Assembly: GCA_009379995.1 (NCBI GenBank)
Contig: WHSR01000009.1
Location: 997 to 64,996 of the forward strand
Length of the DNA stretch: 64,000 nucleotides
Direction of reading: 5' to 3'
DNA from: Streptosporangiales bacterium
GTDB lineage: Bacteria > Actinomycetota > Actinomycetes > Streptosporangiales > WHSR01
Shown: piece after piece, positions 1-64,000 of the stretch
Layout: every line of letters begins with the position of its first letter
Position numbering within the stretch: the stretch's first letter is position 1
The notes under the pieces: generated by a model
What the model was told of the DNA's origin: nothing
What the model saw: the letters and a program-made list of their open reading frames with translations, nothing else
The model's database searches: none
Position numbers and translations under genes: made by a program

Positions 1-2
1 TG

Positions 3-350
3 ATCACGCCTACCCTACTGCTCGGGGCCGCCCCTTCGTGTAGCTGCTCGGAGGGTCCCCGCATCCCCGAGACCAAGGCTGTCGGCAAGGACGACTGTTA
101 CTCCAAGCCGTCCAAGCGAGACAAAGCGAAGAAAGCCAAGGAAAACGAGTTCAAGCGGTTCGCCACCCGCGAGGACGCGATCAAGGCGGCGAAGAAGGAG
201 CGGAACGACTATGTACCGGGCAGAGCCCGATACCGTGGGCCATGCCGCCGCGGCGGACATGTTCACCTGGACATTCGTAACAAGGCAAGGACTCGGGTCA
301 TCAAGACGATTCATTATGAATGGCCGGGCCACACCAAGGAAGGATGCTAG
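3..350 (+). CDS. 3' end of an ORF entering from upstream of the window. Basic C-terminal module (..RYRGPCRRGGHVHLDIRNKARTRVIKTIHYEWPGHTKEGC*), candidate toxin-type C-terminal domain
   Basis: Frame 3 is open from base 3 to TAG 348-350 with no start codon, so it is absent from the ORF track. GC3-rich codons. The stop directly abuts ATG 351 of a small acidic ORF. Confidence 0.4.
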   Translation: MTPTLLLGAAPSCSCSEGPRIPETKAVGKDDCYSKPSKRDKAKKAKENEFKRFATREDAIKAAKKERNDYVPGRARYRGPCRRGGHVHLDIRNKARTRVIKTIHYEWPGHTKEGC

Positions 351-641
351 ATGGTAGTGCACCGGGATCTACGGGAGATCGCAGAGGAGTTCGTGATCCC
401 CGCACTGCGGAAGCACGCCGCCGACGCCGAACAGTACCGGGAGCAATACGTCCCCGAGCCCGGCACCGGCGAATGCGAAGCGACTGACGACGGAATCGAA
501 TTGATTATTCCGGCCATGGACGAGCTGGCGTCCGCGCTGCGAGCCTACGGGGAAGCATTTTCTGAGCGCACCGGTTGGCGTGCCCCGTTCGACATACCCG
601 AGCAAGAGGAAGAAGACGACGAGGAGGATGAGGAGGACTAA
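351..641 (+). CDS. Small acidic protein (96 aa, C-terminal EEEDDEEDEED tail), candidate immunity/antidote partner
   Basis: ORF track 351..641. ATG immediately follows the upstream TAG (tagATG). No family recognised. Confidence 0.5.
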   Translation: MVVHRDLREIAEEFVIPALRKHAADAEQYREQYVPEPGTGECEATDDGIELIIPAMDELASALRAYGEAFSERTGWRAPFDIPEQEEEDDEEDEED

Positions 642-1036
642 TAGGGACCGTAGTAGTACCGGTAATCGGGGTGGTCGCAGTAGACGGCGGTGATCTCGGT
701 GACGGCGTCTGCCCAGGCGTCTCGGATTCCGGCGAACAGATCTGATCGGTCGGTCTCCCATGCCATGGCACCGCCCAGGTAGTGCTCCAGGATCTGGCGT
801 TTGGCTTCGACCTCGCGCAGGGCCCGCTTCGGGTCCGGCGCGTGATGCGCCGCGTGGTGGTCATCTATGAGCCGGTCGTTGAGGAAGCACACCTGCTCGG
901 CCACCTCGCTCGTCTCGAAGGCCCGCAGCCACGGAGCGGCTCGCCGTGGCGCCTCGATGCGTCCGGCTCGGAGAAGCTTTTCGAAGTCCAGATGCCGGCC
1001 TTGTCGAAGGAGCTTCTCGACATCCACGTCGGTCAT
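638..1036 (-). CDS. DUF6221-like hypothetical protein
   Basis: Tail of ORF 638..1144. Internal ATG at 1036 (MTDVDVEKLL). The ..DPKRALREVEAKRQILEHY..DHPDYRYYY pattern resembles the actinobacterial/phage DUF6221 family, recalled from memory. Confidence 0.5.
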   Translation of the reverse strand: MTDVDVEKLLRQGRHLDFEKLLRAGRIEAPRRAAPWLRAFETSEVAEQVCFLNDRLIDDHHAAHHAPDPKRALREVEAKRQILEHYLGGAMAWETDRSDLFAGIRDAWADAVTEITAVYCDHPDYRYYYGPY

Positions 1037-1140
1037 CGGCGCGTCTTTCTTCTGTCGTTTCTGGTTGGGTGTCGTGGGTAGCCCGCAAGGCCGTGCTCGG
1101 CCCTCACATTGCAGGCGCATTCCGGCTGCCAGCCGGGCTC

Positions 1141-1404
1141 TCACGGACCAGCCCCGAGATCGAGACGGGTGATGTCGGTGCGCACTTGGCAGATGCGGAC
1201 GTCACCTGACACGCCGTCCACGGCGCGTAGCCAACCGGTACGGCCGAGCGTCTCGTTGACCCAGTCCATCGTGGCCTTCCAGTCGCCCTTCGCCGGATAG
1301 CCGGCGGCATCGAGGCGAGCCCGGCGGGCCTGTTCGATGTGTGCCAGCACCCACAGCGGCTCATCCCCGGACGGATCCAAGATCAGATAGTGACGGTAGT
1401 CCAC
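1141..1404 (-). CDS. Hypothetical protein (87 aa)
   Basis: C-terminal part of ORF 1141..1683. GTG 1404 is preceded by GGAGGGAGGA. Only this part looks coding (MDYRHYLILDPSGDEPLWVLAHIEQ..). Confidence 0.5.
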   Translation of the reverse strand: MDYRHYLILDPSGDEPLWVLAHIEQARRARLDAAGYPAKGDWKATMDWVNETLGRTGWLRAVDGVSGDVRICQVRTDITRLDLGAGP

Positions 1405-1483
1405 GCCTAGTCCTCCCTCCGCGTCGTCGCGGTCGACTTGTGACGGAACGTCTGTCGCAGCTCCGCGGTCGGGGCGTCGCCGG

Positions 1484-1891
1484 TCACGAGCCCATCCCTC
1501 GCTCCGCGAAGCTGGCGATCTTGACGGCAGCACGAGCCGCATCGGTGGCCGGGTAGCTATAGGGACTGCAAGATCGTCGGAACTGACCCCACGCGTAACG
1601 CCACCGGTACACGGGACGGCCGTCCTCCACGCGAACGGCAACCGGCAGACACCACACGATCTCCGGGCCGCGCCGAGTCTCAATCAGGATGCAGGGCCCC
1701 CAGGACACCCCTCCCCAGTCCACCGTGGACCGAATGCCCAACCAACCCAGCTCGTCGGCCAGCTCAACCAGCCGGGCGTGCGCCCACCGTTGGACATGTT
1801 GGTGACGAAGCTCGGCAGCCTTCGCCCGCTCGTCCACGACGATCACATCAGCCATCGCCCGTCTTGGAGTCGGAGATCCGCCGTTGCTCAT
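1484..1891 (-). CDS. Small hypothetical protein, member of a window-internal paralogue family (with 60616..60895 and 61836..62261)
   Basis: ORF track, alternative start at 1855 (MADVIVV). Shares the pattern helix(L..LA.ELG)-strand-(V.V..DG...Y.W)-..D..A..IA with the two other small genes. Divergent from an XRE-TPR regulator. Confidence 0.55.
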   Translation of the reverse strand: MSNGGSPTPRRAMADVIVVDERAKAAELRHQHVQRWAHARLVELADELGWLGIRSTVDWGGVSWGPCILIETRRGPEIVWCLPVAVRVEDGRPVYRWRYAWGQFRRSCSPYSYPATDAARAAVKIASFAERGMGS

Positions 1892-2032
1892 GGCTGGCTC
1901 CTGAAACGCGGTCGGTTACTGAGGAATCAGCCAACCGCCCAGCTCAGAGGAGTGCCAGAGCGCCGATGCGGCACGTATGTGGCACGAATGAAGCACCGAG
2001 CACGAGAAGGTGCCAGCTCCGGCTAGCGCGGG

Positions 2033-2049
2033 GCTACCGTGGCGGTAGC
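2033..2049. promoter_or_regulatory. Perfect inverted repeat GCTACCG-tgg-CGGTAGC just upstream of the XRE regulator start
   Basis: Read directly from the sequence. The GCTA(G/C)CGTG core recurs at 2022, 60921 and 62287. Confidence 0.35.
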
Positions 2050-2062
2050 GGAAGGGAGGGCC

Positions 2063-3479
2063 ATGGCGCGGCGCCGGTTGCGGCTCATCCAGCGACGCAA
2101 GACGGTCGGCTATACCCAAGAGGAGCTGGCCAACTTGCTTGGCATGGAACGCTCGACCGTAGTGCGCTGGGAAAAGGGACAGACCGAGCCGCTGCCGTGG
2201 GTACGGCCGGGCCTGGCGGGCCTGCTCAAGTTAAGCGCGGACGAACTCGACGCCCTGCTTAACGATGTCACAGTGGTCGCCGGAGGCGATGAGGCCGCCG
2301 CGCCTGCCGCACCGACACTTCTTGACTTCTCGCTCACCTCTGACGAGACGGTGAGTGTCATGGAGCAATTCTCGGCGCGCGACCTGGCCAGCCGTCGCCA
2401 GGTGTTGGCAGAACTATCGGTCCTGACCGGTGACGCCTTGCTTCGGTCGGTTCGGTCATGGGTGGCGTCACTGCCGTCTGGCGAAACTCATGCCGAGGTT
2501 GGCTTCGACGAAGTAAGCCAGCTCGAAGAGGCCGTGAAGCTCTTTCGTCGGTGGGATGCGTCTGGCCTTGGCGGCCTGCAGCGCAAGGCCGTCGTCGGCC
2601 AGCTCAACGCGATGACCGAAACTCTAAATGAACGTCGCTCACCAGCGATCAGGCAGCGACTCTTCAGCATTACCGCCGAACTGGCGCAACTCAGCGGTTG
2701 GATGGCGTACGACCAGGGGCTGTATGGCGTAGCTCAGCGCTATTACATGCTCGCCCTGCACGCTTGCCGCGAGTCGGCCAATTCCGAGCTGGGCGCCAAG
2801 ATTATCGGCGACATGACGCAGCTCTCCACTGCGCTCGGCCACTACGACGACAGCCTGTCGTTCGTGCACACAGCGCTCTACAGCCTGCCGCGCGGCAGCA
2901 ACCCGCTGGTACGTTCCGAGCTGCTTGGCTTGGAAGCACGCGCCTACGCGCACCTCGGAAGGAGCGAAGCCGCCAACGCCGCCCGCTCGGGCGAAAGCTG
3001 TGTCGAGGTCTACCACGAAGGCGCCGTCGAGACTCGGCCGGACTGGATTCACTACATGAACCAGGCCGAGGTGGACTGCCTCGCCGCCAATACGTACATC
3101 GAGCTGGCCCTGCACGAAACCGATGCGACAAGAACCAAGCGCTATGCCGCTCGAGCAGAGCACTACACCACTAACGCCTGTGAGCGCCGCGGCGAGCTCT
3201 ATACCCGCAGCCGCATATTTTGATGAGGTCCGCCTGGCCAAGGTGCGCCTGGCCCAGCGCGAGCCTGACGAGTCCGTCGGAGTCGGATTGCGTTCGCTCT
3301 CGCTTGCTCAAGGTGCGCGCTCATCACTGATTGTTGATTGGCTGCTGCGCTTCGATGCCGAACTACAAGCGCGCTACCCGAAGGTGAGATCCGCACGACA
3401 GTTTCACGACCAGCTCACCGCCTACGTTAGGAAAGCGGCGCCGCGAAAGGAAGGCAACCTCCGTGGTTCCGGAACTTGA
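2063..3479 (+). pseudogene. XRE-family HTH + TPR-like transcriptional regulator, frame broken at T-run 3218-3221
   Basis: MARRRLRLIQRRKTVGYTQEELANLLGMERSTVVRWEKGQ.. HTH. ORF ends ..TRSRIF-TGA at 3223. The expected continuation (F)DEVRLAKVRLAQREPDES..QFHDQLTAYVRKA runs in the frame of ORF 3123..3479. Removing one T restores a single ORF. Confidence 0.7.
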
Positions 3480-4023
3480 GTTCCGCACCCTCGACGGCGA
3501 GCAGGCCAGGCGGCATCTTGACGAACTCAGCACCCTCTACCTCGAGGTCTACGCGGAGCCGCCGTATGAGTGGGGCGACGAACACGCCGCGCTGTTCCGG
3601 GAGCGCTTCGAGGTGCAGCGTCGGCAGGACGGGTTCAGGCTGGTCGAGGCGCGGGTAGACGGCACGCTCGTGGGTGTTGGCTTTGGCGTCACGCTGCGAT
3701 CCTCCTCGCCGTGGTGGCAGAACCTGCTCACCCCGCTGCCGGAGCAAGTCACGCGTGAGTACCGGGGTCGCACCTTTGCCGTAGTGGAACTCCTCGTACG
3801 CGCACCGTGGCGTCGGCGGCATATAGCCAGCACCATTCACGATCTGTTGCTTGCCGACCGCCCCGAGGAACGCGCCACGCTCACTGTGCTCCCAGAAGCC
3901 ACCGCCGCCCAGGCCGCCTACCGTAAGTGGGGATGGCGGAAGGTAGCACAGAAGCGGAATCCACTGCCGGGGTCGCCGGTGTTCGATGTGATGGTGAAGA
4001 GGATCCCGCAACCTGAACGCTGA
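3463..4023 (+). CDS. GNAT family N-acetyltransferase
   Basis: ORF track. Typical actinobacterial GNAT layout (..FRLVEARVDGTLVGVGFG.. / ..VELLVRAPWRRRHIASTIHDLLL..). Confidence 0.8.
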   Translation: MVPELEFRTLDGEQARRHLDELSTLYLEVYAEPPYEWGDEHAALFRERFEVQRRQDGFRLVEARVDGTLVGVGFGVTLRSSSPWWQNLLTPLPEQVTREYRGRTFAVVELLVRAPWRRRHIASTIHDLLLADRPEERATLTVLPEATAAQAAYRKWGWRKVAQKRNPLPGSPVFDVMVKRIPQPER

Positions 4024-4060
4024 GCGTCCGCGCGTCCGACGAGACCTGTCGCCGGACGGG

Positions 4061-5215
4061 TCACAACCATCGACGGTGTTTGAAGACGAGATACAGACCT
4101 GCGCAGACCAGAGCCATCAGGGCGAGGGCGAACGGGTAACCGAAGATCCAGTGGATTTCCGGCATGTAGTCGAAGTTCATGCCGTAGACGGTGCCGATGA
4201 GGGTGGGCGCGAACAGGATGGCCGCCCAGGCGGAGATCTTCTTGATCTCCTCGTTCTGGGCGAAGCTGGCCTCGGTTAGCCGCTTCATCTCCTCGTTCTG
4301 CGACTGGCCGACGAGCGTGGCGTTGACCGTGAGCATGCCATCGAGCAACTGGCGGAACCCGTCCACCCGCTCGGCGACGGTGGTGGCGTGGTCGGCGACG
4401 TCCCGTAGGTAGCGTTGCAGCTCCTCGTCGGTGCCGTACTTGTCGAAGCCGGCGATGAGCCCCTCCAGGATGCCCAGCAAGGGACTGGTGGCCCGCTGGA
4501 ACTCGATCACCTCACGGGACAGCTCGTAGATGCGCCGCGACACCTTCGGGTCGCCGCCGAACACCTCGGTCTCGATCTCGTCGATGTCGTTCTGCAGACC
4601 CGCGACGACCGGGGCGTAGCCGTCTACAACGGAGTCCAACGTGGCGTACAGAACCGCTTCGGGGCCCAGCCCCAGCAGCTCGGGGTCCTCCTCCAGGCGG
4701 CGGCGTACGGCGGCGAGGTTCGGGGCCTGGCTGTGTCGTACGGTCAGCACGAAGTTCGGGCCGACGAACAGGTGGATCTCGCCGAAGTCCACCTCCTCGA
4801 CCTCGTCGAGGTAACGGGCCGCGCGCAGCACCACGAACAGAGTGTCCCCGTAGCGTTCCAGTTTGGGCCGCTGGTGGGCGACGACGGCATCCTCCACCGC
4901 CAGCTCGTGCAGCCCGAACTCCTCGGCCGCTGCCAGCAGCTGCGCCTCCGCCGGCCGGTACAGCCCGATCCAGGCCATCGTGCCGGGCTCACCGGGCAGC
5001 AGCCGATACGCCTCCCCGAGGGTCTGCGGGGTGGCGATCCGATGACCGTCGCGGTAGAGGCCGGCGTCGACAATGCTCCTTTCCACCGGGGCGGTCGCGG
5101 CACTTGCGGCACGAGGATCCATCGACCGCTCCGGCGGGGGCGGTTGATGCCGGTCGCTGGGGCGGCGGAGTCCCAGCATCCTCGGGCGTAGGGCACGGAA
5201 GCGGCGCTCAGCCAT
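4061..5215 (-). CDS. corA: CorA magnesium/cobalt transporter
   Basis: YGMNFDYMPE (GMN motif) and two C-terminal TM helices. ATG 5215 is preceded by GGAGG. Confidence 0.9.
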   Translation of the reverse strand: MAERRFRALRPRMLGLRRPSDRHQPPPPERSMDPRAASAATAPVERSIVDAGLYRDGHRIATPQTLGEAYRLLPGEPGTMAWIGLYRPAEAQLLAAAEEFGLHELAVEDAVVAHQRPKLERYGDTLFVVLRAARYLDEVEEVDFGEIHLFVGPNFVLTVRHSQAPNLAAVRRRLEEDPELLGLGPEAVLYATLDSVVDGYAPVVAGLQNDIDEIETEVFGGDPKVSRRIYELSREVIEFQRATSPLLGILEGLIAGFDKYGTDEELQRYLRDVADHATTVAERVDGFRQLLDGMLTVNATLVGQSQNEEMKRLTEASFAQNEEIKKISAWAAILFAPTLIGTVYGMNFDYMPEIHWIFGYPFALALMALVCAGLYLVFKHRRWL

Positions 5216-5439
5216 GGCAACCTCCGAGACGAGGAGACCGAATCGACCTCTACACCCGGCACCTACCATCGGCGACCATCCCACCTGAAGGCGGCCGGCC
5301 GACGGCGCCGGGGTCAGCGGGGGCTACTTGGAGGTTGGCTACGCACGGCGGCCTCACCTCCCTCATCCTCGACCTCGTGGACCTACTGATCACGGTACCC
5401 CAGATGGAGAAGGTGCAGGGACTCCGCAGGACGCGGTGA

Positions 5440-6426
5440 TCAGAGGGCGAGGCGGGCGAGGATGGGGGCGTGGTCGGAGCCGGGCTCGCCGCGGCGCGCA
5501 CCCGGATCGTTGCCGATGGAGGGCAACTCCGCGCTGGTCTTTCCGCCGGCCTCCCCGCTGGCCTTGCCGCCGACCTCGCTGTGCACCTCCTCCACCCGGC
5601 CCAGCAGCGCATGGCTGACCAGGATGTGGTCGATCAGCTCGGGGCGGTCCCGGTGGACGCGGGAGTACCGCTGGTCGTCGGGGAGCAGCGGGGCGAGGTT
5701 CCACAGCCGCCACGCGTCCCCCTGGTCGGACCTGGACGCCGCCGCGGTGCCGAGCTCTGAGCCGGGCGGGCCGAGCAGGATCTGGGTGGTGGCCGCCTGC
5801 GGCTCGTCGTTGAGATCCCCGAGCACGACGACGGCCCGCTTCTCTCCCTTGCCGTCGATCAGGTCGTCGGCGAGCCCGCGCACGGTGGCCGCCTCGGCGG
5901 CGCGCCGGTTGAGGGCGTACGCGCCGTAGCGAGCCCGCTCCGCCTCGTCCCGGGGGTTGAACCGCCCGCCGGGGAACGTCAGCAGCTTGGACTTCAGGTG
6001 GCACACCGCGACGTCCAGGGTCTTGCCGCGTGCCGGTTTCACCCGCACCGCCAACGCACCCCGCCCCATCCGGGTGCTCTGCGCACCGGAGTCGTCGGCC
6101 CGCAGCGGCGGCATCTCGGGACGGAAGTCGACCACATCGGACAGCACAGTGGCCGGAAACCGGCTCAGCACGCCGACGCGAATGCCGCGCCCGTCCGGGT
6201 GCTCTGACAGGAGAGGGTCGCCCCACTTGCCCTTCAGCCGCTCGATCAGGTCGGCTAATGCCTCCGGGTCACCGATCTCCTGCACCCCCAACACGTCCGG
6301 CGCCAACCGGTTGATGGTGTCCGCCAGCGCGGACAGCTTCGCCTCGTAGGCGGCGTCATCGTCCGGGCCGAAGCCACCGCCCGGACGGTAGAGGTTCTCC
6401 AGGTTCCAGGTACCGACGACGACCAC
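5440..6426 (-). CDS. Endonuclease/exonuclease/phosphatase (EEP) family protein
   Basis: MVVVGTWNLENL.. N-terminus and ..GSDHAPILARL C-terminus typical of EEP. GTG start with GAGGAGG. Confidence 0.85.
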   Translation of the reverse strand: MVVVGTWNLENLYRPGGGFGPDDDAAYEAKLSALADTINRLAPDVLGVQEIGDPEALADLIERLKGKWGDPLLSEHPDGRGIRVGVLSRFPATVLSDVVDFRPEMPPLRADDSGAQSTRMGRGALAVRVKPARGKTLDVAVCHLKSKLLTFPGGRFNPRDEAERARYGAYALNRRAAEAATVRGLADDLIDGKGEKRAVVVLGDLNDEPQAATTQILLGPPGSELGTAAASRSDQGDAWRLWNLAPLLPDDQRYSRVHRDRPELIDHILVSHALLGRVEEVHSEVGGKASGEAGGKTSAELPSIGNDPGARRGEPGSDHAPILARLAL

Positions 6427-6508
6427 GGCTCCTCCTCACGAGGGGGTCGCGCGGATAGGCCCTAGCGCGTTCGCTGAGCCCAGCCCGATGCTAACCCGCG
6501 GAACCCCG

Positions 6509-7423
6509 CTACGGACCGGACCGTTCGTGCAACCTTTGGTGCAGGTCGAGGAGCCGCTCGGCCCGGGCGACGACCGGCGCGTCGATCATCTGACCGTCCA
6601 GGTCGACGGCACCCCTCCCGCCGCTCACCGCCTGCTCGTAGGCAACGACGACCCGGCGGGCGCGGTCGACCTCCTCCTCGGTCGGGGAGAACTCCTCGTT
6701 GAGGACGGGCACCTGGGCCGGATGGATCGCGCTGGCCCCTTCGTAGCCCAGCCGCCGGGAGCTACGTACGACCTCCCGGAACCCCTCGATGTCGGCGAAG
6801 CCCGCCGTGCTGCCGACGAGGCCGAGGGGAGCGATGCCGGCCGCCCGGGCGGCGATCACGATGTGCTGCTTCGGATAGGCGAGGACCTCCGGCTCGGGCG
6901 CGGTGCCCAGGTCGAGGGCGAAGTCCTCCGAGCCCAGGGTGAGCGCAGCGACCCGGGGGCAGGCGCGGGCGATCTCGTCGGTCCGCAGGAAACCGGCGGC
7001 GGTCTCGACGATGACAAGGAGCTGGGTGTGGCCCACCGCCATTCCCCGCTCCTCCTCGAGGTCGGCGACCACCTCGTCGACAAGACGCACCTGGTCCGGC
7101 GAGTCGACTTTGGGCAGGGCGAGCGCCGCGACCCGCGGGGACACCGCCGCCTCCAGATCGCGGAGCGCCAGGCGCCACGGCCGGTTGATGCGGACGACGA
7201 CGTCCGCGCCCGCGCGGGACACCAGCTCGGCGGCCTCCGGTACGGCAAGCCGGGCGGTTTCCTTCTCGCTCGCGGGGACGCTGTCCTCGAGGTCGAGCTG
7301 GATGGCGTCGGCCCCACGGGTGTGTGCCTTCGCGACGAACCGCTCGACATGCGCGGGCACGTACAGCAGCGACCGCCACAGCGGGGCGCGCCGCGGGGTG
7401 GGGCGGGAGCGGGTAACTGTCAT
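6509..7423 (-). CDS. HpcH/HpaI aldolase / citrate lyase beta (CitE)-like CoA-ester lyase
   Basis: ..SLLYVPAHVERFVAKAHTRGADAIQLDLEDSV..ALPKV..VIVETAAG..LTLGSEDFALDLG.. Start at 7423 or 7438. Confidence 0.8.
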   Translation of the reverse strand: MTVTRSRPTPRRAPLWRSLLYVPAHVERFVAKAHTRGADAIQLDLEDSVPASEKETARLAVPEAAELVSRAGADVVVRINRPWRLALRDLEAAVSPRVAALALPKVDSPDQVRLVDEVVADLEEERGMAVGHTQLLVIVETAAGFLRTDEIARACPRVAALTLGSEDFALDLGTAPEPEVLAYPKQHIVIAARAAGIAPLGLVGSTAGFADIEGFREVVRSSRRLGYEGASAIHPAQVPVLNEEFSPTEEEVDRARRVVVAYEQAVSGGRGAVDLDGQMIDAPVVARAERLLDLHQRLHERSGP

Positions 7424-7554
7424 GGCGATCCGCAACATACTGTAGAAACCGCAGCCAGACGGGGTCCGGGGAGTGACGACCGACACACCTGTAACCCGGC
7501 CGGTGCCCGGGTACGTCATCACAAAGGTCTCACTCCGCCGCAGAAAGGACACCC

Positions 7555-7860
7555 TTGGTGGCTCAGGTCCTCCAGCCCCCGCACCGCACGATCCGCACCC
7601 TCGTCCCCGTCCGCGACGACGGGCCGGAGAGCAGGGGCGATACCGTGCACGCGGCGCGTCTCGTCGACGTCGGGAACGGGGAGCTGCGGCCGGTGCTGCC
7701 GGTGTGCGACGAGCTGATCGTCGCGGTTCCCGCCGACGGCCCCGTCACCTGTGAGATCTGCCGGATCCGGCTTCGCCCGGATACGTTCACCAAGGTCGTC
7801 CGGCTAGTGCTGGGCGTCGTACGCCGGCGGCTCCCCTGGTCGCCAGCCTTGCCGAAATAG
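7555..7860 (+). CDS. Hypothetical protein (101 aa)
   Basis: ORF track. GC3-rich codons. GTG preceded by GAAAGGA. No family recognised. Confidence 0.35.
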   Translation: MVAQVLQPPHRTIRTLVPVRDDGPESRGDTVHAARLVDVGNGELRPVLPVCDELIVAVPADGPVTCEICRIRLRPDTFTKVVRLVLGVVRRRLPWSPALPK

Positions 7861-7899
7861 CTGACGTTTGGGCAAGATTACGCTCACTCGAGCGCATGG

Positions 7900-8475
7900 A
7901 TGGCCATGGGACCCCAACCCCAGACCGCCGGCCCGGCGGTCGGCGACGTGGCACCGGACTTCACCCTGCGCCGCACCTTCGACGAGTCCGTCGACCTTGG
8001 CCGGCTGCGCGCGGACGGGCCGGTTCTCGTCCACTTCTATGTCTTCGACTTCGGCGGGATATGAACGCCGGAGCTGTCCCAGTTGGGACGGTTGACGGAG
8101 GAGATCCGGTCCCTCGGCGCCGGCATCGTGGCGATCGCGGTGACGGCGATCTTCTCCCAGCAACGCTTCGCGCGCGAACTCGGCGTCGACTTCCCCCTCC
8201 TCTCGGACTGGAATGGGGACGCCTGTACGAGTTACGGGGTTCGCTACGACGTCTGGAAGGGCCACAAGGGCCTGGCGAAGCGCTCGGTGTTCGTCGTCGA
8301 CCCCGTCGGCGTGATCCGGTACAGGTGGGTCACTGACGACGCCAACGAGGTTCCGGACTTCGGACCGGCAATCGACGTCCTGCGCACCCTCGGCGCACCC
8401 TCGGCGCACCCTCCGAGGGCGACACCTCCTCCCGATGACGACACGGATATCCCAAAAACCGTCGATGACATATGA
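7900..8475 (+). CDS. AhpC/TSA (AhpE/Bcp-like) thioredoxin-fold peroxiredoxin with in-frame TGA (8062-8064) at the catalytic Cys position. Candidate selenoprotein, or a nonsense pseudogene.
   Basis: ATG 7900 ..VGDVAPDFTLR..PVLVHFYVFDFGGI-TGA-TPELSQLGRLTEEI..AKRSVFVVDPVGVIRYRW. The upstream part and ORF 8083..8475 are in the same frame. Confidence 0.6.
8068..8098 (+). other. SECIS-like RNA hairpin immediately 3' of the in-frame TGA
   Basis: CCG-G-AGCUGUCCC-AGUU-GGGACGGUU-GA-CGG. Upper stem is 9 bp including G-U pairs. The apical-loop GU is at nt 21-22 counted from the U of UGA. Confidence 0.4.
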
Positions 8476-8505
8476 TGCAATATCGATCGTCCGAGGAGGG
8501 TTCGG

Positions 8506-10034
8506 ATGAGCGGCGTGATCGCGCCGAAGGGTTCCCTGGGCACCGAGACGGTGACGAGGGGCCTGCTCATCGGGGGTGAGGAGGTCCCGGCCGCCTCGGG
8601 GCGACCCTGCCGGTGCACAATCCCGGGCACGAGGTCGCACGGGTCGCGGCGGCGGGTCCGGAGGACGTCGACCGGGCGGTGGCCGCCGCGGACGCGGCGT
8701 TTCGATCGGGGAGCTGGAGCGAGCTGCCGATCGCGGGGCGGGCACGCGTCCTCAATCGCTTCGCCGACAACATGGAGCGCCGCATCGAGGAGTTGTACCG
8801 GCTGGAGACCCTCTACAACGGCCGGCCGATCGCCGAGACCAGGGCGCAGATCGCCCGGCTCCCGGAGTGGTACCGCTACAACGCGGCCCTCCTGCTCGCC
8901 GACCGAACGGCGGTCATTCCGATGCCGGGCCCGTACCACTCCTACACGGAGCGGTTTCCCCTCGGCGTGGTCGGGATCCTCTCGTCCTTCAACCACCCGC
9001 TGATGATCGGCTCGAAGAGCCTGGCACCCGCGCTTGCCGCCGGCAACAGCGTCGTACTCAAGCCGTCCGAGCAGACGCCGATGACGAGCATCGTCCTCGG
9101 CGAGATCGCCGCCGAGTCCGGCTTTCCCCCGGGGGTCTTCAACGTCGTCCAAGGACTCGGACCGGTGGCCGGGGCTGCCCTCGCCGAGCACCCGGCGGTC
9201 GCGAAGGTCACCTTCACCGGCGGCACGGAGGCGGGCCGCACGGTCGCGGCCGCCACGGCGAAGCGGTTCGCCAAGGTCACCCTCGAGCTGGGCGGCAAGA
9301 GCCCGGTCCTCGTCTTCGCCGACTCCCCGGTCGAGGAGGCGGCGCGTGGGGTGGCGTTCGCCGGCTTCATCGGGGCCGGCCAGACCTGCATCGCGGGCAC
9401 CCGCGTGCTCGTGCAGCGGGAGATCCACGACGCGTTCGTCGACGCGCTCGTGACGCAGGCCGAGCGCATCCACATCGGCGATCCGGCCCTGCCGGAGACG
9501 CAGCTCGGCCCGGTCATCTCGGCACGGGCGAAGGAGCGGGTGCTGAACTACGTCGAGCTGGGGCTCGGCGAGGGTGCGCGGCTAGCGGCCGGCGGCGACG
9601 CGCCCGACGTGCCGGGCTGCGAGGGCGGCTTCTTCGTTCGCCCGACGGTGCTCACCGGTGTCCGCAACTCGATGCGGGTCGCCCGCGAGGAGATCTTCGG
9701 TCCGGTGCTCGTCGTGGTGGAGGTCGACGACGAGGCGGACGCGATAGCGCAGGCGAACGACTCGCCGTACGGCCTCGGCTCGGCGATCTGGACCCGGGAC
9801 GTGGCACGCGCCCATCGAGTCGCCGGCCGGCTGACACACGGGATCGTCTGGGTCAACGACCACCACCGGCTCGACCCCGCGTCACCGTGGGGCGGGGTGC
9901 GGGACAGCGGCGTCGGCAGGGAGAGCGGCTGGGAGTCGTTCCACGACTTCACCCACGTCCGCGCCGTCACAGTCCGGACGGCGCCCGACGAGGTCGACTG
10001 GTACGGCCGCGCGAACGTGGATCGGCTGAACTGA
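8506..10034 (+). pseudogene. NAD(P)-dependent aldehyde dehydrogenase, N-terminal about 33 codons in a different frame (break at G-run 8598-8601)
   Basis: ATG 8506 with GAGGAGG RBS gives MSGVIAPKGSLGTETVTRGLLIGGEEVPAASG. The ALDH body (..LPVHNPGHEV..ELGGKSP..GQTCIAGTR..) continues in the frame of ORF 8613..10034. One extra G restores ..AASGATLPVHNP.. Confidence 0.8.
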
Positions 10035-10741
10035 TGGCCGAGGGGTTGCGGCTCTCCCAGCCGGACGACGGCGTCGTCCGGGCGACCATCGACCGCGGCG
10101 AGGAGAACCTGCTGACCGGACAGATCTGTGACGAACTCGCCGCCTTCCTTCGCGAGCCGCCGTCCGATGCCCACGTCCTGGTGCTCGCGCCGCGCGGACC
10201 GAACTTCTGCCTCGGCCGGGAACGCCGGGCGAAGACTGTCGCGCAGCTACGCGAGGAGGTCGGCGCGCTCGTCGCGCTGAACCGGGCGCTGCGCACGACC
10301 CGGCTCGTGACGGTGGCGCAGGTGACCGGCGGCGCGGCGGGGTACGGCGTCGGGCTCGCCGCGCTCTGCGACGTGGCCGTCGCCGCGCCCTCGGCGCGTT
10401 TCTGGTTCCCGGAGGTCGACATCGGCCTCGCGCCGGCGGTCGTACTCGCCTGGCTGCCCCGGCTGGTCGGGAGCAAGCAGGCGTTCCTCCTGACCGCGAG
10501 CGGCCGGAAGATCTCCGCTGTCCAGGCGGCGGAGATCGGCCTGGTCACCATGGTGGCTCCGGCCGACGACGCGCTGGAGCAGACTGTGCGGGACGAGGTG
10601 GCAGCCCTGAGGAAACACAGCAGTCGGGTGCACGGCGAGATCAAGGCGTTTCTTCGGGCGGGCGAGGACCTGAGCGAGGACCAGACATACGACCTCGCGG
10701 TCGAGAAGCTGATCCTCGCCTCGGTGGAGCGAACGGCATAA
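10034..10741 (+). CDS. Enoyl-CoA hydratase/isomerase (crotonase) family protein
   Basis: ATG overlaps the ALDH stop (ATGA-type, 10032-10036). Tail of ORF 8576..10741: MAEGLRLSQPDDGVVRATIDRGEENLL..GGAAGYGVGLAALCD.. Confidence 0.85.
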   Translation: MAEGLRLSQPDDGVVRATIDRGEENLLTGQICDELAAFLREPPSDAHVLVLAPRGPNFCLGRERRAKTVAQLREEVGALVALNRALRTTRLVTVAQVTGGAAGYGVGLAALCDVAVAAPSARFWFPEVDIGLAPAVVLAWLPRLVGSKQAFLLTASGRKISAVQAAEIGLVTMVAPADDALEQTVRDEVAALRKHSSRVHGEIKAFLRAGEDLSEDQTYDLAVEKLILASVERTA

Positions 10742-10812
10742 GGGGGAAAGGAGAGACGACGCCTCGGGGGTCAGATCAAGCGAGGCACGGTTCCTTGGAA
10801 AGGAGTGGACCC

Positions 10813-11457
10813 ATGACTGCAGCCAGTTCGGGGGCCCCCACTTCGCGGCGGTATCGATTCCTGGAGGACTTCCGGCTCAACACGCTGGACATCGTCGTCG
10901 CGGTGCTGCTCGGCATCATCGAGGCGGCTATCGAGATCCTCGGCGCGCTGGGTTTCCTGGAACGCACGGTATGGCTGGGAGGCGCGGCGGGGTTCGTGAT
11001 CTACGCCTTCTACAACGGCACCACCTGGATCCTGTTCTTCGCCGGAGCTTACCTGCGCAAGCGGGCGGGCGTCCTGTTGCTCGCGATCACCGTCACCCAT
11101 GTGGTGCGGTGGTTCATGGGCGACCCGGACGGGCCGCTGCTGCTGTGGTATGCGCTGTTCCCGGGCATCTTGACGGTGCTCGCGTTCCACGCCATGCGCT
11201 GGCGCGGCGGCACCCTGCTGTTCGCGGTGACCGGCGCGGTGGCGGCCGGCACGAACCAGATAGCGCTGTTCGCGGTCATTGGCTTCGGGCTCGCCGGAGG
11301 CGCATTCTGGGGCATCGTCTCGGTGGCCGTGGGCGTGGTCGGCGGTCTGCTGTGGGGGATCATCGGTCGCTACCTCGGCGTCGGCCTGGAGAAGGCAGGG
11401 GTTCCTGCCGTTCAGGAGCCGCCGGCGCGAGGCGGCCCGACCACCACCTACGCGTAG
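10813..11457 (+). CDS. ECF transporter substrate-specific (S) component, YkoE-like
   Basis: Polytopic membrane protein directly upstream of the duplicated ECF ATPase and T component. ATG 10813 preceded by GGAAAGGAG. Confidence 0.7.
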   Translation: MTAASSGAPTSRRYRFLEDFRLNTLDIVVAVLLGIIEAAIEILGALGFLERTVWLGGAAGFVIYAFYNGTTWILFFAGAYLRKRAGVLLLAITVTHVVRWFMGDPDGPLLLWYALFPGILTVLAFHAMRWRGGTLLFAVTGAVAAGTNQIALFAVIGFGLAGGAFWGIVSVAVGVVGGLLWGIIGRYLGVGLEKAGVPAVQEPPARGGPTTTYA

Positions 11458-11470
11458 GAGAGGTAATTCC

Positions 11471-13252
11471 ATGCCGCCACCGGCGATGGTGGTCGAGAAC
11501 TACAGCTTCTGGTACAAGCTGTCCGAGGGACGCGAGGCTCTTGCCCTCCACGACGTGTCGTTCGAGGTGAGCAAGGGCGACTTCGTGCTCGTTCTCGGCA
11601 TGAGCGGCTCGGGCAAGAGCACGCTGGCGCTGAACCTCGTCGGCGTATACCCGGACTACTTCGGCGGCCGCAACGAGGGCCGCATCCTGGTCGACCACGC
11701 CGAGAAGGGCCTGGTCAACCGCAGGGAGCTGGATCGAGGCCAGCGTTTCCACACCGTCAACATGCTCTTCCAGAACCCGGAGGAGCAGATCGTCACGCTG
11801 ACGGTCGAGGAGGAGATCGCCTTCGCACTGGAGAACTACCTGGTGCCGCGCGGGGAGATCGGCGAGCATATCGACGCGGCGCTCGACCTCGTCGGCCTGA
11901 ACGGGTTCCGGCGCCGGCCGACCCACCAACTGTCCGGTGGCGAGAAGCAGCGGGCCGCCCTCGCCGCGATGCTGGCGATGCGGCCGCGGGTGCTCATCCT
12001 GGACGAGCCGACGTCGAACCTCGACCCCGTCGGCACCGAGGAGGTGCTCGACGCGGTCGGGCGGATCCGCGAGCGGAGCGACGTCACGCTGATGGTCGTC
12101 GAGCACGAGGTCGACGCCGTCTTCGACCAGGTCGACAAGGTGCTCCTGGTGGACGGGAAGACCGTGCACGGCCCGAACACGCCGCGCGAGTTTCTCGCCG
12201 GGCACGGTCTCGACGTCCGCGATCGCATGGGTCTGTGGATCCCGCAGGCCAGCGAGGTGGCCCTCGAGCTCGGCCGGGCCGGGGTGTCTCTGCCAACTGT
12301 CCCGCTCAACGGGGAGGAGCTGGTCGCGGCGGTCCGGGACACGATCGATTCCGATCAGGTACCCATCGCCGCGCCAGTACCCCCACCCGCACCTCCTACC
12401 GAACCCCCGTCCGTGGAGCCCGGCGAGGTGGTGATCGAGGTCCGGGACGCGAGCTTCTCCTACCCCTCGCGGCCGGACGTGCTCCGAGGGGTCAACCTCG
12501 CCGTACGGCGGGGCGAGCTGCTCGCCATCGTGGGGCAGAACGGCTCGGGCAAGTCGACGCTCGCCGCCCACTTCAACGGGATCCTCAAGCCGAGCGCCGG
12601 TGAGGTGCTCGTGCACGGCAAGCCGACGACGAAGTACAAGCTCGCGGACCTGGTGCGGCGGGTCGCGTACATCTTTCAGGTGCCGGAGAAGCAGTTCATC
12701 CGCAACACGGTGTACGAGGAGATGGCACACGGTCTGCGGGCGCTGCGGCTGGCCAACGACGAGGTCCGGGAACGGGTGGACCGGTTCCTGGAGAGCGTGC
12801 GGCTGCTGGACCGCAAGGAAGCGAGCCCGTACGTGCTCAGCCACGGCCAGAAGCGGCGGCTGTCGGTCGCCTGCATGGTCATCGCCGGACCGGACGTCGT
12901 GGTCCTCGACGAGCCGACGTTCGGGCAGGACTACCAGCAGGCCCAGCGGCTGATGCGACTGCTCCGGGCGCTCGCCGACGACGGTGCGGCCGTCGCGTTC
13001 ATCACCCACGACATGCGCCTGGTCGCCGAGTACGCCGACCGGTGCGCCGCGATGGCGGACGGCAAGGTGATCTTCGACGGGTCGGTGCCCGACCTGTTCG
13101 CCGGCTCCGACGTTCTGGCGCGGGCGAGGTTGACCCCACCGGCGGTCCACGGGTTCTCCGCGGAGTTGCTCGGCGAGCCGTGCCTGGACACCGCCGAGGT
13201 GCGGGAGCGGATCAAGGAGGCGATCCATGGGCGATCTCGAACTCTCCTATAA
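11471..13252 (+). CDS. ECF transporter duplicated ATPase (EcfA-EcfA' fusion, YkoD-like)
   Basis: Two ABC cassettes: GMSGSGKST/LSGGEKQR/LILDEPTSNLD and GQNGSGKST/LSHGQKRR/VVLDEPTFGQD. ATG 11471 after GGAGAGG. Confidence 0.9.
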   Translation: MPPPAMVVENYSFWYKLSEGREALALHDVSFEVSKGDFVLVLGMSGSGKSTLALNLVGVYPDYFGGRNEGRILVDHAEKGLVNRRELDRGQRFHTVNMLFQNPEEQIVTLTVEEEIAFALENYLVPRGEIGEHIDAALDLVGLNGFRRRPTHQLSGGEKQRAALAAMLAMRPRVLILDEPTSNLDPVGTEEVLDAVGRIRERSDVTLMVVEHEVDAVFDQVDKVLLVDGKTVHGPNTPREFLAGHGLDVRDRMGLWIPQASEVALELGRAGVSLPTVPLNGEELVAAVRDTIDSDQVPIAAPVPPPAPPTEPPSVEPGEVVIEVRDASFSYPSRPDVLRGVNLAVRRGELLAIVGQNGSGKSTLAAHFNGILKPSAGEVLVHGKPTTKYKLADLVRRVAYIFQVPEKQFIRNTVYEEMAHGLRALRLANDEVRERVDRFLESVRLLDRKEASPYVLSHGQKRRLSVACMVIAGPDVVVLDEPTFGQDYQQAQRLMRLLRALADDGAAVAFITHDMRLVAEYADRCAAMADGKVIFDGSVPDLFAGSDVLARARLTPPAVHGFSAELLGEPCLDTAEVRERIKEAIHGRSRTLL

Positions 13253-14054
13253 GGAAGCGGAGTCACCGTTCCACCGAATGGACCCGTTCTCCAAGACGCT
13301 TTTCGTCATCGCCGTATCGTTCGTGGCGATCTTCAACTCGCGGCTGACCGTCGGTGTCGCGCTGTTCTTGTTCACGTTCTTCTGCGCGGCCTTCCTTTCC
13401 GGCGTTTCGCTGCGCACGTACTGGACGTTCGGGAAGGTGATCCTGCCGTTCATCGTCATCCTCGCGGTCGTCTTCCCGTTCTTCTACGCCGGTCAGGTGA
13501 CCGCCGGCTCGGAGGCGATCGCCATCCACACCCCGATCAAGGACCTGACCTGGGGCGCGCTCGGCTTCGGCGGCCTCCTCGCGCTGCGGTTCCTGGCCAT
13601 CGGCTTTTCCGGGCTCACCTTCGCGTTCACCACGCATCCGACGGATCTCGTGCAGAGCTTCTCCCGGCGCGGGCTCGACTACCGGCTCGTGCACGCTCCG
13701 GTGCTCGGGCTCGTCCTGTTCCCCTCGTTCCTCCAGCTCGGCCGGGACATCTCGACCACGCAGCGGATCCGCGACCTCGGGCACGATACGAACTGGCTGA
13801 CCCGCAAGTGGCGGCGGATGAAGCACCTGGCGTTCGCGATGCTCGTGCTCGGGCTGCGCAACGGCCAGACCCAGGCGATGGCGCTCGACATCCGGGGGTA
13901 CGGCGCGCACAAGACCCGAACGTTCATGCGGGAGTCGCCGTCCAGCAGGGCGGGGAAGGTCTTCGCGTGGACGTTCTTCGCGATCTCGGTCGGCTATCTC
14001 ATCCTTCAGTTCGGCAGCCTGTCCGGAGCGATGCCCTGGGATCTCAGCCGCTGA
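13227..14054 (+). CDS. ECF transporter transmembrane (T) component, EcfT/CbiQ family
   Basis: ORF track. ..SPFHRMDPFSKTLFVI.. N-terminus typical of CbiQ/EcfT. Confidence 0.85.
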   Translation: MGDLELSYKEAESPFHRMDPFSKTLFVIAVSFVAIFNSRLTVGVALFLFTFFCAAFLSGVSLRTYWTFGKVILPFIVILAVVFPFFYAGQVTAGSEAIAIHTPIKDLTWGALGFGGLLALRFLAIGFSGLTFAFTTHPTDLVQSFSRRGLDYRLVHAPVLGLVLFPSFLQLGRDISTTQRIRDLGHDTNWLTRKWRRMKHLAFAMLVLGLRNGQTQAMALDIRGYGAHKTRTFMRESPSSRAGKVFAWTFFAISVGYLILQFGSLSGAMPWDLSR

Positions 14055-14056
14055 CA

Positions 14057-14082
14057 GACCCCTCGCCGTGACCCCTCGCCGT
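14057..14082. repeat. Tandem duplication of the 13-mer GACCCCTCGCCGT (x2) abutting the palindromic element
   Basis: Read directly: 14057-14069 = 14070-14082. Confidence 0.85.
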
Positions 14083-14135
14083 GATCTTGCAGAAATTCAA
14101 ATCCGGTCTGATTTGAATTTCTGCAAGATCACGGC
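14078..14135. repeat. AT-rich perfect palindromic element, copy 1 (25-bp arms, 8-nt loop). Probable bidirectional terminator or REP/MITE-like repeat.
   Basis: GCCGTGATCTTGCAGAAATTCAAAT-ccggtctg-ATTTGAATTTCTGCAAGATCACGGC between convergent ecfT (+) and the BVMO (-). The core recurs at 52739-52794. Confidence 0.9.
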
Positions 14136-15598
14136 CTGTGGGAGTACGTGTAGTCGCCGCGGCGGAGCCGCCGGGTGCGCAACCAGTACCCCACGGTGGA
14201 GCCGGGCCAGATCGTCCGGTTGACGCCGTTCTCGTCGAGGTACCAGCTCACGCAGCCGCCAGCGCTCCATACGGCGCTCTTCAGCCTGCCCTGTATGCGT
14301 CGGTTGAACGTCGACTGCACGTCGGGGCGGACCTCGATGCTGCGCCCGCCGCTGCGATCCAGGGTCTCCAGGCACTGGAGGATGTAGCGGGTCTGCGCCT
14401 CGATCATGAAGACCATCGAGTTGTGGCCGAGCCCGGAGTTGGGGCCGAGCAGCAGGAACAGGTTGGGGAACCCGGCCACCGCCACACCGAGGTAGGCCTC
14501 CATGCCGTCCCGCCAGGCGTCCTGGATCTTGTACCCGTTCCGCCCGACGATGTGCGCGCTGTCGAACTTGTCGGTGACGTGGAAGCCGGTGCCGAAGATG
14601 ATCGCGTCGACCGGGTACTCGGTGCCGTCCCGGGTAACCACCGCGTGCTCGCGTACCTCGGCGATCGGCTCGGTCACCAGGTCGACGTCGGGACGGGTGA
14701 GCGCCGGGTAGTAGTCGCTGGAGACGAGGACCCGCTTGCAGCCGAGGGTGTAGTCGGGGGTGAGCTTGCGGCGCAACTCCGGGTCGGGGATCTGGCGACG
14801 GATGTGCCGGCGGGCCAGCGCCTGGGCGCTTCGGATCAGCCGCGGCCGGGTGAAGCCGAGGCCCATCGCCTCCTGCTCCCAGTAGATCAGGTGCCGATAC
14901 GCCCGCTGCAACGAAGGAAACCGCCGGAACAGCCGGTGCTCGGCCGCTGACAGCCGGCGGTCCGGCTGCGGGACGATCCACGGCGGGGTGCGCTGGAACA
15001 CTGTCAGGTGGTCCACCCGGTCCGCGATCCTCGGCACGAACTGGATCGCGCTGGCGCCGGTGCCGATTACCACCACCCGCTTGCCGGCGAGATCGTAGCC
15101 GTGGTCCCACTGCGCGGAGTGGAACGTGGTGCCGCGGAACCGCTCCAGCCCGGGGATCTCCGGGTACCGCGGCTGGTGCAGCGGACCCATGCCGGCCACC
15201 ACCGCGCGGGCCGGGTACGTCTCGCCGTCGGCCGTGAACACCTGCCAGCTCTCGGTCGCGTCGTCGAACTCGACGCCGGTGACCTCGACGCCGAACCGGA
15301 TGTACGGCCAGAGCTCGTACCTGTCCGCGCAACCCTTGAGGTAGTCCAGGATCTCCCCCTGCCCGGCGAACATGCGCGACCAGTCGTGCTTCGGCTCGAA
15401 GGAGTACGAGTACAGCAGCGAGCGGATGTCGCAGCCGCAGCCGGGATAGGTGTTCTCCCACCAGGTCCCGCCGACCTCCTCGGCCTTCTCCAGGACGACG
15501 AAGTCGTACCGGCCGGCCCTCTTCAGCTCGATCGCCATGCCCAGGCCGGAGAAGCCGGCACCGACGATGACGACGGGGAGGCATCCGGTGTCCGTCAC
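14129..15598 (-). CDS. Type I Baeyer-Villiger / flavin-containing monooxygenase (EthA-like)
   Basis: GAGFSGLG FAD motif, FRGTTFHSAQWD BVMO fingerprint, GTGASA NADP motif. GTG 15598 after GGAGGA, overlapping the TetR stop (GTGA). Confidence 0.9.
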   Translation of the reverse strand: MTDTGCLPVVIVGAGFSGLGMAIELKRAGRYDFVVLEKAEEVGGTWWENTYPGCGCDIRSLLYSYSFEPKHDWSRMFAGQGEILDYLKGCADRYELWPYIRFGVEVTGVEFDDATESWQVFTADGETYPARAVVAGMGPLHQPRYPEIPGLERFRGTTFHSAQWDHGYDLAGKRVVVIGTGASAIQFVPRIADRVDHLTVFQRTPPWIVPQPDRRLSAAEHRLFRRFPSLQRAYRHLIYWEQEAMGLGFTRPRLIRSAQALARRHIRRQIPDPELRRKLTPDYTLGCKRVLVSSDYYPALTRPDVDLVTEPIAEVREHAVVTRDGTEYPVDAIIFGTGFHVTDKFDSAHIVGRNGYKIQDAWRDGMEAYLGVAVAGFPNLFLLLGPNSGLGHNSMVFMIEAQTRYILQCLETLDRSGGRSIEVRPDVQSTFNRRIQGRLKSAVWSAGGCVSWYLDENGVNRTIWPGSTVGYWLRTRRLRRGDYTYSHRP

Positions 15599-16281
15599 GT
15601 CGTTCCTCCAGGGGTCTCGCCGAAAAGCTGGCGCGCGAAGGCCTTCAGGAGCGCGAGCACCTCGTCTTTCCCGCCCCCCTGTCCTTCGGACCCGCCCCCC
15701 GTGGCCTGCTGGCCGCGACGATCGTTCCCGCAGCCGTTCTGCAGCGCGAGCCCGGTCATCAGCGCCAGCGTGGTACGCAGCGCGACCGGCGTGATCTCGA
15801 GGCTCTCCGCACCGGGGAACAGCCGCCCGAAGGTCTGGACGGTGATCTCGACGACCCGTTGGTTGAGGTCCGCGCACAGCTCGCGCAGCGTCTCGTCGGT
15901 ACGGCTAGCAACGGCAAGTTCGAGCAGCGCGGTGAAGGTCGGGCCGCAGTAGATCTCCCAGAGCAGGTCGACCGCCGCGTCGACGCCCTGCTGGTCCGGC
16001 GGCAACGCGGCGAAGGCCCGCTCGTACTCGGCCCGCTGGCGCTGCAGCAGGTGCTCGATCGCGGCCGCCACCAGCTCGGTCTTGGTTCGGAAGTGGTGCT
16101 GCTGCGCACCGCGGGAGACGCCGGCCCGCAGCGACACCTCGGTGGTGGACGTGCCCGCCCAGCCGAGCTCGACCAGGCACCGCACGGTGGCCTCCAGCAG
16201 CCGCTCGCGGGTACGCGTCCGCCGTTCCTCCTGGCTGCGCCTCGGCCTGGCCGGCGTGGTCAGCGCCATGCGTACGACCAT
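15595..16281 (-). CDS. TetR/AcrR family transcriptional regulator
   Basis: ..RTRERLLEATVRCLVELGWAGTSTTEVSLRAGVSRGAQQHHFRTKTELV.. HTH. Translationally coupled to the BVMO. Confidence 0.9.
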   Translation of the reverse strand: MVVRMALTTPARPRRSQEERRTRTRERLLEATVRCLVELGWAGTSTTEVSLRAGVSRGAQQHHFRTKTELVAAAIEHLLQRQRAEYERAFAALPPDQQGVDAAVDLLWEIYCGPTFTALLELAVASRTDETLRELCADLNQRVVEITVQTFGRLFPGAESLEITPVALRTTLALMTGLALQNGCGNDRRGQQATGGGSEGQGGGKDEVLALLKAFARQLFGETPGGTT

Positions 16282-16295
16282 AGGCGCTCATTTAC

Positions 16296-16317
16296 ATGCA
16301 AGCAAGCCTGCTTGTAT
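16296..16317. promoter_or_regulatory. Imperfect palindrome ATGCAAGCAA-gc-CTGCTTGTAT upstream of the TetR-BVMO operon (candidate operator)
   Basis: 8/10 arm matches with a perfect CAAGCA/TGCTTG core. Lies 15-35 nt upstream of the TetR start. Confidence 0.3.
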
Positions 16318-16330
16318 CTTCCCCATACGA

Positions 16331-16909
16331 TCAGGGCCGCAACTTGAGCACCACGGTGTTGCAGATCTTGTCGTGCAGGCACTGCTTGTGCGGCCGGTCC
16401 CACAGGCACCAAAGCACGTCGATGATTCCCACCAGGCACAGGTTCGACAGCAAGTTGAACAGCACGGAGACGCCGTACCGGCCCCACGAGCGGCCGTGGG
16501 AGATCTTGCCCCCGTCCTCGAACCGGGCCACCCTCAGCCCGCACACGCGCTTGCCGAGCGTCCAGCCGAACCGGGCGGTCATCCACGGCTCGTAGCAGAT
16601 CGCCGCGGCGAACCCGGCGAGCCCGGGGACGGCGCCGACGACCAACCCCAGGACCCGCAGCGGGCCGTCGGACTCCACGCCCAGGCCGTCCAGCGCCCCC
16701 ATGATGGCGGCCAAAGGCAGGAAGCCGGCGATCACGATGGCGAAAAAGACGAGCGAGTCGAGGATCCGGGCCAGCAGGCGCATCCCCAGGTTGCCGAGGA
16801 GCGCCGGGTGCGGACCCACCGGTACGGGGTACGGCGGCGGCGGTGGCTGGTGGTAGGCCACGGGGCTGTAGGCCGGCTGGTGCGAACCCGGGTCAGTCAT
16901 GTCCGGCAT
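16331..16909 (-). CDS. RDD family membrane protein with Pro-rich N-terminus
   Basis: Tail of ORF 16331..17200: ..RLLARILDSLVFF..TLGKRVCGLRV..DRPHKQCLHDKICNTVV. ATG at 16909 or 16900. Confidence 0.75.
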   Translation of the reverse strand: MPDMTDPGSHQPAYSPVAYHQPPPPPYPVPVGPHPALLGNLGMRLLARILDSLVFFAIVIAGFLPLAAIMGALDGLGVESDGPLRVLGLVVGAVPGLAGFAAAICYEPWMTARFGWTLGKRVCGLRVARFEDGGKISHGRSWGRYGVSVLFNLLSNLCLVGIIDVLWCLWDRPHKQCLHDKICNTVVLKLRP

Positions 16910-17129
16910 CCAACCGCAGCGCCGGGCCTTCTGTGTAGGGAAAGCGCGAGGTGTGTGACGTGCTTGATGTGGCGTCGGCGAGGGTGATGCGGTTTCTTGA
17001 TGGTTGGTTTCCGGTGCATGATGTCCCTTTCGTGACGGAGTCCCGATGACTTCCCGCTGGGCGCTGGTCAAGGCTGGCGCATAGTGGTCGGGAGGGGTCC
17101 CAAGGCATCCAGGCCCGAGGAGAACAGCC

Positions 17130-18299
17130 ATGGACAAGCCGCCGGTTCGCACCATCACGCTCGGCATCGCCGAACGGCACCCCCTCGCGCCCGACCGCAT
17201 CGAGCGGGCGGCGCCGGCGGCGCGGCGGGCGGAGACTGGCTACCGCGACGCCGGATACGAGGTGCAGACCCTGCGGCTGTCGACCCGCCCGGTCTTCGAC
17301 GACCTCGCCGGATGGCCCCCGGCCGAGATCGTTTCGTACGCACACACCCTGCAGACAGTCCTCGACGACCTGGGGATCGCGTTCTGCTCGCTGGGGCCGG
17401 CCCCGGCGGCCCGCCCCGACTTCCCGCTGGACCGCCTCGAGCCGATCGCCGACCTGCTGGTCGGAGCCGAGGCGCTGAACTGCACTGTCCAGCTTGCCGA
17501 CCCGGAGCACGGCATCCGGGCCGACGCCGCCCTCCCGGCCGCGCGTGTCATGCTCCGGCTGGCCGAAGGGACCAAGGAAGGCTTCGGGAACTTCCGGTTC
17601 GCGGCGCTGGCCTGCGTCGAGCCGGGTGGCCCGTTCTTCCCGGCCGCCTATCACCGCGGCGCGGCCTCCTTGACGATCGGCCTGCAGGGAGCCGGGATCG
17701 TGGCCGAGGCGCTACGCGGCGGCACCCAACTGGAGCCGGCCGAGATCACCCGGAGGGTCAGGGACGCGCTGACGGCCGAGGCGACCCCGGCCGTCAGACT
17801 CGGGCAGCAGGTCGCCGAGCGGCTCGGCCTCCGGTTCGGTGGGATCGACCTTTCGCCCGCCCCGGCGGGAGAAGACAGCATCGCGGCAGCCATGGAACGA
17901 TGCGGAATCGGGCAGATCGGCTCACCCGGAACCCTCACGGTCGCCGCCGCGCTCACCGGTGCCCTCCACGGCACGGACCTGCCCACCTGTGGCTACAACG
18001 GCCTGATGCTGCCCGTGCTGGAGGACGCCACCCTCGGGCGCCGATGGGAACAGGGCCATGTCGACGTCCACGACCTGCTGTGCTACTCCGCCGTATGCGG
18101 CACCGGACTGGACACCATCCCGCTGCCGGGAGACAGCTCGCCGGACGAGATCGCCCGTCTCCTTCTGGACGTCGCCACGCTGGCCGTACGGCTGCGCAAG
18201 CCGTTGTCGGCACGGCTGTTTCCCGTACCAGGCAAGCTCACCGGAGAACGAACCGCCTTCACCTCCCCCTACCTCACCAACACCTGCGTCAAGTGGTGA
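17130..18299 (+). CDS. DUF711 (UPF0210) family protein
   Basis: MDKPPVRTITLGI.. and ..VCGTGLDTIPLPGD.. are characteristic of PF05167 proteins, recalled from memory. Confidence 0.8.
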   Translation: MDKPPVRTITLGIAERHPLAPDRIERAAPAARRAETGYRDAGYEVQTLRLSTRPVFDDLAGWPPAEIVSYAHTLQTVLDDLGIAFCSLGPAPAARPDFPLDRLEPIADLLVGAEALNCTVQLADPEHGIRADAALPAARVMLRLAEGTKEGFGNFRFAALACVEPGGPFFPAAYHRGAASLTIGLQGAGIVAEALRGGTQLEPAEITRRVRDALTAEATPAVRLGQQVAERLGLRFGGIDLSPAPAGEDSIAAAMERCGIGQIGSPGTLTVAAALTGALHGTDLPTCGYNGLMLPVLEDATLGRRWEQGHVDVHDLLCYSAVCGTGLDTIPLPGDSSPDEIARLLLDVATLAVRLRKPLSARLFPVPGKLTGERTAFTSPYLTNTCVKW

Positions 18300-18327
18300 C
18301 GAACCAGCCGGGTGGCGGGTGGGCTAC

Positions 18328-19140
18328 TCACCCAGCTCGAGGGCGAGACTCCGACCGGCTGCCGTCGTCGCGCAGAGGGGACCTTCGGGGCGCCGGCCGG
18401 CCGATGGCGACCCAGGCGAGGTAGCCGGCGAGCAGGTACAGCGGCCAGCCCAGCACCACCCGCCCGACCGCGAGCGGAACCAGCAGGTTGGCCAGGTAGA
18501 ACGGGGCCAGGGCGGCGAGCCGCACGGCGTACATGCCTACCCAGATCCACGAGGCCACGGCGTAGGCGCGCAGCCGCGCCGGGTCACGCCGCCAGGTGTG
18601 GCGCTCGCCGAAGACCCGGGCGAAGGTCACCCCGATCAGCGGCCACCGCACCGCCAGCGAGACGAGGAAGCAGCCTCCGGCCGCCACCTGGCTGAGCAGG
18701 TGGGGCAGAAAGAAATCGACGGCCCTGCCGGTCTGCCGAGCCACCAGCGTGGCCAGCAGAACCCCGGCGAAGCCCAGCAGCGCCCGCCGTACGTCACGCC
18801 GGCCCCGGCTCCACACCAGGCGAAGCACCAGCATCGCCACGCCGGTGGAGACCGCCGCGATCAGCGCCGGAACCAGCCCGGCCGCCACGACGACGCCGGC
18901 GTAGACCACCCCGGGCAGCCCGATCTCGAGGATGCCGCGCACCCCGTCGATCGGGCGCAGGTCCAGCGGCCCGACCACCCCGGCGCGCTCGGCGTCCTGA
19001 TCGTGCCCGGCGGGCCCGCCGGGCTGTGCGTGGTCGCCCCCGGCCGGGCGCGGGGTCGCGGCGGCGTTGCCGTTCTGGGCTTCCACTGTCTCACTCGTAC
19101 GGTTAGGCAAGGCTTGCCTAAAGCTATCACCGCGGGTCAC
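18328..19140 (-). CDS. DUF3159-like integral membrane protein
   Basis: ORF track. Multi-TM. GTG start overlaps the upstream stop (GTGA). Confidence 0.65.
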   Translation of the reverse strand: MTRGDSFRQALPNRTSETVEAQNGNAAATPRPAGGDHAQPGGPAGHDQDAERAGVVGPLDLRPIDGVRGILEIGLPGVVYAGVVVAAGLVPALIAAVSTGVAMLVLRLVWSRGRRDVRRALLGFAGVLLATLVARQTGRAVDFFLPHLLSQVAAGGCFLVSLAVRWPLIGVTFARVFGERHTWRRDPARLRAYAVASWIWVGMYAVRLAALAPFYLANLLVPLAVGRVVLGWPLYLLAGYLAWVAIGRPAPRRSPLRDDGSRSESRPRAG

Positions 19141-19952
19141 AGGTTCAGCCGCGCGACGGGCGCCCGGCCACGCCGCAGGTCACGGGGGAGCCAGCGCAGG
19201 CTGTCCTCGGTGCTCTCGGCGGCGGGCCGGTACTCCAGGCCGACATAACCGTCGTACCCCAGCTCGTCCAGGGCGGCGAGCACGAACGGGTAGTGGATCT
19301 CCCCGGTGCCCGGCTCACCGCGGCCCGGAGAGTCGGCGACCTGCACGTGACCGATCGCGTCGATGTGTTGGCGCAGCGTCGCGACCAGGTTCCCCTCCAT
19401 CCGCTGCATGTGGTACGCGTCGTACTGCAGCCGGACGTTGTCCCGGCCCACGCCGCGCACGAAGTCCAGCGCCTCGGCGGTGGTGGACAGCAGGGCCGGC
19501 CCGTTGTCGAAGGTGTTGATGGCCTCGATCATCACCTCGGCCCCGGACGCCGCGGCCCGCTGCGCGGCGAAGGCGACGTTCGCGCTGGCCACATCGAGCT
19601 GCTCGGCTCGCTCCATCCCGGGTACGGCGAGCCCGACCAGCGCATTGAGCCTGCGGCAGCCCAACGCGCCGGCGAGCTCCAGGGCCACCGGCACGTTCTC
19701 CCGGAACTGCCCCTCGCGGTCGGGGTGGCCGGCCAGTCCGCGGTCGCCGCTCGACATGTCGCCGGCATCGAAGTTCAGCAGCGCAACGGACAGCCCGGCC
19801 TCCCGGACCGCCCGCTCGACCGTGCCGAGGTCCTCCCCGCCCGGCCACCAGAACTCCACCGCGCCGAACCCGGCCTCCGCGGCCCGCGCGAACCGATCGA
19901 GGAACGGCACCTCGGTGAACAGGATGGACACGTTTGCGGCAAAGGTCGGCAT
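19137..19952 (-). CDS. hyi: Hydroxypyruvate isomerase family (xylose isomerase-like TIM barrel)
   Basis: MPTFAANVSILFTEVPFLDRFARAAEAGFGAVEFWWP.. is a typical Hyi N-terminus. Confidence 0.85.
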   Translation of the reverse strand: MPTFAANVSILFTEVPFLDRFARAAEAGFGAVEFWWPGGEDLGTVERAVREAGLSVALLNFDAGDMSSGDRGLAGHPDREGQFRENVPVALELAGALGCRRLNALVGLAVPGMERAEQLDVASANVAFAAQRAAASGAEVMIEAINTFDNGPALLSTTAEALDFVRGVGRDNVRLQYDAYHMQRMEGNLVATLRQHIDAIGHVQVADSPGRGEPGTGEIHYPFVLAALDELGYDGYVGLEYRPAAESTEDSLRWLPRDLRRGRAPVARLNL

Positions 19953-20122
19953 GTCGGTTCTCCTGGTTCTCCTTGGTGACGGCGGCCCGGACGTACCCCG
20001 GGACGTGCTCCGGAGGTATCGAGGATGTAGCGGTCAGCACGATACGTCCCGGCCCTGGGCGTACTCGCCGATGGTCCGCGCACGCCGCTCACCTGGCAGA
20101 CTCGCATGAGAGGGAGGTCACC

Positions 20123-21013
20123 ATGTCCGGCCACATAGTCGTCGGCTTCGACGGTTCACAGCATGGACGTTCCGCGCTCGCCTAGGCGTGCGGCGAGGCG
20201 AACCGCCGCGGCCTGGCGCTGCGGGTGGTGCACGTCGCCGCTGCGTGGGCGGCGCGCGAGTCCAGCAACGCCCGGGTGGAAGAGGTGCACCGGTGGATGC
20301 GGGAGAACGCCGAGCGGATCCTCGACGAGGCGTGCACCTCGGCTCGGAGCCGGGTGGGCGACCGGGAGATATCGGGCGCGGTGCTCCACGGCGAGCCGGC
20401 GCAGATGCTGCTGGCCGAGGCCGAGGACGCGGCGTTGCTGGTGATGGGCAGCCGCGGGCTCGGTGGCTTCTCCGGGCTGCTGTTGGGCTCGGTCGCCCTG
20501 CACGTGACAGCCCATGCGCCCTGCCCGGTAGTGGTGGTACGCCATGACGCGGCGGAGCGGCCGGCCGAGGAGTTCCGCGAGGTGGTGGTCGGCACGGACG
20601 GTTCATCGGAGGCGCTGGCCGCCGTGCAGTTCGCGGTCACCGAGGCCGCGGTGCGCGGCGCTCGGCTTCGGGTGTTGCGCGCGTGGACGAGCCCGTTCGC
20701 CGCCTTGCCGCGCAACCGGTCCGGCGGCGGCCGGCACGACCTGAGCGAGGAGGAACGCGCTCTCGCCGAGTCGCTGGCCGGACTGCGGGAGGCCCACCCG
20801 GACCTGGAGATCGCCTCGGAGGTGGTACGGGGCCGCGCGGCCAGCGTACTTACCGCGGCCTCGTCGGCGGCGGACCTCGTGGTCGTCGGCTCACGCGGCC
20901 GCAGCGCGCTGAGCGGCCTGGTGCTCGGCTCGGTCAGTCACGCTCTCCTGCACCACGCCCAATGCCCGGTCGCCGTGGTGCGGTCGAACCCTCGGTACCC
21001 GGCCGACCGATAG
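20123..21013 (+). pseudogene. Tandem-domain universal stress protein interrupted by an in-frame TAG (20183-20185) at a conserved Trp position
   Basis: GAGAGGGAGG RBS, then ATG 20123 MSGHIVVGFDGSQHGRSALA-TAG-ACGEANRRGLALRVVHV.., same frame as ORF 20225..21013. USP consensus is ..SxxAL.WA..EA.. Confidence 0.8.
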
Positions 21014-21093
21014 ACCCGGCCGGGCCGATCGATGAGTTTCGCCGCGCCGCGCGGTCTAACGGGTCGAGGCGAGATACGACGAAGGGACCGGCG

Positions 21094-22299
21094 ATGGGTA
21101 CCGGAGGATTGTCGAAGACGCGGCTCGACCGCATGCACGCCGTCATGGCCGGCTACGTCGAGCGCGGCGAGGTGCCCGGCATCGTCGCGCTGGTCAGCCG
21201 GCGGGGCGAGGTGCATGTCGACGCCCTCGGCACGAAGGCGGTCGGCGGCGATCCTGTACGGCGCGACACGATCTTCCGCATCGCCTCGATGACCAAACCG
21301 ATCACGGCCGCGGCGGCGATGATCCTGGTCGAGGAGTACACGCTGCGGCTGGACGACCCGGTGGATCGGCTGCTGCCCGAGCTCGCCGACCGAAGGGTGC
21401 TGAAGCGGATCGACGGGCCGCTCGACGACACGGTGCCCGCGAACCGGCCGATCACCGTGCGCGATCTGCTCACCCTTCGCATGGGCTTCGGCACCGTCAT
21501 GGCGCCGCCGGGCACATACCCCATCCAGGTCGCGGTGAGCGAGCAGCGACTCGGCGGCGACGGGCCGCCGAGGCCGGCGACCACGCCCGCGACGGACGAG
21601 TGGATCCGCCGGCTGGGTGCATTGCCGCTCATGCACCAACCGGGCGAGAAGTGGATGTACCACACGGGGATCGACGTGCTCGGCATCCTGATCGCGCGCG
21701 CCTCGGGTCAGCCCCTGGAGACGTTCCTCGCCGAACGCATCTTCGAGCCACTCGGCATGACCGACACCGGCTTCAGCGTGCCCGCCGCCAAGCTCGACCG
21801 GCTTGCGACCAGCTATGTGGCCGATCCCGAGACCGGCGCGCTCCAGGTCTTCGACGAGCCCGAGGGCGGCGGGTGGAGCCGTCCGCCCGCCTTCCCGTCC
21901 GGCGGCGGAGGTCTGGTCTCCACCGCCAACGACTACCTGGCCTTCTGTCAGATGATGCTGAACAAGGGGCGGTACGGTCGCGAACGCATCCTGTCCCGGC
22001 CGTCGGTCGAGCTCATGACCACCGACCATGTGACGCCGGAGCAGAGGTCGGAGGCCGGCATCTTCTTCGGGGACCACGGCAGCTGGGGATTCGGGTGTGA
22101 GGTCATCATCCGGCGCGATGACCTGGCGACGGTTCCCGGACGCTTCGGCTGGACCGGCGGCCTGGGCACGTCCGGGTACTCCGACCCCGCGGAGGAGCTG
22201 GCCGGGATCCTGCTGACCCAGCGGGCGATGGATTCCCCCGGCCCGCCCGGTGTCTTCCGCGACTTCTGGACCTCGGCCTACCAGGCGATCGACGACTGA
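21094..22299 (+). CDS. Serine hydrolase / class C beta-lactamase-related protein
   Basis: ..IFRIASMTKPITAAAAM.. (SxxK). ATG 21094 within ORF 20683..22299. Confidence 0.85.
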   Translation: MGTGGLSKTRLDRMHAVMAGYVERGEVPGIVALVSRRGEVHVDALGTKAVGGDPVRRDTIFRIASMTKPITAAAAMILVEEYTLRLDDPVDRLLPELADRRVLKRIDGPLDDTVPANRPITVRDLLTLRMGFGTVMAPPGTYPIQVAVSEQRLGGDGPPRPATTPATDEWIRRLGALPLMHQPGEKWMYHTGIDVLGILIARASGQPLETFLAERIFEPLGMTDTGFSVPAAKLDRLATSYVADPETGALQVFDEPEGGGWSRPPAFPSGGGGLVSTANDYLAFCQMMLNKGRYGRERILSRPSVELMTTDHVTPEQRSEAGIFFGDHGSWGFGCEVIIRRDDLATVPGRFGWTGGLGTSGYSDPAEELAGILLTQRAMDSPGPPGVFRDFWTSAYQAIDD

Positions 22300-22349
22300 G
22301 CCGACGAGCCGGGCGGCCCGCGCTCGTGAACCAAAGAAGGAGATCGAGC

Positions 22350-22502
22350 TTGCCTGAACAATTGCGCATCAACGAAACGGCGCTAACCGACGCAGGAGCA
22401 GCTCCCTGGTCACTGGCGCTGGACCGACTCGAGAATCCGGAACATGCGCGCACCCGACCCGGTGGGCCGCGACTGACCTGGCCCGTACGGGCACCGTGGT
22501 AG
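22350..22502 (+). pseudogene. N-terminal fragment of a pyridoxamine 5'-phosphate oxidase (PPOX)-like gene
   Basis: AAGGAG RBS, then TTG 22350: MPEQLRINETALTDAGAAPWSLALDRLENPEHARTRPGGPRLTWPV.. resembles PPOX-family N-termini. Ends after 50 codons. Confidence 0.4.
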
Positions 22503-22612
22503 CGGTCACCCACGACAGGTGGTTCGCCCGCGGCCTCGACCGGTTCGTCGTGTTCGGCGCGGACGGCACGGTCAGCGAATCCGACGAGGCCGTCTGGGAC
22601 GAAGGACGCTGA
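22484..22612 (+). pseudogene. C-terminal fragment of an ABC-F type ATPase
   Basis: ..GTVVAVTHDRWFARGLDRFVVFGADGTVSESDEAVWDEGR* matches the extreme C-terminus of ABC-F proteins. No upstream cassette or start codon. Confidence 0.5.
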
Positions 22613-22619
22613 CCTGTGG

Positions 22620-22889
22620 TCAGCGGCGGAACAGGCCGCCCACCGGCGCCTGCCGGTCGATCTCGCGGCCCAACGTGAGGACCATGTCCTCGAAGGTGTT
22701 GGGGTTCTGCTTCTTGAGCGTCGCTATCACGCCGGCACCGCTTGCCTCCTCGAGCACGGCGCTCAGGGCCTGGTACGGGACCTGGCGGCCGGCCTCGAGG
22801 TCGTCGTACACGGGACGGGCCACCTTCAGCAGCTTGGGGTGGGCTGCCGACTCCAGGAGGATCATTCGTACGGCCTCTTTGAGCTCCAT
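22620..22889 (-). CDS. Hypothetical protein (89 aa)
   Basis: Tail of ORF 22620..23837 from ATG 22889 (MELKEAVRMILLESAAHPKLL..). Coding-like codon usage. Confidence 0.5.
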   Translation of the reverse strand: MELKEAVRMILLESAAHPKLLKVARPVYDDLEAGRQVPYQALSAVLEEASGAGVIATLKKQNPNTFEDMVLTLGREIDRQAPVGGLFRR

Positions 22890-22906
22890 GTGAGCAGAGT
22901 CTAGAT

Positions 22907-23908
22907 CTAGATGCGGTCTTGGCGGGCCGGAGCCCTCCTTGAGATGCGCTGCGCGTTGAGCTCGGCGCCCAGGAGAACTGCCAGCGCGGCGACGTAGAAG
23001 AACAGCAGGGCCGCGATGGGTGCGGCCAGCGGGCCGTACATGGCCAGGTTGGAAAAGACGAACCGAAGAAACGAGCGCAACGCGATGCTGCCCACCATCC
23101 AGATGGCCACCGCGAGCACCGCGCCGGGGAAGTGCTGGCCGAACCGCACCGACCCGGGCATCCCGACCCAGTAGAAGACCAGGGCAACGACGAACGCGAG
23201 CACCGCCACCGCCGGCCAGTAGGCGATGTTGATCAGGGTCGGGGTGAAGCTGCGTATCTCGTCGGGCAGCAGCCTCGCGATGGTACGTGGCCCGATCACC
23301 AGCAGCGGGAGGAAGGCGACGCCGAACACCAGCGCGCCCGCGTACAGGGCCAGGGCGAGGAGGCGGTTGTAGACCATTCCCCGCACTCCCTGTTGGCCGT
23401 AGGCGATGGCGATCGCGTTGAGGCAGGCGCCCAGCGCCGTCGATCCGGTCCAGAACGAGACCAGGAAGCCCAGCGATGCCACAGCTGCCCGGCCCTGCGA
23501 AAGGGTGCCGTGTACCAGCGGCTGGACCAGGTTGTTCAGCGTCGCCTCGGTCAGGAACTGGGCCAGAGCGTCCAGGACCTGCTGCTCCATCGCTGCCGTC
23601 ACGCCGGGGCCCAGGGCCGGCGCCACGTAGCCGACGAGGGCGAGCATCCCGAGCAGCAGCGGGGCGAACGACAGCAGTGCCCAGAAACCCACCTCGGCGG
23701 CGAGGCCGTGCGCCCGATGCTCCCAGGCGCCCGCGAAGGTGCCGCGCACCAGGGCGACGAACCGCGCCGTACGCGTCGTACGCGCCGTACCGGCCGGCCG
23801 CGGGTGCCATGGGACCCGTTCCAGCACTCTTGTCCACCCGATCACGGAACCCCTTCCGCCACTCCTGGTCAGGAGCTTAGGCCGCAAGGTACCGATACGA
23901 CGGCTCAT
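22907..23908 (-). CDS. YihY/BrkB family membrane protein
   Basis: ..GLAAEVGFWALLSFAPLLL..FWTGSTALGACLNAIAIAYG..GPLAAPIAALLFFYVAALAVLLGAELNA.. ATG 23908 overlaps the upstream stop (ATGA). Confidence 0.85.
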   Translation of the reverse strand: MSRRIGTLRPKLLTRSGGRGSVIGWTRVLERVPWHPRPAGTARTTRTARFVALVRGTFAGAWEHRAHGLAAEVGFWALLSFAPLLLGMLALVGYVAPALGPGVTAAMEQQVLDALAQFLTEATLNNLVQPLVHGTLSQGRAAVASLGFLVSFWTGSTALGACLNAIAIAYGQQGVRGMVYNRLLALALYAGALVFGVAFLPLLVIGPRTIARLLPDEIRSFTPTLINIAYWPAVAVLAFVVALVFYWVGMPGSVRFGQHFPGAVLAVAIWMVGSIALRSFLRFVFSNLAMYGPLAAPIAALLFFYVAALAVLLGAELNAQRISRRAPARQDRI

Positions 23909-25110
23909 GGGTGCTCGACATGCTCGAGGTCGGACCCTCGCCACCGCGACGTTACGGCCCGTCGCGCGGCGACGGCGAGGACGGCGACGGCCTCCTCCAA
24001 CGGTCCGCGGCGCACGACCGCCCGCCAGGCGGTGGCCAGCATCAGCACCGCCGCGACCTGGATCAGATAGGAGGTGGTGGGGTCGGCCGGGAGGACCGGG
24101 GAGGCCAGCAGCAGGACGTGGCCGGTGTAGAGGGTCAGGGTCATGCCGCCGGCGGCGGCGAGCGGTACGAGAGCCCATTCCGCGGCCCGGGCCACCAGCA
24201 ACGCGGCGCCCAGCAACGCCAGCGCCGTACCCGTCGTGTGCAGCAGGTCGAAGGGGGTGCTGGAGTGCGGCGACGCCACGGACAGCCACCACCAGGTGGT
24301 GGTCGGCGTCACCCCGTACTGGCTCTCCGAAAGCATCCGGTCGACCTCACCCGGGTCGGTGAACGACAGGTTCGCCGCGATCTGCTCCCGGCCGCCCAGG
24401 ACGTCGAGCAGAAACCACGAGGCGGACGACGCGGCGAGGGCCAGGGCCGCGCCGCCGCCCAGCAGCACGACCGCCACCCGGGTGGACCGCAGCGGCAGCC
24501 GCCCGACCGCGAGACCCGCGCACAGGTACGTCATCCAGGCCAGAACAGGGTAGTAGCCGGTCAGCGCAAGCTCCACCACGAGCCGCACCGGGTCCTGGAT
24601 GAGGGTGGCGAAGGTCGGGTTGGCAGTGTCCGCGGGCGGCAGGCTGCCCCGCAGCAGGTGGCTGACCACCGGAACGACCCCGGCCACGACCAGGGCGAGG
24701 CCGGCCAGCGCACCCGCACGCAGGCGCAGCAACGGCACAGCGAGCAGGAAGAACATGGCGTAGTAGGGCAGGATCACCGCGACCCCGGAGTCGGGATACC
24801 CCAATGCCAGGCCGATCGCACCGATCGCGAGGCCACGTACCGCTATCCCCGCGCCCACCCCGGCGTGCTCGGGCGCGGTACGTACCCGCGCGGTGGCCAG
24901 CGCGAGGCCGACGCCCGCGAGCAGGGCGAAGGCGGCCGCCGACCGGCCGTGTGCCAGGAGGTAGCCGACCGACGTTCCGCCGTCGGGATCGCGGTCCGGA
25001 AGCACGTGGATCGCCATCATCCCGACCAGCGCCACACCCCGGGCCGCGTCGACACCCCGCAGGCGCCGGGCGGCCGGGGTGCCCGCCGCCTCCCGATCCG
25101 GTCCGCTCAC
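23905..25110 (-). CDS. DUF1624/heparan-alpha-glucosaminide N-acetyltransferase-like membrane protein
   Basis: ..LRGVDAARGVALVGMMAIHV.. and about 10 TM segments. GTG 25110 is the proposed start because the LLM gene ends at 25115. Confidence 0.6.
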   Translation of the reverse strand: MSGPDREAAGTPAARRLRGVDAARGVALVGMMAIHVLPDRDPDGGTSVGYLLAHGRSAAAFALLAGVGLALATARVRTAPEHAGVGAGIAVRGLAIGAIGLALGYPDSGVAVILPYYAMFFLLAVPLLRLRAGALAGLALVVAGVVPVVSHLLRGSLPPADTANPTFATLIQDPVRLVVELALTGYYPVLAWMTYLCAGLAVGRLPLRSTRVAVVLLGGGAALALAASSASWFLLDVLGGREQIAANLSFTDPGEVDRMLSESQYGVTPTTTWWWLSVASPHSSTPFDLLHTTGTALALLGAALLVARAAEWALVPLAAAGGMTLTLYTGHVLLLASPVLPADPTTSYLIQVAAVLMLATAWRAVVRRGPLEEAVAVLAVAARRAVTSRWRGSDLEHVEHP

Positions 25111-25114
25111 CGGC

Positions 25115-25972
25115 CTACGAGGGACGCGGGGGCCCGGCCCGTAGCCGGCGTTCGGCGGACTCCCTGACCACCGGGGGCTCCATCGTCGACCAGTCCGCGT
25201 CGAGCCACCACGTCGCACCGGCCGCGGCCCACGGGCGGACGGTCTCGGCGGCGGCCCGCGGATCGTCGGCGGGCGTGGTGCCCTCCATCACCATCTCGTA
25301 GCCGTCCCGGGGAAGCTCTTCGGCGGCGCGCTGCTCGCGGATCCACCGGACGGCCTCGGCGAACACCTCCGGCGTCAGCTCGGCGTGCGCCCCTTCGGCC
25401 GACCTGCCGGTCGGCAGGTAGTTGGGCAGCCAGCCGTCCCAGCGTGCGGCCCGCCGCATCGACCGGGGGCGCGGCCACCCGCCCACCACCCAGACCGGGA
25501 TGCGGGGCCGCTGAACTGGGGGCGGCGGCACCAGGCGTTCGACGGGGCGGGCCCGGTAGTGCTTACCGGAGAAGCCGAACGACTTCCCGCTCCACATCTG
25601 CCGGAGCATCTCCAGACCCTCGTCGAGCATCTCCGCCCGTACCTTGCGGCCGGGATCGGGTTCGAACACCCACCACCGGTCGTCGGGGGCGCCGAGCCCG
25701 ACCGAAAGGATGACCCGCCCGCCGGACAGGTTGTCCAGGGTGGCGGTCTGGCTGGCCACGTCCCAGGGCTTGCGCCGGGGCAGCGGGGTGAGCATCGTGC
25801 CCAGCCGGATCGTCGAGGTGCGCATGGCCGCCGCCGTCAACGCGACCCACGCGTCCACCCCCCAGATCGACTCCCAGCAGAAGAACCCGTCCCATCCGTG
25901 CGCCTCGGCGACCGCGGCCAGCTCGGCCGCCGTACGCGCGTCTCCCCAGGGGAGAACGAACCCGTACCTCAT
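25115..25972 (-). CDS. LLM-class (luciferase-like) flavin/F420-dependent oxidoreductase
   Basis: MRYGFVLPWGDARTAAELAAVAEAHGWDGFFCWESIWG..RLGTMLTPLPRR..ILSVGLG.. Confidence 0.85.
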   Translation of the reverse strand: MRYGFVLPWGDARTAAELAAVAEAHGWDGFFCWESIWGVDAWVALTAAAMRTSTIRLGTMLTPLPRRKPWDVASQTATLDNLSGGRVILSVGLGAPDDRWWVFEPDPGRKVRAEMLDEGLEMLRQMWSGKSFGFSGKHYRARPVERLVPPPPVQRPRIPVWVVGGWPRPRSMRRAARWDGWLPNYLPTGRSAEGAHAELTPEVFAEAVRWIREQRAAEELPRDGYEMVMEGTTPADDPRAAAETVRPWAAAGATWWLDADWSTMEPPVVRESAERRLRAGPPRPS

Positions 25973-26373
25973 GCACGAGACGGTACCGCGACACGCCGAC
26001 GGTCCCCGGCGGTCGCCAACCACAGCAGCCGCCGCTGCCGCTCCTCGGCGGCGGCCAGGGCGGGATGGTCGCGGTAGGCGTCCAGCAGCGCCCGCCGCGC
26101 CGGGTCCTCGGCGGTCAGCTCCTCCCAGAGGTCACGGGCGGCACCGGCGAGGTCGTCGGGCGAATCCTCCAACAGCGCGTCCAACCGGGCGGCGAACCGC
26201 GCGTACCAGCGGCGATGCAGCTCAAGCAGGACCGCGTCCGGCGAGCCGAACTCGGACTCGAGACCGGGCACCTGGCCCCAGGGCAGGGTCGCGTCTCCGG
26301 TACGGCTGACGTGCTCGCACACCGCCCGCAGCAGCTCCTGTCGGGTCGGCCTTTGCTGTCCTTGCCTACTCAT
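25969..26373 (-). CDS. Hypothetical protein (134 aa), first gene of a coupled four-gene operon
   Basis: ORF track. Stop overlaps the LLM start (ATGA). Confidence 0.5.
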   Translation of the reverse strand: MSRQGQQRPTRQELLRAVCEHVSRTGDATLPWGQVPGLESEFGSPDAVLLELHRRWYARFAARLDALLEDSPDDLAGAARDLWEELTAEDPARRALLDAYRDHPALAAAEERQRRLLWLATAGDRRRVAVPSRA

Positions 26374-26399
26374 GGGATCTGACCAACCACCGATATACT

Positions 26400-26418
26400 G
26401 ACATACTCTTAGTATGTC
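26400..26418. promoter_or_regulatory. Perfect palindrome GACATACT-ctt-AGTATGTC in the divergent TetR intergenic region (candidate TetR operator)
   Basis: Read directly. Lies between 26373 (-) and 26432 (+). Confidence 0.5.
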
Positions 26419-26431
26419 CTAGACTCCGAGT

Positions 26432-27052
26432 GTGGTCAATGTCAGGGGCGGCTCCCGAAGCCGTCGGGAGGAGTACTCCGAGGCCACCCGGCAGGCACTG
26501 GTCGACAGCGCCGTCGAGCGTTTCGCGGACCGGGGCTACGCCCGTACCTCCCTCGACGAGATCGTTGCCGCCGCCCGGGTGACCAAGGGCGCGCTGTACC
26601 ACCATTTCGACGGCAAGCAGGCACTGTTCGAGGCGGCCCTGCGCCAGCTCGCCGACGCCGCCGTCGAGGCGCTCGCGACCGCGGCGGCCGAGGCGGAGAC
26701 CGCCTGGGACGCCGCCCTGGCCAGCCTCGACATCTACCTCGACCAGTGCCGCGACCCCGCCTACGGGCGCATAGTCGTCCAGGAGGGACCGGTGGCGCTG
26801 GGGTTCCCCAAGTGGCAGGAGTACGAGCGGGACCACGCCTACGGCTTCACCGAGGGGGTGCTGCGGGCCCTCATGGACGAGGGCTTCGTCCGACCCCTGC
26901 CGCTGGAGGCCACCACCCAGGTGGTGTTCGGCATGCTCAACGCCGCCGCGCTGGCCATCGCCCACGCGCCCGAGGCGGAGCAGGAACGCGTCGTCGAGGA
27001 GATGAAGGCGGTGTTCCGCCGCTTCCTCGACGGCCTGCGGGTTCCGAGATAG
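26432..27052 (+). CDS. TetR/AcrR family transcriptional regulator
   Basis: ..TRQALVDSAVERFADRGYARTSLDEIVAAARVTKGALYHHFDGKQALF.. Confidence 0.9.
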   Translation: MVNVRGGSRSRREEYSEATRQALVDSAVERFADRGYARTSLDEIVAAARVTKGALYHHFDGKQALFEAALRQLADAAVEALATAAAEAETAWDAALASLDIYLDQCRDPAYGRIVVQEGPVALGFPKWQEYERDHAYGFTEGVLRALMDEGFVRPLPLEATTQVVFGMLNAAALAIAHAPEAEQERVVEEMKAVFRRFLDGLRVPR

Positions 27053-27061
27053 GAGTAGATC

Positions 27062-28162
27062 ATGCGCAGCCAGTTCCACGCCGAGAACGTCGGCAGCCTG
27101 CTCCGTCCCGCCGAGCTGCTGTCCGCCCGCGCCGACCACGGGGCCGGCCGCATCGACGACGAGGCGCTGCGAAAGGCCGAGGACCATGCGATCGAGCGCG
27201 CCATCGAGCTGCAGCGGGAGGTGGGCCTCGAGATCTACTCCGACGGCGAGTACCGACGGCTGTCCTTCCTGAGCACCCTGGCCGACGCGGTGGACGGCTT
27301 CACCGACGGGCACAGCAATCTGGCCTGGCGGGGCGACGACAGCCAGGAGGACAGGCGCAGCACGGCTAAGGTGGTCGGCGCCCCTATCCAGCAGCGTCGA
27401 CGCCTCAGCGCGCACGAGGTCCCGTTCCTCGCCGCGAACGCTCCCGGCCCGTACAAGGCGACCGTGCCGGACCCGACCCACTTCACCATCGCGAGCTGGC
27501 AGGCGGGTATCAGCGACCGCGCCTATCCGCGGCGGACCGACCTGCTACCGGACCTGACGAGGATCGTCCGCGCCGAGGTCGAGACGCTGATCGCCGACGG
27601 CGTGCCGTACGTCCAGCTCGACGCGCCGGGGCTGACGCTGCTGTGCGACGAGCGGGTTCGCGAGCAGTTGTCCGCCGACGGGACCGACCCCGACGCGCTG
27701 CTCGACGCCTGCATCGAGGCGGACCGGGCCTGTGTGGAAGGCCTGTCGCGCGACGGCGTGACGATCGCGATGCACCTGTGCCGGGGCAACTCGCGCGGCC
27801 GCTGGATCGGCGAGGCCGGCTACGACCGGCTCGCCGCCAAGCTCTTCCAAGGCGTGCCCGTGGACACCTGGCTGCTGGAGTACGACACCGAGCGCGCCGG
27901 CGACTTCACGCCGCTGCGGCACATGCCGCGCGGCGTGACCGTGGTGCTCGGATTGATCAGTACGAAGACCCCTCGGTTGGAGGACCCCGACGACTTGGCC
28001 CGACGCATCGAGGAGGCCGCCCGCTACGTGCCGGCGGAGGATCTGGCCCTCAGCCCGCAGTGCGGCTTCGCGTCCATCGCCAGCGGCAACCCGGTCACCT
28101 GGGACGACCAGCGCCGGAAGCTCGAACTCACGGTGAACACCGCACGTCTCGTCTGGGGCTAG
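27062..28162 (+). CDS. Cobalamin-independent methionine synthase II (MetE C-terminal domain-like) family protein
   Basis: MRSQFHAENVGSLLRPAELL..EIYSDGEYRR..LSPQCGFAS.. Confidence 0.85.
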   Translation: MRSQFHAENVGSLLRPAELLSARADHGAGRIDDEALRKAEDHAIERAIELQREVGLEIYSDGEYRRLSFLSTLADAVDGFTDGHSNLAWRGDDSQEDRRSTAKVVGAPIQQRRRLSAHEVPFLAANAPGPYKATVPDPTHFTIASWQAGISDRAYPRRTDLLPDLTRIVRAEVETLIADGVPYVQLDAPGLTLLCDERVREQLSADGTDPDALLDACIEADRACVEGLSRDGVTIAMHLCRGNSRGRWIGEAGYDRLAAKLFQGVPVDTWLLEYDTERAGDFTPLRHMPRGVTVVLGLISTKTPRLEDPDDLARRIEEAARYVPAEDLALSPQCGFASIASGNPVTWDDQRRKLELTVNTARLVWG

Positions 28163-28171
28163 GGCTCTCCT

Positions 28172-28236
28172 CGCCGAGATCTATGTTGTGGGGGTCGTTT
28201 TGTCCGATTCGCCCCCCCACAACATAGATCTCGGCG
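28172..28236. terminator. Long perfect hairpin (23-bp arms) between convergent genes
   Basis: CGCCGAGATCTATGTTGTGGGGG-19 nt-CCCCCACAACATAGATCTCGGCG. Confidence 0.65.
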
Positions 28237-28239
28237 GGG

Positions 28240-28629
28240 TCATCGTGCGTAGAGCTCGACGCTGGCGTAAGAGCCGCCGGCGGTCAGCTTCGCATCGCAG
28301 GTGACGAGAGGACAGTCAAGACCCTCGGCCAGCGCGACGAAACAGGTGTCGTAGGCGGTCACATTGGCGAAGAGGGCCCATGCGCGGGGCAGAAGGTCGG
28401 TGACCGGGTGTCGTTCGATCCGCAGAGACATGAAGTCGTCGAGCGCGGCATCGGCCTCCGCTCTGCCGAGCTTGCCGCCGAGGGTAAGGCCGCGGATGGC
28501 GTGCAGGAATTCGCCATCGATCAGGTGCGGGGCGTGGATCGTGGTGCCGGCGATCCGATCGAGAAGCGCCGGGTCCGGCCGCCGGGCCGCCAGTGCCTCC
28601 ACGACCGCGGAGGTGTCGACGACGATCAC
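28240..28629 (-). CDS. vapC: PIN-domain toxin VapC
   Basis: VIVVDTSAVVEAL..YDTCFVALAEGLDCPLVTCD.. GTG overlaps the antitoxin stop (GTGA). Confidence 0.9.
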   Translation of the reverse strand: MIVVDTSAVVEALAARRPDPALLDRIAGTTIHAPHLIDGEFLHAIRGLTLGGKLGRAEADAALDDFMSLRIERHPVTDLLPRAWALFANVTAYDTCFVALAEGLDCPLVTCDAKLTAGGSYASVELYAR

Positions 28630-28865
28630 CCCTCGCGCCTTTCGCGGATGATGGCGACGATGTCCTCGGTGGAGGCACCGCCACCCCCGCGACGACGTCG
28701 CTCGGCCGCTCGGTACAAGATCTCCGAATTCGATGGACGCCGGGTGATCTCGGTGAGGAGTTGGCGGACATAGGCGGACAAGGCCAGCCCCTGCTCGGCG
28801 GCCCTGGTGCGTAGCGCCGCGTAGGTGTCGTCGGGCAGGTCGCGAACCTGAAGCGTTTTCGCCAT
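28626..28865 (-). CDS. vapB: Ribbon-helix-helix (FitA/VapB-like) antitoxin
   Basis: MAKTLQVRDLPDDTYAALRTRAAEQGLALSAYVRQLL.. Confidence 0.85.
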   Translation of the reverse strand: MAKTLQVRDLPDDTYAALRTRAAEQGLALSAYVRQLLTEITRRPSNSEILYRAAERRRRGGGGASTEDIVAIIRERREG

Positions 28866-28877
28866 ACCCGCACCTTA

Positions 28878-28906
28878 GCATGCAATGCATGCAATGCATG
28901 CATTGC
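28878..28906. promoter_or_regulatory. Operator-like array: GCATGCAAT x2, then a 16-bp perfect palindrome GCAATGCATGCATTGC
   Basis: Read directly. Lies 13-40 nt upstream of the vapB start. Confidence 0.6.
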
Positions 28907-28908
28907 GG

Positions 28909-30324
28909 TTAGCCGCGGGTGAGGGCATCGAGGAAGCGGTCCGCCCACCTGTTGACGTCGTGTTCGAGTACGTGCCGGCGCAGCGTGCCCATGCGGCGGC
29001 CGAGCTCGGCGGGATCGGCGCGCAGCGCCCGCAGCAGCGTCTCCTTGAGACCGTCGATGTCGTGCGGGTTGACCAGGAAGGCCCGCCGCAGCTCGACGGC
29101 GGCGCCGGCGAACTCGCTGAGGACCAGGGCGCCGCGCCGGTCGTTCCGGCAGGCCACGTACTCCTTGGCGACGAGGTTCATCCCGTCCCGCAGCGGGGTG
29201 ACCACCATGACGTCCGCGGCGCAGTACATCGCGACGAGCTCGTCCTGGCTGTACGAAGTGTGCAGGTAGTGCACGACCGGGGTGCCCAGCCTGGAGCGCT
29301 CGCCGTTGATCCTGCCGATCTGCAGCTCGATCTCGTCCCGAAGCACCCGGTACTGCTCCACCCGTTCCCGGCTGGGCGTGGCGATCTGGACGAAGGCGAC
29401 CTCGCTGGATTTGATCTTTCCCTCGGCCAGCAGCTCATCAAAGGCCGTCAGCCGGTGCCGGAGGCCCTTGGTGTAGTCCAGCCGGTCCACCCCGAGCAGC
29501 AGCTTGGCGGGATCGCCCAGCTCGGCCCGGATCTCCCGGGCCCGCTGCATCGTCTCCGGCCGTCCGGCCAGCTCGCTCAGCCTGGCGGAATCCACAGAGA
29601 TCGGAAATGCCTGGGCCCGTACCACCCGATGGTCGGCGAAAATGCGGTCGCGGCGGTAGCCGTAGCCGAGGAGCCGGCGGCACAGCCGGATGAAGTTGGT
29701 CGCCGCGCCGGTGCGCTGGAAACCAACGAGGTCCGCGCCGAGCAACCCCTCCAGGATCTGCGTGCGCCAGGGCAACTGCTGGAACAGCTCGTCCGGCGGG
29801 AAGGGGATGTGCAGGAAGAACCCGATCCGCACGTCGGGCCGCAGCTCCCGAAGCATCGCCGGCACCAGCTGCAGCTGGTAGTCCTGCACCCAGACCAGGG
29901 CACGCTCCTCGGCGACCTCGGCGGCGGCCTCGGCGAACCGCCGGTTCACCCGCACGTAGGCGTCCCAGAACTGCCGCTCGTACACCGCCGGCACGATGAC
30001 GTCGTGGTACAACGGCCACAGCGTCGAGTTCGAAAACCCCTCGTAGTACTCCGCCACGTCACGCGCGGTCAGCGACACCGGGACCAGGGTCGTCCCGTCC
30101 TGGGTGAAAGGTTGCGGCGCCTCGCCGGGTATGCCGGACCAGCCCACCCACGCGCCGCCGCCGCGGCGCATGACCGGCTCCAGCGCGGCCACCAGACCTC
30201 CCGGGCTGCGGCGCCAGGACTGGGTGCCGTCCGGTTCGGTGACCCGGTCGACGGGCAGCCGGTTCGCCACGACGAGGAGAGAACGCCCACCGGCCGTGCT
30301 CACGCCGGCATTCCCCACGTGCAC
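28909..30324 (-). CDS. otsA: Alpha,alpha-trehalose-phosphate synthase (GT20)
   Basis: ..[56 protein letters not shown].. Start uncertain (GTG 30324, 30318 or 30303). Confidence 0.9.
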
Positions 30325-30341
30325 ACCGCCTTTCGCACCAA

Positions 30342-30588
30342 CGACTGACCCGCTGTGTCTATCCTCTCCTGCCCGCCGAAGAATGCGCCTCACTGGCCGA
30401 TCGGATCTGGGACCTGCGGGACACCCTCGGTGCATACGACGCCGCGTACGCGGCGCTCGCCGAAACGCTCGGATGTCCGCTGGTGACCTGCGACAGCGGC
30501 TTCACGGGGGCGGATCATCGCGGCCGTGGAGTACTACCGGCCCTCGTAGATAGGCGTCTGGACGAGGACGGCCCCACGCTGCCCTAGG
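30342..30588 (+). pseudogene. 5'-truncated PIN-domain (VapC) remnant without an antitoxin
   Basis: ..[46 protein letters not shown].. No start codon or N-terminal half. A likelier C-terminus (..RIIAAVEYYRPS*) lies in another frame. Confidence 0.5.
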
Positions 30589-30597
30589 GTTGGTCCC

Positions 30598-33594
30598 GTG
30601 CTCACCATGCAAGAGGCCTTGATTAGGTTGACGGAATACTGGGCCGCCCAGGGGTGCCTGGTCGCCCAGCCAATGAATACCGAGGTCGGCGCCGGAACGC
30701 TGAACCCGGCGACCGCGCTGCGGGTGCTCGGCCCGGAGCCGTGGCGGGTGGGGTACGTGGAGCCGAGCGTGCGGCCAGACGACTCCCGGTACGGTGACAA
30801 CCCCAACCGGCTGCAGACCCACACCCAGTACCAGGTCATCCTCAAGCCGGAGCCCGGCAACGCGCAGGATCTCTACCTGGGCAGCCTGCGCGCCCTCGGC
30901 ATCGACATCGAGGCGCACGACGTCCGGTTCGTGGAGGACAACTGGGCTTCGCCGGCGCTCGGCGCCTGGGGTCTGGGGTGGGAGGTCTGGCTCGACGGGC
31001 TGGAGATCACCCAGTTCACGTACTTCCAGCAGTCCGGCGGCCTCACCCTCGACCCGGTGTCGGTGGAGATCACCTACGGCATGGAGCGCATCGTGATGGC
31101 GCTGCAGCGGGTCACCCACTTCGCCGACATCGGATACGCGCCGGGGATCAGCTACGGCGAGGTGTTCGGCCAGAGCGAGTACGAGATGAGCCGGTACTAC
31201 CTCGACGACGCCGACATCGAGACGAACCGGCGGCTGTTCGAGGCCTACGAGGCGGAGGCGGCGCGGATGCTGGCCGCCCGGCTGCCGGTACCCGCGCATG
31301 GCTACGTCCTCAAGTGCTCGCACGCGTTCAACGTGCTCGACTCCAGGGGCGCGATCGGCACCGCCGAACGGGCCCGGGCGTTCGCCCGGATGCGTAACCT
31401 CGCCCACGAGGTCGCCGAGCTGTGGGTGGAACGCCGCCGCGAGCTCGGCCATCCGCTGGGCACCGCCGCGAGCGAGCCGACGCCGGCACCCGCGCAGTCC
31501 GTCGACTACCCGACCATCAATTCCCCGGCACCGCTGGCGTTCGAGATCGGCACCGAGGAACTGCCGCCGGACGAGGTGGACCGCTCCGCCGAGGCCGTAC
31601 GGGACCTGCTGGCCGACAAGCTGGCCGCCACCCGGCTGGGCCGCGGCGACATCCACGTCGTCTCCTCCCCGCGGCGCATCGTCGCGCTCGTCGACGGCGT
31701 GCAGCCGCGCGAGGAGGACTTCGAGCAGACGGTACGGGGACCGCGGGCGTCGGCCGCCTACGACGCGGACGGCAAGCCGACCAAGGCCGCCCAGGGGTTC
31801 GCCCGCGCCCAGGGGGTGGACGTTGCCGAGCTGCAGCGGCTCAGCCTGGACGGCGGCGAATACGTCGGCGTGGTACGGCAGGTGGCCGGGCGGCCCGCGG
31901 CCGAGGTGCTCGCCGCGGTGCTGCCCGAGGTGGTGTCCGACCTGCGGGCGGAAAAGAACATGCGCTGGACCGCCCCAGGCGTGTCGTACAGCAGGCCGAT
32001 CCGGTGGCTGCTGGCCCTGCTCGGCGACCAGGTGGTGCCGTTGGGCGCGGCCGGGCTGGAAAGTGGTCGCATCACCCGGGTGCACCGCACCGCGGACCGG
32101 CCGTTCGTCGAGGTGGCGTCCGCCGAGGGCTACCTGGACACGCTGCGGGGGTACGGGATCGTCGCCGACGCCGCGACACGTCGCGAGCTGATCGTCGCGC
32201 AGGCGACCGAGGTCGCGGCGGACGTCGGCGGCGTCATCGACGTCCCCGGCGAGCGCGCGGTGCTGGACGAGATCACCAACCTGGTGGAGGAGCCGGTCGC
32301 CATCCTCGGCGGCTTCGAGGAGAAGTACCTGACCTTGCCCGGCGACATCCTCACCACCGTGATGAAGAAGCACCAGCGCTACCTGCCGGTGCGCGACTCG
32401 TCCGGGAAGCTGATGCCGTACTTCGTGGCGGTGGCGAACGGCGCGTGCGACCGCGACCTGGTACGGGCCGGCAACGAGGCGGTGCTGCAGGCCCGTTACG
32501 AGGACGCGTCCTTCTTCTGGGTCAACGACCTGCGCACGCCGCCCGAGCGGACCGCCGAAGGGCTGGCCAAGCTCACCTTCACCGAACAGCTCGGCTCGAT
32601 GGCCGACCGGGCCTCCCGGATCCGGGCCATCGCGGCGGAGCTCGCCGACCGCGTCAACCTCGACGGTGCCGAACGGGCCACCCTGGAGCGGGCCGGGCGG
32701 CTGGCCAAGTTCGACCTCGCCTCGGAGATGGTGATCGAGCTGTCCAGCCTCGCCGGTGTGATGGCCCGCGAGTACGCCCGCCGCGCGGGTGAGTCCGAGG
32801 CGGTCGCCGAGGCGCTGTTCGAGATGGAGCTGCCGCGGTTCTCCGGCGACATGCTGCCCGCGACCCTGCCCGGCGCCCTGCTGTCCCTCGCCGACCGGCT
32901 CGACCTGCTCGCCGGTCTGTTCGCGGTGGGCGCGGTGCCGTCCGGCAGCTCCGACCCGTTCGGGCTGCGCCGCGCGGCCCTCGGCCTCACCGCCCTGCTC
33001 CGTACCCAGCCGCGGCTGGCGGCGGTCACCGTCGACGACGGCCTCGCCGTCGCGGGCCGGCACCAGCCGGTCGAGCTGACCGAACGGGCCACCGAAGAGG
33101 TCATCGAGGAGGGCGCCGGATTCGTCGCCCGGCGGTTCGAGCAGTACCTGCTGGATGCCGGCCATCCGGTGCACGTGGTACGGGCCGTGCTCCCGCTCGC
33201 CGACACCCCGGCCCGCGCCGAGCAGACCGCTGCCGAGCTGGAGAAGCTCCTGGGCGACCCGCAGTTCGAGCGACTGACCACCGCGCTCGGCCGGGTGCTG
33301 CGCATCCTGCCCGCGGACTCACCGGCGGGCTACGACCCAGCGCGGTTCGAGGAGCCGGCCGAGCAACGGCTGGCCGAGGCCGCCAAGCGGGTCGGCGAGG
33401 ATCTGGCGGGACGCACGGTGAGCCTGCCGGAGTTCGCCGCGGCGGCGCGCGTCCTGGTCGAGCCGATCGACGCGTTCTTCGACCGGGTCCTCGTCATGGC
33501 CGAGGACCCGGAGGTCCGGACGAACCGCCTCGGCCTGCTCGCGGCCATCCGGGACCTCGTCGCCGGCCGCCTCGACTGGCGCGAGGTCACCTGA
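30598..33594 (+). CDS. glyQS: Glycine--tRNA ligase, fused alpha (GlyQ) and beta (GlyS) subunits, 998 aa
   Basis: N-terminus MLTMQEALIRLTEYWAAQGC..NPNRLQTHTQYQVILKP..GWEVWLDGLEITQFTYFQ (GlyQ). Linker, then LAFEIGTEELPPDEV.. through ..RLGLLAAI.. (GlyS). Confidence 0.9.
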   Translation: MLTMQEALIRLTEYWAAQGCLVAQPMNTEVGAGTLNPATALRVLGPEPWRVGYVEPSVRPDDSRYGDNPNRLQTHTQYQVILKPEPGNAQDLYLGSLRALGIDIEAHDVRFVEDNWASPALGAWGLGWEVWLDGLEITQFTYFQQSGGLTLDPVSVEITYGMERIVMALQRVTHFADIGYAPGISYGEVFGQSEYEMSRYYLDDADIETNRRLFEAYEAEAARMLAARLPVPAHGYVLKCSHAFNVLDSRGAIGTAERARAFARMRNLAHEVAELWVERRRELGHPLGTAASEPTPAPAQSVDYPTINSPAPLAFEIGTEELPPDEVDRSAEAVRDLLADKLAATRLGRGDIHVVSSPRRIVALVDGVQPREEDFEQTVRGPRASAAYDADGKPTKAAQGFARAQGVDVAELQRLSLDGGEYVGVVRQVAGRPAAEVLAAVLPEVVSDLRAEKNMRWTAPGVSYSRPIRWLLALLGDQVVPLGAAGLESGRITRVHRTADRPFVEVASAEGYLDTLRGYGIVADAATRRELIVAQATEVAADVGGVIDVPGERAVLDEITNLVEEPVAILGGFEEKYLTLPGDILTTVMKKHQRYLPVRDSSGKLMPYFVAVANGACDRDLVRAGNEAVLQARYEDASFFWVNDLRTPPERTAEGLAKLTFTEQLGSMADRASRIRAIAAELADRVNLDGAERATLERAGRLAKFDLASEMVIELSSLAGVMAREYARRAGESEAVAEALFEMELPRFSGDMLPATLPGALLSLADRLDLLAGLFAVGAVPSGSSDPFGLRRAALGLTALLRTQPRLAAVTVDDGLAVAGRHQPVELTERATEEVIEEGAGFVARRFEQYLLDAGHPVHVVRAVLPLADTPARAEQTAAELEKLLGDPQFERLTTALGRVLRILPADSPAGYDPARFEEPAEQRLAEAAKRVGEDLAGRTVSLPEFAAAARVLVEPIDAFFDRVLVMAEDPEVRTNRLGLLAAIRDLVAGRLDWREVT

Positions 33595-33763
33595 CCGGGC
33601 CGCGGCAGCCCAACGTTTCCCGGCCGAACCTGCCCAGCAACACCCGGTGAGGACGTGGATATCACTTGCCTCCTCACCGCCGTTTCACTTCCATTGACCC
33701 GACCAAAGACCCGCCCAGTAAGTACTGGCCACGGTAGGCACAATGCCGCCAACGATGGACCTG

Positions 33764-34924
33764 TCAGGACGTGAGCAGGTGGGCGTTGATCTCCCGTACC
33801 CGGTCGGCGAGGTCCGAGAGCTCGACGACCTCGACGCCCGCGTCGCTCAGATTCCTCGCCCCCCGGGGGTCGACGAAGATCGCGGGTTCCCGCCAGGCGA
33901 AGACGACTCGGCGGATGCCCGCGGCCAGGATGAGCTCAGTGCAGCTGCGCGGCCGGGAGGCCCGGCTGCTGCACGGCTCTAGCGAGCTGTAGAGCGTCGC
34001 CCCGGCGAGACGGGGGTCGGCCGGGGCGACCTTGGTCAGCGCGGCCTCCTCGGCGTGGTCGCGCGGGTCGCGTTCGCGCGAGTACCCGGTGGCCACGACT
34101 CCGTCCGCGTCGACGATGATCGCGCCGACGGAGAACGCGGTCGTCGAGGGCGGGCAGTTCCGGGACAGCTCGATCGCCTTGCGGAGCCACAGCCGGTCGG
34201 CCTGCGTCGGGTCGGCGGCCGCGTCGGTCATCGCCACGACCTCGTGGGCCGGCCCCAGCAGGTAGCGCAGCAGCAGCACGTCACCCATCCGGCGGACCTC
34301 GGCCAGCCGCATCGGGTCTGCCGGGCCGTGCGGAAAGGAGCCGGGGCCGGTGAGGCGCGGTGCCGCCGGATCGCCGACGAAGAAGGGCGCGATCGCCAGA
34401 TGCAGCTCGTCGGCCAGCCCGGCGGTCAGGAACTGGGTGAGCGTACGGGTCCCGCCCTCGACCATCAGCCGGCGCACGCCGCGGCGAGCCAGGTCGGCGA
34501 GGACGGTTCGCAGGTCGAGGGGGTCACCGGCGTCCACAAGGGTCGCGACGTCGGACAGGACCTTCCGGGTCTTCTCGACCGCCGGGCGCGCACAGTACAC
34601 GAGCTTTTCGGCATCCCCGAGGGCGAAGAACCGGGCCGCCTGATCCAGGTCGCCGTCGCCGGTCAGGGTGACCTTGATGGGGTTCTCCGGCAGGCCGCGG
34701 GCGGCCCGCGCCTCGCGGCGGGCCGCGGAGCGGACCAGCAATCGGGGATCGTCCCGGCGTACGGTGCCCGCGCCGACCAAGATCGCGTCGCAACCGGCTC
34801 GGACCTCATCGACCCGGTCCAGGTCCTCGTCGTTGGACAGCAGCAGCCGAGCCTCGCCCGCGTCGTCGATGTACCCGTCCACCGAGACCGCACAGGACAC
34901 CAGCACGTAGGGGCGCTCGACCAC
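33764..34924 (-). CDS. RibD-like bifunctional protein with inverted domain order (N-terminal reductase, C-terminal deaminase)
   Basis: N-terminus ..YVLVSCAVSVDGYIDD..ILVGAGTVRRDDPRL..RLMVEGGTRTLTQFL.. (RibD_C). C-terminus ..HAEEAAL..LEPCSSRASRPRSC.. (RibD-type Zn deaminase motif). Confidence 0.8.
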   Translation of the reverse strand: MVERPYVLVSCAVSVDGYIDDAGEARLLLSNDEDLDRVDEVRAGCDAILVGAGTVRRDDPRLLVRSAARREARAARGLPENPIKVTLTGDGDLDQAARFFALGDAEKLVYCARPAVEKTRKVLSDVATLVDAGDPLDLRTVLADLARRGVRRLMVEGGTRTLTQFLTAGLADELHLAIAPFFVGDPAAPRLTGPGSFPHGPADPMRLAEVRRMGDVLLLRYLLGPAHEVVAMTDAAADPTQADRLWLRKAIELSRNCPPSTTAFSVGAIIVDADGVVATGYSRERDPRDHAEEAALTKVAPADPRLAGATLYSSLEPCSSRASRPRSCTELILAAGIRRVVFAWREPAIFVDPRGARNLSDAGVEVVELSDLADRVREINAHLLTS

Positions 34925-35328
34925 TAGGAAGCTTCACCACCCGGCGTTGTGATCACGAGCCCCTGGTTCTTGGCGGCGGGGGCAAGGCGCCGGTCGTAGG
35001 TGACGAAGGCCTCGACGTCGCCGCGTAGCTGCAGCGCGGTGGCCAGGTGAATCGCGTCGAGAGTGCGCAGATGCGGATCTGGAAATCGGCTCGCGACCTC
35101 GACCAACGCGCGGGTGATGGCGACCTGACCGACACGGGTCAGCAGCAAGTCCGCTCGCGATATCTGGGAGGGGTCCTCTCGCAAGACGGCCCGCCGTGTC
35201 TCCACGGTCAGCAAGACGCTCGACACTAAGGCGGCGTCCCTCCGCTCGGCGAGGAAATGCTGGAGCGCCTCGCTCTCCGGCTCCGCCCACACGAGCTTCA
35301 CGAACGCCGAGGTGTCGACGTAGATCAC
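34924..35328 (-). CDS. vapC: PIN-domain toxin VapC
   Basis: MIYVDTSAFVKLV..LRTLDAIHLATAL..FVTYDRRL.. Confidence 0.9.
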   Translation of the reverse strand: MIYVDTSAFVKLVWAEPESEALQHFLAERRDAALVSSVLLTVETRRAVLREDPSQISRADLLLTRVGQVAITRALVEVASRFPDPHLRTLDAIHLATALQLRGDVEAFVTYDRRLAPAAKNQGLVITTPGGEAS

Positions 35329-35606
35329 CAGCGTTCCTCGTCACGCGATTCTTGGACGACATCGCTGAGCGGGCGCCGCCCCGCAGGTGCTGGAGGTGGG
35401 GGGAGCAGGTCGAGGATCCCTCCGACCGGAGGAGTGTAGTCGCCCACGGCCTCGAGTCGATCGAGAAACGTCGACGAATCATCGGCAGGGACAAGGTAGG
35501 CCACGAGCTTGCCACGCTCGGTCACCGCCACTCGATGACCCTTCTTGGCCATCCGGACGTAGCGGGAGGCGTGCTGGCGCAGCTCACGGATGCCGATGGA
35601 AACCAC
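35325..35606 (-). CDS. Phd/YefM-type antitoxin
   Basis: MVSIGIRELRQHASRYVRMAKKGHRVAVTERGKLVAYLVP.. ATGA overlap with vapC. Confidence 0.85.
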   Translation of the reverse strand: MVSIGIRELRQHASRYVRMAKKGHRVAVTERGKLVAYLVPADDSSTFLDRLEAVGDYTPPVGGILDLLPPPPAPAGRRPLSDVVQESRDEERW

Positions 35607-35648
35607 GAGGCAAATGTAGCACCAAAATGCTACATCGCGGGAGCGGCG

Positions 35649-36359
35649 TCAGGCGAGGCAGCGCAGCGCCTCGCGGAGGGTCGGCCCCAACGGGTGGTCG
35701 GCGGGAAGCCTGTCCACCGTGGCCTCGACGAAGTCCCGCTCGGGCAGCTCGGCTTCCGTGCCGTCGAGCCGGACCCGGTAGCCGTCGCCGGCCGGTTCGA
35801 CCCGCGCGGACGAGCCCGCCTCGTCGAGTGCGAAGCGGCCGAAGCGGGCCCGCCAGCGGGTTCGTCCCGGCTCCTCGTCCCGTTGCACGGGTACGCCCAC
35901 GTCGTCGGCGTGCGTGGCGAACTCCGAGGCGTAGTGGAAGGTCTGCAGCCCGACCGGGTACTGGCCGACGAACGTCTGCAGCTCGGCGCCCCGGCCCCGC
36001 TCCCGCATCCGCCGGCGGGTCTCCGCGTTCGCCGCGCGCCATTCCTCGAGGACGCGACCAACCGGCAGGTCGCGACGTTGCCGTACGCACCACTCGTTGA
36101 AGTCGGCAAGCCCGCCCCCGGTGAGACCCTCGGCGGCCAGCCGGTTGAAGAGGCCCTGCACGTCGTCGTCCAGGCAGGCGTGGTTGTACGCCTCCTCGCC
36201 GGCGAGATGGGCGAGCACGTCCCGAACCGACCACCCGGCGCAGCGGGACGGACGGTCCCACTCGGCCCCGTCCAGCGACGCGAAGAACCGGTCGAGGCGC
36301 TCCGCCTCGGCGTCGAAGATGTCGAAGGGGTCGAGGTCCCGCAGCTCTGACGCGTCCAT
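35649..36359 (-). CDS. Maleylpyruvate isomerase family mycothiol-dependent enzyme (DinB/MDMPI_N)
   Basis: From ATG 36359: ..DRFFASLDGAEWDRPSRCAGWSVRDVLAHLAG.. Confidence 0.8.
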   Translation of the reverse strand: MDASELRDLDPFDIFDAEAERLDRFFASLDGAEWDRPSRCAGWSVRDVLAHLAGEEAYNHACLDDDVQGLFNRLAAEGLTGGGLADFNEWCVRQRRDLPVGRVLEEWRAANAETRRRMRERGRGAELQTFVGQYPVGLQTFHYASEFATHADDVGVPVQRDEEPGRTRWRARFGRFALDEAGSSARVEPAGDGYRVRLDGTEAELPERDFVEATVDRLPADHPLGPTLREALRCLA

Positions 36360-36480
36360 GGCGGCTCCTTCCCGGTCGCGGCCAACGCCAGTCCGAGCCG
36401 TACCCGACCACGCCGCCCCGCCAACGCGGGCGCGCCAACGCGGGCCGTACGCCCGATCGCCGCGCAGGTAGGACGCCGGG

Positions 36481-36980
36481 ATGCTCAGACGCCGGCGGCG
36501 GCCCACGGCGCGACGTGCTCACCGAGCATCATCGCATCGAGGGCGGTGGGGGCTCATCGAGGTGTACGAGGGGTTGGCAGCCAAGGTGGGCACGGTGCAC
36601 GCCGCCCAGCGCCTGTCCGGGAGCGACTTCGACATCCTGGTCCGGCTGGCTCGGTCGCCGGAGCACGCGCTGCGGATGACCGACCTGGCCGCCCAGACGG
36701 GGCTGTCGACCAGCGGGGTCACGCGGGTCATCGACAGGCTCGAGCGTCAGGGCCTGGTATATGCCGCCAGCCCTACCACACCGACCGGCGTTTCTTGCTC
36801 GCCGTCCTCACCGACGACGGCCTGCGGAAGCTCGCCGGATACCTGCCGGCGCTCCTCGACGAGATCGATCGATCGTTCACCGGCCTGCTGGAGCCCCGGC
36901 AACTCGACGCGCTGCTGGACGCGTTGCGTACGGTGCGCGCGCACGCCCGTCCCGGCGCGGCCGCCGGAGCTGACGACTGA
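36481..36980 (+). pseudogene. MarR family regulator split between two frames (break near 36763-36768)
   Basis: Frame 1: ..FDILVRLARSPEHALRMTDLAAQTGLSTSGVTRVIDRLERQGLVYA. Frame 2: RQPYHTDRRFLLAVLTDDGLRKL..RTVRAHA. One extra C in GCCGCC restores ..GLVYARQPYHTDRR.. The start could instead be GTG 36562. Confidence 0.7.
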
Positions 36981-36995
36981 CGCCCGGCCCCGCGG

Positions 36996-38459
36996 CTAGG
37001 CGGAGGCGGGCGCGACGACCTCGACGGCGGTGAGCGGCTTGGTGACGTGCTCCAGGGTCTGGCGCTCGGCCCGTACCCCGAGGAACAGCTCGACAACACC
37101 GGCGGCGGCCATCAGCGCGGCACCGATCACATACCCAATGTTGATCATCGACGCCTCGCCGGTCGCGACAAGCTGACCGAACAGCACCGGGCCGGAGATG
37201 CCACCGGCCGCCGTCCCGATGGCGTAGAAGAACGCGATGCACAACGCCCGTGTCTCCATCGGGAAGATCTCGCTCACGGTGAGGTACGCCGAGCTGGCGC
37301 CGGCCGAGGCGAAGAAGAACACGATCGCCCAGAGGACGGTCTGGGTCACCGGGGTGAGGACGCCGGCCACGAAGAGCTGGCCGGTGATGAGCAACAGCGC
37401 CCCGGAGAGGATGTACGTACCGGAGATCATCTGTACCCGGCCGACCGTGTCGAACAGCGGCCCCAGCATCACCGGACCCAGGAAGTTCCCGATCGCGAAC
37501 GGGATCAGGTACCACGGCGCGGACGATCCCGGAACCCCGTAGAACGTCCCGAGCACCACCGCGTAGGTGAAGAAGACGGCGTTGTACAGGAACGCCTGGC
37601 CGATGAACAGGGAGAAGCCCAGGACCGCCCGCCTCGGGTACAGGGTGAACACGCTCTTGGCGATGAGCGCGAAGCCGACGCTCTTGCGCTGCTGGACCGT
37701 GATACTCCCGTCCGGCTCCGGCAGCTCGGCCACCTCGGCCTCCACCCGTCGTTCGATGTCCGAGACGATCTCGTCAGCCTTGTCCGCCCGCCCGTGGATG
37801 AACAGCCAGCGTGGGCTCTCCGGGAGGTTGCGCCGTACCAGCAGGATGACCACGCCGAGCACGGCGCCGAGCGCGAACGCGGCCCGCCAGCCGACGTCGT
37901 GGGGCAGGAACGCGGGGTTGAGCGCGACGATGCCCATCACCGCACCGAAAGCAGCACCGAGCCAGTACGACCCGTTGATCGCGAGATCCACCCGGCCGCG
38001 GTACCTCGCGGGTATCAGCTCGTCGATCGCCGAGTTGATGGCGGCGTACTCACCCCCGATGCCGGAGCCGGTCAAGAACCGGCATATGTAGAACCACCAG
38101 ACGTTGGGGGAGAACGCGGTCAGCGCGGTCGCCGCCAGGTAGATCGCCAACGTGAGAAGGAACAGCCGCTTCCGGCCGAACCGGTCGGTGAGCTGGCCGA
38201 AGACCAGTGCTCCCAGGCAAGCGCCGGCGATGTAGATGCCGGCGGCGATGCCGACCTGAGCGGGGTCGAGGTTGAGCCCGCTGCCCTCCTCGGTCAGCAC
38301 ACCCGCCACGACGCTGACGATGGTCACCTCGAGGCCGTCGAGGATCCATACCGCGCCCAACCCGACGACCACCATCCAGTGGAAGCGAGACCAGGGCAGC
38401 CGGTCGAGCCGCGCCGGTATCTTCGTAGTGACCTGCCCCACCGCGGCGTCCTCGCTCAT
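36996..38459 (-). CDS. MFS transporter (metabolite/sugar porter-like, 12 TM)
   Basis: Tail of the 1228-aa ORF from ATG 38459 (GGGAGG RBS): ..GQLTDRFGRKRLF..PESPRWL.. Confidence 0.9.
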   Translation of the reverse strand: MSEDAAVGQVTTKIPARLDRLPWSRFHWMVVVGLGAVWILDGLEVTIVSVVAGVLTEEGSGLNLDPAQVGIAAGIYIAGACLGALVFGQLTDRFGRKRLFLLTLAIYLAATALTAFSPNVWWFYICRFLTGSGIGGEYAAINSAIDELIPARYRGRVDLAINGSYWLGAAFGAVMGIVALNPAFLPHDVGWRAAFALGAVLGVVILLVRRNLPESPRWLFIHGRADKADEIVSDIERRVEAEVAELPEPDGSITVQQRKSVGFALIAKSVFTLYPRRAVLGFSLFIGQAFLYNAVFFTYAVVLGTFYGVPGSSAPWYLIPFAIGNFLGPVMLGPLFDTVGRVQMISGTYILSGALLLITGQLFVAGVLTPVTQTVLWAIVFFFASAGASSAYLTVSEIFPMETRALCIAFFYAIGTAAGGISGPVLFGQLVATGEASMINIGYVIGAALMAAAGVVELFLGVRAERQTLEHVTKPLTAVEVVAPASA

Positions 38460-38726
38460 CGAGTCGCCTCCCATCGCAGTGCACACGCTTGGTGACGTTT
38501 TGATCACTAACAGTTGCAGATGATCTCCCCCGGCTCGATCTACCGACTCGCTTGGACTAACCCGACGGATCACCATTTGGTTAGTTGGCCCCTCTTTTGC
38601 GGTGCAATGCGCGCGATCCGCTTGACGTCCCCACCCGGCGCCCGTTAAGAGAAGAAAGCTCGAATCAGAGCTACTCGAGCAGTCCGAGCGAGACGTACGG
38701 CGCTGAACCACGAAGCGGGGACCTCT

Positions 38727-41126
38727 TTGGGAGCGGATGGCGGCTTGGGCGGCTTCGGCACGGACGACGACACGGCGGGCTCCAGTTCCAGCCCTAACGA
38801 GCACAGACCAGGGACCCGGCGTCAGTTCCTTATCGGCTCGGGCATGGTCCTCGCCGCCGGCGGCAGCGTGGCGCTGAACCGGCCGGCGACGGCGACCACC
38901 CCGGCGACCCCCATGGGGACACCACACACGACGGCGCGCCATCGGCGGGAGCCGGCCCGTCGGGGACGGCCCAACTTCGTCGTCATCGTCGCCGACGATC
39001 TCGGGTACGGCGAGCTCGGCGCCTACGGTCAAACGAAGATTCAGACACCGAACCTGGACCGGCTGGCGACCGAGGGCACCCGTTTCACCGACTTCTACTC
39101 CGGCAGCCCGATCTGCGCTCCGTCCCGGTGCGCGATGTTGACAGGCCTGCACACCGGGCACTCCTCGGTACGCGCCAATCCCGGCGGCGACCCGGTGCGG
39201 GCCTCGCTGAGCCGCCGCGACGTGACGTTCGGCGAGGTGCTGCAGGCGGTGGGTTACCGGACCGCCTACCTCGGCAAGTGGGGATTCGGGCCGGAGCGGC
39301 CGGACCAGCCCAGTCACCCGAACGCCCGTGGCTTCGCCGAGTTCTTCGGCTACATCACCCACCGGCACGCCCACCGCTACTGGCCGACGTACCTGTGGGA
39401 GAACGACACGGTCGTGCGGTATCCGGAGAACGCGCTCGGCAGCCGGGTCCTCGCGGGGAAGGGGACGTACGCCCCCGACCTGTTCATCGACCGGGCGGCG
39501 CGGTTCCTGGAGCGCAACCGGGACCACCCGTTCCTGCTCGTGCTGAGCCTCAACCTGCCGCACGCCCCGCACCAGGTGCCGGACGTCGGGCCGTACCGCG
39601 GCCGGCCTTGGTCGTACGGGAACAAGGCGCACGCCGCCCAGATCACCCGGCTCGACTCCTACGTCGGGCGCGTCGTCGAGAAGCTCCGCGAACTCGGGCT
39701 GGACGAGAACACGCTGGTCTTCTTCGCGGGCGACAATGGGCCGCACGAGGAGGGCAACCGCGGCTACGATCCGCGCTCGTTCGCCGGGTCCGGCCGCCTT
39801 CGCGGGCTCAAGCGCAACCTCTACGAGGGTGGCATCCGGGTGCCCATGATCGCCTGGTCGCCGGGCATCATGCCCACTCCGACCGGCAGGGTCAGCGATC
39901 ACGTCTGGTCGCTGTGGGACCTGTACCCGACGTTGGCCGACTTCGCCGACGCGCCCACGCCCCCAGACCTCGACGGATTGTCGGCACGCCGCGCCCTCCT
40001 CGGTGAGTCTCCGGGCGCATCTGACCGGCATCTGTACTGGTGCCGGCCCGGTGGTACCCGGTTCCCGCTCGCGGACAGGGCCGACCGCGGGCGCTCGCTC
40101 GCGCTGGCCGAGGCGGCGCGGCAGGACCACTGGAAGGCCGTCCGCTTCGCGCCCGGCCGGGACCGCTACGTGGACGACGAGGAATGGACCGTCGAGCTGT
40201 ACGACCTGCGCGAGGACCCCGGCGAGACCACGGACGTGGCGGCGGAGCATCCCGATATCACCCGGACAATGGTCCGGCTCATGCGGTCGTCCTGGGAGGA
40301 ACCGCCGTTTCGGAGCGACACCTGGAGTCCGGAGGGGCTGTCGATCAACCCACCCGAGTTCCTTGTCGCCGGCAAGGCGGGGCGGGTCGGCACGGTCTTC
40401 ACGAACAACGGGCGCGGCACACGGCGCCGGGTACGGCTCGACCTCACCGTGCCCGACGGCTGGACGGCCGAACCGCTGTCGTCCACGACGTTCCGCGAGG
40501 TGGAGCCCGGACATTCGGTGCGGACTGTCTGGCGGGTCGTCCCGCCGGCCGACGCGGCACCGGACAAAGGCGAGCGCCGGCTGCGCGCGGAAGTGAGCTA
40601 CCGGCACGGATCGAGCCGAGAGCGGCACCGGCTGGTCGCACCGGCGACCGTGGCGCCACCTGCTCCGGCCAAGAACTCCCACCTGAGCGACCTGCCCTGG
40701 ATCTCGGCCACGAACGGCTGGGGGCCGGTCGAGCGGGACCGGATGAACGCCCGGCGGCGCTCCGGGGACGGCTCACGGATCAGCCTGCGCGGGCGGGCGT
40801 ACCGCAAGGGACTCGGCGTGCACGCGCCGTCGAGGGTCACTTACTACCTCGGCGGCAAGGGCTCCCGCCTGACCGCCACGGTCGGCATCGACGACTTCTC
40901 GGCCGCCCACAGCACGCTCGGCAGCGTGAACTTTCATGTCCTCGCCGACGGCAGGCAGCTCTACGACAGCGGACCGCTGACCGTCGCGACCGGGACCCGC
41001 AAGATCTCCGTCGACGTCTCCGGCGCGGACGTGCTGGAGCTGGTGGTAGCGCCCGCCGGGGACAACACCGGCTTCAACCAGGCCGCCTGGGCCGACGCCT
41101 TCCTGACGGTGCGCCGCCGCCGGTGA
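38727..41126 (+). CDS. Tat-secreted sulfatase (formylglycine type) with NEW3-like and C-terminal NPCBM carbohydrate-binding domains
   Basis: TRRQFLIGSG Tat motif. ..VVIVADDLGYGELG..SPICAPSRCAMLTG (C-x-P-x-R). C-terminus ..LSDLPWISATNGWGPVERD..GLGVHAPS..FHVLADG.. (NPCBM). Start codon uncertain. Confidence 0.85.
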   Translation: MGADGGLGGFGTDDDTAGSSSSPNEHRPGTRRQFLIGSGMVLAAGGSVALNRPATATTPATPMGTPHTTARHRREPARRGRPNFVVIVADDLGYGELGAYGQTKIQTPNLDRLATEGTRFTDFYSGSPICAPSRCAMLTGLHTGHSSVRANPGGDPVRASLSRRDVTFGEVLQAVGYRTAYLGKWGFGPERPDQPSHPNARGFAEFFGYITHRHAHRYWPTYLWENDTVVRYPENALGSRVLAGKGTYAPDLFIDRAARFLERNRDHPFLLVLSLNLPHAPHQVPDVGPYRGRPWSYGNKAHAAQITRLDSYVGRVVEKLRELGLDENTLVFFAGDNGPHEEGNRGYDPRSFAGSGRLRGLKRNLYEGGIRVPMIAWSPGIMPTPTGRVSDHVWSLWDLYPTLADFADAPTPPDLDGLSARRALLGESPGASDRHLYWCRPGGTRFPLADRADRGRSLALAEAARQDHWKAVRFAPGRDRYVDDEEWTVELYDLREDPGETTDVAAEHPDITRTMVRLMRSSWEEPPFRSDTWSPEGLSINPPEFLVAGKAGRVGTVFTNNGRGTRRRVRLDLTVPDGWTAEPLSSTTFREVEPGHSVRTVWRVVPPADAAPDKGERRLRAEVSYRHGSSRERHRLVAPATVAPPAPAKNSHLSDLPWISATNGWGPVERDRMNARRRSGDGSRISLRGRAYRKGLGVHAPSRVTYYLGGKGSRLTATVGIDDFSAAHSTLGSVNFHVLADGRQLYDSGPLTVATGTRKISVDVSGADVLELVVAPAGDNTGFNQAAWADAFLTVRRRR

Positions 41127-41151
41127 TGTTAGCCGCACGTCCGGCACAATT

Positions 41152-41162
41152 CTGCATGCATG
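41152..41162. promoter_or_regulatory. CTGCATGCATG palindromic motif upstream of the third TA pair
   Basis: TGCATGCA palindrome 13-22 nt upstream of GTG 41175. Same core as the 28878-28906 operator array. Confidence 0.35.
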
Positions 41163-41174
41163 TAAAATGCTGTC

Positions 41175-41432
41175 GTGGTCAACATCCAGATTCGGGAAGT
41201 CCCAGACCAAGTGAAGGATACCCTCGCTGAGGCGGCGAGAGCGCGAGGTCAGTCCATGCAGGTCTACTTGAGGAACCTCCTGGAAGAAGATGCACGCCGT
41301 GCTGGCAACGTCGCGATGCTCAAGCGGTTGCGCGGTATGGGCGGTGGCTATGTCGCGGCCTCTGGGGAAACCGCGCAGGAGCTTGACCTGATTCGCGCCG
41401 AGCGCGACCGCCGGAATGCCGGCGATGCATGA
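41175..41432 (+). CDS. vapB: Ribbon-helix-helix (FitA/VapB-like) antitoxin
   Basis: MVNIQIREVPDQVKDTLAEAARARGQSMQVYLRNLL.. Paralogue of 28626..28865. Confidence 0.85.
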   Translation: MVNIQIREVPDQVKDTLAEAARARGQSMQVYLRNLLEEDARRAGNVAMLKRLRGMGGGYVAASGETAQELDLIRAERDRRNAGDA

Positions 41433-41833
41433 TCGTCATCGACGCTTCTCTCACGGTCGACGCTCTCACCGACGACGGGCGCATGGGAGATCTCGCGCAG
41501 GCCGCCCTGGCGGCCGATCCCCACTGGGTGGCCCCGGAGCACCTTCGAGTGGAGGTGACCTCGGCGATCCGCGGGAGGTTGCTGGCGGGCAAGGTCGCCG
41601 ACGAGCGCGCCAACGAAGCCGTTCGAACGCTCAACCTACTCGTGATCACCTACGTGACATGGGAAGAGATCGCGGAGCGGGTATGGGAACTCCGGCACAA
41701 TCTCACCCCGTACGATGCCGTATACATAGCACTCGCCGAGGTGCGTGGCTGTCAGGTCGTGACCACCGACCAGAAGCTGCTCAACTGCTCTGCCCGCCGT
41801 TGCCCGGTCGAGGTTGTCGGCTCCGCCGCGTAG
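41429..41833 (+). CDS. vapC: PIN-domain toxin VapC
   Basis: MIVIDASLTVDAL..TPYDAVYIALAEVRGCQVVTTDQKL.. ATGA overlap. Confidence 0.9.
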   Translation: MIVIDASLTVDALTDDGRMGDLAQAALAADPHWVAPEHLRVEVTSAIRGRLLAGKVADERANEAVRTLNLLVITYVTWEEIAERVWELRHNLTPYDAVYIALAEVRGCQVVTTDQKLLNCSARRCPVEVVGSAA

Positions 41834-41868
41834 ACCGCAGAGGAGCGTAGACCGCAGAGGAGCGTAGC
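41829..41868. repeat. 17-nt tandem repeat CGTAGACCGCAGAGGAG x2.3
   Basis: Read directly. The first unit contains the vapC stop TAG. Each unit carries GAGGAG. Confidence 0.85.
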
Positions 41869-41873
41869 CCGAC

Positions 41874-42536
41874 ATGGCGTGCAATCCGCGGCACCGTACC
41901 GTGGCGGCGCCTCGGTACGACGTTCCGGAGGGTGAGGCCACCGAGAGGGTCCGTGCCTTCTATGAGCTGATGGAGCGGCGCCGTACCGTGCGCGACTTCT
42001 CCGACCGTCCGGTGCCCTGGGAGGCGGTCGAGACAGCGATCCGGGTGGCGAGCACTGCGCCCAGCGGCGCGCACATCCAACCGTGGCGGTTCGTCGTCGT
42101 CGCCGATCCCGAGCGCAAGCGGGCGATCCGCGAGGGCGCGGAAGCCGAGGAACGCGCCTTCTACGGGTCCCGGGGGTCGGAGGAGTGGTTGGAGGCCCTG
42201 GAGCCGCTGGGCACCGACTGGCGCAAGCCTTTCCTGGAGACCGCCCCGATCGTCATCGTGGTGTTCGAGGTCCACAAGGGGCCGAACAGCCCTCGCCCGT
42301 ACTACGTGAAGGAGTCGGTGGGGATCGCTGTCGGCTTCCTCATCGCGGCGTTGCACCAGGCCGGGTTGGCGACGCTCACCCACACACCCAGCCCGATGAG
42401 GTTCCTGAACGAGATCCTGGGCCGGCCGCAGGAGGAACGGCCGTACGTGGTCATGCCGGTCGGCTATCCCGCCGACGACGCACGGGTGCCCGACCTGCGC
42501 CGCAAGCCGCTGGACGAGGTGCTGGTCAGGCTGTGA
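41874..42536 (+). CDS. Nitroreductase family protein (iodotyrosine deiodinase/BluB-like subgroup)
   Basis: ..RRRTVRDFSDRPVP..ASTAPSGAHIQPWRFVVV.. Confidence 0.85.
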   Translation: MACNPRHRTVAAPRYDVPEGEATERVRAFYELMERRRTVRDFSDRPVPWEAVETAIRVASTAPSGAHIQPWRFVVVADPERKRAIREGAEAEERAFYGSRGSEEWLEALEPLGTDWRKPFLETAPIVIVVFEVHKGPNSPRPYYVKESVGIAVGFLIAALHQAGLATLTHTPSPMRFLNEILGRPQEERPYVVMPVGYPADDARVPDLRRKPLDEVLVRL

Positions 42537-42690
42537 GCACCCAGCGATGTGGGGATCAACGCCAGTGCCAACTCCTTGACCCTCAGCTTCCTTATGCCGA
42601 TGCTGTGGTTGGTCAACGCGGGCGTGTTCGGCCTCGTCTTCGCCGTTCTGTCCGGCGCGAACCCCCCGCGTAGGATCCCGGCCTAGTGCC

Positions 42691-42906
42691 CTACCCGCAG
42701 CCGCAGGCGCCGCCGCAGCAGCCCCCTGAGGGCCCTTCCGACGGGCCAGCGGAGCCACTCCTCCCGCCAACGGACACGGTGGACAGCAGCTTGACGGTGT
42801 CGTCGTGACCGTCCGGACAGGTCGCGGGCGCGTCGGACTCGCTCATGGAGCGGGACAGCTCGAAGGTCGCCCCGCAGGAACGGCATCGATACTCATAGCG
42901 CGGCAC
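42691..42906 (-). CDS. FmdB-family zinc-ribbon protein with Cys/Gly-rich tail
   Basis: (V)PRYEYRCRSCGATFE..CPDGH.. and C-terminal GGCCGGACGCG. GTG 42906 is preferred over ATG 42933. Confidence 0.8.
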   Translation of the reverse strand: MPRYEYRCRSCGATFELSRSMSESDAPATCPDGHDDTVKLLSTVSVGGRSGSAGPSEGPSGGCCGGACGCG

Positions 42907-42945
42907 ACCAAGAGGGTACTTCGGCCGCGGCACCGGGGGGAGTGA

Positions 42946-43995
42946 TCAGTCACGGGCGAGTGGTGCGCCGTCCGGCATGCCGTCGGCCGGACGCCAGGTG
43001 CGCAGGAACTCCTCGGCGACCGTACAGGCGCCGGCGTACGGGTCCTCTGGATGGCGCATGCTGGTATCGGTGAGCTCCTCGACGACATCCTCCACGGCGG
43101 CCCGTACGTCGTCGACGGAGCGGACCCGTCCCTCGCGCTCGGCCACGTACCCCATGGTCGCTCCGGCGTTGCAGACGAAGTCGGCCAGCGCCACTATGCC
43201 CCGGCCTCGCAGCGCGTCGAGCCCGGCAGCCGTGTACGGGACGTTGGCCGCCGGCGCGACCAGGCGAGCCCGTACGGCCGCCGCCCGCCGGGCATCCAGT
43301 ACGCCCGCGCGCGCACCGGGCACCAGCACGTCGGCCTCCGCCTCGTACAGCGCGGATGCCGGCGTCACCGGGAGCCCCAGGTGCTCGATGCACCCGTCGC
43401 CGTACGTCGCCCGCAGTCGCAGCAGGCGGTCGGCGTCCAGGCCGGAAGGATCGACGACGGCGCCGTGCACCGTCGAGACGGCAACTACTCTCCCGTCCCG
43501 CCGTACGGCCTCGGCGGCAGCGGCGCCGCCGACCTTGCCGAACCCCTCGATCGCCAGTGTGCGCCCGGCCAGCCCGCCGGCAGCCACCTCGGCCGCGACG
43601 ATCACGCCCAAACCGGTGACGAGCGCGTCCAGGGTGACGCCGTCGGCGCCCTCGACGTGCATCAGGCTCGGCGAGGACTCCAGGGTGAGGAAATCCTGGG
43701 TACGGGTGCCCAAGTCGGAGGCGGTGAGGAACTCCCCGCGCTCCACCATCGGCCGGATCTCCTCGCAGTACTTGGTGAGCACCGTCTCGCGGTCGGCCTC
43801 TCCGGAGCGGATCCCCGCCTTGGCGCCGCCCATCCGCTGCCGCAGCACCGCGAACTTGTAGGTCATCGCACGGGCAAGCAGCCCGGTCTCCTCCCGGGTG
43901 ACGTCGGGCACCATCCGGGTGCCGCCCGCGCTGATCGGACAATCCATGTCGAACGCAATGAACCCGTCGACCGTGCTCAGCTCGAGAAACCGCAT
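42946..43995 (-). CDS. Glu/Leu/Phe/Val dehydrogenase family protein
   Basis: ..GGTRMVPDVT..MGGAKAGI..IEGFGKVGGAAA..VPGARAGV..ANVPYT.. Confidence 0.85.
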   Translation of the reverse strand: MRFLELSTVDGFIAFDMDCPISAGGTRMVPDVTREETGLLARAMTYKFAVLRQRMGGAKAGIRSGEADRETVLTKYCEEIRPMVERGEFLTASDLGTRTQDFLTLESSPSLMHVEGADGVTLDALVTGLGVIVAAEVAAGGLAGRTLAIEGFGKVGGAAAAEAVRRDGRVVAVSTVHGAVVDPSGLDADRLLRLRATYGDGCIEHLGLPVTPASALYEAEADVLVPGARAGVLDARRAAAVRARLVAPAANVPYTAAGLDALRGRGIVALADFVCNAGATMGYVAEREGRVRSVDDVRAAVEDVVEELTDTSMRHPEDPYAGACTVAEEFLRTWRPADGMPDGAPLARD

Positions 43996-44077
43996 CCGCC
44001 ACCTCCCCGACCGTGGAATTGGGGCACCCCGATCGAGCCTAGACCGGCCGACGGGGTGCCCCGGTTACGATGGGATC

Positions 44078-44267
44078 TCAGGTGTCACAGCCGACGCCCG
44101 TCGCCGTCCCTGTCCAGGCCGTGCGGGTCGCTTCCGATAACTCGTACCGACCCGAGGATGTCGTCGCAGTCCACATCGGGAGGGTAGGGCGGCACGCAGC
44201 CGGAGTAGTTCGGATCGCAGTTACGGGCAGGGGGAGCAGGTGGCTTAGGCCCCGACTCGGTCCGCAT
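44078..44267 (-). pseudogene. Small Excalibur-like (DxDxDGxxC) Ca-binding domain protein with a 3'-terminal frame break
   Basis: ..NCDPNYSGCVPPYPPDVDCDDILGSVRVIGSDPHGLDRDGDG then RRL*. Removing one G of a GGG run gives the expected ..DRDGDGVGCDT* ending at 44078. Confidence 0.45.
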
Positions 44268-44683
44268 CCTGTTCCAAAATCGGTATTTCGGCCGGGGAGG
44301 CCCCGGTCACGGCCGGTCACGGCTGGTGACGGTGGCGGTACGCAGGGGATTGTCAGGAAACCGCTACCGTGATAGTAATCTGATAAAGAATCCAATCAGT
44401 CCTTCAGAGATACGGCCGAGACGGAGTGCAGACGACGGCAGGCGCGAATTCGCGGGTACGGTCCTCGCTCTTCAATCCGTCGATATTGTGGCCGCTGGCC
44501 TTTTGTAATCCCGTATGTCGCGGTATTCGGTATCCCGTTATCTACGGTCTGCTGCTGGGCCGGGAACCGTCGACCTACCGCTTCCTGTTCACCGATCCGA
44601 CCTACTCCCAGGCGGTAAAGAACACCCTGCTGTAGGTCGGCAACTCGCGGAACTGACCATGGGGACAGGGAGGTGACGGCAGG

Positions 44684-45907
44684 GTGAAGATCTCGGCAGT
44701 GCGCTGCGTCGAGTACACGGGCACCATGGACCACCAGAACGTCTTCTGGGAAGAGCGGCTGATCCGCCCGGTGGACATCTACCCGCAGTTCCGGGAGGAG
44801 GGTCCGTCGTGGCCGCTGGAGAGGGTCGGCACTGACGCCTACCGGCTGACGGAGGCGTTCGTGCACATCGAGACCGACGACGGCGCCTCCGGCACCGGCG
44901 GCTCGATCACCCGGGAGCAGGCGTACCTCATCGAGCGGAACATGGCGCCGCTGCTGCTCGACCAGGACCCGCTAGCCACCGAACGACTCTGGGACATCCT
45001 GTACCGGTACTGCGTGCACGGCCGCAAGGGCGTGGAGATGCAGGCGATCAGCGCACTGGACTGCGCGCTGTGGGACCTCAAGGGCCGCCACTTCGGGGTG
45101 CCGGTGTACGTGCTCCTCGGCGGGCCGGCCCGCGACGCGATCCCGGCGTACGCGTCGGCCCTCGGCTACTCGCTGGAACCCGACCGGGTGCGGGAGCGGG
45201 CCGCCGACATCGTCCGCCAGGGCTATACGGGGACGAAGTGGTTCCCACGGCACGGCCCGACCGACGGCATCGAGGGCATGCGGCGCAACGTGGAACTCGT
45301 CGCCACGTTGCGGGAAACGGTGGGGCCGGACGTCGACATCATGGTCGACGCCTGGATGTCCTGGGACGTGCCGTACACGCTGCGGATGGCGGACCTGCTG
45401 GCGGAGTACGGTCCGCACTGGCTCGAGGAGCCGGTGCTGCCCGACAAGCCCGAGTCGTACGCCGAGATCCGGCAGCGAATCGGGTACGGCGGCGCCGGTC
45501 CCCGCGCCGGCCGCATCCTGGTCGCGGGTGGCGAACACGAGTACACCCGGTGGGGCATCCACGGCCTGCTTCGCGCCGGCGCGGTGGACGTCTGCCAACC
45601 GGACACGTACTGGGCGGGCGGCATCAGCGAGATGCTCAAGATCGCGGCACTGGCCGGCGCGTACGACGTCCAGCTCATCCCGCACGGTCACTCGGTGCCG
45701 GCCAACGCCCACTTCAGCTTCGCCCAGCCGCCCACCCTGGTGCCCCTGCTGGAGTATCTGATCAAGTGGAACGCGCTGCGCCAGTGGTTCCTCAAGTACC
45801 CGGTGCACCCGGCGGACGGCGTGGTGACGCCGCCGCAGCGGCCGGGGCTGGGCATGGAGCTGGACGAAGACAAGATCGAGAGCAGACAGGAGCTGCGCTT
45901 CACATGA
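44684..45907 (+). CDS. Enolase-superfamily (mandelate racemase/muconate lactonizing) sugar-acid dehydratase, L-rhamnonate dehydratase-like
   Basis: ..AISALDCALWDLKG..PVYVLLGG..MVDAWMSW..LEEPV..GGEHEY..QPD.. Confidence 0.9.
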   Translation: MKISAVRCVEYTGTMDHQNVFWEERLIRPVDIYPQFREEGPSWPLERVGTDAYRLTEAFVHIETDDGASGTGGSITREQAYLIERNMAPLLLDQDPLATERLWDILYRYCVHGRKGVEMQAISALDCALWDLKGRHFGVPVYVLLGGPARDAIPAYASALGYSLEPDRVRERAADIVRQGYTGTKWFPRHGPTDGIEGMRRNVELVATLRETVGPDVDIMVDAWMSWDVPYTLRMADLLAEYGPHWLEEPVLPDKPESYAEIRQRIGYGGAGPRAGRILVAGGEHEYTRWGIHGLLRAGAVDVCQPDTYWAGGISEMLKIAALAGAYDVQLIPHGHSVPANAHFSFAQPPTLVPLLEYLIKWNALRQWFLKYPVHPADGVVTPPQRPGLGMELDEDKIESRQELRFT

Positions 45908-46874
45908 CCACGATCGCCTGTTTGAGCCCGCTGAGCGAGGCCCTGGTCCGCCGGGTGGTGGGTACCGGCCCGACGACCGGGGACGTCACCGTGTTGCTTG
46001 CGCCGGACTCGCCGGCACCGGACGCGGTACGGGAGATCGTGGCCGGGGCGGACGTGGTGATCGGCGACTTCCGGCACCGGCACCGACTGGACCGCGACAC
46101 GTTGGCGACGATGAAACGCTGCCGGCTCATCCAGCAGCCGGCCGTCGGCTTCGACGCGATCGACCACCGGGCGGCCGCCGAGCTCGGCATCCCGGTGGCC
46201 AACGCCGCCGGGTTCAACCGGGAGGCCGTCGCCGACTGGACGGTCATGGCGATCCTCGCCGTCATCCGGCACGGGGCGCGCCGCGACCGGGACATGCGTG
46301 CCGGCCGGTGGGTCGAGCCCTACCCGGAGAGCCGCGAGCTCGGCGCGCTCACCGTGGGCATCGTCGGCGCGGGCAATATCGGCCGGTCCGTCGCCGCCCG
46401 CCTCGCCGCGTTCGGGTCGCGCCTGCTCTTCTTCGACGCCGTCGTGACCGAGCTGCCCGGAGCACAGGCGGTCTCCCTGGACGAGGTGCTGGAGGCCTCG
46501 GACGTCGTCACCGTGCACGTACCCCTCGACCACGGGACGCGCGGGCTGATCGGTACGGCGCAGCTGGCCCGGATGCGCCAGGGCACGGTGCTGGTCAACG
46601 CGAGCCGCGGACCCGTCGTCGACGAGGCCGCGCTGATCCAGGCGCTCGAGTCGGGCCACCTGGGCGGCGCCGCGCTCGACGTCTTCGAGGTCGAACCGCT
46701 CGCCGCCGACTCGCCGCTGCGCCGGATGGACAACGTCTTCCTGAGCCCACATGTCGGCGGCGGCACCAGGGAGGCCAGGGAGAAGATGTTCGAGGTGCTC
46801 GCGGACAACATCGGCCGGGTGCTGGCCGGCGAGCCGCCGATCAATGTCGTCAACGGGTGGAGGTGCAGCGATGA
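45904..46874 (+). CDS. D-isomer-specific 2-hydroxyacid dehydrogenase (C-terminus needs a frame correction at G-run 46855-46857)
   Basis: ATGA overlap with the dehydratase. ..VGIVGAGNIGRSVA..NASRGPVVDE..DVFEVEPL..SPHVGG.. As written the frame has no stop until 47817. One extra G gives ..NVVNGVEVQR* with the TGA overlapping the aldolase ATG. Confidence 0.85.
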
Positions 46875-47674
46875 CAGGAACCACGCTGCGGGAGCTGTGG
46901 GACCGCGGAGAGGACACGTTGGGTGGCTGGTGCGTCATACCCAGCGGGTTCGGCGCGGAAATGATGGGACGCTGCGGCTTCGACTGGGTGTGCGTGGACA
47001 CCCAGCACGGCCTGATCGGGTACGACCAGATGGCGGCAATGCTGCAGGCCCTGTCGGTCACCGGCACCCCCGCGCTGGTACGGGTGCCGTGGAACGGCCC
47101 CGACCACATCATGAAGGCGCTGGACGCGGGCGCCCAGGGCGTCATCGTTCCGATGGTGAACACAGCCGAGGACGCCCGTCGAGCGGTCGGCGCGGCGAAG
47201 TACCCCCCGCTGGGCACGCGCAGCTGGGGGCCGATCCGGGCGTCGCTCGACGTGCCGGGCTACAGCGCCGAACTCGCCAACGGGCGGACAGTGGTGGCCG
47301 CGATGATCGAGACGCCGGACGGCGTACGGAACCTCGACGAGATCCTGTCCGTCCCCGGCGTCGACGCCGTCTACATCGGCCCCTCCGACCTGGCCCTCGG
47401 GCACGGCATGACGCCGACGCTGAACGTCACCGAGCCGGAACACGAGCGGCTGATCAAGGCCATCCTCGACGGCTGCAAGAAGCACGGCGTGGTCGCCGGC
47501 ATCCACTGCGACCGGTACGAGACCGTACGCCGCTGGCGCGACCTCGGATTCCAGATGTTCGCGATGGCCTCGGACGCCGCGCTAATGCGGGGTGCCGCGA
47601 CGGCCGCCATCCAAGAATTCCGGCAGGGCAGGCCGCAGCGCACTGCCCCGCAGGGCGGGGGCGGTTACGCCTGA
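46871..47674 (+). CDS. HpcH/HpaI family 2-keto-3-deoxy-sugar-acid aldolase (RhmA/HpaI-like)
   Basis: MTGTTLRELWDRGEDTLGGWCVIPSGFGAEMMGRCGFDWVCVDTQHG..PMVNTAEDA..YPPLGTRS.. Confidence 0.9.
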   Translation: MTGTTLRELWDRGEDTLGGWCVIPSGFGAEMMGRCGFDWVCVDTQHGLIGYDQMAAMLQALSVTGTPALVRVPWNGPDHIMKALDAGAQGVIVPMVNTAEDARRAVGAAKYPPLGTRSWGPIRASLDVPGYSAELANGRTVVAAMIETPDGVRNLDEILSVPGVDAVYIGPSDLALGHGMTPTLNVTEPEHERLIKAILDGCKKHGVVAGIHCDRYETVRRWRDLGFQMFAMASDAALMRGAATAAIQEFRQGRPQRTAPQGGGGYA

Positions 47675-47778
47675 GCCCGGCCGACATCTTCCTCGACCCC
47701 CAGACGAGTGCTCCGCCGGGTCGGACAGTCCTTGCCCCGGCCCTCCACAGCGTTGACCACCGCGACGATGCGTCGCGG

Positions 47779-48525
47779 TCATGGCTGTTTCATGGTGTTG
47801 GCGGCGGCGTGGCGTAGCAGGTTGATCGTGGGGCGTTGGTCGTCGGCGCGGGTAGCGAGGACCCAGGGCCACAGGGGGGTGGGGTTGGTGACGGCGAGGG
47901 TGATCAGGTCGGGGGGTTGGGTGGCGGTGTGTCGGCGGGCGCAGCGTAGGACGGGTCGGCGTAGTCGGTGGCAGTGGGCGAACAGGCCGGTGCCGGTGAG
48001 GGCTCCGTTGGTGGTGGTGGTGGTGGTGACGATGTCGGCGCCGGATTGGTGGGCGAACTCGGTGGCCCAGGCGTTCCAGGAGCCCCAGGTGTGTTCGTCG
48101 CGGTCGATGAGGACCGTGAGCTCGGCGGCGGGGACCATGCCGCGGCTGGCGGCTGGGTGGCCGATCGGGGTGATCGCTGGCAGGGGTTCTGACCACAGCA
48201 GTTGCTGGGTCAGGGTGGGATGGTCGGCGAGGGAGACGGTGACGGCGGCGTCGAGGGTGCCGGCAGCGACGCGGTCTTGCTGAACGTGGCTGGGTAGCAC
48301 CCACTCGTCGATGTCCACCGCGGGTTCATCGAGATCGCGCAGTTGTGGGGGCAGCCAGCTGACGTGCCCGATTCGCAGGGCGGCGGTGTGGGTGAGCGCT
48401 GCGGGGATCGCATCGGCTTCGGCGATCACCTGCCGGGCGTGGCTGAGGAGGGTGTGTCCAGCGGGGGTGAGGATGACCTGGCGACGGTTCCGGTCGAACA
48501 GCCTCACTCCCAGGTGTTGGACGCG
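47779..48525 (-). pseudogene. LysR-family regulator lacking its N-terminal HTH (5'-truncated)
   Basis: Begins ..LGVRLFDRNRRQVILTPAGHTLL (end of the HTH domain), then the substrate-binding domain. No upstream coding continuation. Confidence 0.7.
48009..48027. repeat. Trinucleotide microsatellite (GGT)6, encoding Thr6 on the minus strand
   Basis: Read directly inside the LysR remnant. Confidence 0.85.
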
Positions 48526-48527
48526 GC

Positions 48528-48812
48528 CTTGACCCCGCGCAGGCCCACCAGCTGGGCATCCTCGACCAGGTGTTCCCGACCCGCGAGCAGTGCCATGCCG
48601 CGGTGATGGACTACTGCGCCCAGCTTGCCGCCGGCCCGGCCGAGGCGATCGGGCACGCGAAACTCGCCGCCCGTCTCGGTGCCACGGGCTCGCTGGAAGC
48701 CGGACTGGCGCTCGAACGTGAGGCCGTGGCCCGGGTATTCGCCTCCGACGACGCCGCGGAGGGGATCACGGCGTTCACCGAACACCGCGACCCCACGTTC
48801 ACCGGCCGCTAG
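48528..48812 (+). pseudogene. C-terminal fragment of an enoyl-CoA hydratase/isomerase
   Basis: ..LDPAQAHQLGILDQVFPTREQCHAAVMDYCAQLAAGPAEAIGHAKL..FASDDAAEGITAFTEHRDPTFTGR*. The N-terminal ~180 residues are missing. Confidence 0.6.
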
Positions 48813-49025
48813 CCCAAAGACGACGACCACCGTGGCGCAGGACAAACCGCCGCGGGCGGAGACTTTCACGGGCGGGCCGACGTCGACCTGGTTAGGTCTG
48901 TGTCGGCCCGGTTAAGGCTCTGTAAAGCGGTCTTGACGGGGTCGATTCGCCAGAGTACATGTGTGAATAATTTGCGGGTAACGGCGTCTCGTCCGTGAAA
49001 GAAGTCCGCCTGACAGGGGGCAGTC

Positions 49026-50813
49026 ATGCACCTCCAGCATCACCTTCGAGCCGTCGCCATGCTCGCGGCGACCGGCCTGGTTCTCGCCGCGTGCACCGGC
49101 GGTGCCTCCTCCGAGGGCGAGGCGGAGAACGCCGCCATGATCGCACTCGAGGCGGACGAGTCGCCCACCTACATCCTGCCGTCCGACCCACAGTGCACGG
49201 CGGTCAACAACCACTACCTCAGAAGGCTGCTGTGGCGGCCGCTGTACTGGTACGGCGGCGTCCCCGGCGACGAGTTCGCCCTCAACGAGCAGCTGAGCCT
49301 CGCCGAGCCGCCCGACTACAGCGACGACGGTAAGCAGGTGACCGTCACGCTCAAGGACTTCAACTGGTCCGACGGCCAGCCGGTGACCGCCCGTGACGTC
49401 GAGTTCTTCGTCAACCTGTACCAGGCCAGCAAGAAGGAGTGGGGCTGCTACTCGCCGGGCGGGCTCCCGGACAACATCGAGAAGATGACGCTGAAGGACG
49501 ACAAGACGATCGTCTTCACGCTCGACCGCGGATACTCGCCGGACTGGCTCACGGTCAACGTCCTGGCCGAGATCGTCCCGATGCCCCAGCACGCGTGGGA
49601 CAAGACGTCCGAGGACGGCGACGTCGGGGACCACGACCAGACCAAGGACGGCGGCAAGGCCGTCTTCGACTTCCTCACCGAGCAGGCCAAGTCGGTGTCC
49701 ACGTACGCCTCGAACCCGCTGTGGCAGGTCGTCAACGGGCCGTGGCGGCTCCAGGCGTGGGACCCGCGCGGCGACATCGTCTTCGAGCCGAACGAGAAGT
49801 ACTCCGGCCCGGACAAGCCGAAGCTTTCCAGGATCGTGGAGAAGCGGTTCACCACCGACGAGGCCGAGTACAACGCCCTGCTGTCGGGCGATGAGCTGAC
49901 GACGGGCTACATCCCGAGCCAGAACGCGGCGCAGGTGGAGCGGGTCACGGACCTGGGCTACCGCTCCTACCAGTCCGGCAACTTCGGGATCAGCTACATC
50001 CAGCTCAACTGGCAAAGCAACGCGGTGTCCGCGCTATTCCACCAGCACTACATCCGGCAGGCCCTGCAACACATGATCAACCAGCCGCAGTACGTCAAGG
50101 TGGCCTACAACGGGAACGCCGCCGAGGTGCACGGCCCGGTTCCGACCAAGCCGGAGAACCCGTACGTCTCGGACTACGTGAAGTCGGTGCCGTACAAGTA
50201 CGATCCGCAGGCCGCCGTCCGGCTGCTCGAGGAGAACGGCTGGACCGTCAACCCGGACGGCGCGAGCGTCTGCACGAACCCGGGCACCGGAGACGGACAG
50301 TGCGGCGAGGGCGTGGAGCGCGGCCAGGAGTTCACGTTCCGGCTCGTCTACGCGAAAGGCGTGCAGTCGGACCAGATGATGCAGGCCTTCAAATCGTCGG
50401 CGGCCCGGGCCGGCATCACCGTCCAGCTCCGCCAGGCCACCCTGGACCAGGTGTTCTCGATCACCAACATCTGCAAGAAGGGCAAGAGGCAGTGTGACTG
50501 GGACGCGGCGTACTACGGTGGCTGGACGTTCGGCCCGTACCCCACCGGGGAGAACCTCTACCTGTCCGGGGCCTCGGAGAACAACTACAGCGACCCCAAG
50601 GCCGACGAGCTCATTCTCGCCACGAAGACCGAGCCGGGTAAGCAGCACATGACCGAGTACCAGGACTACGTCGCCGAGCAGATCCCGGAGCTGTATATGC
50701 CCCGGGAGCAGGGCGGGTTGAACGTCGTCGACTCCGGCCTGAAGGGATACGAGCGGGACGAGCAGGCCCTCTTCGGCGACATCTACCCGCAGTACTGGTA
50801 CTTCTCGGAGTAG
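49026..50813 (+). CDS. ABC transporter substrate-binding lipoprotein, family 5 (peptide/nickel, DppA/OppA-like)
   Basis: Signal/lipobox ..LVLAAC-TGG. Length and sequence typical of SBP_bac_5. Confidence 0.9.
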   Translation: MHLQHHLRAVAMLAATGLVLAACTGGASSEGEAENAAMIALEADESPTYILPSDPQCTAVNNHYLRRLLWRPLYWYGGVPGDEFALNEQLSLAEPPDYSDDGKQVTVTLKDFNWSDGQPVTARDVEFFVNLYQASKKEWGCYSPGGLPDNIEKMTLKDDKTIVFTLDRGYSPDWLTVNVLAEIVPMPQHAWDKTSEDGDVGDHDQTKDGGKAVFDFLTEQAKSVSTYASNPLWQVVNGPWRLQAWDPRGDIVFEPNEKYSGPDKPKLSRIVEKRFTTDEAEYNALLSGDELTTGYIPSQNAAQVERVTDLGYRSYQSGNFGISYIQLNWQSNAVSALFHQHYIRQALQHMINQPQYVKVAYNGNAAEVHGPVPTKPENPYVSDYVKSVPYKYDPQAAVRLLEENGWTVNPDGASVCTNPGTGDGQCGEGVERGQEFTFRLVYAKGVQSDQMMQAFKSSAARAGITVQLRQATLDQVFSITNICKKGKRQCDWDAAYYGGWTFGPYPTGENLYLSGASENNYSDPKADELILATKTEPGKQHMTEYQDYVAEQIPELYMPREQGGLNVVDSGLKGYERDEQALFGDIYPQYWYFSE

Positions 50814-50823
50814 GAAGGGCTGG

Positions 50824-51777
50824 GTGACCTTCTACCTGATCCGGCGGGTCGGCCAGGCGTTCGTCGTCGTCGTGATCGTGTCGATCGTCACGTTCATCCT
50901 GAGCCGGCTGCTCCCCGGTGAGCCGGCCCGCGCGATCCTCGGCTTGCAGGCCTCACCTGTCCAGATCGAGGCGTTCCGGCAGGCGCGCGGCTACGACGAG
51001 CCGCTGATCGTCCAGTACGGCATGTACGTCGACCGGCTGCTGCACGGCGACTTCGGCTTCTCCTACAAGGAGAACGAGACGGTCGCGGCGCTCGTCGCGC
51101 AGCGGCTGCCGCCCACTGTCCTCCTGGTCGGCTTGTCAGTCGTCGTGGCGGTCATCCTCGCGGTCCCGCTGGGCATGCTGCAGGCGACGCGGCGCAACCG
51201 CCCGATCGACTACGGGCTGACCGGCGCGTCGTTCGTGTTCTACTCGATGCCGAGCTTCTGGCTGGGTCTCCTGCTCATCACGCTCTTCGCGGTCTACCTC
51301 GACGTGCTGCCCGCGGGCGCGCCCCAGGGCTCGATGTCGAGCGTCCTGGCGGAACCCGCCGGGCTCGTCCTTCCGGTGATGACCCTCGCCCTCGTGACGC
51401 TCGCCGAGTTCAGCCGGTACATGCGGTCGTCGACGCTGGACAACCTCGGGGAGGGCTATGTGAGCACGGCCCGGGCGAAGGGCGCCTCGGAGCGCCGGGT
51501 CCTCTACCACCACGTCCTTCGCAACGCGCTCGTACCCATCGTGACGCTGCTCGGGCTGCGGCTGCCCGCCATCCTCAACGGCGCACTCATCACGGAGGGT
51601 GTCTTCAACTACCCCGGGATCGGTCGGCTGTTCTGGCAGGCGACACAGTCGCAGGACTACGACGTCCTGCTGGGCGTGACGCTCATCGTGGCGGTGGGTA
51701 CCGTCGCCGGCTCGCTGATCGCCGACGTTAGCTACGCCGTCCTCGACCCCCGCGTGCGGTACGTACAGCCCCGTTAA
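50824..51777 (+). CDS. Peptide ABC transporter permease (DppB/OppB-like)
   Basis: MTFYLIRRVGQAFVVVVIVSIVTFIL.. and the ..STARAKGASERRVLYHHVLRNAL.. EAA loop. Confidence 0.9.
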   Translation: MTFYLIRRVGQAFVVVVIVSIVTFILSRLLPGEPARAILGLQASPVQIEAFRQARGYDEPLIVQYGMYVDRLLHGDFGFSYKENETVAALVAQRLPPTVLLVGLSVVVAVILAVPLGMLQATRRNRPIDYGLTGASFVFYSMPSFWLGLLLITLFAVYLDVLPAGAPQGSMSSVLAEPAGLVLPVMTLALVTLAEFSRYMRSSTLDNLGEGYVSTARAKGASERRVLYHHVLRNALVPIVTLLGLRLPAILNGALITEGVFNYPGIGRLFWQATQSQDYDVLLGVTLIVAVGTVAGSLIADVSYAVLDPRVRYVQPR

Positions 51778-51815
51778 GGACACGGTAAGGAGACGGACCC
51801 ATCGACATCGAGAAG

Positions 51816-52724
51816 GTGACCAGCGGAGTCGGCGATCCTCCCGGGGCGACGCCGGCTGGCGGCGAGGCCGCGGCCAAGGGCGGCCTGTGGCGGCTCGCCC
51901 TCGGCGTCTTCGTCCAGCACCGCGCGGCGCTCTTCGGTGTCGGCATCGTCGCCTTCATGGCGCTGTTCTCGTTCCTCGGGCCGGTCTTCTACCACACCGA
52001 CCAGGTGCACACCAACCTGTCGCGGGCCAACCTGCCGCCGAGCGCGGCCCACCCGCTCGGCACCGACGACGTCGGCTACGACATCTTGGGGCGGCTGATG
52101 CTCGGCGGCCAGACCTCACTCGAGGTCGGGTTCGCGGCGGCGCTCGTCGCGACCGGCATCGGCACCCTGTGGGGCGCGATCGCCGGGTTCACCGGGGGGT
52201 TCCTCGACGGGTTCATGATGCGCATCGTCGACGGGATCATCGCGATACCCACCCTGTTCCTGCTGCTCTACCTGTCGACCGTGTTCCAGCCGAACACGCT
52301 CCTCCTCATCCTCGTCATCGGGCTCGTCGCCTGGCTCGGACCGGCCCGCCTCGTCCGCGGCGAGGCGCTCACCCTGCGGACCCTCGAGTATGTCGACGCG
52401 GTACGCATGATGGGCGGCACCCGCCGGCGCATCGTCGGCCGGCACGTGATCCCGAACACGATCGGCACCATCATGGTCAACACCACGTTCCAGATCGCCG
52501 ACGCGATCCTGATTGTCGCCGCGCTCAGCTTCCTCGGCCTCGGCCCGCCGGCACCGGCGACGAACTGGGGCGCCATGCTGTCCAACGGGGTCAACTACAG
52601 CTACGCCGGGTACTGGTGGCTCATCTATCCGCCGGGGCTGGCCATCGTGCTCACCGTGACGGCGTTCAACTTCATCGGCGACGCCCTGCGCGACGCCTTC
52701 GAGCAACGCCTACAGCGACGCTGA
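51816..52724 (+). CDS. Peptide ABC transporter permease (DppC/OppC-like)
   Basis: ..PLGTDDVGYDILGRLMLGGQTSL.. and ..VDAVRMMGGTRRRIVGRHVIPN.. Confidence 0.9.
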   Translation: MTSGVGDPPGATPAGGEAAAKGGLWRLALGVFVQHRAALFGVGIVAFMALFSFLGPVFYHTDQVHTNLSRANLPPSAAHPLGTDDVGYDILGRLMLGGQTSLEVGFAAALVATGIGTLWGAIAGFTGGFLDGFMMRIVDGIIAIPTLFLLLYLSTVFQPNTLLLILVIGLVAWLGPARLVRGEALTLRTLEYVDAVRMMGGTRRRIVGRHVIPNTIGTIMVNTTFQIADAILIVAALSFLGLGPPAPATNWGAMLSNGVNYSYAGYWWLIYPPGLAIVLTVTAFNFIGDALRDAFEQRLQRR

Positions 52725-52738
52725 CACCCCTCTTTCTG

Positions 52739-52794
52739 GTCGTGATCTTGCAGAAATTCAAACTTGCTGGGTTGAATTTCTGCAAGATCACGAC
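52739..52794. repeat. AT-rich perfect palindromic element, copy 2 (23-bp arms, 10-nt loop)
   Basis: GTCGTGATCTTGCAGAAATTCAA-acttgctggg-TTGAATTTCTGCAAGATCACGAC between a convergent permease (+) and the D-aminoacylase (-). Confidence 0.9.
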
Positions 52795-52796
52795 TG

Positions 52797-54413
52797 TTAG
52801 TGGCGGCGGCGGCCGGGGCCGTACAGGGCGCGGCCGGCGAGGCGCCCGGTGGGTTCCCCGGCCCGCACGGCGACCTCCCCGTTCACGACGACGTCGCTGA
52901 CGCCGACCGACAGCCGGTGGGGGTCGTCGAAGGTCGCCCGGTCGGCGACCGTCTCGGGGACGAAGACGACGATGTCGGCGAAGCAGCCCTCGGCCAGCCG
53001 CCCGCGTCCTTCCAGCCCGAGCGTGGTGGCCGGCAGCCGGGTCATCCGGTCGATGGCGTCGGACAGGTCCAGCACCCGCTCCTCCCGGACGTACCGCCCG
53101 AGGACCCTGGCGAAGGTGCCGTAGGCACGCGGGTGGGTGGGGGAACGGAGGAAGACTCCCTCGGGCGCCATCGAGGAGCCGTCGGACCCGATCCCCACCC
53201 ACAGCCGCCGCAGCTGCGTACGAAGGTTGTCCTCCGACATCGAGAAGAACGCGGCACCCACCCGCGACCTGTCGTCGCGGATGAGGTCGAGCGTGGCCTC
53301 GATCGGGTCGGTGCCGCGCGCCTCGGCGATCGCGCTCAGCGTCATTCCCTGGTAACGGCGGTTCTCCTCGCGCTCCAACCGGAGGATGAGGACGTCCTCC
53401 GCGCGGTCGGTGTCACCCCACCGCCCGACCGTGAGGAGGTCCTGGCGGATCGAGCGCCGGGTCTCCGGGTCGGCGAGGCGATCGTAGAGGGCCGCAGGCC
53501 CACCTTCGTGGTAGCGCGGCGGTATCACGCTGGCCAGCCCCGTCGAGCTCGCGGTGTAGGGGTAGACGTCGGCCGTGATCGGCGCACCGCCCGCGCGTGC
53601 GCTCTCCACGCGTTCCAGCGCCTCGTCCATCAACTGCCAGTTCCGCCGGCCGGACGCCTTCAGGTGGAAGATCTCGGCCGGCAGCTTGGCCTCCCGGGAG
53701 ATGCGCAGCAGTTCGTCGAGGGCGGTCAGCAGGCCGGCACCCTCGTCGCGCATGTGGGAAATGTAGATGCCGCCGTACGACGCGGCGACCTCGCAGACCG
53801 CCACCAGCTCCTCGGTGGAGATGTAGCTCTCCGGGGGGTAGATGAGGGCGGAGGCGATACCGAGCGCCCCGTCGGCCATCTCCTCGGCGACGAGGCCGCG
53901 CATCGTGTCGATCTCCTGTTTCGTTGCCGGCCGGTCGTCGTAGCCCACGGCGTACGGGCGCAGGGTGCCGGTGCCGACGAAGGACGCGATGTTCTGCGAG
54001 CAGCCCCGCCCCTCGACGTGCGCGAGGTACTCGGACAGGCGGCTCCAGCTCACCCGCAGCGACAGGTCGGCGTGGCGGCGCTCCAACTCCTCCTTCATTG
54101 CCGGGGTGAGCGGACCCATCGTGGAGCCCTCGCCGAACACCTGCGTGGTGACGCCCTGAGTCAGCTCGCCGAGCGACCGCGGGTCGTGCAGGATCGTGAA
54201 GTACGAGTGGCTGAGGATGTTGATGAAGCCGGGAGCCACTGCCTTCCCGGCCGCGTCGATCTCCGTGATCGCCTCCGCTCCGTCGAGCCGCCCGACCGCC
54301 GCGATCCGGTCACCGACGACGGCGACGTCCGCGGGCGACGGGGCGTCGCCCGCCCCGTACACGGTCCCGCCGCGCACCACCAGGTCGAACACCCGTTGCG
54401 CCTCCCCTTTCAC
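52797..54413 (-). CDS. N-acyl-D-amino-acid deacylase (D-aminoacylase) family amidohydrolase
   Basis: From GTG 54413: VKGEAQRVFDLVVRGGTVYGAG..APGFINILSHS..GVTTQVFG..YISHMRDEG..HLKASG.. Confidence 0.85.
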   Translation of the reverse strand: MKGEAQRVFDLVVRGGTVYGAGDAPSPADVAVVGDRIAAVGRLDGAEAITEIDAAGKAVAPGFINILSHSYFTILHDPRSLGELTQGVTTQVFGEGSTMGPLTPAMKEELERRHADLSLRVSWSRLSEYLAHVEGRGCSQNIASFVGTGTLRPYAVGYDDRPATKQEIDTMRGLVAEEMADGALGIASALIYPPESYISTEELVAVCEVAASYGGIYISHMRDEGAGLLTALDELLRISREAKLPAEIFHLKASGRRNWQLMDEALERVESARAGGAPITADVYPYTASSTGLASVIPPRYHEGGPAALYDRLADPETRRSIRQDLLTVGRWGDTDRAEDVLILRLEREENRRYQGMTLSAIAEARGTDPIEATLDLIRDDRSRVGAAFFSMSEDNLRTQLRRLWVGIGSDGSSMAPEGVFLRSPTHPRAYGTFARVLGRYVREERVLDLSDAIDRMTRLPATTLGLEGRGRLAEGCFADIVVFVPETVADRATFDDPHRLSVGVSDVVVNGEVAVRAGEPTGRLAGRALYGPGRRRH

Positions 54414-54835
54414 TCGCTGAAGGGGTTTTCGATCAGGACGCCCGAGATGCGCCGCCCCTCCTGCATGTCCTCGGTAAGCAGGCGCGCCGCTCCCGAACGG
54501 ACCGCGCTGACAATAATCAAGGCATCCCAAAAGGAGAGTTGTTCGCGCTCCTCCAGCTCCGCGGCGCCCATCACGTCGTCGACGCTTGCCGAATGCACCG
54601 GCCAGGCCCGATAGGTCCACAGCACGCCACGTGCCGTGACACGATCGAGTGGCTGCGGCAGCTTGCGCGTCACGTTGACATAGAACTCCTGCAGGACCTG
54701 GGTGCTGATGGCCCCGGTACGCGATCTCCACAGCCGGGTGAGCAGCTCAGCCGCAATGTCGTGGCGGCGCCCGGCATCCGCGTCGTAGGCGTAGACGAGC
54801 ACGTTGGTGTCGACGAAGCACGTCTCAGCGCTCAT
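54410..54835 (-). CDS. vapC: PIN-domain toxin (VapC-like)
   Basis: MSAETCFVDTNVLVYAYD..QVLQEFYVNV..SFWDALIIVSA..LLTEDM.. Stop overlaps the D-aminoacylase GTG (GTGA). Confidence 0.85.
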   Translation of the reverse strand: MSAETCFVDTNVLVYAYDADAGRRHDIAAELLTRLWRSRTGAISTQVLQEFYVNVTRKLPQPLDRVTARGVLWTYRAWPVHSASVDDVMGAAELEEREQLSFWDALIIVSAVRSGAARLLTEDMQEGRRISGVLIENPFSE

Positions 54836-55061
54836 GAAGCTCCTCACGGCTGGGCAGTCGTCCGCCACCCAGGTGGAAGCCGGTCTCCAGGTGAGCGAGC
54901 GCCTCCCGCTCGGCTGCCTGGTAGCGCTCATCCTCGCCGACAAGACGCTCCAGCTCGTCGGCCACGAGACGGCTGACGGAGATGGAGCGACGCGCGGCCA
55001 GCACCTTGGCCTTGCGGATCGTCTCGGTCTCCAATTGCACGGTCAGATTCTGCTTCACCAC
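54825..55061 (-). CDS. Ribbon-helix-helix antitoxin
   Basis: (V)VKQNLTVQLETETIRKAKVLAARRSISVSRLVADELERL.. GTG 55061 or 55058 after GGGGAGGAGGG. Overlaps the PIN start by 11 nt. Confidence 0.7.
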   Translation of the reverse strand: MVKQNLTVQLETETIRKAKVLAARRSISVSRLVADELERLVGEDERYQAAEREALAHLETGFHLGGGRLPSREELHER

Positions 55062-55092
55062 ACCCTCCTCCCCGCGCCGGCCATCCACATTA

Positions 55093-55127
55093 CCACGTGT
55101 ATCACGTGGAGCACGTATGTTACGTGC
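55093..55127. promoter_or_regulatory. Two adjacent perfect palindromes CCACGTG-tat-CACGTGG and GCACGTA-tgt-TACGTGC (candidate antitoxin operators)
   Basis: Read directly. Lie 30-70 nt upstream of the antitoxin start. Confidence 0.6.
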
Positions 55128-55136
55128 CTTCGCGGA

Positions 55137-56444
55137 TTAGCAGGTCCGCAGGAAGCGGTCCAGTACGCGGGCGCCGAACTCGAGCGCGCTCACCGGAACC
55201 CGCTCGTCGATCCCGTGGACCAACGACCGGTGGTCGAAGCTCGGAGGAAACCACAGGGGCGCGAACCCGTAGCAGGCGATGCCGAGGCGGCCGAACGCCT
55301 TGGCGTCACTGCCGCCCGTTGCGCAGTTGGGCACCACGACGCCGTCCGGATCCTCGGCGGCGATCGTCTTGACCGCTGCATCGACAACGCCGCCGGTAAG
55401 CGGTGCCTGTATCGGCGACGACCTGCGCACGAAGTCGACCTCGACGTCGTCGCCAGCCAGGGCGCGCAGGGTAGTGGTGAACTCGTCCTCGAAGCCGGGG
55501 AGCATCCGCCCGTCCACGAACGCCGTGGCGACGGCGGGGATGACATTCACCTTGTACCCGGCCTCCAGCATGGTGGGGCTGGCACTGTTGCGCAGCACGC
55601 CCTCGACCAGGTCGGCGGCCCGGCCGAGCGCCGGTCGCACGGGATCGAGGTTGGCCGGGTCGATCCTCTGCCCGATGACATCCTCCAGCGCCCCCAGGAG
55701 CGCCTTTACGGCGGGGGCGAGCCGTACCGGCCACTCGTACCCGCCGATCCGGGTGACGGCCGCCGCGACCCGGGCCACCGGGTTGTCCCGTGTTGGCCGC
55801 GATCCGTGACCCGCGGTGCCGACCGCCCGGAGCCTCGTCCATGCGGCACCGCGTTCGCCGGTGCCGAGCGGGTAGACCCGGGACCCGTCCGGGAGGTACA
55901 CGGTGTAACCGCCGCCCTCGCCGATCGCCTCCGTTACGCCGGTGAGCAGGTCCGGGTGCTCGTCGACAAGCCAGTGCGCGCCGTACCTGCCGCCGTCCTC
56001 CTCGTCCGCCACGAACGCGAGCACGAGATCGCGGCGAGGCCGCAGGCCCCGGCGCGACCAGTTCCGTACGACCGTCAGCGTCGAAGCGATCAGGTGCTTC
56101 ATGTCGATAGCGCCGCGGCCCCACACCTCGCCGTCCCGAACCTCACCCGAGAACGGCGGCACCGTCCAGCCGGCCGCATCGGCGGGCACGACGTCCAGGT
56201 GCCCGTGTACCAGCAGCCCGGCGGCGTCGGGGTCCGAGCCGGGCACCTGGCAGACGACGTTCGCGCGCCGGTCGGCCGACTCCAGCACCTGTGGCTCGAG
56301 GCGTGCGTCGGCGAGCAGCGCCGCGACATACTCAGCGGCCTCCCGCTCGCCCCGCGACTCCGCGTCGCCGAAGTTCGTCGTGTCGAGGGCCACGAGCCCG
56401 GAGCAGATCGACACGACCTCTTCCATCTCGTCAGGTCCCGTCAT
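55137..56444 (-). CDS. M20/M25/M40 family metallopeptidase (dipeptidase/desuccinylase-like)
   Basis: From ATG 56444: ..LLVHGHLDVVPA..WGRGAIDMK..FVADEEDGG.. ATGA overlap with the ABC ATPase stop. Confidence 0.9.
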   Translation of the reverse strand: MTGPDEMEEVVSICSGLVALDTTNFGDAESRGEREAAEYVAALLADARLEPQVLESADRRANVVCQVPGSDPDAAGLLVHGHLDVVPADAAGWTVPPFSGEVRDGEVWGRGAIDMKHLIASTLTVVRNWSRRGLRPRRDLVLAFVADEEDGGRYGAHWLVDEHPDLLTGVTEAIGEGGGYTVYLPDGSRVYPLGTGERGAAWTRLRAVGTAGHGSRPTRDNPVARVAAAVTRIGGYEWPVRLAPAVKALLGALEDVIGQRIDPANLDPVRPALGRAADLVEGVLRNSASPTMLEAGYKVNVIPAVATAFVDGRMLPGFEDEFTTTLRALAGDDVEVDFVRRSSPIQAPLTGGVVDAAVKTIAAEDPDGVVVPNCATGGSDAKAFGRLGIACYGFAPLWFPPSFDHRSLVHGIDERVPVSALEFGARVLDRFLRTC

Positions 56445-58501
56445 GCCGCCGGCCCGAGGGGAAAATGGCAGGCCGCGCGGTGTCCATCCGTCCCCAGGGC
56501 ACGCAGCTGCGGCTCCTCGTGGGCGCAGACCTCCTCGGCAAATGGACAGCGAGTACGGAAACGGCAACCGGACGGCGGGTGGATCGCGCTGGGCAGCTCG
56601 CCGGTGACCCCCACCGCCCGCTTCTCCTTCTCCCGCCAGGGGTCGGCGGCGGGGACAGTATCGATCAACCCGCGCGTGTAGGGATGTCGGGGCCGCTCGT
56701 ACACCGAGTCGGCCGGGCCGATCTCGACGAGCTTGCCGAGGTACATCACGCCGATGGTGTCGGAGAGGTACCGGATCACCGACAGGTCGTGCGAGATGAT
56801 CACGTACGTGAGGCCGTGCCGGCGTTGCAGGTCCTGCATCAGGTTGAGGATCTGCGCCTGGATGGACACATCCAGCGCGGAGACCGGCTCGTCGGCGACG
56901 ACCAGCTGGGGGTTCAGGGTGAGCGCGCGGGCGAGGCCGACGCGCTGCCGCTGCCCGCCGGAGAACTCGTGCGGATAACGGTCCACCGCCCGGCGGGGCA
57001 GGCCGACCTCATCGAGCAGCTCCGCTACCCGCCGTTCCTGTTCTCGACGGGAGCCGATGCCCTGGATGACCAGCGGCTCGCGCAGGATCCCGCCGACCCG
57101 CATCCGCGGGTCCAGCGAGCCGTAGGAGTCCTGGAACATCAGCTGCACGCCACGACACAGCTGGCGCAGCGCCCGGCCGCGCACCCGGGAGAACTCCTGG
57201 CCCTCGACGCGTACGGTTCCCGCGCTCGGTCGCTCCAGCCCGACGACGAGCCGACCAACCGTCGTCTTGCCGCACCCGGACTCGCCGACGAGCCCGAAGG
57301 TACTACCGCGCGGCACGTCGAAGGTGACGTCGGCGACGGCGGAGACCCTGCCCACCCTGCGCTGCAGCACGGCACCCGCGGTAACCGGGAAGTCCTTGAC
57401 GACGTGATCGACCTCGAGCAACGGCTCCGCTCGGTCGTTCGAACCGACCTCGGACGCCGCCTCACCGGCCCCGCCGTCGCGGAGAAGCCGGTACCGCACG
57501 TGGTCCCGCGCCGAGGGCTCGCTGACCTCGGGCCGGCCCACCGGGTGGATGCAGGCGAACAGGTGATCCGGCACATCTCCGTCGAGCGTTGGGTCGACGT
57601 CGCGGCACTCGTGCGTGGCGTAGCGGCAGCGGGGGGCGAACCGGCAGCCGGACGGTGGGTTGGTCAGGTCCGGTGGCAGCCCGGGGATGCTGTAAAGCCG
57701 GCGCCTGGTCTCGGCGGCGTTCTCCGGCAAGCCGGTGAACAGCGCCTCGGTGTACGGATGGCGGGCGTTGGCGTACAACGTCTCGGTGTCGGTCGTCTCC
57801 ACCACCCGGCCGGCGTACATCACCGCGACCCGGTCGGCGCGACCGGCGATGACGCCGAGATCGTGCGTGACCAGGATCACCGCCATGCCCAACCGCCGGC
57901 GCAGGTCGTCGATGAGTTCGAGTATCTGCTTCTGGATCGTGACATCCAGGGCGGTGGTGGGTTCGTCGGCGATGAGCAGCTTGGGTTCGCAGGCCAGCGC
58001 CATCGCGATCATCACACGCTGCCGCATGCCGCCGGATAGCTGGTGCGGGTAGTCGCCCGCCCGCTCCTCGGGATGCGGCATGCCGACCAGCCGCAGCACC
58101 TCGATCGCCCGATCCAGCGCCTCCTTCCTCGAGACGTCCCGGTGCAGCAGCATCGATTCGGCGATCTGCGCACCGATCCGGATCGTTGGGTTCAGCGAGG
58201 TCATCGGGTCCTGGAAGATCATCCCAATGTCGTTGCCCCGCACGTGGCGCATCTGGTCGTCGGACAGCGTGGTCAGGTCGGTGCCGTCCAGGACGATCCG
58301 ACCACCCGTGACGTGGCCGCCGGGAGGCAGCAGACGCATCACCGACAGCGCGGTCATCGTCTTGCCGCAGCCGGACTCGCCGACCAGGCCCAGCGTCTCT
58401 CCCGGCTGCACCTCCAGGCTTACCCCGTCGACCGCGCGCACCGTCGTGCGCCGGAGATCGATCCGCGTGTGCAGGCCCTCGATCCGCAGCAGCGGTGGCA
58501 T
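56441..58501 (-). CDS. Peptide ABC transporter ATP-binding protein, fused DppD-DppF double cassette
   Basis: Two cassettes (GESGCGKT x2, LSGGMRQR / FSGGQRQR), each with an oligopeptide-type C-terminal extension. ATG 58501 after GGGAGGG. Confidence 0.9.
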   Translation of the reverse strand: MPPLLRIEGLHTRIDLRRTTVRAVDGVSLEVQPGETLGLVGESGCGKTMTALSVMRLLPPGGHVTGGRIVLDGTDLTTLSDDQMRHVRGNDIGMIFQDPMTSLNPTIRIGAQIAESMLLHRDVSRKEALDRAIEVLRLVGMPHPEERAGDYPHQLSGGMRQRVMIAMALACEPKLLIADEPTTALDVTIQKQILELIDDLRRRLGMAVILVTHDLGVIAGRADRVAVMYAGRVVETTDTETLYANARHPYTEALFTGLPENAAETRRRLYSIPGLPPDLTNPPSGCRFAPRCRYATHECRDVDPTLDGDVPDHLFACIHPVGRPEVSEPSARDHVRYRLLRDGGAGEAASEVGSNDRAEPLLEVDHVVKDFPVTAGAVLQRRVGRVSAVADVTFDVPRGSTFGLVGESGCGKTTVGRLVVGLERPSAGTVRVEGQEFSRVRGRALRQLCRGVQLMFQDSYGSLDPRMRVGGILREPLVIQGIGSRREQERRVAELLDEVGLPRRAVDRYPHEFSGGQRQRVGLARALTLNPQLVVADEPVSALDVSIQAQILNLMQDLQRRHGLTYVIISHDLSVIRYLSDTIGVMYLGKLVEIGPADSVYERPRHPYTRGLIDTVPAADPWREKEKRAVGVTGELPSAIHPPSGCRFRTRCPFAEEVCAHEEPQLRALGTDGHRAACHFPLGPAA

Positions 58502-58590
58502 CTGCCCTCCCGTGCCCCTTCCCATGCCCTCCCCTCCGGCCGGTCGGTCCCATGATCCCCGCGTCCGAACCGCCCAGCAAGGAAGGCGGT

Positions 58591-58777
58591 GTGGTCCTGT
58601 TGACCGTCAGGGCCGAGCGGCGTACAGGCGGCGGCTGGTCTGGCAGGGCTGGCGCGAACACCGCGGCCTGTGGTGGGCGTTGTCGTGGACAAGTTCCGTC
58701 CCGACCGCTTCGACCTCATCGGTGCCGGCATCTGCCTGCTCGGCGTCGCCATCATCATGTACGCACCGCGCGGCTAA
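58591..58777 (+). pseudogene. ynfA: ynfA (UPF0060 small membrane protein) remnant with an internal deletion and frame changes
   Basis: ..[16 protein letters not shown] / [15 protein letters not shown] / [33 protein letters not shown] occupy three frames. About 45 central codons are absent. Confidence 0.5.
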
Positions 58778-58905
58778 CCGGACCTCGCAGCGGCGTCCTT
58801 TGTTCTCTCAGGGCGGATCCTGTCCGCTCCCGTGGGGGAAGGTGTAGCTCCAGGCACGTTGTTTGCCGAGTCAATCGTGACCTCAACGCAGAGGCGGGAG
58901 CAGGC

Positions 58906-60423
58906 ATGGACGCCGATACTCGAGCGAACGGCGGGCAGGGACTCGGCGCACTCTTGGCCCTTTCCTCCCCGCAGGGACGGTGGGTCCTGGGCGCGATGGT
59001 GGCCGGATCGGGGATGGCCTTCCTCGACGGGACTGTGGTCAACGTGGCGCTGCCGGCGATCGGCGAGGAGTTCGGCGCCAGCATGGCCGGCCTGCAGTGG
59101 ATCCTCAACGGGTACATGCTGACGCTGTCCGCGCTGATCCTGTTGAGCGGCGCGCTGGGTGACCGCTACGGAAGGCTGCGGATGTTCCAGGTCGGCGTCG
59201 TGTGGTTCGCCCTCGCGTCCGCACTCTGCGCCCTGGCCGTCAACGTACCCATGCTCGTCCTCGCCCGTATCGCCCAGGGCATCGGCGGCGCGCTGCTGAC
59301 ACCGGGAAGCCTGGCGATCATCGAGGCCACCTTCCGCCAGCAGGACCGGGCCCGGGCGATCGGCGCCTGGTCGGGCCTGACCGGCGTGGCGACGGCGATT
59401 GGACCGTTCGTGGGTGGCTGGCTGATCGACGCCGGGTCGTGGCGGCTGATCTTCGTACTCAACCTGCCGCTCGCGGCCGGCATCGTCGCGATCGGTGCCC
59501 GGCACGTGCCGGAGTCCCGCGATCCCTCGGGCCCGCGGCTCGACGCGGCGGGTGCCCTGCTCGCGGCGACCGGACTCGGCGGCCTCACCTACGCGCTGAT
59601 CACCGCCGGCGAGCGCGGCTTCGGGGCGCCATCGGTGATCGCCGCCGCGGTGGCCGGCGCCGCCGCGCTGGCCGGCTTCGTGACGGTCGAGCGCCGAAGC
59701 TCCCATCCGATGCTGCCGCCGGGCATCTTCTCCTCGTCCCAGTTCACCGCGGCGAACCTGGTGACGGCGGCGGTGTACGCGGGGCTCGGCGCCGTCTTCT
59801 TCCTGCTCGTCGTGCAGCTCCAGCAGGTGCTGGGCTACACGGCGCTGCAGGCCGGCGCGGCCGCGTTGCCCGTCACCCTGCTCATGCTGGCGCTGTCGGC
59901 GCGTTCTGGGGAGCTCGCGCAGCGGATCGGCCCACGCCCACAGATGACTGTCGGCCCGCTTCTGATGGCCGCCGGATTCGTGCTGATGATTCGCATCGGT
60001 CCGGGCGACAGCTACCTGGGCTCGGTGCTGCCGGCGGTGCTCGTACTGGGCCTCGGCCTGGCCACCACGGTGGCGCCGCTGACCGCTACGGTGCTCGCCG
60101 CCGCCGACGAGAGGCACGCCGGCGTGGCGTCCGGGGTGAACAACGCTGTCGCCCGCACCGCCCAGCTCGTCGCCGTCGCGGTCATACCGCTGGCCGCCGG
60201 CATCACCGGGGACGCCTACCGGGACCCGGAGGCCTTCGGGGCCGGCTTCCTCGTGGCGATGCTCATCACGGCCGGGCTGGCGGTCGTCGGCGGCCTGCTG
60301 GCCCTGGCGACGATCCGCCGGCCAGCACTGCATCGCGCCGAGGCCACCCGGCCCCGCCGGGAGCTTCACTGCGCCATGGACGGCCCGCCCCTGGAGGGCT
60401 GCCCCCGGTCATCCGGCCGATGA
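58906..60423 (+). CDS. MFS drug:H+ antiporter, DHA2 (EmrB/QacA, 14-TM) family
   Basis: From ATG 58906: ..FLDGTVVNVALPAIGEEFGAS..WILNGYMLTLSAL..GALGDRYGRLRMF.. Confidence 0.9.
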   Translation: MDADTRANGGQGLGALLALSSPQGRWVLGAMVAGSGMAFLDGTVVNVALPAIGEEFGASMAGLQWILNGYMLTLSALILLSGALGDRYGRLRMFQVGVVWFALASALCALAVNVPMLVLARIAQGIGGALLTPGSLAIIEATFRQQDRARAIGAWSGLTGVATAIGPFVGGWLIDAGSWRLIFVLNLPLAAGIVAIGARHVPESRDPSGPRLDAAGALLAATGLGGLTYALITAGERGFGAPSVIAAAVAGAAALAGFVTVERRSSHPMLPPGIFSSSQFTAANLVTAAVYAGLGAVFFLLVVQLQQVLGYTALQAGAAALPVTLLMLALSARSGELAQRIGPRPQMTVGPLLMAAGFVLMIRIGPGDSYLGSVLPAVLVLGLGLATTVAPLTATVLAAADERHAGVASGVNNAVARTAQLVAVAVIPLAAGITGDAYRDPEAFGAGFLVAMLITAGLAVVGGLLALATIRRPALHRAEATRPRRELHCAMDGPPLEGCPRSSGR

Positions 60424-60615
60424 CTCCGATGAATGGGCCATTCAACAGTAGGCAAGCCCTGTTACCTGTGTAAACAGTAGTTATTGATCTTGCCGGGTAC
60501 GCTGAGGGTGCCCACCGACCCGCTGACCGACGCGCAGCGCGCCATGCCAGGAGTGGCGGACGCGCTGGCGGCGGCAGGGGTCGAGCGCCCGGACCGGAGT
60601 CGAGAAGGTCGCCGG

Positions 60616-60895
60616 TCACCGCTCGTCGTCCTGGCCGGGTAGACGCCGGTAGCGGGCGATTCGCCCGGTCCGCGACCTCGACGACGGGGGTGTCGGGTGA
60701 GAATCGTCGCCAGTTCTTCAGGTCGGGGCCGAGCCGCCATGCGTACCCTTCGGCGGTCACCCAGACGGGCAAGCGATTTTGAAGGGTGACGACGGTCAGC
60801 TCATTCGTGGCGACGACGTGGACGTCGTACCCGCGTGCGGCCAGCTCCTTCGCGAGCGCGTCGGCCGCCGCTTGGTGATCGGTAGCCCACAACAT
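60616..60895 (-). pseudogene. Small hypothetical protein, paralogue of 61836..62261 and 1484..1891, with a probable frame break near 60650-60670
   Basis: MLWATDHQAAADALAKELAARGYDVHVVATNELTVVTLQNRLPVWVTAEGYAWRL..TPVVEVADRA. The annotated frame then runs 130 more low-complexity codons into the MFS gene. The alternative frame ends ..RIARYRRLPGQDDER* at 60616. Confidence 0.45.
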
Positions 60896-60918
60896 GCGCT
60901 CTACTGTCGGGGCAGCGT

Positions 60919-60975
60919 CGCGCTAGCGTGTAGACGTTGAGTGTTGCGCCGACGTTGCGCAGCGAACCTCAACAC
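60919..60975 (-). promoter_or_regulatory. Promoter/operator module A: 29-nt block plus downstream CCTCAACAC half-site
   Basis: 60919-60947 CGCGCTAGCGTGTAGACGTTGAGTGTTGC is 28/29 identical to 62285-62313. Both lie exactly 24 nt from the ATG of a paralogous small gene. Confidence 0.5.
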
Positions 60976-61004
60976 CCGGACGAGGCCCTTGGAACGGTAC
61001 CGCG

Positions 61005-61361
61005 CTAGGTTCGGTCGTCGTCCCAGTCGCGCGGGTCACGGCGCACCACACCGAGCCACCGCACGCCGTTTTCGTCCGGCTCGGTGGGATTGGTCTCCTG
61101 AATGTCTTCGACCAGCAGATAATCCATGTCGGTGTCGCCGAGCTTGAGGCTCGCCGGCGGCGCGGGTGCCTTCCACCTCCAGCCGTACCGCTGGCCGTCG
61201 ATGTCGCGCCACACGAACGACACGACCCGGTTCTCATCGATGGTGACGGATTCCAGCCGCAATCGCGCGAACCAGTTCCACCGGTCGGTGGCGTCGGCAT
61301 AGAAGTCACCGCGTTGCAGGTCGTTCATCCAGAAGGCGAATTCCTCCTCCGGGGCGCTCAT
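61005..61361 (-). CDS. Acidic Trp-rich cytoplasmic protein (118 aa), candidate immunity/partner protein
   Basis: ATG 61361 overlaps the upstream stop (ATGA). MSAPEEEFAFWMNDLQRGDFYADATDRWNWF.. No family recognised. Confidence 0.55.
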   Translation of the reverse strand: MSAPEEEFAFWMNDLQRGDFYADATDRWNWFARLRLESVTIDENRVVSFVWRDIDGQRYGWRWKAPAPPASLKLGDTDMDYLLVEDIQETNPTEPDENGVRWLGVVRRDPRDWDDDRT

Positions 61362-61861
61362 CGCAAGGCTCCCTCCGCGCACTTCGTCCAGCTACTCGTA
61401 TTCACGAGGACGGTCAACAGATTCCCGGTATCGACGTCGACCAGCACCTTGGTGGGGTTACGCTGGCCGGCCAGGCGCAGCGACCACTGGTCCCGCACCG
61501 TCCGGGAGGACACACCGGGCTTGCCGCGTCGGTAGGTGCCTTCGCCGAGAGCACGCCCGATACAATCCATCGCATCATCCCAGCCGCCGATGCCTTTGCG
61601 GCGCAGGTGCCGATACCCCATGCTGTCCTCGTCGCCACACCGCAGCCGCACGATCCCGTGTGCCGTGAACCACGTCTTGACAACGTGGTCCCGATCCTGG
61701 CCGTCGCACGGGTCCTCCGACGCCGACTGACTGCCCCGGTCGCCTCCCTCGCCTCCACCGCCGCCGCCTAACCCGCCGCCGGCCGCCAACGCGAACGCGA
61801 AGAACAGCACCAGGATCGCGATGGGCGCCGAGATGTCATCTTCCTTCTTGGTGGTCGCCAT
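61358..61861 (-). CDS. N-terminally membrane-anchored protein with Gly-rich linker and Cys-containing C-terminal domain (167 aa), candidate exported effector
   Basis: MATTKKEDDISAPIAILVLFFAFALAAGGGLGGGGGGEGG.. then ..RLRCGDEDSMGYRHLRRKGIGGWDDAMDC.. GGAGG RBS inside the upstream gene. Confidence 0.6.
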   Translation of the reverse strand: MATTKKEDDISAPIAILVLFFAFALAAGGGLGGGGGGEGGDRGSQSASEDPCDGQDRDHVVKTWFTAHGIVRLRCGDEDSMGYRHLRRKGIGGWDDAMDCIGRALGEGTYRRGKPGVSSRTVRDQWSLRLAGQRNPTKVLVDVDTGNLLTVLVNTSSWTKCAEGALR

Positions 61862-62261
61862 GACGACCTCCTATGTAGTCACCGCCGATCCGCGCGGACG
61901 CTCGCCTGGTGTCGTGCCACTGTCCGGCCAACACCACGGCCAGCCGCTCGACACCCGCCTCGTCGGTCGGGTAGCGGGTGTAGGTGTCCCAGACGGTGAA
62001 GAACGGCCGGCCGTCCCAATACAGCACCCGGACCCGCGCCCACTCGCCGCCGATGATCAGCGCCGGGATGGTCCGCTCGCTCGGGTCGGATGGCGCGGCG
62101 TTGTCAGTGTGTCGCTTCACCAGGTGCGGCACGCCGAGATCGGCCAGCCTCGCGGACAGCGCCTCCAGCAGCTCCAGCCGACACCGGGCGCGGATGCTCC
62201 ACAGGTCACTACGCTCATCCACCACGCTGGACGAGCACGGCCGCGCGTGCGCGTACACCAT
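61836..62261 (-). CDS. Small hypothetical protein (141 aa), first gene of a three-gene operon, paralogue family member
   Basis: ORF track 61836..62279. ATG 62261 preferred because the motif-to-ATG spacing (24 nt) equals that of module A. Confidence 0.55.
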   Translation of the reverse strand: MVYAHARPCSSSVVDERSDLWSIRARCRLELLEALSARLADLGVPHLVKRHTDNAAPSDPSERTIPALIIGGEWARVRVLYWDGRPFFTVWDTYTRYPTDEAGVERLAVVLAGQWHDTRRASARIGGDYIGGRHGDHQEGR

Positions 62262-62284
62262 GTGATCCACTGTGGACACATGCC

Positions 62285-62343
62285 CGCGCTACCGTGTAGA
62301 CGTTGAGTGTTGCCGGGGCGTTGAGTAACGGCCCTCAACACTC
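62285..62343. promoter_or_regulatory. Promoter/operator module B in the divergent region between the small-gene operon and the XRE regulator
   Basis: 62285-62313 is nearly identical to module A. Contains direct repeats CGTTGAGT (62301, 62319) and the inverted repeat GAGTGTTG (62305-62312) / CAACACTC (62336-62343). Confidence 0.5.
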
Positions 62344-62369
62344 CCGAGCGATAGGTCCTGCGAGCGACG

Positions 62370-63476
62370 GTGTACGCGAGCTTCGGTGACCGGTTACGCG
62401 CGCTGATGTACGAGCGCGGCATCGGCGTGCGCGCACTGGCGCGCAAGGTGCCCTGCGACCCCGGCTACATCTCCCGCCTGCGGAACGGACGGGAGAAACC
62501 GTCCCCCGAACTCGCGCGCCTTCTCGACGACATCCTCAACGCTGGCGGGGAACTCGCCGTGACCCTTCGCACGCACAACGAACGACCCCTGTCAGAAGAG
62601 GTTGATCCTACGAAACGTCGGGATGCCCTGAAGCTGGCACTGGTGGCTCCCCTCGCCCCGGACGCGCTTCGTCGGGTGCTCAGGCAAGCTGCGGCCGAGG
62701 CGATGGAGTTCACGCGCCTGGCCAGTATCTCCGCAGTCGGGCCAGGCACGCTTCAGCACCTTGAGGCCGTAGTCGCCGAACTTGACCGGTCGTATTCCAC
62801 CGAGCCACCCACAGAGCTATTCGCGATCACCCGCGCGTACCGGATACGGGTAGAAGAGCTAGTCCATGGCTCCCACACGCTCAAGGAGGCCCGGGAGCTT
62901 TACGTCTATGCCGGCTGGCTGTCGGAGGTCCTCGCCTGGTTGGCACACGATCTCGGCGATCCGCTGACGGCCGAGGCATTCGCGATCGACTGCCACGAGC
63001 ACGCCCACCAGGCTGGACATGACGAGCTTTGTGCGTGGGCCACCGACGCCATGGCGTCGATCGCGCTGTATACCGGCCAGCCGGAGCGGGCGGTGACGGC
63101 GGCGCACAAGGGCATCGCCCGCGTCCCAGCCTCGCACCCGCTCGCGGTGCGTTTGCGTGCCCAAGCTGGCCGGGCATACGCGCGGCTCGGGCGTCGGGAG
63201 GAGTGCGTCGAGCTTCTTTCGGAGGCGCGGGAGCTGCACGAGCGGCTGCCGGCACGTGCGCCCACCCGGTTCGGCATCGACACTGCAGCCCTAGCCGATT
63301 ACGCCATGACCGCCTACCCTGCATCGGCCTATGTGTGGCTCGGTGAACAAACCGGCAACACCAGGGACTACACCGAGGCCAAGCGATACGCCGAGCACGC
63401 GGTTGCAGTACATGAGAGAGCGCCGGCGGCGGCACGCTCTCCGTCTCGATCGGGGCCGCTTCCTTCGAGGTGTTGA
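62370..63476 (+). CDS. XRE-family HTH + TPR-like regulator, apparently 3'-truncated
   Basis: (GTG) MYASFGDRLRALMYERGIGVRALARKVPCDPGYISRLRNGREKPSPELARLL.. Same architecture as 2063..3479 but about 100 aa shorter, ending in non-homologous ..RSPSRSGPLPSRC*. Confidence 0.75.
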   Translation: MYASFGDRLRALMYERGIGVRALARKVPCDPGYISRLRNGREKPSPELARLLDDILNAGGELAVTLRTHNERPLSEEVDPTKRRDALKLALVAPLAPDALRRVLRQAAAEAMEFTRLASISAVGPGTLQHLEAVVAELDRSYSTEPPTELFAITRAYRIRVEELVHGSHTLKEARELYVYAGWLSEVLAWLAHDLGDPLTAEAFAIDCHEHAHQAGHDELCAWATDAMASIALYTGQPERAVTAAHKGIARVPASHPLAVRLRAQAGRAYARLGRREECVELLSEARELHERLPARAPTRFGIDTAALADYAMTAYPASAYVWLGEQTGNTRDYTEAKRYAEHAVAVHERAPAAARSPSRSGPLPSRC

Positions 63477-63479
63477 CGA

Positions 63480-64000
63480 TCTCCAGCTTCGCGGTCACCC
63501 ATACTCCGTTCGCGGACTCCACCTGGTACGTGGTGCCGTCGCTGTACTCGCTGGCGACGGTGTCGGAGACCTCAACGTCCGACAGAGTCACACGGAGCCC
63601 GTTGTAGGTGAACGTCTCGCCCACCCGCGCGGTGGTAATTGCCGGGGTCGGCTCGACGGCGGCGTCGCCGGTCAGCGCCCCGGGGTCGGACGATCCCATC
63701 ATCTCGGCGATCGATAGGATCTGCACGCCGTGGTTGTCGCACGCGCCGGCCAGCTCGCTGTAGGTCTGGGTGACGGTGCCGATCATCGCGAACGCCGCCA
63801 TGGGATCGGTCTCGACGATCTTCGTCGTCTGCCAGGCGGCATCCATGAATGCCGTCCCGGCGTCCTTGATGTCGTCGTGGCGGGACTTCTGGAAGAGACC
63901 GCGGGCTTCCCCGGTACTCCTGCTTGGTGATCGGCTTGTCGGCGTTGGCGTTCTCTTTCGCGTCGGCTGCCAGCGCCTTGCAGGCCGTGATCCCCGCGTC
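63480..64000 (-). pseudogene. DUF4352-like extracellular domain protein, running off the window. Frame break near 63909-63912 and truncated 3' end.
   Basis: ..RVGETFTYNGLRVTLSDVEVSDTVASEYSDGTTYQVESANGVWVTAKLEIVNTSKEAAP.. Upstream coding sequence (..DAGITACKALAADAKENANADKPITKQEY) is in another frame. The domain stops where it meets the XRE gene. Confidence 0.5.

Follow-up and report, generated by a model that had tools for sequence, protein, structure and literature searches.

Selenocysteine-Containing Peroxiredoxins in Bacteria

Bacterial peroxiredoxins that contain selenocysteine (Sec) and carry a SECIS element within the open reading frame are an established and well-known class, described by Zhang et al. 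(2006) and by Peng et al. (2016), the latter reporting 91 Sec-peroxiredoxins in 78 organisms. These proteins belong to PF00578, with PrxU as their prototype and TxxU at the active site, and the longer motif PxxxTxxU has been described as highly conserved and crucial in them (PMC13188914). A Sec trait has also been published for at least one acidimicrobial lineage. In the Geodermatophilaceae, a tRNA-Sec with the anticodon CUA is reported together with TAG at the Sec sites of selenoproteins (Santesmasses et al. 2017, PMC5330540, citing Mukai et al. 2016), and the same report includes an 'AhpC' selenoprotein of Blastococcus saxobsidens DD2 that has a Sec-TAG codon and a bSECIS element.

The window analyzed here is the whole stretch of 64,000 nucleotides from a Streptosporangiales bacterium MAG. 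The gene at 7900-8475 of this window is predicted from comparative evidence to encode a selenoprotein peroxiredoxin in which an in-frame TGA serves as the Sec codon and is accompanied by a recoding hairpin, a reading to which we assign a probability of about 0.9. The same interpretation had been the main reading of the initial annotation, a Sec codon with a SECIS element in a peroxiredoxin fold, and it is now supported by conservation, selection and hairpin covariation. The predicted protein shares with the described Sec-peroxiredoxins the AhpC/TSA fold, Sec at the peroxidatic position and a conserved Arg, as well as a bSECIS hairpin located within the ORF shortly after the UGA. In contrast, their PxxxTxxU motif reads VFDFGxxU in the present family, and the family resides in aerobic soil Actinomycetota instead of the Clostridia or Deltaproteobacteria known for Sec-peroxiredoxins and PrxU.

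Reading Frame and Position of the In-Frame Stop

Translation from ATG 7900 to TGA 8473-8475 proceeds in one frame with a sole break at TGA 8062-8064, and either ATG 7900 or ATG 7906 may serve as the start codon. This CDS (7900..8475, plus strand) has 191 codons including Sec55 and is assigned as a putative Sec-containing AhpC/TSA (BCP/AhpE-like) peroxiredoxin based on translation, Pfam, alignment to PDB entries and in-frame orthologues in 74 genomes. When Cys is put in place of the stop at residue 55, PF00578 (AhpC-TSA) matches residues 14-141 with 85 bits against a cutoff of 26, unbroken across the stop. The peroxidatic Cys (CP) of solved BCP peroxiredoxins (2cx3, E = 8.7e-22; 2ywn) aligns with the stop column. 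Both the single AhpC/TSA frame and the location of the TGA at the catalytic Cys column, as first annotated, are thereby confirmed, and the codon at 8062..8064 (plus strand) is the candidate UGA Sec codon for residue 55, the CP position, a column occupied by TGA or TAG in orthologues.

Two features ahead of the stop, a Gly in place of the usual Thr and an ATA codon directly preceding the TGA, had been pointed out as caveats and are indeed present in the sequence; they prove to be conserved traits of the family, not signs of decay. The ATA codon lies at 8059-8061, and among the 76 family sequences 17 of the 20 Ile residues at this position are encoded by ATA, a rare codon, in comparison to a control Ile column elsewhere in the family where ATC is used in 49 of 55. 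Val before Sec uses GTA five times. This ATA/GTA bias suggests a nucleotide-context preference immediately upstream of the Sec codon.

Selection was estimated separately for the two halves of the gene against its three closest relatives (loci L003-L005). For the 40 codons before the stop, dN/dS is 0.10-0.21 at dS values of 0.76-1.22, and for the 90 codons after the stop it is 0.18-0.21. The similarly low values upstream and downstream indicate that both halves are translated and constrained.

Codon Usage at the Predicted Selenocysteine Column Across Relatives

With each GTDB species represented by one genome, the scan returned 80 loci, and the codon for residue 55 was located in each. The comparison set consists of 82 related loci, 76 Sec forms with at least 53% identity and 6 Cys forms, the hosts of the Sec forms being 74 species-representative genomes and one metagenome contig. 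In every locus the N-terminal part of the protein (...GPVLxxFYVFDFG..) is found in frame upstream of the stop. TGA occupies the column in 70 loci, with approximately 37 from Acidimicrobiia and approximately 19 from unclassified Actinomycetes or Actinomycetota; further hosts are Streptomycetales, Propionibacteriales, Nitriliruptorales, Mycobacteriales and Streptosporangiaceae MAGs, along with a few bins labelled Chloroflexota, Chthoniobacterales or Verrucomicrobiales. TAG is found in six loci (five distinct) from Geodermatophilus sp. YIM 151500, G. africanus, G. ruber, a Geodermatophilus MAG and Blastococcus sp. CT_GayMR19, and the downstream hairpin is unchanged in these loci (GAGCUGUCCCAGUUGGGAC). 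Cys codons, TGC or TGT, appear in the six most distant loci only (38-44% identity), which belong to Thermoplasmata and Methanomassiliicoccales archaea and a Gemmatimonadota MAG; Cys is absent from this column in all close relatives.

The initial annotation had proposed an examination of orthologues at this column, with Cys in all close orthologues and no conserved hairpin as the outcome that would speak against Sec. The opposite was observed, as TGA or TAG is present in 76 of 76 relatives at 53% identity or more and the hairpin is maintained by compensatory changes. Judged from these codon counts and the published Geodermatophilaceae anticodon, the stop codon of the family tracks the tRNA-Sec anticodon of the host, being TGA or, in Geodermatophilaceae, TAG.

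One Verrucomicrobiales MAG contains two paralogous Sec forms (L057 and L065), both of which keep Pro at residue 48 (FYPFDFG). The other bins with non-actinobacterial labels that contain a Sec form are one of Chloroflexota (L006) and one of Chthoniobacterales (L019). The occurrence of Sec forms in these bins could be due to horizontal transfer or to binning contamination.

A Conserved bSECIS-Like Hairpin

In the bSECIS model, for which E. coli fdhF is the classical example, the apical loop has 3-9 nt and the upper stem 4-16 bp, a G lies within the first two loop positions and is usually followed by G or U, the Sec codon is separated from the apical loop by 16-37 nt, and the folding energy is -7.5 kcal/mol or lower (PMC13188914). 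The candidate bSECIS apical hairpin of the window spans 8072..8093 on the plus strand, with the 5′ arm AGCUGUCCC at 8072-8080, the loop AGUU at 8081-8084 and the 3′ arm GGGACGGUU at 8085-8093. It begins 8 nt after UGA 8062, has 9 bp with an energy of -13.2 kcal/mol, and places the G and U of the loop at nucleotides 21 and 22 from the U of UGA; the hairpin and the loop position described in the initial annotation were thus both recovered.

The element agrees with the bSECIS consensus in loop, stem, G, spacing and energy. The loop has 4 nt and the stem 9 bp in the window, with stems of mostly 5-9 bp in relatives, and the loop sequence A-G-U-U (columns 23-26) is invariant in all 76 sequences. The spacing is 16 nt (8065-8080 in the window), equal to the lower bound of the model, in the window and in all 72 relatives that pass, and the median energy for the family is -8.7 kcal/mol. 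A bSECIS evaluation, likewise proposed at the outset, places the window and 72 of the 76 family members within the published limits; the remaining 4 of 76 fall outside them when a strictly contiguous stem is demanded. The family differs from the consensus in having its spacing at the lower limit and in lacking a conserved bulged U or lower stem. An extension of the stem by CCG/CGG pairing (8068-8070 with 8096-8098), also part of the initial description, is present in the window and absent from the family consensus fold. This extension was dropped as part of the element, since the unbiased consensus fold gives the apical helix only.

Considered as a single sequence, the hairpin has a fold z-score of -2.56, with 3 of 200 shuffled sequences folding equally well. 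Hairpins that pass the bSECIS limits also follow 154 of the 1216 TGA trinucleotides (~13%) of the window, which has ~70% GC, and 4 of its 22 genuine TGA stops. The hairpin is therefore real yet only moderately unusual and is by itself not decisive; its significance derives from conservation across 76 sequences and not from the chance level for a single sequence. An Rfam scan of the whole 64-kb window at gathering thresholds returned no matches, and a permissive scan of 8030-8140 returned chance-level hits only, to PhotoRC-I (E = 0.052, minus strand) and a snoRNA. Bacterial SECIS elements are reportedly poorly covered by Rfam models.

Constraint at the RNA level is evident in the codons that form the hairpin. 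The Ser at position +5 from the Sec codon is encoded by TCC in 60 of 61 sequences, compared to a control Ser column with TCC in 31, TCG in 16, TCT in 7 and TCA in 1. Gln+6 is CAG in 76 of 76 sequences, and Leu+7 is TTG in 67 of 67, a codon that is otherwise rare and occurs at other Leu columns in 2-4 of 39-70 sequences (3-10%). Gly+8 uses GGA or GGG instead of the usual GGC. The covariation score of the hairpin is 0.184, as opposed to 0.133 ± 0.009 for shuffled alignments, none of 500 of which reach this score, and it also exceeds the score of every slid register. Double changes are found at five of the eight stem pairs. Folds of individual sequences give 5-9 bp stems under an AGUU, AGUUG or AGUUC cap and include the compensated stems GCUCC/GGAGC, GAUCC/GGGUC, GACCC/GGGUC and CUCUCCC/GGGGGAG, as well as a change of CUG..CAG to UUG..CAA. 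Synonymous sites within the hairpin are frozen, and changes in the stem are compensatory.

Variant Active Site and Comparison with Known Peroxiredoxins

Residue counts in the 82 sequences reveal a variant lead-in to the active site, V48-F-D-F-G52 (8041..8055, plus strand), in place of the canonical PxxxT. At residue 52, canonically Thr, all 76 Sec forms have Gly and all 6 Cys forms have Thr. Residue 48, canonically Pro, is Val in 74 of the 76 Sec forms and Pro in 2, with Leu (3), Val (2) and Pro (1) among the Cys forms. The resolving Cys of BCP proteins at CP+5, residue 60, is retained in 5 of 6 Cys forms, and in Sec forms it is replaced by Ser (61 sequences) or else by Ala, Thr or Ile. Arg128 (8281..8283, plus strand), the conserved catalytic Arg of peroxiredoxins, is invariant in the 76 Sec and 6 Cys forms. 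Residue 109 is Cys in 34 of 76 Sec forms and 1 of 6 Cys forms, and was dropped as a resolving Cys for the family on the basis of this count. Membership in PF00578 is indicated by the score, the peroxidatic Cys/Sec position and the catalytic Arg, while the PxxxTxxC motif of the family is not found in the Sec forms, which have neither the Thr/Ser (Gly instead) nor, in most cases, the Pro (Val instead). The CxxxxC pattern with the resolving Cys of BCP/PrxQ proteins is also lacking in the Sec forms. Because the canonical active-site Pro and Thr are missing, peroxidase activity is put forward as a prediction.

The best matches of solved structure are BCP/PrxQ proteins of Aeropyrum pernix and Sulfolobus (2cx3/2cx4, 2ywn, 3hjp) and AhpE of M. 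tuberculosis (1xvw, 1xxu), with E values from 8.7e-22 to 2e-15 over approximately 145 residues. These BCP/PrxQ and AhpE proteins have Cys with a Pro/Thr lead-in, whereas the Sec forms have Ser at CP+5 and Gly in place of Thr; the Cys-form relatives keep the CxxxxC arrangement of BCP in five of six cases. The protein belongs to neither PrxU nor Prx-SUH: the match to the PrxU equivalog (NCBIfam NF040737) scores 44.5 bits against a cutoff of 270, and that to the Prx-SUH thiol peroxidase selenoprotein (NF045827), which has CxxU where the present family has GxxU, scores 31.1 bits against 298. The AhpC/TSA-fold selenoprotein entries in the review catalogue have the motifs TxxU, UxxC/UxxU, UxxS, CxxU and UxxC, and GxxU is absent among them (PMC13188914).

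A described protein comparable to the family is the 'AhpC' selenoprotein of B. saxobsidens DD2, which is alike in its AhpC/TSA type, Geodermatophilaceae host, TAG Sec codon and following bSECIS. In the present set, Blastococcus sp. CT_GayMR19 and four Geodermatophilus genomes have TAG at the Sec column with the same hairpin as the rest of the family. B. saxobsidens was not among the named matches of the second protein search and cluster look-up, in which Blastococcus sp. CT_GayMR19 and Geodermatophilus species were named, and the published TAG-Sec 'AhpC' probably belongs to the present family. That description concerns one gene, and in its consulted part the TGA forms across the family, the motif and the conservation of the hairpin are not described (PMC5330540).

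The family has the signature FYVFDFGxxU-xxELSQLG, and its members come from 74 or more GTDB species and form upwards of 600 protein clusters. We tentatively propose, as a possibility somewhat short of even odds, that it constitutes an uncatalogued subfamily of Sec-dependent peroxiredoxins in which the Pro, the Thr and the resolving Cys were lost with the change from Cys to Sec and in which the stop codon follows the anticodon of tRNA-Sec. One reading of the loss of Pro and Thr is that a selenolate may function without the customary activation network. There appears to be no wide record of how broadly the subfamily occurs, of its variant active site or of the truncated form in which it is uniformly mis-annotated.

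Proposed Decoding and Catalysis

In the proposed mechanism, the AGUU loop, 16 nt from UGA 8062, would be presented to SelB carrying Sec-tRNA(Sec), and the UGA would be read as selenocysteine instead of stop to give a full-length protein of approximately 20 kDa. Sec55 would then attack the hydroperoxide to form a selenenic acid, assisted by the conserved Arg128. With Ser60 in place of the resolving Cys and no conservation of Cys109, an external thiol reductant would probably recycle the selenenic acid, as in a 1-Cys/AhpE-like ('1-Sec') cycle.

For the Streptosporangiales MAG, the search for Sec machinery covered its 64-kb window. ARAGORN identified no tRNA in this window and three tRNAs in the flanks of the related loci, none of which is tRNA-Sec. 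With E. coli queries, tblastn gave no match to SelA or SelD in the window or in the 82 loci and their flanks (~1.3 Mb), and matches to SelB were confined to the GTPase domain, probably representing other translation factors.

Annotation of the Family in Sequence Databases

Homologues numbered 213 in one protein search and 606 at E <= 1e-20 in a second. Almost all are annotated as proteins of 96-126 aa that start with '(M)SQLG...' or 'LGQ...', right after the stop column. A fragment that starts just after an in-frame stop is the usual signature left by gene callers at a selenoprotein gene. GenBank, RefSeq and JGI label the truncated products, of about 103-133 aa, as 'redoxin domain-containing protein' or 'peroxiredoxin', and the annotated protein of the window is MQA84035.1 (Streptosporangiales bacterium). 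The only 'full-length' homologue, P0002 from JGI, has W at the column where the DNA codon is TGA. Its source is locus L001 (JGI contig Ga0634764_1680865), in which the TGA at 406-408 was translated as Trp, apparently through an alternative genetic code; the P0002 protein is full-length yet wrong at the catalytic residue.

Genomic Neighbourhood

The neighbours of the gene are ordinary and include genes for CorA, an EEP nuclease, an HpcH aldolase, an ALDH, an enoyl-CoA hydratase (ECH) and an ABC ATPase. The first 4000 nt of the window (1-4000) have a GC content of ~64%, compared to 67-74% elsewhere in the window. The ALDH gene directly downstream (8506-10034, plus strand) is frameshifted near 8597-8600: the frame of 8506 encodes the first 33 aa and that of 8613 the remainder (Pfam Aldedh, 524 bits), a break consistent with the loss of one G from the run TCGGGGCGACC. 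This frameshift may have arisen through an assembly or homopolymer error, or it may mark a true pseudogene. In its 3′ tail, the peroxiredoxin ORF contains 2.9 copies of an 11-nt unit (GCGCACCCTCG) repeated perfectly in tandem at 8382-8413, and one copy fewer would shift the frame and end the ORF at approximately 8433. The C-terminal tail in the window (…GAPSAHPPRATPPPDDDTDIPKTVDDI) exceeds that of homologues in length and is not part of the conserved domain; its length may result from duplication of the repeat. The frameshift and the repeat together point to some defects in the assembly or genome.

The pair of ALDH and enoyl-CoA hydratase genes (8506-10741 in the window) accompanies the Sec-peroxiredoxin gene in no fewer than ten further loci (L003, L004, L005, L009, L014, L017, L025, L044, L053 and L062). 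The order is Prx-ALDH-ECH in the window and ALDH-ECH-Prx, back to back, in L014, L017, L025 and L044, and a double-ATPase ABC gene is also located near the Sec-peroxiredoxin gene in several loci. Speculatively, the Prx-ALDH-ECH linkage may represent a functional module, for example for handling aldehydes derived from (lipid) peroxidation.

Alternative Explanations for the In-Frame Stop

Downstream RNA structures are able to stimulate read-through of stop codons, and the hairpin could act in this manner with a near-cognate standard tRNA inserting Trp, Cys or Arg and with no involvement of Sec, which would accord with no Sec machinery being seen within the 64-kb window of the MAG. This mode of read-through would, however, give different residues at UGA and UAG at a catalytic position that is strictly conserved, and UAG variants are restricted to the clade that has tRNA-Sec(CUA). 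The loop sequence, the position of the G and the 16-nt spacing fit the bSECIS model, and distant homologues carry Cys, the usual counterpart of Sec, so that read-through by a standard tRNA is considered very improbable.

It is also very improbable that the TGA is a true terminator, with a C-terminal 'redoxin domain' protein of ~103-133 aa produced alongside or without a 54-aa N-terminal peptide and the hairpin acting in coupling or re-initiation. PGAP, JGI and other pipelines do call such ORFs (MQA84035.1, WP_135138429.1), but the called starts vary among homologues (CTG, TTG and others, with products of 96-114 aa), and alignment to 2cx3 indicates that the C-terminal fragment would be without the active-site strands and helix. 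In addition, both halves are in one frame without exception and the break falls exactly at the catalytic residue.

The main alternative raised in the initial annotation was a nonsense pseudogene, in which a TGC-to-TGA change inactivated a Cys-peroxiredoxin in the MAG and the hairpin is fortuitous. The nearby defects, a 1-nt frameshift in ALDH and the 11-nt tandem repeat in the tail of the gene, can be cited in its favour, as can the 13% of TGA trinucleotides in the window that precede hairpins passing the bSECIS limits. This explanation is rejected as highly implausible: a stop is kept at the same column in all 76 sequences that share 53% identity or more, which span many actinobacterial orders, and independent recent stops at orthologous positions are not plausible given this phylogenetic breadth. 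It is further contradicted by the dN/dS of 0.10-0.21 upstream of the stop, the conservation of the hairpin with compensatory changes and the lack of any close relative with Cys. The clade-specific switch from TGA to TAG would not be expected from a pseudogene, a split gene or near-cognate read-through. Finally, a host code with TGA as a sense codon (code 4 or 25), as could be read from the W that JGI put at the Sec codon of the L001 homologue, has a negligible probability and is rejected for the window, because TGA ends 22 of its 31 confident, high-GC3 ORFs, which argues against global reassignment of TGA, and because the hosts are high-GC Actinomycetota.

Implications

Interpretation of the gene as a Sec-peroxiredoxin has consequences for annotation, since protein databases lack both the catalytic half and the Sec residue, and the selenoproteome of soil Actinomycetota is consequently under-counted. 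The division of the family into TGA and TAG forms provides independent comparative support for the recoding of UAG as Sec in Geodermatophilaceae, and may amount to a natural experiment confirming Sec at this position. The family would be almost exclusively Sec-containing while lacking the Pro and Thr that are regarded as essential in peroxiredoxins, and so would offer a useful natural setting in which to ask how Sec alters peroxidase chemistry.

Follow-up and report, generated by a model that had tools for sequence, protein, structure and literature searches.

Two long palindromic hairpins, H1 and H2, lie 38.6 kb apart in convergent gene gaps of the 64-kb stretch of DNA from an uncultured soil actinomycete (Streptosporangiales) analysed here (the whole stretch is referred to as the window), and the base of their stem is found again in hairpins at gene ends of related genomes. 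H1 and H2 belong to a small, lineage-specific family of gene-end hairpins that is shared with relatives. Our preferred reading, to which we assign a probability of about 0.55, is that they represent a lineage-specific palindromic gene-end element, which would act as a bidirectional transcript-end hairpin without a U-tract and which would be copied or homogenised within genomes.

H1 (positions 14078-14135), which was delimited by direct reading of the sequence and with a repeat finder, is a perfect hairpin with fully (100%) complementary 26-nt arms and a loop of 6 nt (Table 1). The original prediction of a perfect hairpin of 25 bp with an 8-nt loop was thus right about the perfection of the stem, but one pair short in its size. 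The neighbours of H1 are an ecfT-like gene (CbiQ, plus strand) and a gene for a Baeyer-Villiger/FMO-like monooxygenase (BVMO, minus strand), which converge on the element; the permease matches GEV03_05245, a protein of a Streptosporangiales MAG, with 100% identity. H1 had been placed exactly between the two stop codons, which applies to the ecfT stop, located outside the hairpin, but not to the BVMO stop, which lies within the right arm. The alignment of the monooxygenase with its homologs covers the conserved domain to its end, past which the tails of the homologs comprise 0 to 25 residues. Since the alignment reaches the end of the conserved domain, H1 supplies the stop codon of the BVMO gene without the enzyme being truncated.

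Next to the left arm, TRF identified the 13-nt unit GACCCCTCGCCGT in 2.2 copies with 100% matches (14057-14084), whereby the last 5 nt of the duplication are at the same time the outermost 5 nt of the arm. This duplication, which is real, had been considered a possible footprint of either an insertion or replication slippage. Since it is present on one side of H1 only, it does not represent a target-site duplication, and from this one-sidedness together with the arm bases it contains we conclude that it goes back to a later slippage event; slippage next to the palindrome would have generated the tandem duplication secondarily. The 13-nt unit was rejected as a dispersed motif, since its count is not above that in shuffles. 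A 12-nt exact tandem duplication (GGCGTAGGACCC x2) is located directly after the ecfT stop in a relative with 88% identity (L048, 4478-4510; also in L049), at a position analogous to that of the 13-nt duplication and with a different sequence; it sits in a short ORF upstream of a split AhpC gene.

H2 (52739-52794), for which the repeat finder reported perfect 23-nt arms, shares with H1 a 21-nt core, CGTGATCTTGCAGAAATTCAA, which occurs four times in the window, once in each arm of the two hairpins, and which was not encountered in any of 100 dinucleotide-preserving shuffles (0 occurrences expected by chance). The earlier observation that the core recurs at this distance with another loop and other outer bases is therefore confirmed for both arms of H1 and H2. 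Alignment in both orientations showed that the identity between the two hairpins is confined to the arms, the loops being unrelated. Outside the core, the stems differ yet pair (GCCGTG...CACGGC in H1, GTCGTG...CACGAC in H2), with a covarying outer pair that is C:G in H1 and T:A in H2 and that corresponds to one double change. From the identical arms at two unlinked loci we conclude that they are the result of recent copying, either by transposition or by gene conversion.

Table 1 Positions of the hairpins H1, H2 and H3 and of their adjoining features in the window.
Feature	Position	Strand	Remarks
EcfT/CbiQ-type permease stop codon TGA	14052-14054	+	gene 13227-14054
13-nt exact tandem duplication, GACCCCTCGCCGT x2	14057-14082	+	C-rich spacer abutting H1, one side only
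H1 left arm, 26 nt	14078-14103		core 14080-14100 (+); conserved stem base GTGATCTTGCAG 14081-14092
H1 loop CGGTCT	14104-14109		
H1 right arm, 26 nt	14110-14135		100% complementary to left arm; core 14113-14133 (-)
BVMO stop codon TGA	14129-14131	-	inside H1 right arm, from core CGTGATC
H3, different sequence	28169-28239		26-nt arms with one G.T, 19-nt loop; GC-rich apex
DppC/OppC-type ABC permease stop codon	52722-52724	+	gene 51816-52724; followed by C-rich spacer CACCCCTCTTTCTG
H2 left arm, 23 nt	52739-52761		core 52741-52761 (+)
H2 loop region ACTTGCTGGG	52762-52771		A.G mismatch and one more C-G pair, leaving a 6-nt loop
H2 right arm, 23 nt, perfect	52772-52794		core 52772-52792 (-)
Amidohydro_3 gene stop codon TAA	52797-52799	-	2 nt from H2 arm
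Tails after the hairpins			H1, CTGTGGGAG and GCGAGGGGT; H2, TGTTAGTGG and CAGAAAGAG

Folding as RNA yielded -57 to -64 kcal/mol per 121 nt (z about -7.5), and 0 of 200 shuffles were as stable; as RNA, the H1 and H2 loci exceed the stability of shuffles by about 7 sd whichever strand is taken, and as DNA by 11-13 sd. In 70-nt windows, the folds reach -44.5 kcal/mol for H1, -40.4 kcal/mol for H2 and -48.8 kcal/mol for a third hairpin, H3, at a background of -25.4 +/- 6.0 kcal/mol in the window. The GC content of the hairpins amounts to 0.42-0.46, that of the window to 0.64-0.74. Five stems of at least 12 bp with no more than one mismatch exist in the 64 kb, which are two 12-bp GC-rich stems inside genes as well as H1, H2 and H3. 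The latter are the only stems of at least 20 bp, and all three of them touch or overlap stop codons in convergent gaps, to which about 3% of the window belongs. The remaining convergent gaps of the window contain only weaker, ordinary structures.

H3 fills the gap between the stop codons of a MetE-like gene (28160-28162, plus strand) and of a PIN-domain ORF (28240-28242, minus strand). Its left base, CCTCGCCGAGATCT, matches that of H1, CCTCGCCGTGATCT, at 13 of 14 positions (CCTCGCCG-GATCT). Because coding sequences of this genome often contain the word GCCGAGATC, the excess of which over shuffles is also found inside genes, the match leaves kinship uncertain. H3 has the same architecture as H1 and H2, and its kinship to their family is possible but unproven.

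The PIN-domain ORF beside H3 is one of three such VapC-like ORFs within 14 kb (28240-28899, 34924-35328 and 41429-41833), which suggests the presence of several toxin-antitoxin modules. A GC-rich imperfect hairpin (60514-60583; -47.9 kcal/mol in 70 nt) is situated in the 581-nt convergent gap after an MFS gene (58495-60423). Besides a DUF6221 ORF, an XRE-type HTH ORF (2039-3223) and a GNAT ORF, the segment 1-4000, with a GC content of 0.64 compared to about 0.70, contains several ORFs that had no match in Pfam; it may have been acquired. An inverted repeat at 1515-1577 that resembles the stem base of H1 and H2 was rejected as a chance similarity; it is located within ORFs and pairs over only 8 bp.

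The 12-bp stem base, GTGATCWTGMAG / CTKCAWGATCAC, recurs in hairpins of two other Streptosporangiales assemblies. One of them, L052c (4479-4530 of L052, an NCBI Streptosporangiales MAG), has the arm GTGATCATGAAGGGT with 14-15 bp, is located 11 nt after the dppC stop and occupies the position orthologous to H2. The other one (3613-3668 of the JGI contig L056) has the arm CCGTGATCATGAAGACTTCGGG with 21-22 bp and is located in a co-directional gap, 18 nt past the stop of an epimerase gene. Across the four hairpins, GTGATC-TG-AG and CT-CA-GATCAC are invariant, and the two variable positions of the stem base switch on both arms together, from T:A to A:T and from C:G to A:T. When the 15 basal pairs of the four sequences were considered, 96.6% of the cells were paired, with 10 pairs invariant and 4 changed on both sides, and sliding the partner by 1-3 columns as a control lowered pairing to 27-52%; coming from four sequences in two near-identical pairs, this conservation of pairing is an indication rather than proof. 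In their apical halves, H1 and H2 are identical to each other, whereas hairpins from different genomes are unrelated there, and L052c and the L056 hairpin have no AT-rich apex. In all four members, a C-rich, G-poor spacer of 11-18 nt separates the stop codon from the hairpin, the length at H1 leaving out the duplicated 13-nt unit.

From the same stem base at gene ends in two other assemblies we conclude that a dispersed, sequence-conserved family exists. The original prediction of such a family instead of a one-off terminator is borne out by this recurrence and by the homology of H1 and H2, which is restricted to the arms. With regard to relatives, the exact core was not found in them, but the stem base is present in L052 and L056; nine more loci of relatives, with a total of about 107 kb, yielded no further family member. 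Between L052c and H2, 10 of the 12 base positions are kept and the apical parts are unrelated, and the synonymous sites of the gene beside them are saturated (80% protein identity). The retention of the base despite this saturation, together with the replaced apex, suggests either that the base sequence is under constraint or that the element was overwritten from a pool specific to the genome.

At the dppC-amidohydrolase junction, L053, L054, L055 and L056, in which the gene order is the same and DppC is 77-81% identical to that of the window, have gaps of 21, 35, 21 and 6 nt, respectively, and no hairpin. Since the hairpin is missing at the junction of H2 in these four relatives, the element must have been gained or lost. 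In L052 (GCA_050698355.1), the DppC is 80% identical and the C-terminus of the amidohydrolase resembles that encoded in the window. This MAG has a two-copy hairpin family of its own with a sequence unrelated to H1 and H2, consisting of a perfect 23-bp hairpin (6155-6204; AATGTGTCAGTATCTCAGCCCGC), which precedes the amidohydrolase stop in the convergent gap, and a diverged second copy of 18 bp (9952-9995; GTGTCAGTACCTCAGCTCG). In 10 kb of its sequence, L052 has four intergenic hairpins. In L051 (Logan SRR7608161), which has the closest DppC with 85% identity, about five tandem copies of a unit of approximately 30 nt (GGAAACACCCCRYTGCACGACCGTCRGG-like; 3215-3380) follow directly after the dppC stop, which is the site of H2 in the window.

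A hairpin after ecfT is absent in five relatives, in which the downstream genes are different ones and co-directional (AhpC, cupin). H1 is therefore located at a synteny break, because relatives (L048, L050, L059 and L060) run from ecfT into these co-directional AhpC/cupin genes. In the window, the convergent monooxygenase gene follows ecfT, and an AhpC-like ORF is located upstream at 8083-8475. Past the epimerase/PRISE gene, L053 (7081-7123) and L055 (2434-2476) carry another, GC-rich hairpin of 12 bp (ACCGCCCGGGTGG, 17-nt loop), and at the same post-epimerase site L056 carries its 21-bp GTGATC-family hairpin (3613-3668), a case of hairpins turning over at one and the same gene end.

Exact copies of the element number at least two, both within the window. 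The central 13+13 palindrome had no match in the JGI metagenomes, and a single 21-mer arm had two matches there, both of them in low-GC (0.36-0.42), non-palindromic coding DNA and due to chance; these results say little on near relatives, because the best JGI relative has only 77-79% protein identity. IMG/VR contained no match for the core and none for the degenerate base pair of the stem, and blastn against plasmids and phages returned nothing relevant to the core. The matches listed for the 18-mer GATCTTGCAGAAATTCAA in genome contigs (L001-L047) are single, non-palindromic and from AT-rich genomes, and were rejected as chance. In Rfam, there was no match at the gathering threshold and, below it, only noise from miRNA-precursor hairpins.

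Going beyond the observed structure, positions, family kinship and presence or absence in relatives, we infer a function in termination or 3′-end formation and a mode of spread. Because H1 and H2 are palindromic, a hairpin would form in the RNA from both converging genes, which could serve as a two-way transcript-end signal without a U-tract (an "I-shaped" hairpin). Such a hairpin might pause or terminate RNA polymerase, possibly with the help of Rho, NusG or a head-on collision, and/or block 3′ exonucleases, and the perfect duplex of 23-26 bp would be long enough to be a substrate of RNase III. Copy-and-paste or gene conversion may make or overwrite copies, which would render them alike within one genome.

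The members of the family are located at 3′ junctions only, either convergent or co-directional, and none is found at a 5′ end. From their distance of 11-18 nt past stop codons and their exclusive position in 3′ junctions we argue that the family represents transcript-end hairpins, as is the case for TRIT, which comprises 147 conserved palindromic copies at gene termini of M. tuberculosis that are mostly bidirectional and often overlap the stop codon (PMC3152330). The original prediction had favoured a family over a terminator; while the family stands, the contrast does not, since it is a false choice and the most probable function of the family is one like that of a terminator.

Canonical intrinsic (L-shaped) terminators consist of a GC-rich hairpin of about 5-14 bp that is at once followed by a U-tract of 7-9 nt. 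H1 and H2 have no U-tract on either strand, for which reason they are not canonical terminators, and a terminator scan was empty at both of them. For intrinsic terminators, mycobacterial RNA polymerase is reported to depend on a U-tract (mBio 2014, PMC3993855), and in a Term-seq study of M. tuberculosis, predicted TRIT and I-shaped sites overlap few of the mapped 3′ ends (10.1101/2022.06.01.494293). From these two reports we conclude that autonomous termination by the bare hairpin is doubtful. In addition, stems of 23-26 bp far exceed the needs of termination, and perfect stems would be expected from recent copying as much as from function. Stem-loops are generally enriched in convergent gaps and at less than 50 nt from stop codons, and some of them are repeat families (PMC1590033). 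Convergent gaps are also the places where a selfish insertion does least harm, which counts against reading the placement as functional.

The family resembles TRIT in being a palindromic hairpin that is conserved in sequence and structure, bidirectional and located at or over gene termini, as found for H1 and H2, and further in being dispersed in a high-GC actinobacterium, clade-restricted and devoid of the canonical U-tract logic. However, TRIT is confined to Mycobacterium, whereas H1 and H2 occur in Streptosporangiales; there are 147 TRIT copies per genome compared to 2 known copies in 64 kb here; and conservation between genomes is limited to the stem base in our case, the apical half being replaced. 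Because the host order differs, H1 and H2 are unlikely to be members of TRIT. Term-seq of S. clavuligerus revealed that 353 strongly structured 3′ ends are devoid of a U-tract and that 55 ends are bidirectional, the latter having longer stems and less read-through (PMC8269248). H1 and H2 are like these I-shaped ends in that they are very stable, U-tract-less hairpins at gene ends of a high-GC actinomycete, in which bidirectional ends are the longer-stemmed ones; the likeness extends to structure and convergent position only, the Streptomyces ends having been mapped on RNA. They differ from them in that the Streptomyces ends are individual, non-repeated and GC-rich, whereas H1 and H2, which are AT-rich compared to their genome, have much greater length and a sequence that recurs at different loci and in different genomes. 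H1 and H2 are best filed as a new family of a known kind, i.e. dispersed palindromic gene-end elements, and, as bacterial repeats go, gene-end hairpins that are spread by copying are rather ordinary.

A competing explanation, which is possible albeit considerably less probable than our preferred reading, is that H1 and H2 are purely selfish, non-autonomous mobile elements (MITE, foldback or REPIN-like), the outer 12 bp of which would be the recognition ends of a transposase encoded elsewhere; convergent gaps would then merely tolerate insertion, and effects on transcripts would be incidental. This would be in line with arms that are identical although the two loci are unlinked and differ in their flanks, with conserved ends around an interior that varies across genomes, with the patchy presence at the orthologous junction, with the location of H1 at a synteny break, with a GC content that is low for this genome and with the origin of the BVMO stop codon from the element. 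However, no direct repeats surround H1 or H2, the sole duplication being one-sided, and Pfam revealed no transposase, RAYT, Y1_Tnp or integrase domain among the about 55 ORFs of the 64-kb window. A parent IS with this end was not seen in JGI metagenomes, IMG/VR, plasmids or phages either, and all four members are located at a constant short distance past a stop codon, behind a C-rich spacer, which looks like functional placement.

Among the elements of this type, REPs and REPINs are present in tens to hundreds of copies per genome, and RAYTs are IS200-like Y1 transposases, the genes of which are usually flanked by REPs. REPs are short (20-40 nt) imperfect palindromes with a stem of 5-13 bp and an unpaired GTAG or CGTC tag, and convergent REPs are located within 20 bp of both ORF ends (PMC3733652). 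The phyla with CGTC repeats given in the same paper omit Actinobacteria, a word that is absent from its main text. Like H1 and H2, REPs and REPINs are genome-specific extragenic palindromes, mostly at convergent or co-directional junctions (PMC3733652, PMC3116915, PMC2817692), which are found near the 3′ ends of ORFs, have been proposed to act in termination or mRNA stabilisation and are homogeneous within a genome. In contrast to REPs, H1 and H2 have perfect stems of 23-26 bp and share no flanking tag (neither GTAG nor CGTC), and, while a REPIN consists of two inverted palindromic REPs, the single 26-nt arm of H1 folds at 0 kcal/mol, similar to shuffles. The element had been described as REP/MITE-like, and the REP part of this description is not supported in view of the missing tag, the length of the stems, the non-palindromic arms and the fact that the RAYT/TnpA(REP)-like gene that was to be looked for was not found among the about 55 ORFs of the window.

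MITEs are characterized by terminal inverted repeats, a target-site duplication and a parent IS with the same ends. H1 and H2 resemble MITEs and foldback elements in being short and non-coding, with conserved ends, a variable interior and a patchy presence in relatives, but direct repeats flank neither H1 and H2 nor L052c and the L056 hairpin, and one perfect palindrome makes up the entire element. With no flanking direct repeats and no IS with this end found in JGI metagenomes, IMG/VR, plasmids and phages, the MITE part of the description is not supported either. Integron attC sites are imperfect palindromes with R''/R' core sites (RYYYAAC / GTTRRRY) and extrahelical bases; this identity was rejected, as the stems of H1 and H2 are perfect and without bulges, core sites are absent from the arm ends and an integrase is absent from the window. 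Together with attC, readings of H1 and H2 as CRISPR, operator or promoter were rejected on anatomy.

A more novel reading, which we regard as unlikely, is that the stem base GTGATCWTGMAG would be the recognition module of a dedicated factor of an uncultured Streptosporangiales clade and that the hairpins would form a mobile, factor-coupled terminator system. The factor might be a protein that binds duplex RNA and acts in termination or processing, or else a novel enzyme by which "terminator cassettes" are copied to gene ends. If true, such a system would explain U-tract-less termination in high-GC actinomycetes and would be a second, independent case beside TRIT.

It is still less probable that the palindrome is a protein site in double-stranded DNA, i.e. 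an AT-rich patch for a nucleoid-associated protein (e.g. Lsr2) or the operator of a regulator. The conservation of the base sequence itself (10 of 12 positions between H2 and L052c despite unrelated apices) and the AT-rich centre in a genome with 70% GC would fit such a site; however, the sites are located at the 3′ ends of genes and not at promoters, with no promoter-like sites found, any operator is much shorter than arms of 23-26 bp, a binder of duplex DNA does not need perfect pairing through a variable apex, and H3 and the L052 family share the architecture with GC-rich or unrelated sequences. An outward-facing bidirectional promoter in the AT-rich palindrome, which would send antisense RNAs into both converging genes, is hardly credible. 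The TTGCAG in the arm, followed by an A/T-rich hexamer about 17 nt later, speaks in its favour, but the promoter scan gave no site at H1 or H2, L052c and the L056 hairpin have no AT-rich apex, and the apex of H3 is GC-rich. Two independent ad hoc terminators that are alike by chance, or an assembly artefact in the form of a chimeric inverted repeat, which the short-read MAG as source and the two copies seen might suggest, are effectively refuted by the 21-nt identity on both arms (0 of 100 shuffles), by the exact fit of both hairpins between intact, homolog-supported gene ends and by the recurrence of architecture and stem base in independent NCBI and JGI assemblies.

As it stands, the H1/H2 family is a modest, descriptive addition to the known repeats, and its motif marks the ends of transcription units for the annotation of these MAGs; if activity is shown, the element could become a compact bidirectional insulator part. 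To our knowledge, no terminator-like motif with a conserved sequence has been described to date other than mycobacterial TRIT. A second family, with a conserved stem base and in another actinomycete order, would offer a comparative handle on how transcripts end without U-tracts in high-GC actinobacteria. The turnover of the apex between genomes, together with its identity within a genome, bears on the recognition of such hairpins by factors and on how they are gained, lost and copied.

Follow-up and report, generated by a model that had tools for sequence, protein, structure and literature searches.

The locus and its genes

The window, by which we mean the whole 64-kb stretch of DNA analysed here, comes from the MAG of an uncultured Streptosporangiales bacterium (locus tags GEV03_). 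It carries four small minus-strand genes, which we call ORF A to ORF D, a regulator gene on the opposite strand, and two copies of a module that lies outside the coding sequences:

60650..60895, minus strand: ORF A, with coding-like codon-position GC over about 82 codons
60889..60975, minus strand: module copy 1, between the ORF B stop codon (61005-61007) and the ORF A ATG (60895)
61005-61361, minus strand: ORF B, which overlaps the start/stop of the neighbouring gene
61358-61861, minus strand: ORF C, with an N-terminal hydrophobic segment and a Gly-rich linker
61836..62261, minus strand: ORF D, 141 aa, identical to NCBI GEV03_05500, first gene of the D-C-B operon
62255..62341, minus strand: module copy 2, filling most of the 108-nt divergent gap between the ORF D ATG (62261) and the XRE GTG (62370)
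62370..63476, plus strand: XRE-type HTH (HTH_31) and TPR regulator of the NsdA family, GTG start, 368 aa

Codon-position GC confirms all four minus-strand genes, and since the starts and stops of ORF D, ORF C and ORF B overlap, these three form a co-transcribed operon. ORF D matches no Pfam, NCBIfam or PHROG family. It has four relatives, one of them a 77% identical paralogue on the same contig (GEV03_05530), which lies six genes off and outside the window. For ORF A the frame stays open as far as 60266, across an AT-rich spacer and into the 3' end of an MFS gene. A word-indexed search with ORF A returned no match, and because it missed even ORF A itself, we infer that the gene is absent from the NCBI annotation. 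An exhaustive phmmer search recovered two small homologues of 105-115 aa (P0127, E=2e-5; P0129, E=5e-4). Given these two genuine relatives, ORF A is probably a real gene whose 3' end is damaged.

The preliminary description took the two genes preceded by the module, ORF A and ORF D, to be paralogues, a relationship that our comparisons do not establish. BLASTP finds no similarity between them, and alignment of their family profiles (hhalign) reaches E=0.05 at best, over 68 co-linear columns. What the AF2 models have in common (pLDDT 78.7 for ORF A and 76.3 for ORF D) is the order of predicted secondary structure, a helix, four to five strands and a helix; the predicted fold of ORF D is alpha-beta4-alpha, and neither model has a fold match in the PDB. 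From the profiles and the models, remote paralogy is possible.

The regulator scores 107.9 bits against NCBIfam model NF053720 (cut-off 75) over residues 3-357, and 28 against the cut-off of 830 of the NsdA equivalog model. Its PDB matches span the HTH domain alone. The C-terminus is about 80 residues short: homologues are 415-460 aa long, and the alignment with one of them, P0020, stops at 336/418. The convergent DUF4352 gene, which abuts the regulator gene at about 63441-63450, is truncated as well. With its regulator gene truncated, the system is possibly decaying.

NsdA-family regulators influence actinomycete development and antibiotic production. A study of NsdA gives ChIP-based in vivo binding sites, and the word 'motif' is absent from its main text (PMC12243394); no published operator motif for the family was found in that text. 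We considered a prophage lysogeny switch and rejected it: a tblastn search of 50,697 phage records for relatives of the regulator gave no match, and an XRE-family profile search of IMG/VR yielded no confirmed relative.

The module is a bounded non-coding unit

The two module copies have the same orientation and form an ungapped direct repeat whose units, 60889-60975 and 62255-62341, lie 1366 bp apart; 65 of the 87 nt are identical (75%) and there are zero indels. Within it lies the 29-nt block that was the core of the preliminary description, and its coordinates hold: 60919-60947 and 62285-62313 agree at 28/29 positions, and each block lies 24 nt from the ATG of its minus-strand gene (60895 and 62261). 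The 20-mer GTGTAGACGTTGAGTGTTGC has exactly two matches in the 64 kb with 3 mismatches tolerated, and matched in 0/100 shuffles. The window contains no third copy of the module that would extend the proposed regulon.

Conservation within the module is island-like. Besides the block, a second site at the far end, GTGTTGAGG (site A below), is identical at 9/9 positions, the 19-nt spacer between them agrees at 10/19, and the stretch between block and ATG at 12/23. This last value is close to the identity of about 55%, around a common ACTGT, that had been reported for the 23-nt leaders. Outside block and site A the remainder amounts to 28/49, and the block differs from all other module positions with p=0.0006 (Fisher).

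Similarity between the copies stops a few bases from the ATG on one side and at the GTGTTGAGG site on the other. Beyond these limits, local alignment of the flanks gives scores of 11 on the CDS side (mean of dinucleotide shuffles 12.2) and 9 on the XRE side (mean 8.2). Since the flanks align no better than shuffled sequence, the possibility raised at the outset, that the similarity reflects a recent segmental duplication including the coding sequence, fails; BLASTP of the two proteins, as noted, agrees. The 87-nt module is a bounded non-coding unit rather than a duplication that carries coding sequence with it.

The two copies differ in their setting. Copy 2 adjoins the divergent HTH_31 gene and occupies its intergenic region, as had been assumed when an adjacent XRE protein was proposed; copy 1 has no adjacent regulator gene. 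Three further ideas were discarded. The XRE-side flank of copy 1 matches the start of the XRE gene at 11/13 positions, which is not significant for homology. The small-peptide or antisense ORFs inside the module are only out-of-frame extensions of GC-rich spurious ORFs. Recombination sites of the attL/attR or cassette type were rejected for want of a recombinase in or beside the 1.37-kb unit and of any tRNA gene in the window. A repeat search of four homologous loci found no second copy of their own intergenic regions in any of them; duplication of the module is thus not general for this type of locus.

A third copy on another contig

An HMM built from the two window copies found one more instance, at positions 370-459 of contig L001 (E=1.7e-10), an unrelated 2.5-kb metagenome contig chosen for its ORF D homologue (69% identical). 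There the module is bordered on one side by the N-terminal part of an XRE homologue (57% identical) and on the other by an operon, in which a 22-codon ORF that begins with the conserved ATG is followed by two Methyltransf_19 genes and, last, the ORF D homologue. The ATG has kept its distance from the module though just a 22-codon ORF follows it. The module has thus been kept while the flanking proteins diverged to 57-69% identity or lost any recognisable relation, and its recurrence beside an XRE homologue on another contig, together with its boundaries and its island-like conservation, supports the idea of a duplicated regulatory cassette. The L001 context matches that of copy 2, and copy 2 is therefore the native copy and copy 1 the displaced one.

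When all three copies are aligned, 53 of 86 columns show no variation. Copy 1 and copy 2 are 75% identical, and each is 70% identical to L001; these distances show that copy 1 did not arise recently as a neutral duplicate of copy 2. That copy 1 stands about as far from copy 2 as from L001 also suits another history, in which it would be the non-functional relic of a second, related XRE and small-gene unit, which recombination or deletion would have fused to the present one in a decaying variable island; common descent alone would then explain why it resembles copy 2. The truncated XRE and DUF4352 genes show regional decay, the coding signal of ORF A ends after about 82 codons, one of the copy 1 half-sites described below is degenerate (CGCAAC), and the further ORF D paralogue lies six genes away. 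Neutral decay would hardly leave a block at 28/29 and a site A at 9/9 beside about 57% elsewhere (the p=0.0006 above), nor zero indels across 87 nt, and in copy 1 both the ATG and a -10-like hexamer stand in register before an ORF that has real homologues. We therefore give the relic little credence.

The module belongs to no described family. Exact-word scans with AACACTCAACGTCTACAC (genome and metagenome contigs) and CACTCAACGTCTACAC (IMG/VR) returned 12, 14 and 11 matches, all in random flanks, and many of these recur within near-identical, unrelated flanking sequence. Rfam places no family on the module; it gave three chance-level miRNA matches (E>3), all elsewhere.

An array of three half-sites

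Aligned on the start codon, with positions counted from the A of the ATG on the minus strand, the three copies share a set of short elements, for which we give the window coordinates:

60903..60908, minus strand: -10-like hexamer GACAGT of copy 1, 7 nt upstream of the ATG; in copy 2 CACAGT, 62269-62274
60919..60947, minus strand: 29-nt block of copy 1, -24 to -52 from the ATG, containing half-site C and the core; in copy 2 62285-62313
60928-60939, minus strand: core CAACGTCTACAC of copy 1, -44 to -33, invariant in 3/3 known copies
60936..60941, minus strand: half-site C (CTCAAC) of copy 1, 18 bp downstream of B; in copy 2 62302-62307
60949..60979, minus strand: inverted repeat A/B of copy 1, CCGGGTGTTGAG-N8-CGCAACGTCGG, hexamer A at 60968-60973 and B at 60954-60959
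62315..62345, minus strand: inverted repeat A/B of copy 2, GGGAGTGTTGAG-N8-CTCAACGCCCC, hexamer A at 62334-62339 and B at 62320-62325

Site A, GTGTTGAGG, occupies -80 to -72. Site B is CTCAAC at -64 to -59 (degenerate CGCAAC in copy 1), and site C is CTCAAC at -46 to -41; TAGCGCG follows at -30 to -24 and nACAKT at -13 to -8. The half-site consensus is ACYCAACG. A and B form an 8-N8-8 palindrome centred about 68 bp upstream of the ATG, C lies near -43, and the direct repeat from B to C has a spacing of 18 bp in the window and 17 bp in L001. All three sites are present in 3/3 copies, the A/B arms matching at 8/11, 10/11 and 10/10 positions; with its flanks the A/B repeat reaches 11 pairs around the 8-nt spacer.

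The preliminary description had seen one of these sites, as a half-site following the block and able to pair with it. The element is there: CCTCAACAC is found at 60967-60975 and 62333-62341. Its exact complement is absent from the block, which offers only the 6-bp registers GTTGAG or GTGTTG, and a better partner for site A is site B, which lies between A and the block (CTCAAC at 62320-62325, CGCAAC at 60954-60959). What had been described as a pairing half-site is one member of a three-site array in which A is inverted and B and C are direct repeats. Such an array reads better as a set of operators than as a hairpin, to judge from its layout and from the way in which the sites change. In the window the hexamer at A, B and C is GTTGAG/CTCAAC; at all three L001 sites it is GTTGGG/CCCAAC. 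Direct repeats such as B and C cannot pair with each other, so their joint change fits recognition by one protein.

The main rival reading is that the conserved inverted repeat is a nucleic-acid hairpin and no protein site at all. It would be a stem-loop in the 5' UTR of the XRE mRNA in copy 2 and L001, and in copy 1 a terminator or insulator lacking a U-tract that ends the D-C-B operon, while site C could serve as an alternative pairing partner of A. A is complementary to B in 95% of cells and to C in 100%. RNAalifold on the three copies gives an 11-pair stem with an 8-nt loop in each, with double-sided changes at three pairs (columns 19-49, 20-48 and 29-40). The outer three positions of the A/B arms read CCG...CGG in copy 1 and GGG...CCC in copy 2, so that two copies in one genome differ and yet remain complementary, which at those positions favours base pairing over protein recognition. 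The copy 1 repeat begins 26 nt past the ORF B stop codon, a typical position for a terminator, and copy 2 folds with z=-2.7.

Other observations count against the hairpin. The single-sequence folds of the window copies differ in their pairings, and copy 1 reaches only z=-0.75. Covariation across the three sequences falls short of significance: 171 and 169 of 500 shuffles score at least as high. Quasi-palindrome correction keeps the arms of an inverted repeat symmetrical without selection for pairing, and could account for the symmetric arms here. The intrinsic terminator scan is empty and the stem has no T-run behind it; upstream of copy 2 and of the L001 module neither strand has a gene to terminate; Rfam lacks a match; and B and C change jointly though they would never be paired. 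We regard the hairpin as unlikely, though it deserves to be taken seriously, and return to the operator reading below.

Candidate promoter elements and the start codon

The hexamer nACAKT precedes the ATG by 7 nt in copy 1 (GACAGT), copy 2 (CACAGT) and L001 (GACATT), and by 6 nt in the homologous locus L042 (AACAGT). None of these four carries a Shine-Dalgarno sequence; the loci L040, L045 and L046, with 35-55-nt leaders, do. Actinobacterial leaderless promoters have TANNNT about 7 nt before the start codon, as start-site maps of Mycobacterium and Streptomyces show. nACAKT retains A2 and T6, the two most conserved positions of the actinobacterial -10 element, and has G, C or A in place of T1. 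A consensus sigma-70 scan reported no promoter, and there is no canonical -35 at 16-19 nt from the -10-like hexamer. All five matches of a leader-motif scan of IMG/VR were unrelated.

The common ACTGT of the presumed leaders corresponds to this hexamer, so the shared motif stands and its interpretation changes: because the hexamer keeps a fixed distance from the ATG and no Shine-Dalgarno sequence is present, we read the 23 nt as a -10/core promoter region. As judged from these sequence features, they are more likely the core promoter of a leaderless mRNA than a leader, and under this reading the 29-nt block would comprise the -35 region together with site C.

The same sequence can be parsed differently. 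ECF-type sigma factors generally recognise AAC at -35 and CGT at -10 with 16-17-nt spacing, and CAAC-N17-CGTCTA has exact matches at copy 1 and copy 2 but at no other place in the window, with CAAC-N16-CGTCTA in L001. The core of the module could on this match be an ECF-type promoter, with its -35 in the CAAC of site B, its -10 at CGTCTA inside the invariant core and a leader of about 29 nt, the block being conserved as promoter spacer and -10. The general pattern and its spacing fit, but promoters do not usually conserve their spacer better than their -35, as this one would; a leader of about 29 nt would lack a Shine-Dalgarno sequence; and the conserved nACAKT at its fixed distance from the ATG would go unexplained. 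The arrangement is not kept in L042, L040 or L046, and when the window was translated in six frames and scanned with a crude regular expression for regions 2/4.2, a weak test, no gene for an ECF sigma factor turned up. An ECF promoter appears distinctly improbable to us.

A proposed operator and leaderless promoter

We come back to the reading in which the module combines an operator with a leaderless-mRNA promoter under the control of the adjacent HTH-TPR regulator of the NsdA family, a proposal for and against which we see the chances as about equal. The regulator would bind half-sites A, B and C and through them control the small-gene promoter, in whichever direction. The core CAACGTCTACAC would span the -35 region, with site C abutting the small-gene -35, and nACAKT as the -10 would place the 5' end of the mRNA at or next to the start codon. 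In copy 2 the A/B palindrome occupies the stretch 25-55 nt before the XRE gene's own start codon, a position that suggests autoregulation, and through it the regulator may control its own expression. Copy 2 would then be the native divergent promoter-operator region. Copy 1, the module alone at the distal end of the operon, would provide ORF A with a regulator-dependent leaderless start of its own.

The loci of regulator homologues share a layout. In Actinomadura, Actinoallomurus, Sphaerisporangium and Pseudonocardiaceae the homologue has an ASCH-domain gene downstream, and several small genes in a row run divergently from it; recombinases, transposases, toxin-antitoxin or CBASS genes lie near these loci, neighbours that point to variable islands rather than phages. 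At the equivalent place related loci, whose regulators differ, have repeats of their own: L042 carries two copies of TGTTGAC and L045 three of TGATGAC, while a perfect 22-bp palindrome surrounds GTTGCGCAAC in L040. Across the equivalent intergenic regions of five XRE-homologue loci GTTG/CAAC occurs 16 times where 4.3 are expected, a figure uncorrected for the lower-GC base composition of intergenic regions. The recognition helix differs together with the half-sites, reading GYISRLRNGRE in the window regulator and GHLSHICAGRD in the XRE homologue of L001.

A bolder version of the proposal makes the module a portable, self-contained cassette (a palindrome serving as insulator or operator, a promoter that depends on the regulator, and a leaderless ATG) that would be placed before unrelated genes in variable islands of Streptosporangiales, its half-sites co-evolving with the recognition helix of the regulator. 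We consider this a long shot. If it were true, the module would hold the first defined operator of the NsdA family, with a specificity re-programmed by one base per half-site. Short of that, the locus offers a candidate operator for the family, an 8-N8-8 palindrome of ACYCAACG half-sites together with the third site, and what may be a natural specificity variant, CTCAAC as against CCCAAC, paired with differing recognition helices. It is also a small, clean case of a putative promoter-operator-ATG unit reused within an operon independently of the coding sequence that follows. In other respects we take it for an ordinary cis-regulatory element, specific to its lineage and set in an island that has partly decayed.

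Comparison with known systems

In its domain order the regulator recalls the RNPP/AimR-type regulators of Firmicutes and phages, in which an HTH is likewise followed by TPR repeats and which likewise occur in variable or mobile contexts. No sequence relationship to these was detected and no candidate peptide gene was identified here, and the relatives of our regulator have the ASCH-domain gene as their conserved downstream partner. Its assignment to the NsdA family (NF053720, from Streptomyces) rests on the score above the cut-off given earlier; it differs from that family in its clear N-terminal HTH_31 and its truncated C-terminus. The predicted promoter elements resemble actinobacterial leaderless promoters at four loci, with A2 and T6 of the hexamer 7 nt before the ATG (6 nt in L042) and no Shine-Dalgarno sequence; the difference is the first T, which is replaced here.

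The operators of Cro/CI-type (XRE) repressors, such as lambda OR and those of 434 and P22, offer a parallel in layout. There, as here, an HTH gene is divergent from its target genes (presumed targets in our case), several related half-sites including an inverted repeat fill an intergenic region of about 100 bp, and the sites of relatives differ in sequence, as they do between immunity groups. Our regulator departs from that type in its TPR domain and NsdA family membership, and no phage relative of it was found; the first divergent gene does not encode a Cro-like HTH protein, and the candidate sites lie upstream of the -35 and not over the small-gene core promoter. Lastly, copy 1 resembles the stoperators of mycobacteriophage L5 in being a putative repressor site that recurs within a transcription unit, where it occupies a short intergenic gap and faces one way relative to transcription. 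An L5-type stoperator is a single asymmetric site of 13 bp and occurs dozens of times, whereas what is repeated here, once and in a non-phage context, is a whole 87-nt unit of putative promoter, operator and ATG.

Sequence contexts of the ORF D family

Outside the window, a paralogue of ORF D, GEV03_05530 (77% identical), is encoded six locus tags away on the same contig, past position 64000. The stretch around the two genes may constitute an array of related regulator-plus-small-gene units. Family members also occur behind other upstream sequences. At L002:470-590, the locus of another ORF D homologue (77% identical), the upstream region is unrelated and carries two perfect palindromes, GGAACACGC...GCGTGTTCC and TCACTGATCAGTGA, which argues that the ORF D family is wired to different regulators depending on context.

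In the metagenome contig L001, which carries a third copy of the 87-nt module, the module's conserved ATG (region L001:454-1646) opens an ORF of only 22 codons (MMYVIGDDAAATLAATAPTTEF), and two Methyltransf_19 genes separate this ORF from the ORF D homologue, the N-terminus of which differs. This arrangement suggests that an ancestral first gene was interrupted, immediately after its start, by insertion of the methyltransferase genes.

Small genes downstream of the module

Reading from its ATG at 60895, the ORF A frame (60266-60895, minus strand) runs for 209 codons without a stop, crossing an AT-rich spacer and then overlapping the MFS transporter gene by 158 nt at its 3' end. The coding-type GC3 signal ends near 60650, and across 60500-60640 the periodicity matches a plus-strand ORF (60484-60642) instead of ORF A. 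ORF A is probably 3'-truncated or frameshifted. Its best phmmer matches (P0125, P0126 and P0128) are long tandem-repeat proteins in which five to nine short stretches are matched, and they appear to reflect biased composition or repeats instead of homology.

The spacer itself (60424-60500), which follows the MFS transporter gene, is strongly AT-rich and contains AACAGTAG twice. From this point to the end of the window the GC content drops from approximately 0.73-0.76 to 0.65-0.69, and a variable island may begin here. The whole window is free of tRNA genes.

ORF B and ORF C lie in the following region:

61005-61861, minus strand: ORF B and ORF C, the latter carrying a hydrophobic segment at its N-terminus, plus a Gly-rich linker and a domain that contains Cys

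The sole family match of ORF B is DUF5768, below threshold; none was found for ORF C. Overlap of their starts and stops suggests a co-translated pair, possibly toxin and immunity.

The XRE/NsdA-family gene and its relatives

On the plus strand, homology of the XRE/NsdA-family gene to its relatives ends at approximately residue 360, near 63450. Convergent with it, a DUF4352-like gene runs on the minus strand from 63846, and its domain breaks off at approximately 63441. Two truncated genes thus adjoin at 63430-63460. The junction reflects either a deletion that took with it the ASCH gene seen in relatives 3' of the XRE gene, or an assembly chimera in the MAG.

In the relatives' loci (L040, L041, L042 and L043/L044), an ASCH-domain (PF04266) gene lies directly 3' of each HTH-TPR regulator homologue. 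Among the neighbouring genes are those for a serine recombinase, an integrase-like protein and transposases, and PIN/RHH and DUF4160/DUF2442 pairs; L041 additionally has a CBASS pair of CD-NTase and Cap15. L040, L042 and L045 each have their own repeat in the XRE-proximal part of the equivalent intergenic region:

Intergenic repeats at loci of XRE homologues
L040:3853-4000, perfect 22-bp palindrome CCAGGGGTTGCGCAACCCCTGG
L042:3903-4000, TGTTGAC twice, 11-nt spacing
L045:3604-3733, TGATGAC three times

In L040, L042 and L046, the first divergent gene belongs to a family of 85-93 aa (ALExLAAxL...PTLRIVNR...WFWW), which gives a weak co-linear alignment with ORF A (E=0.16).
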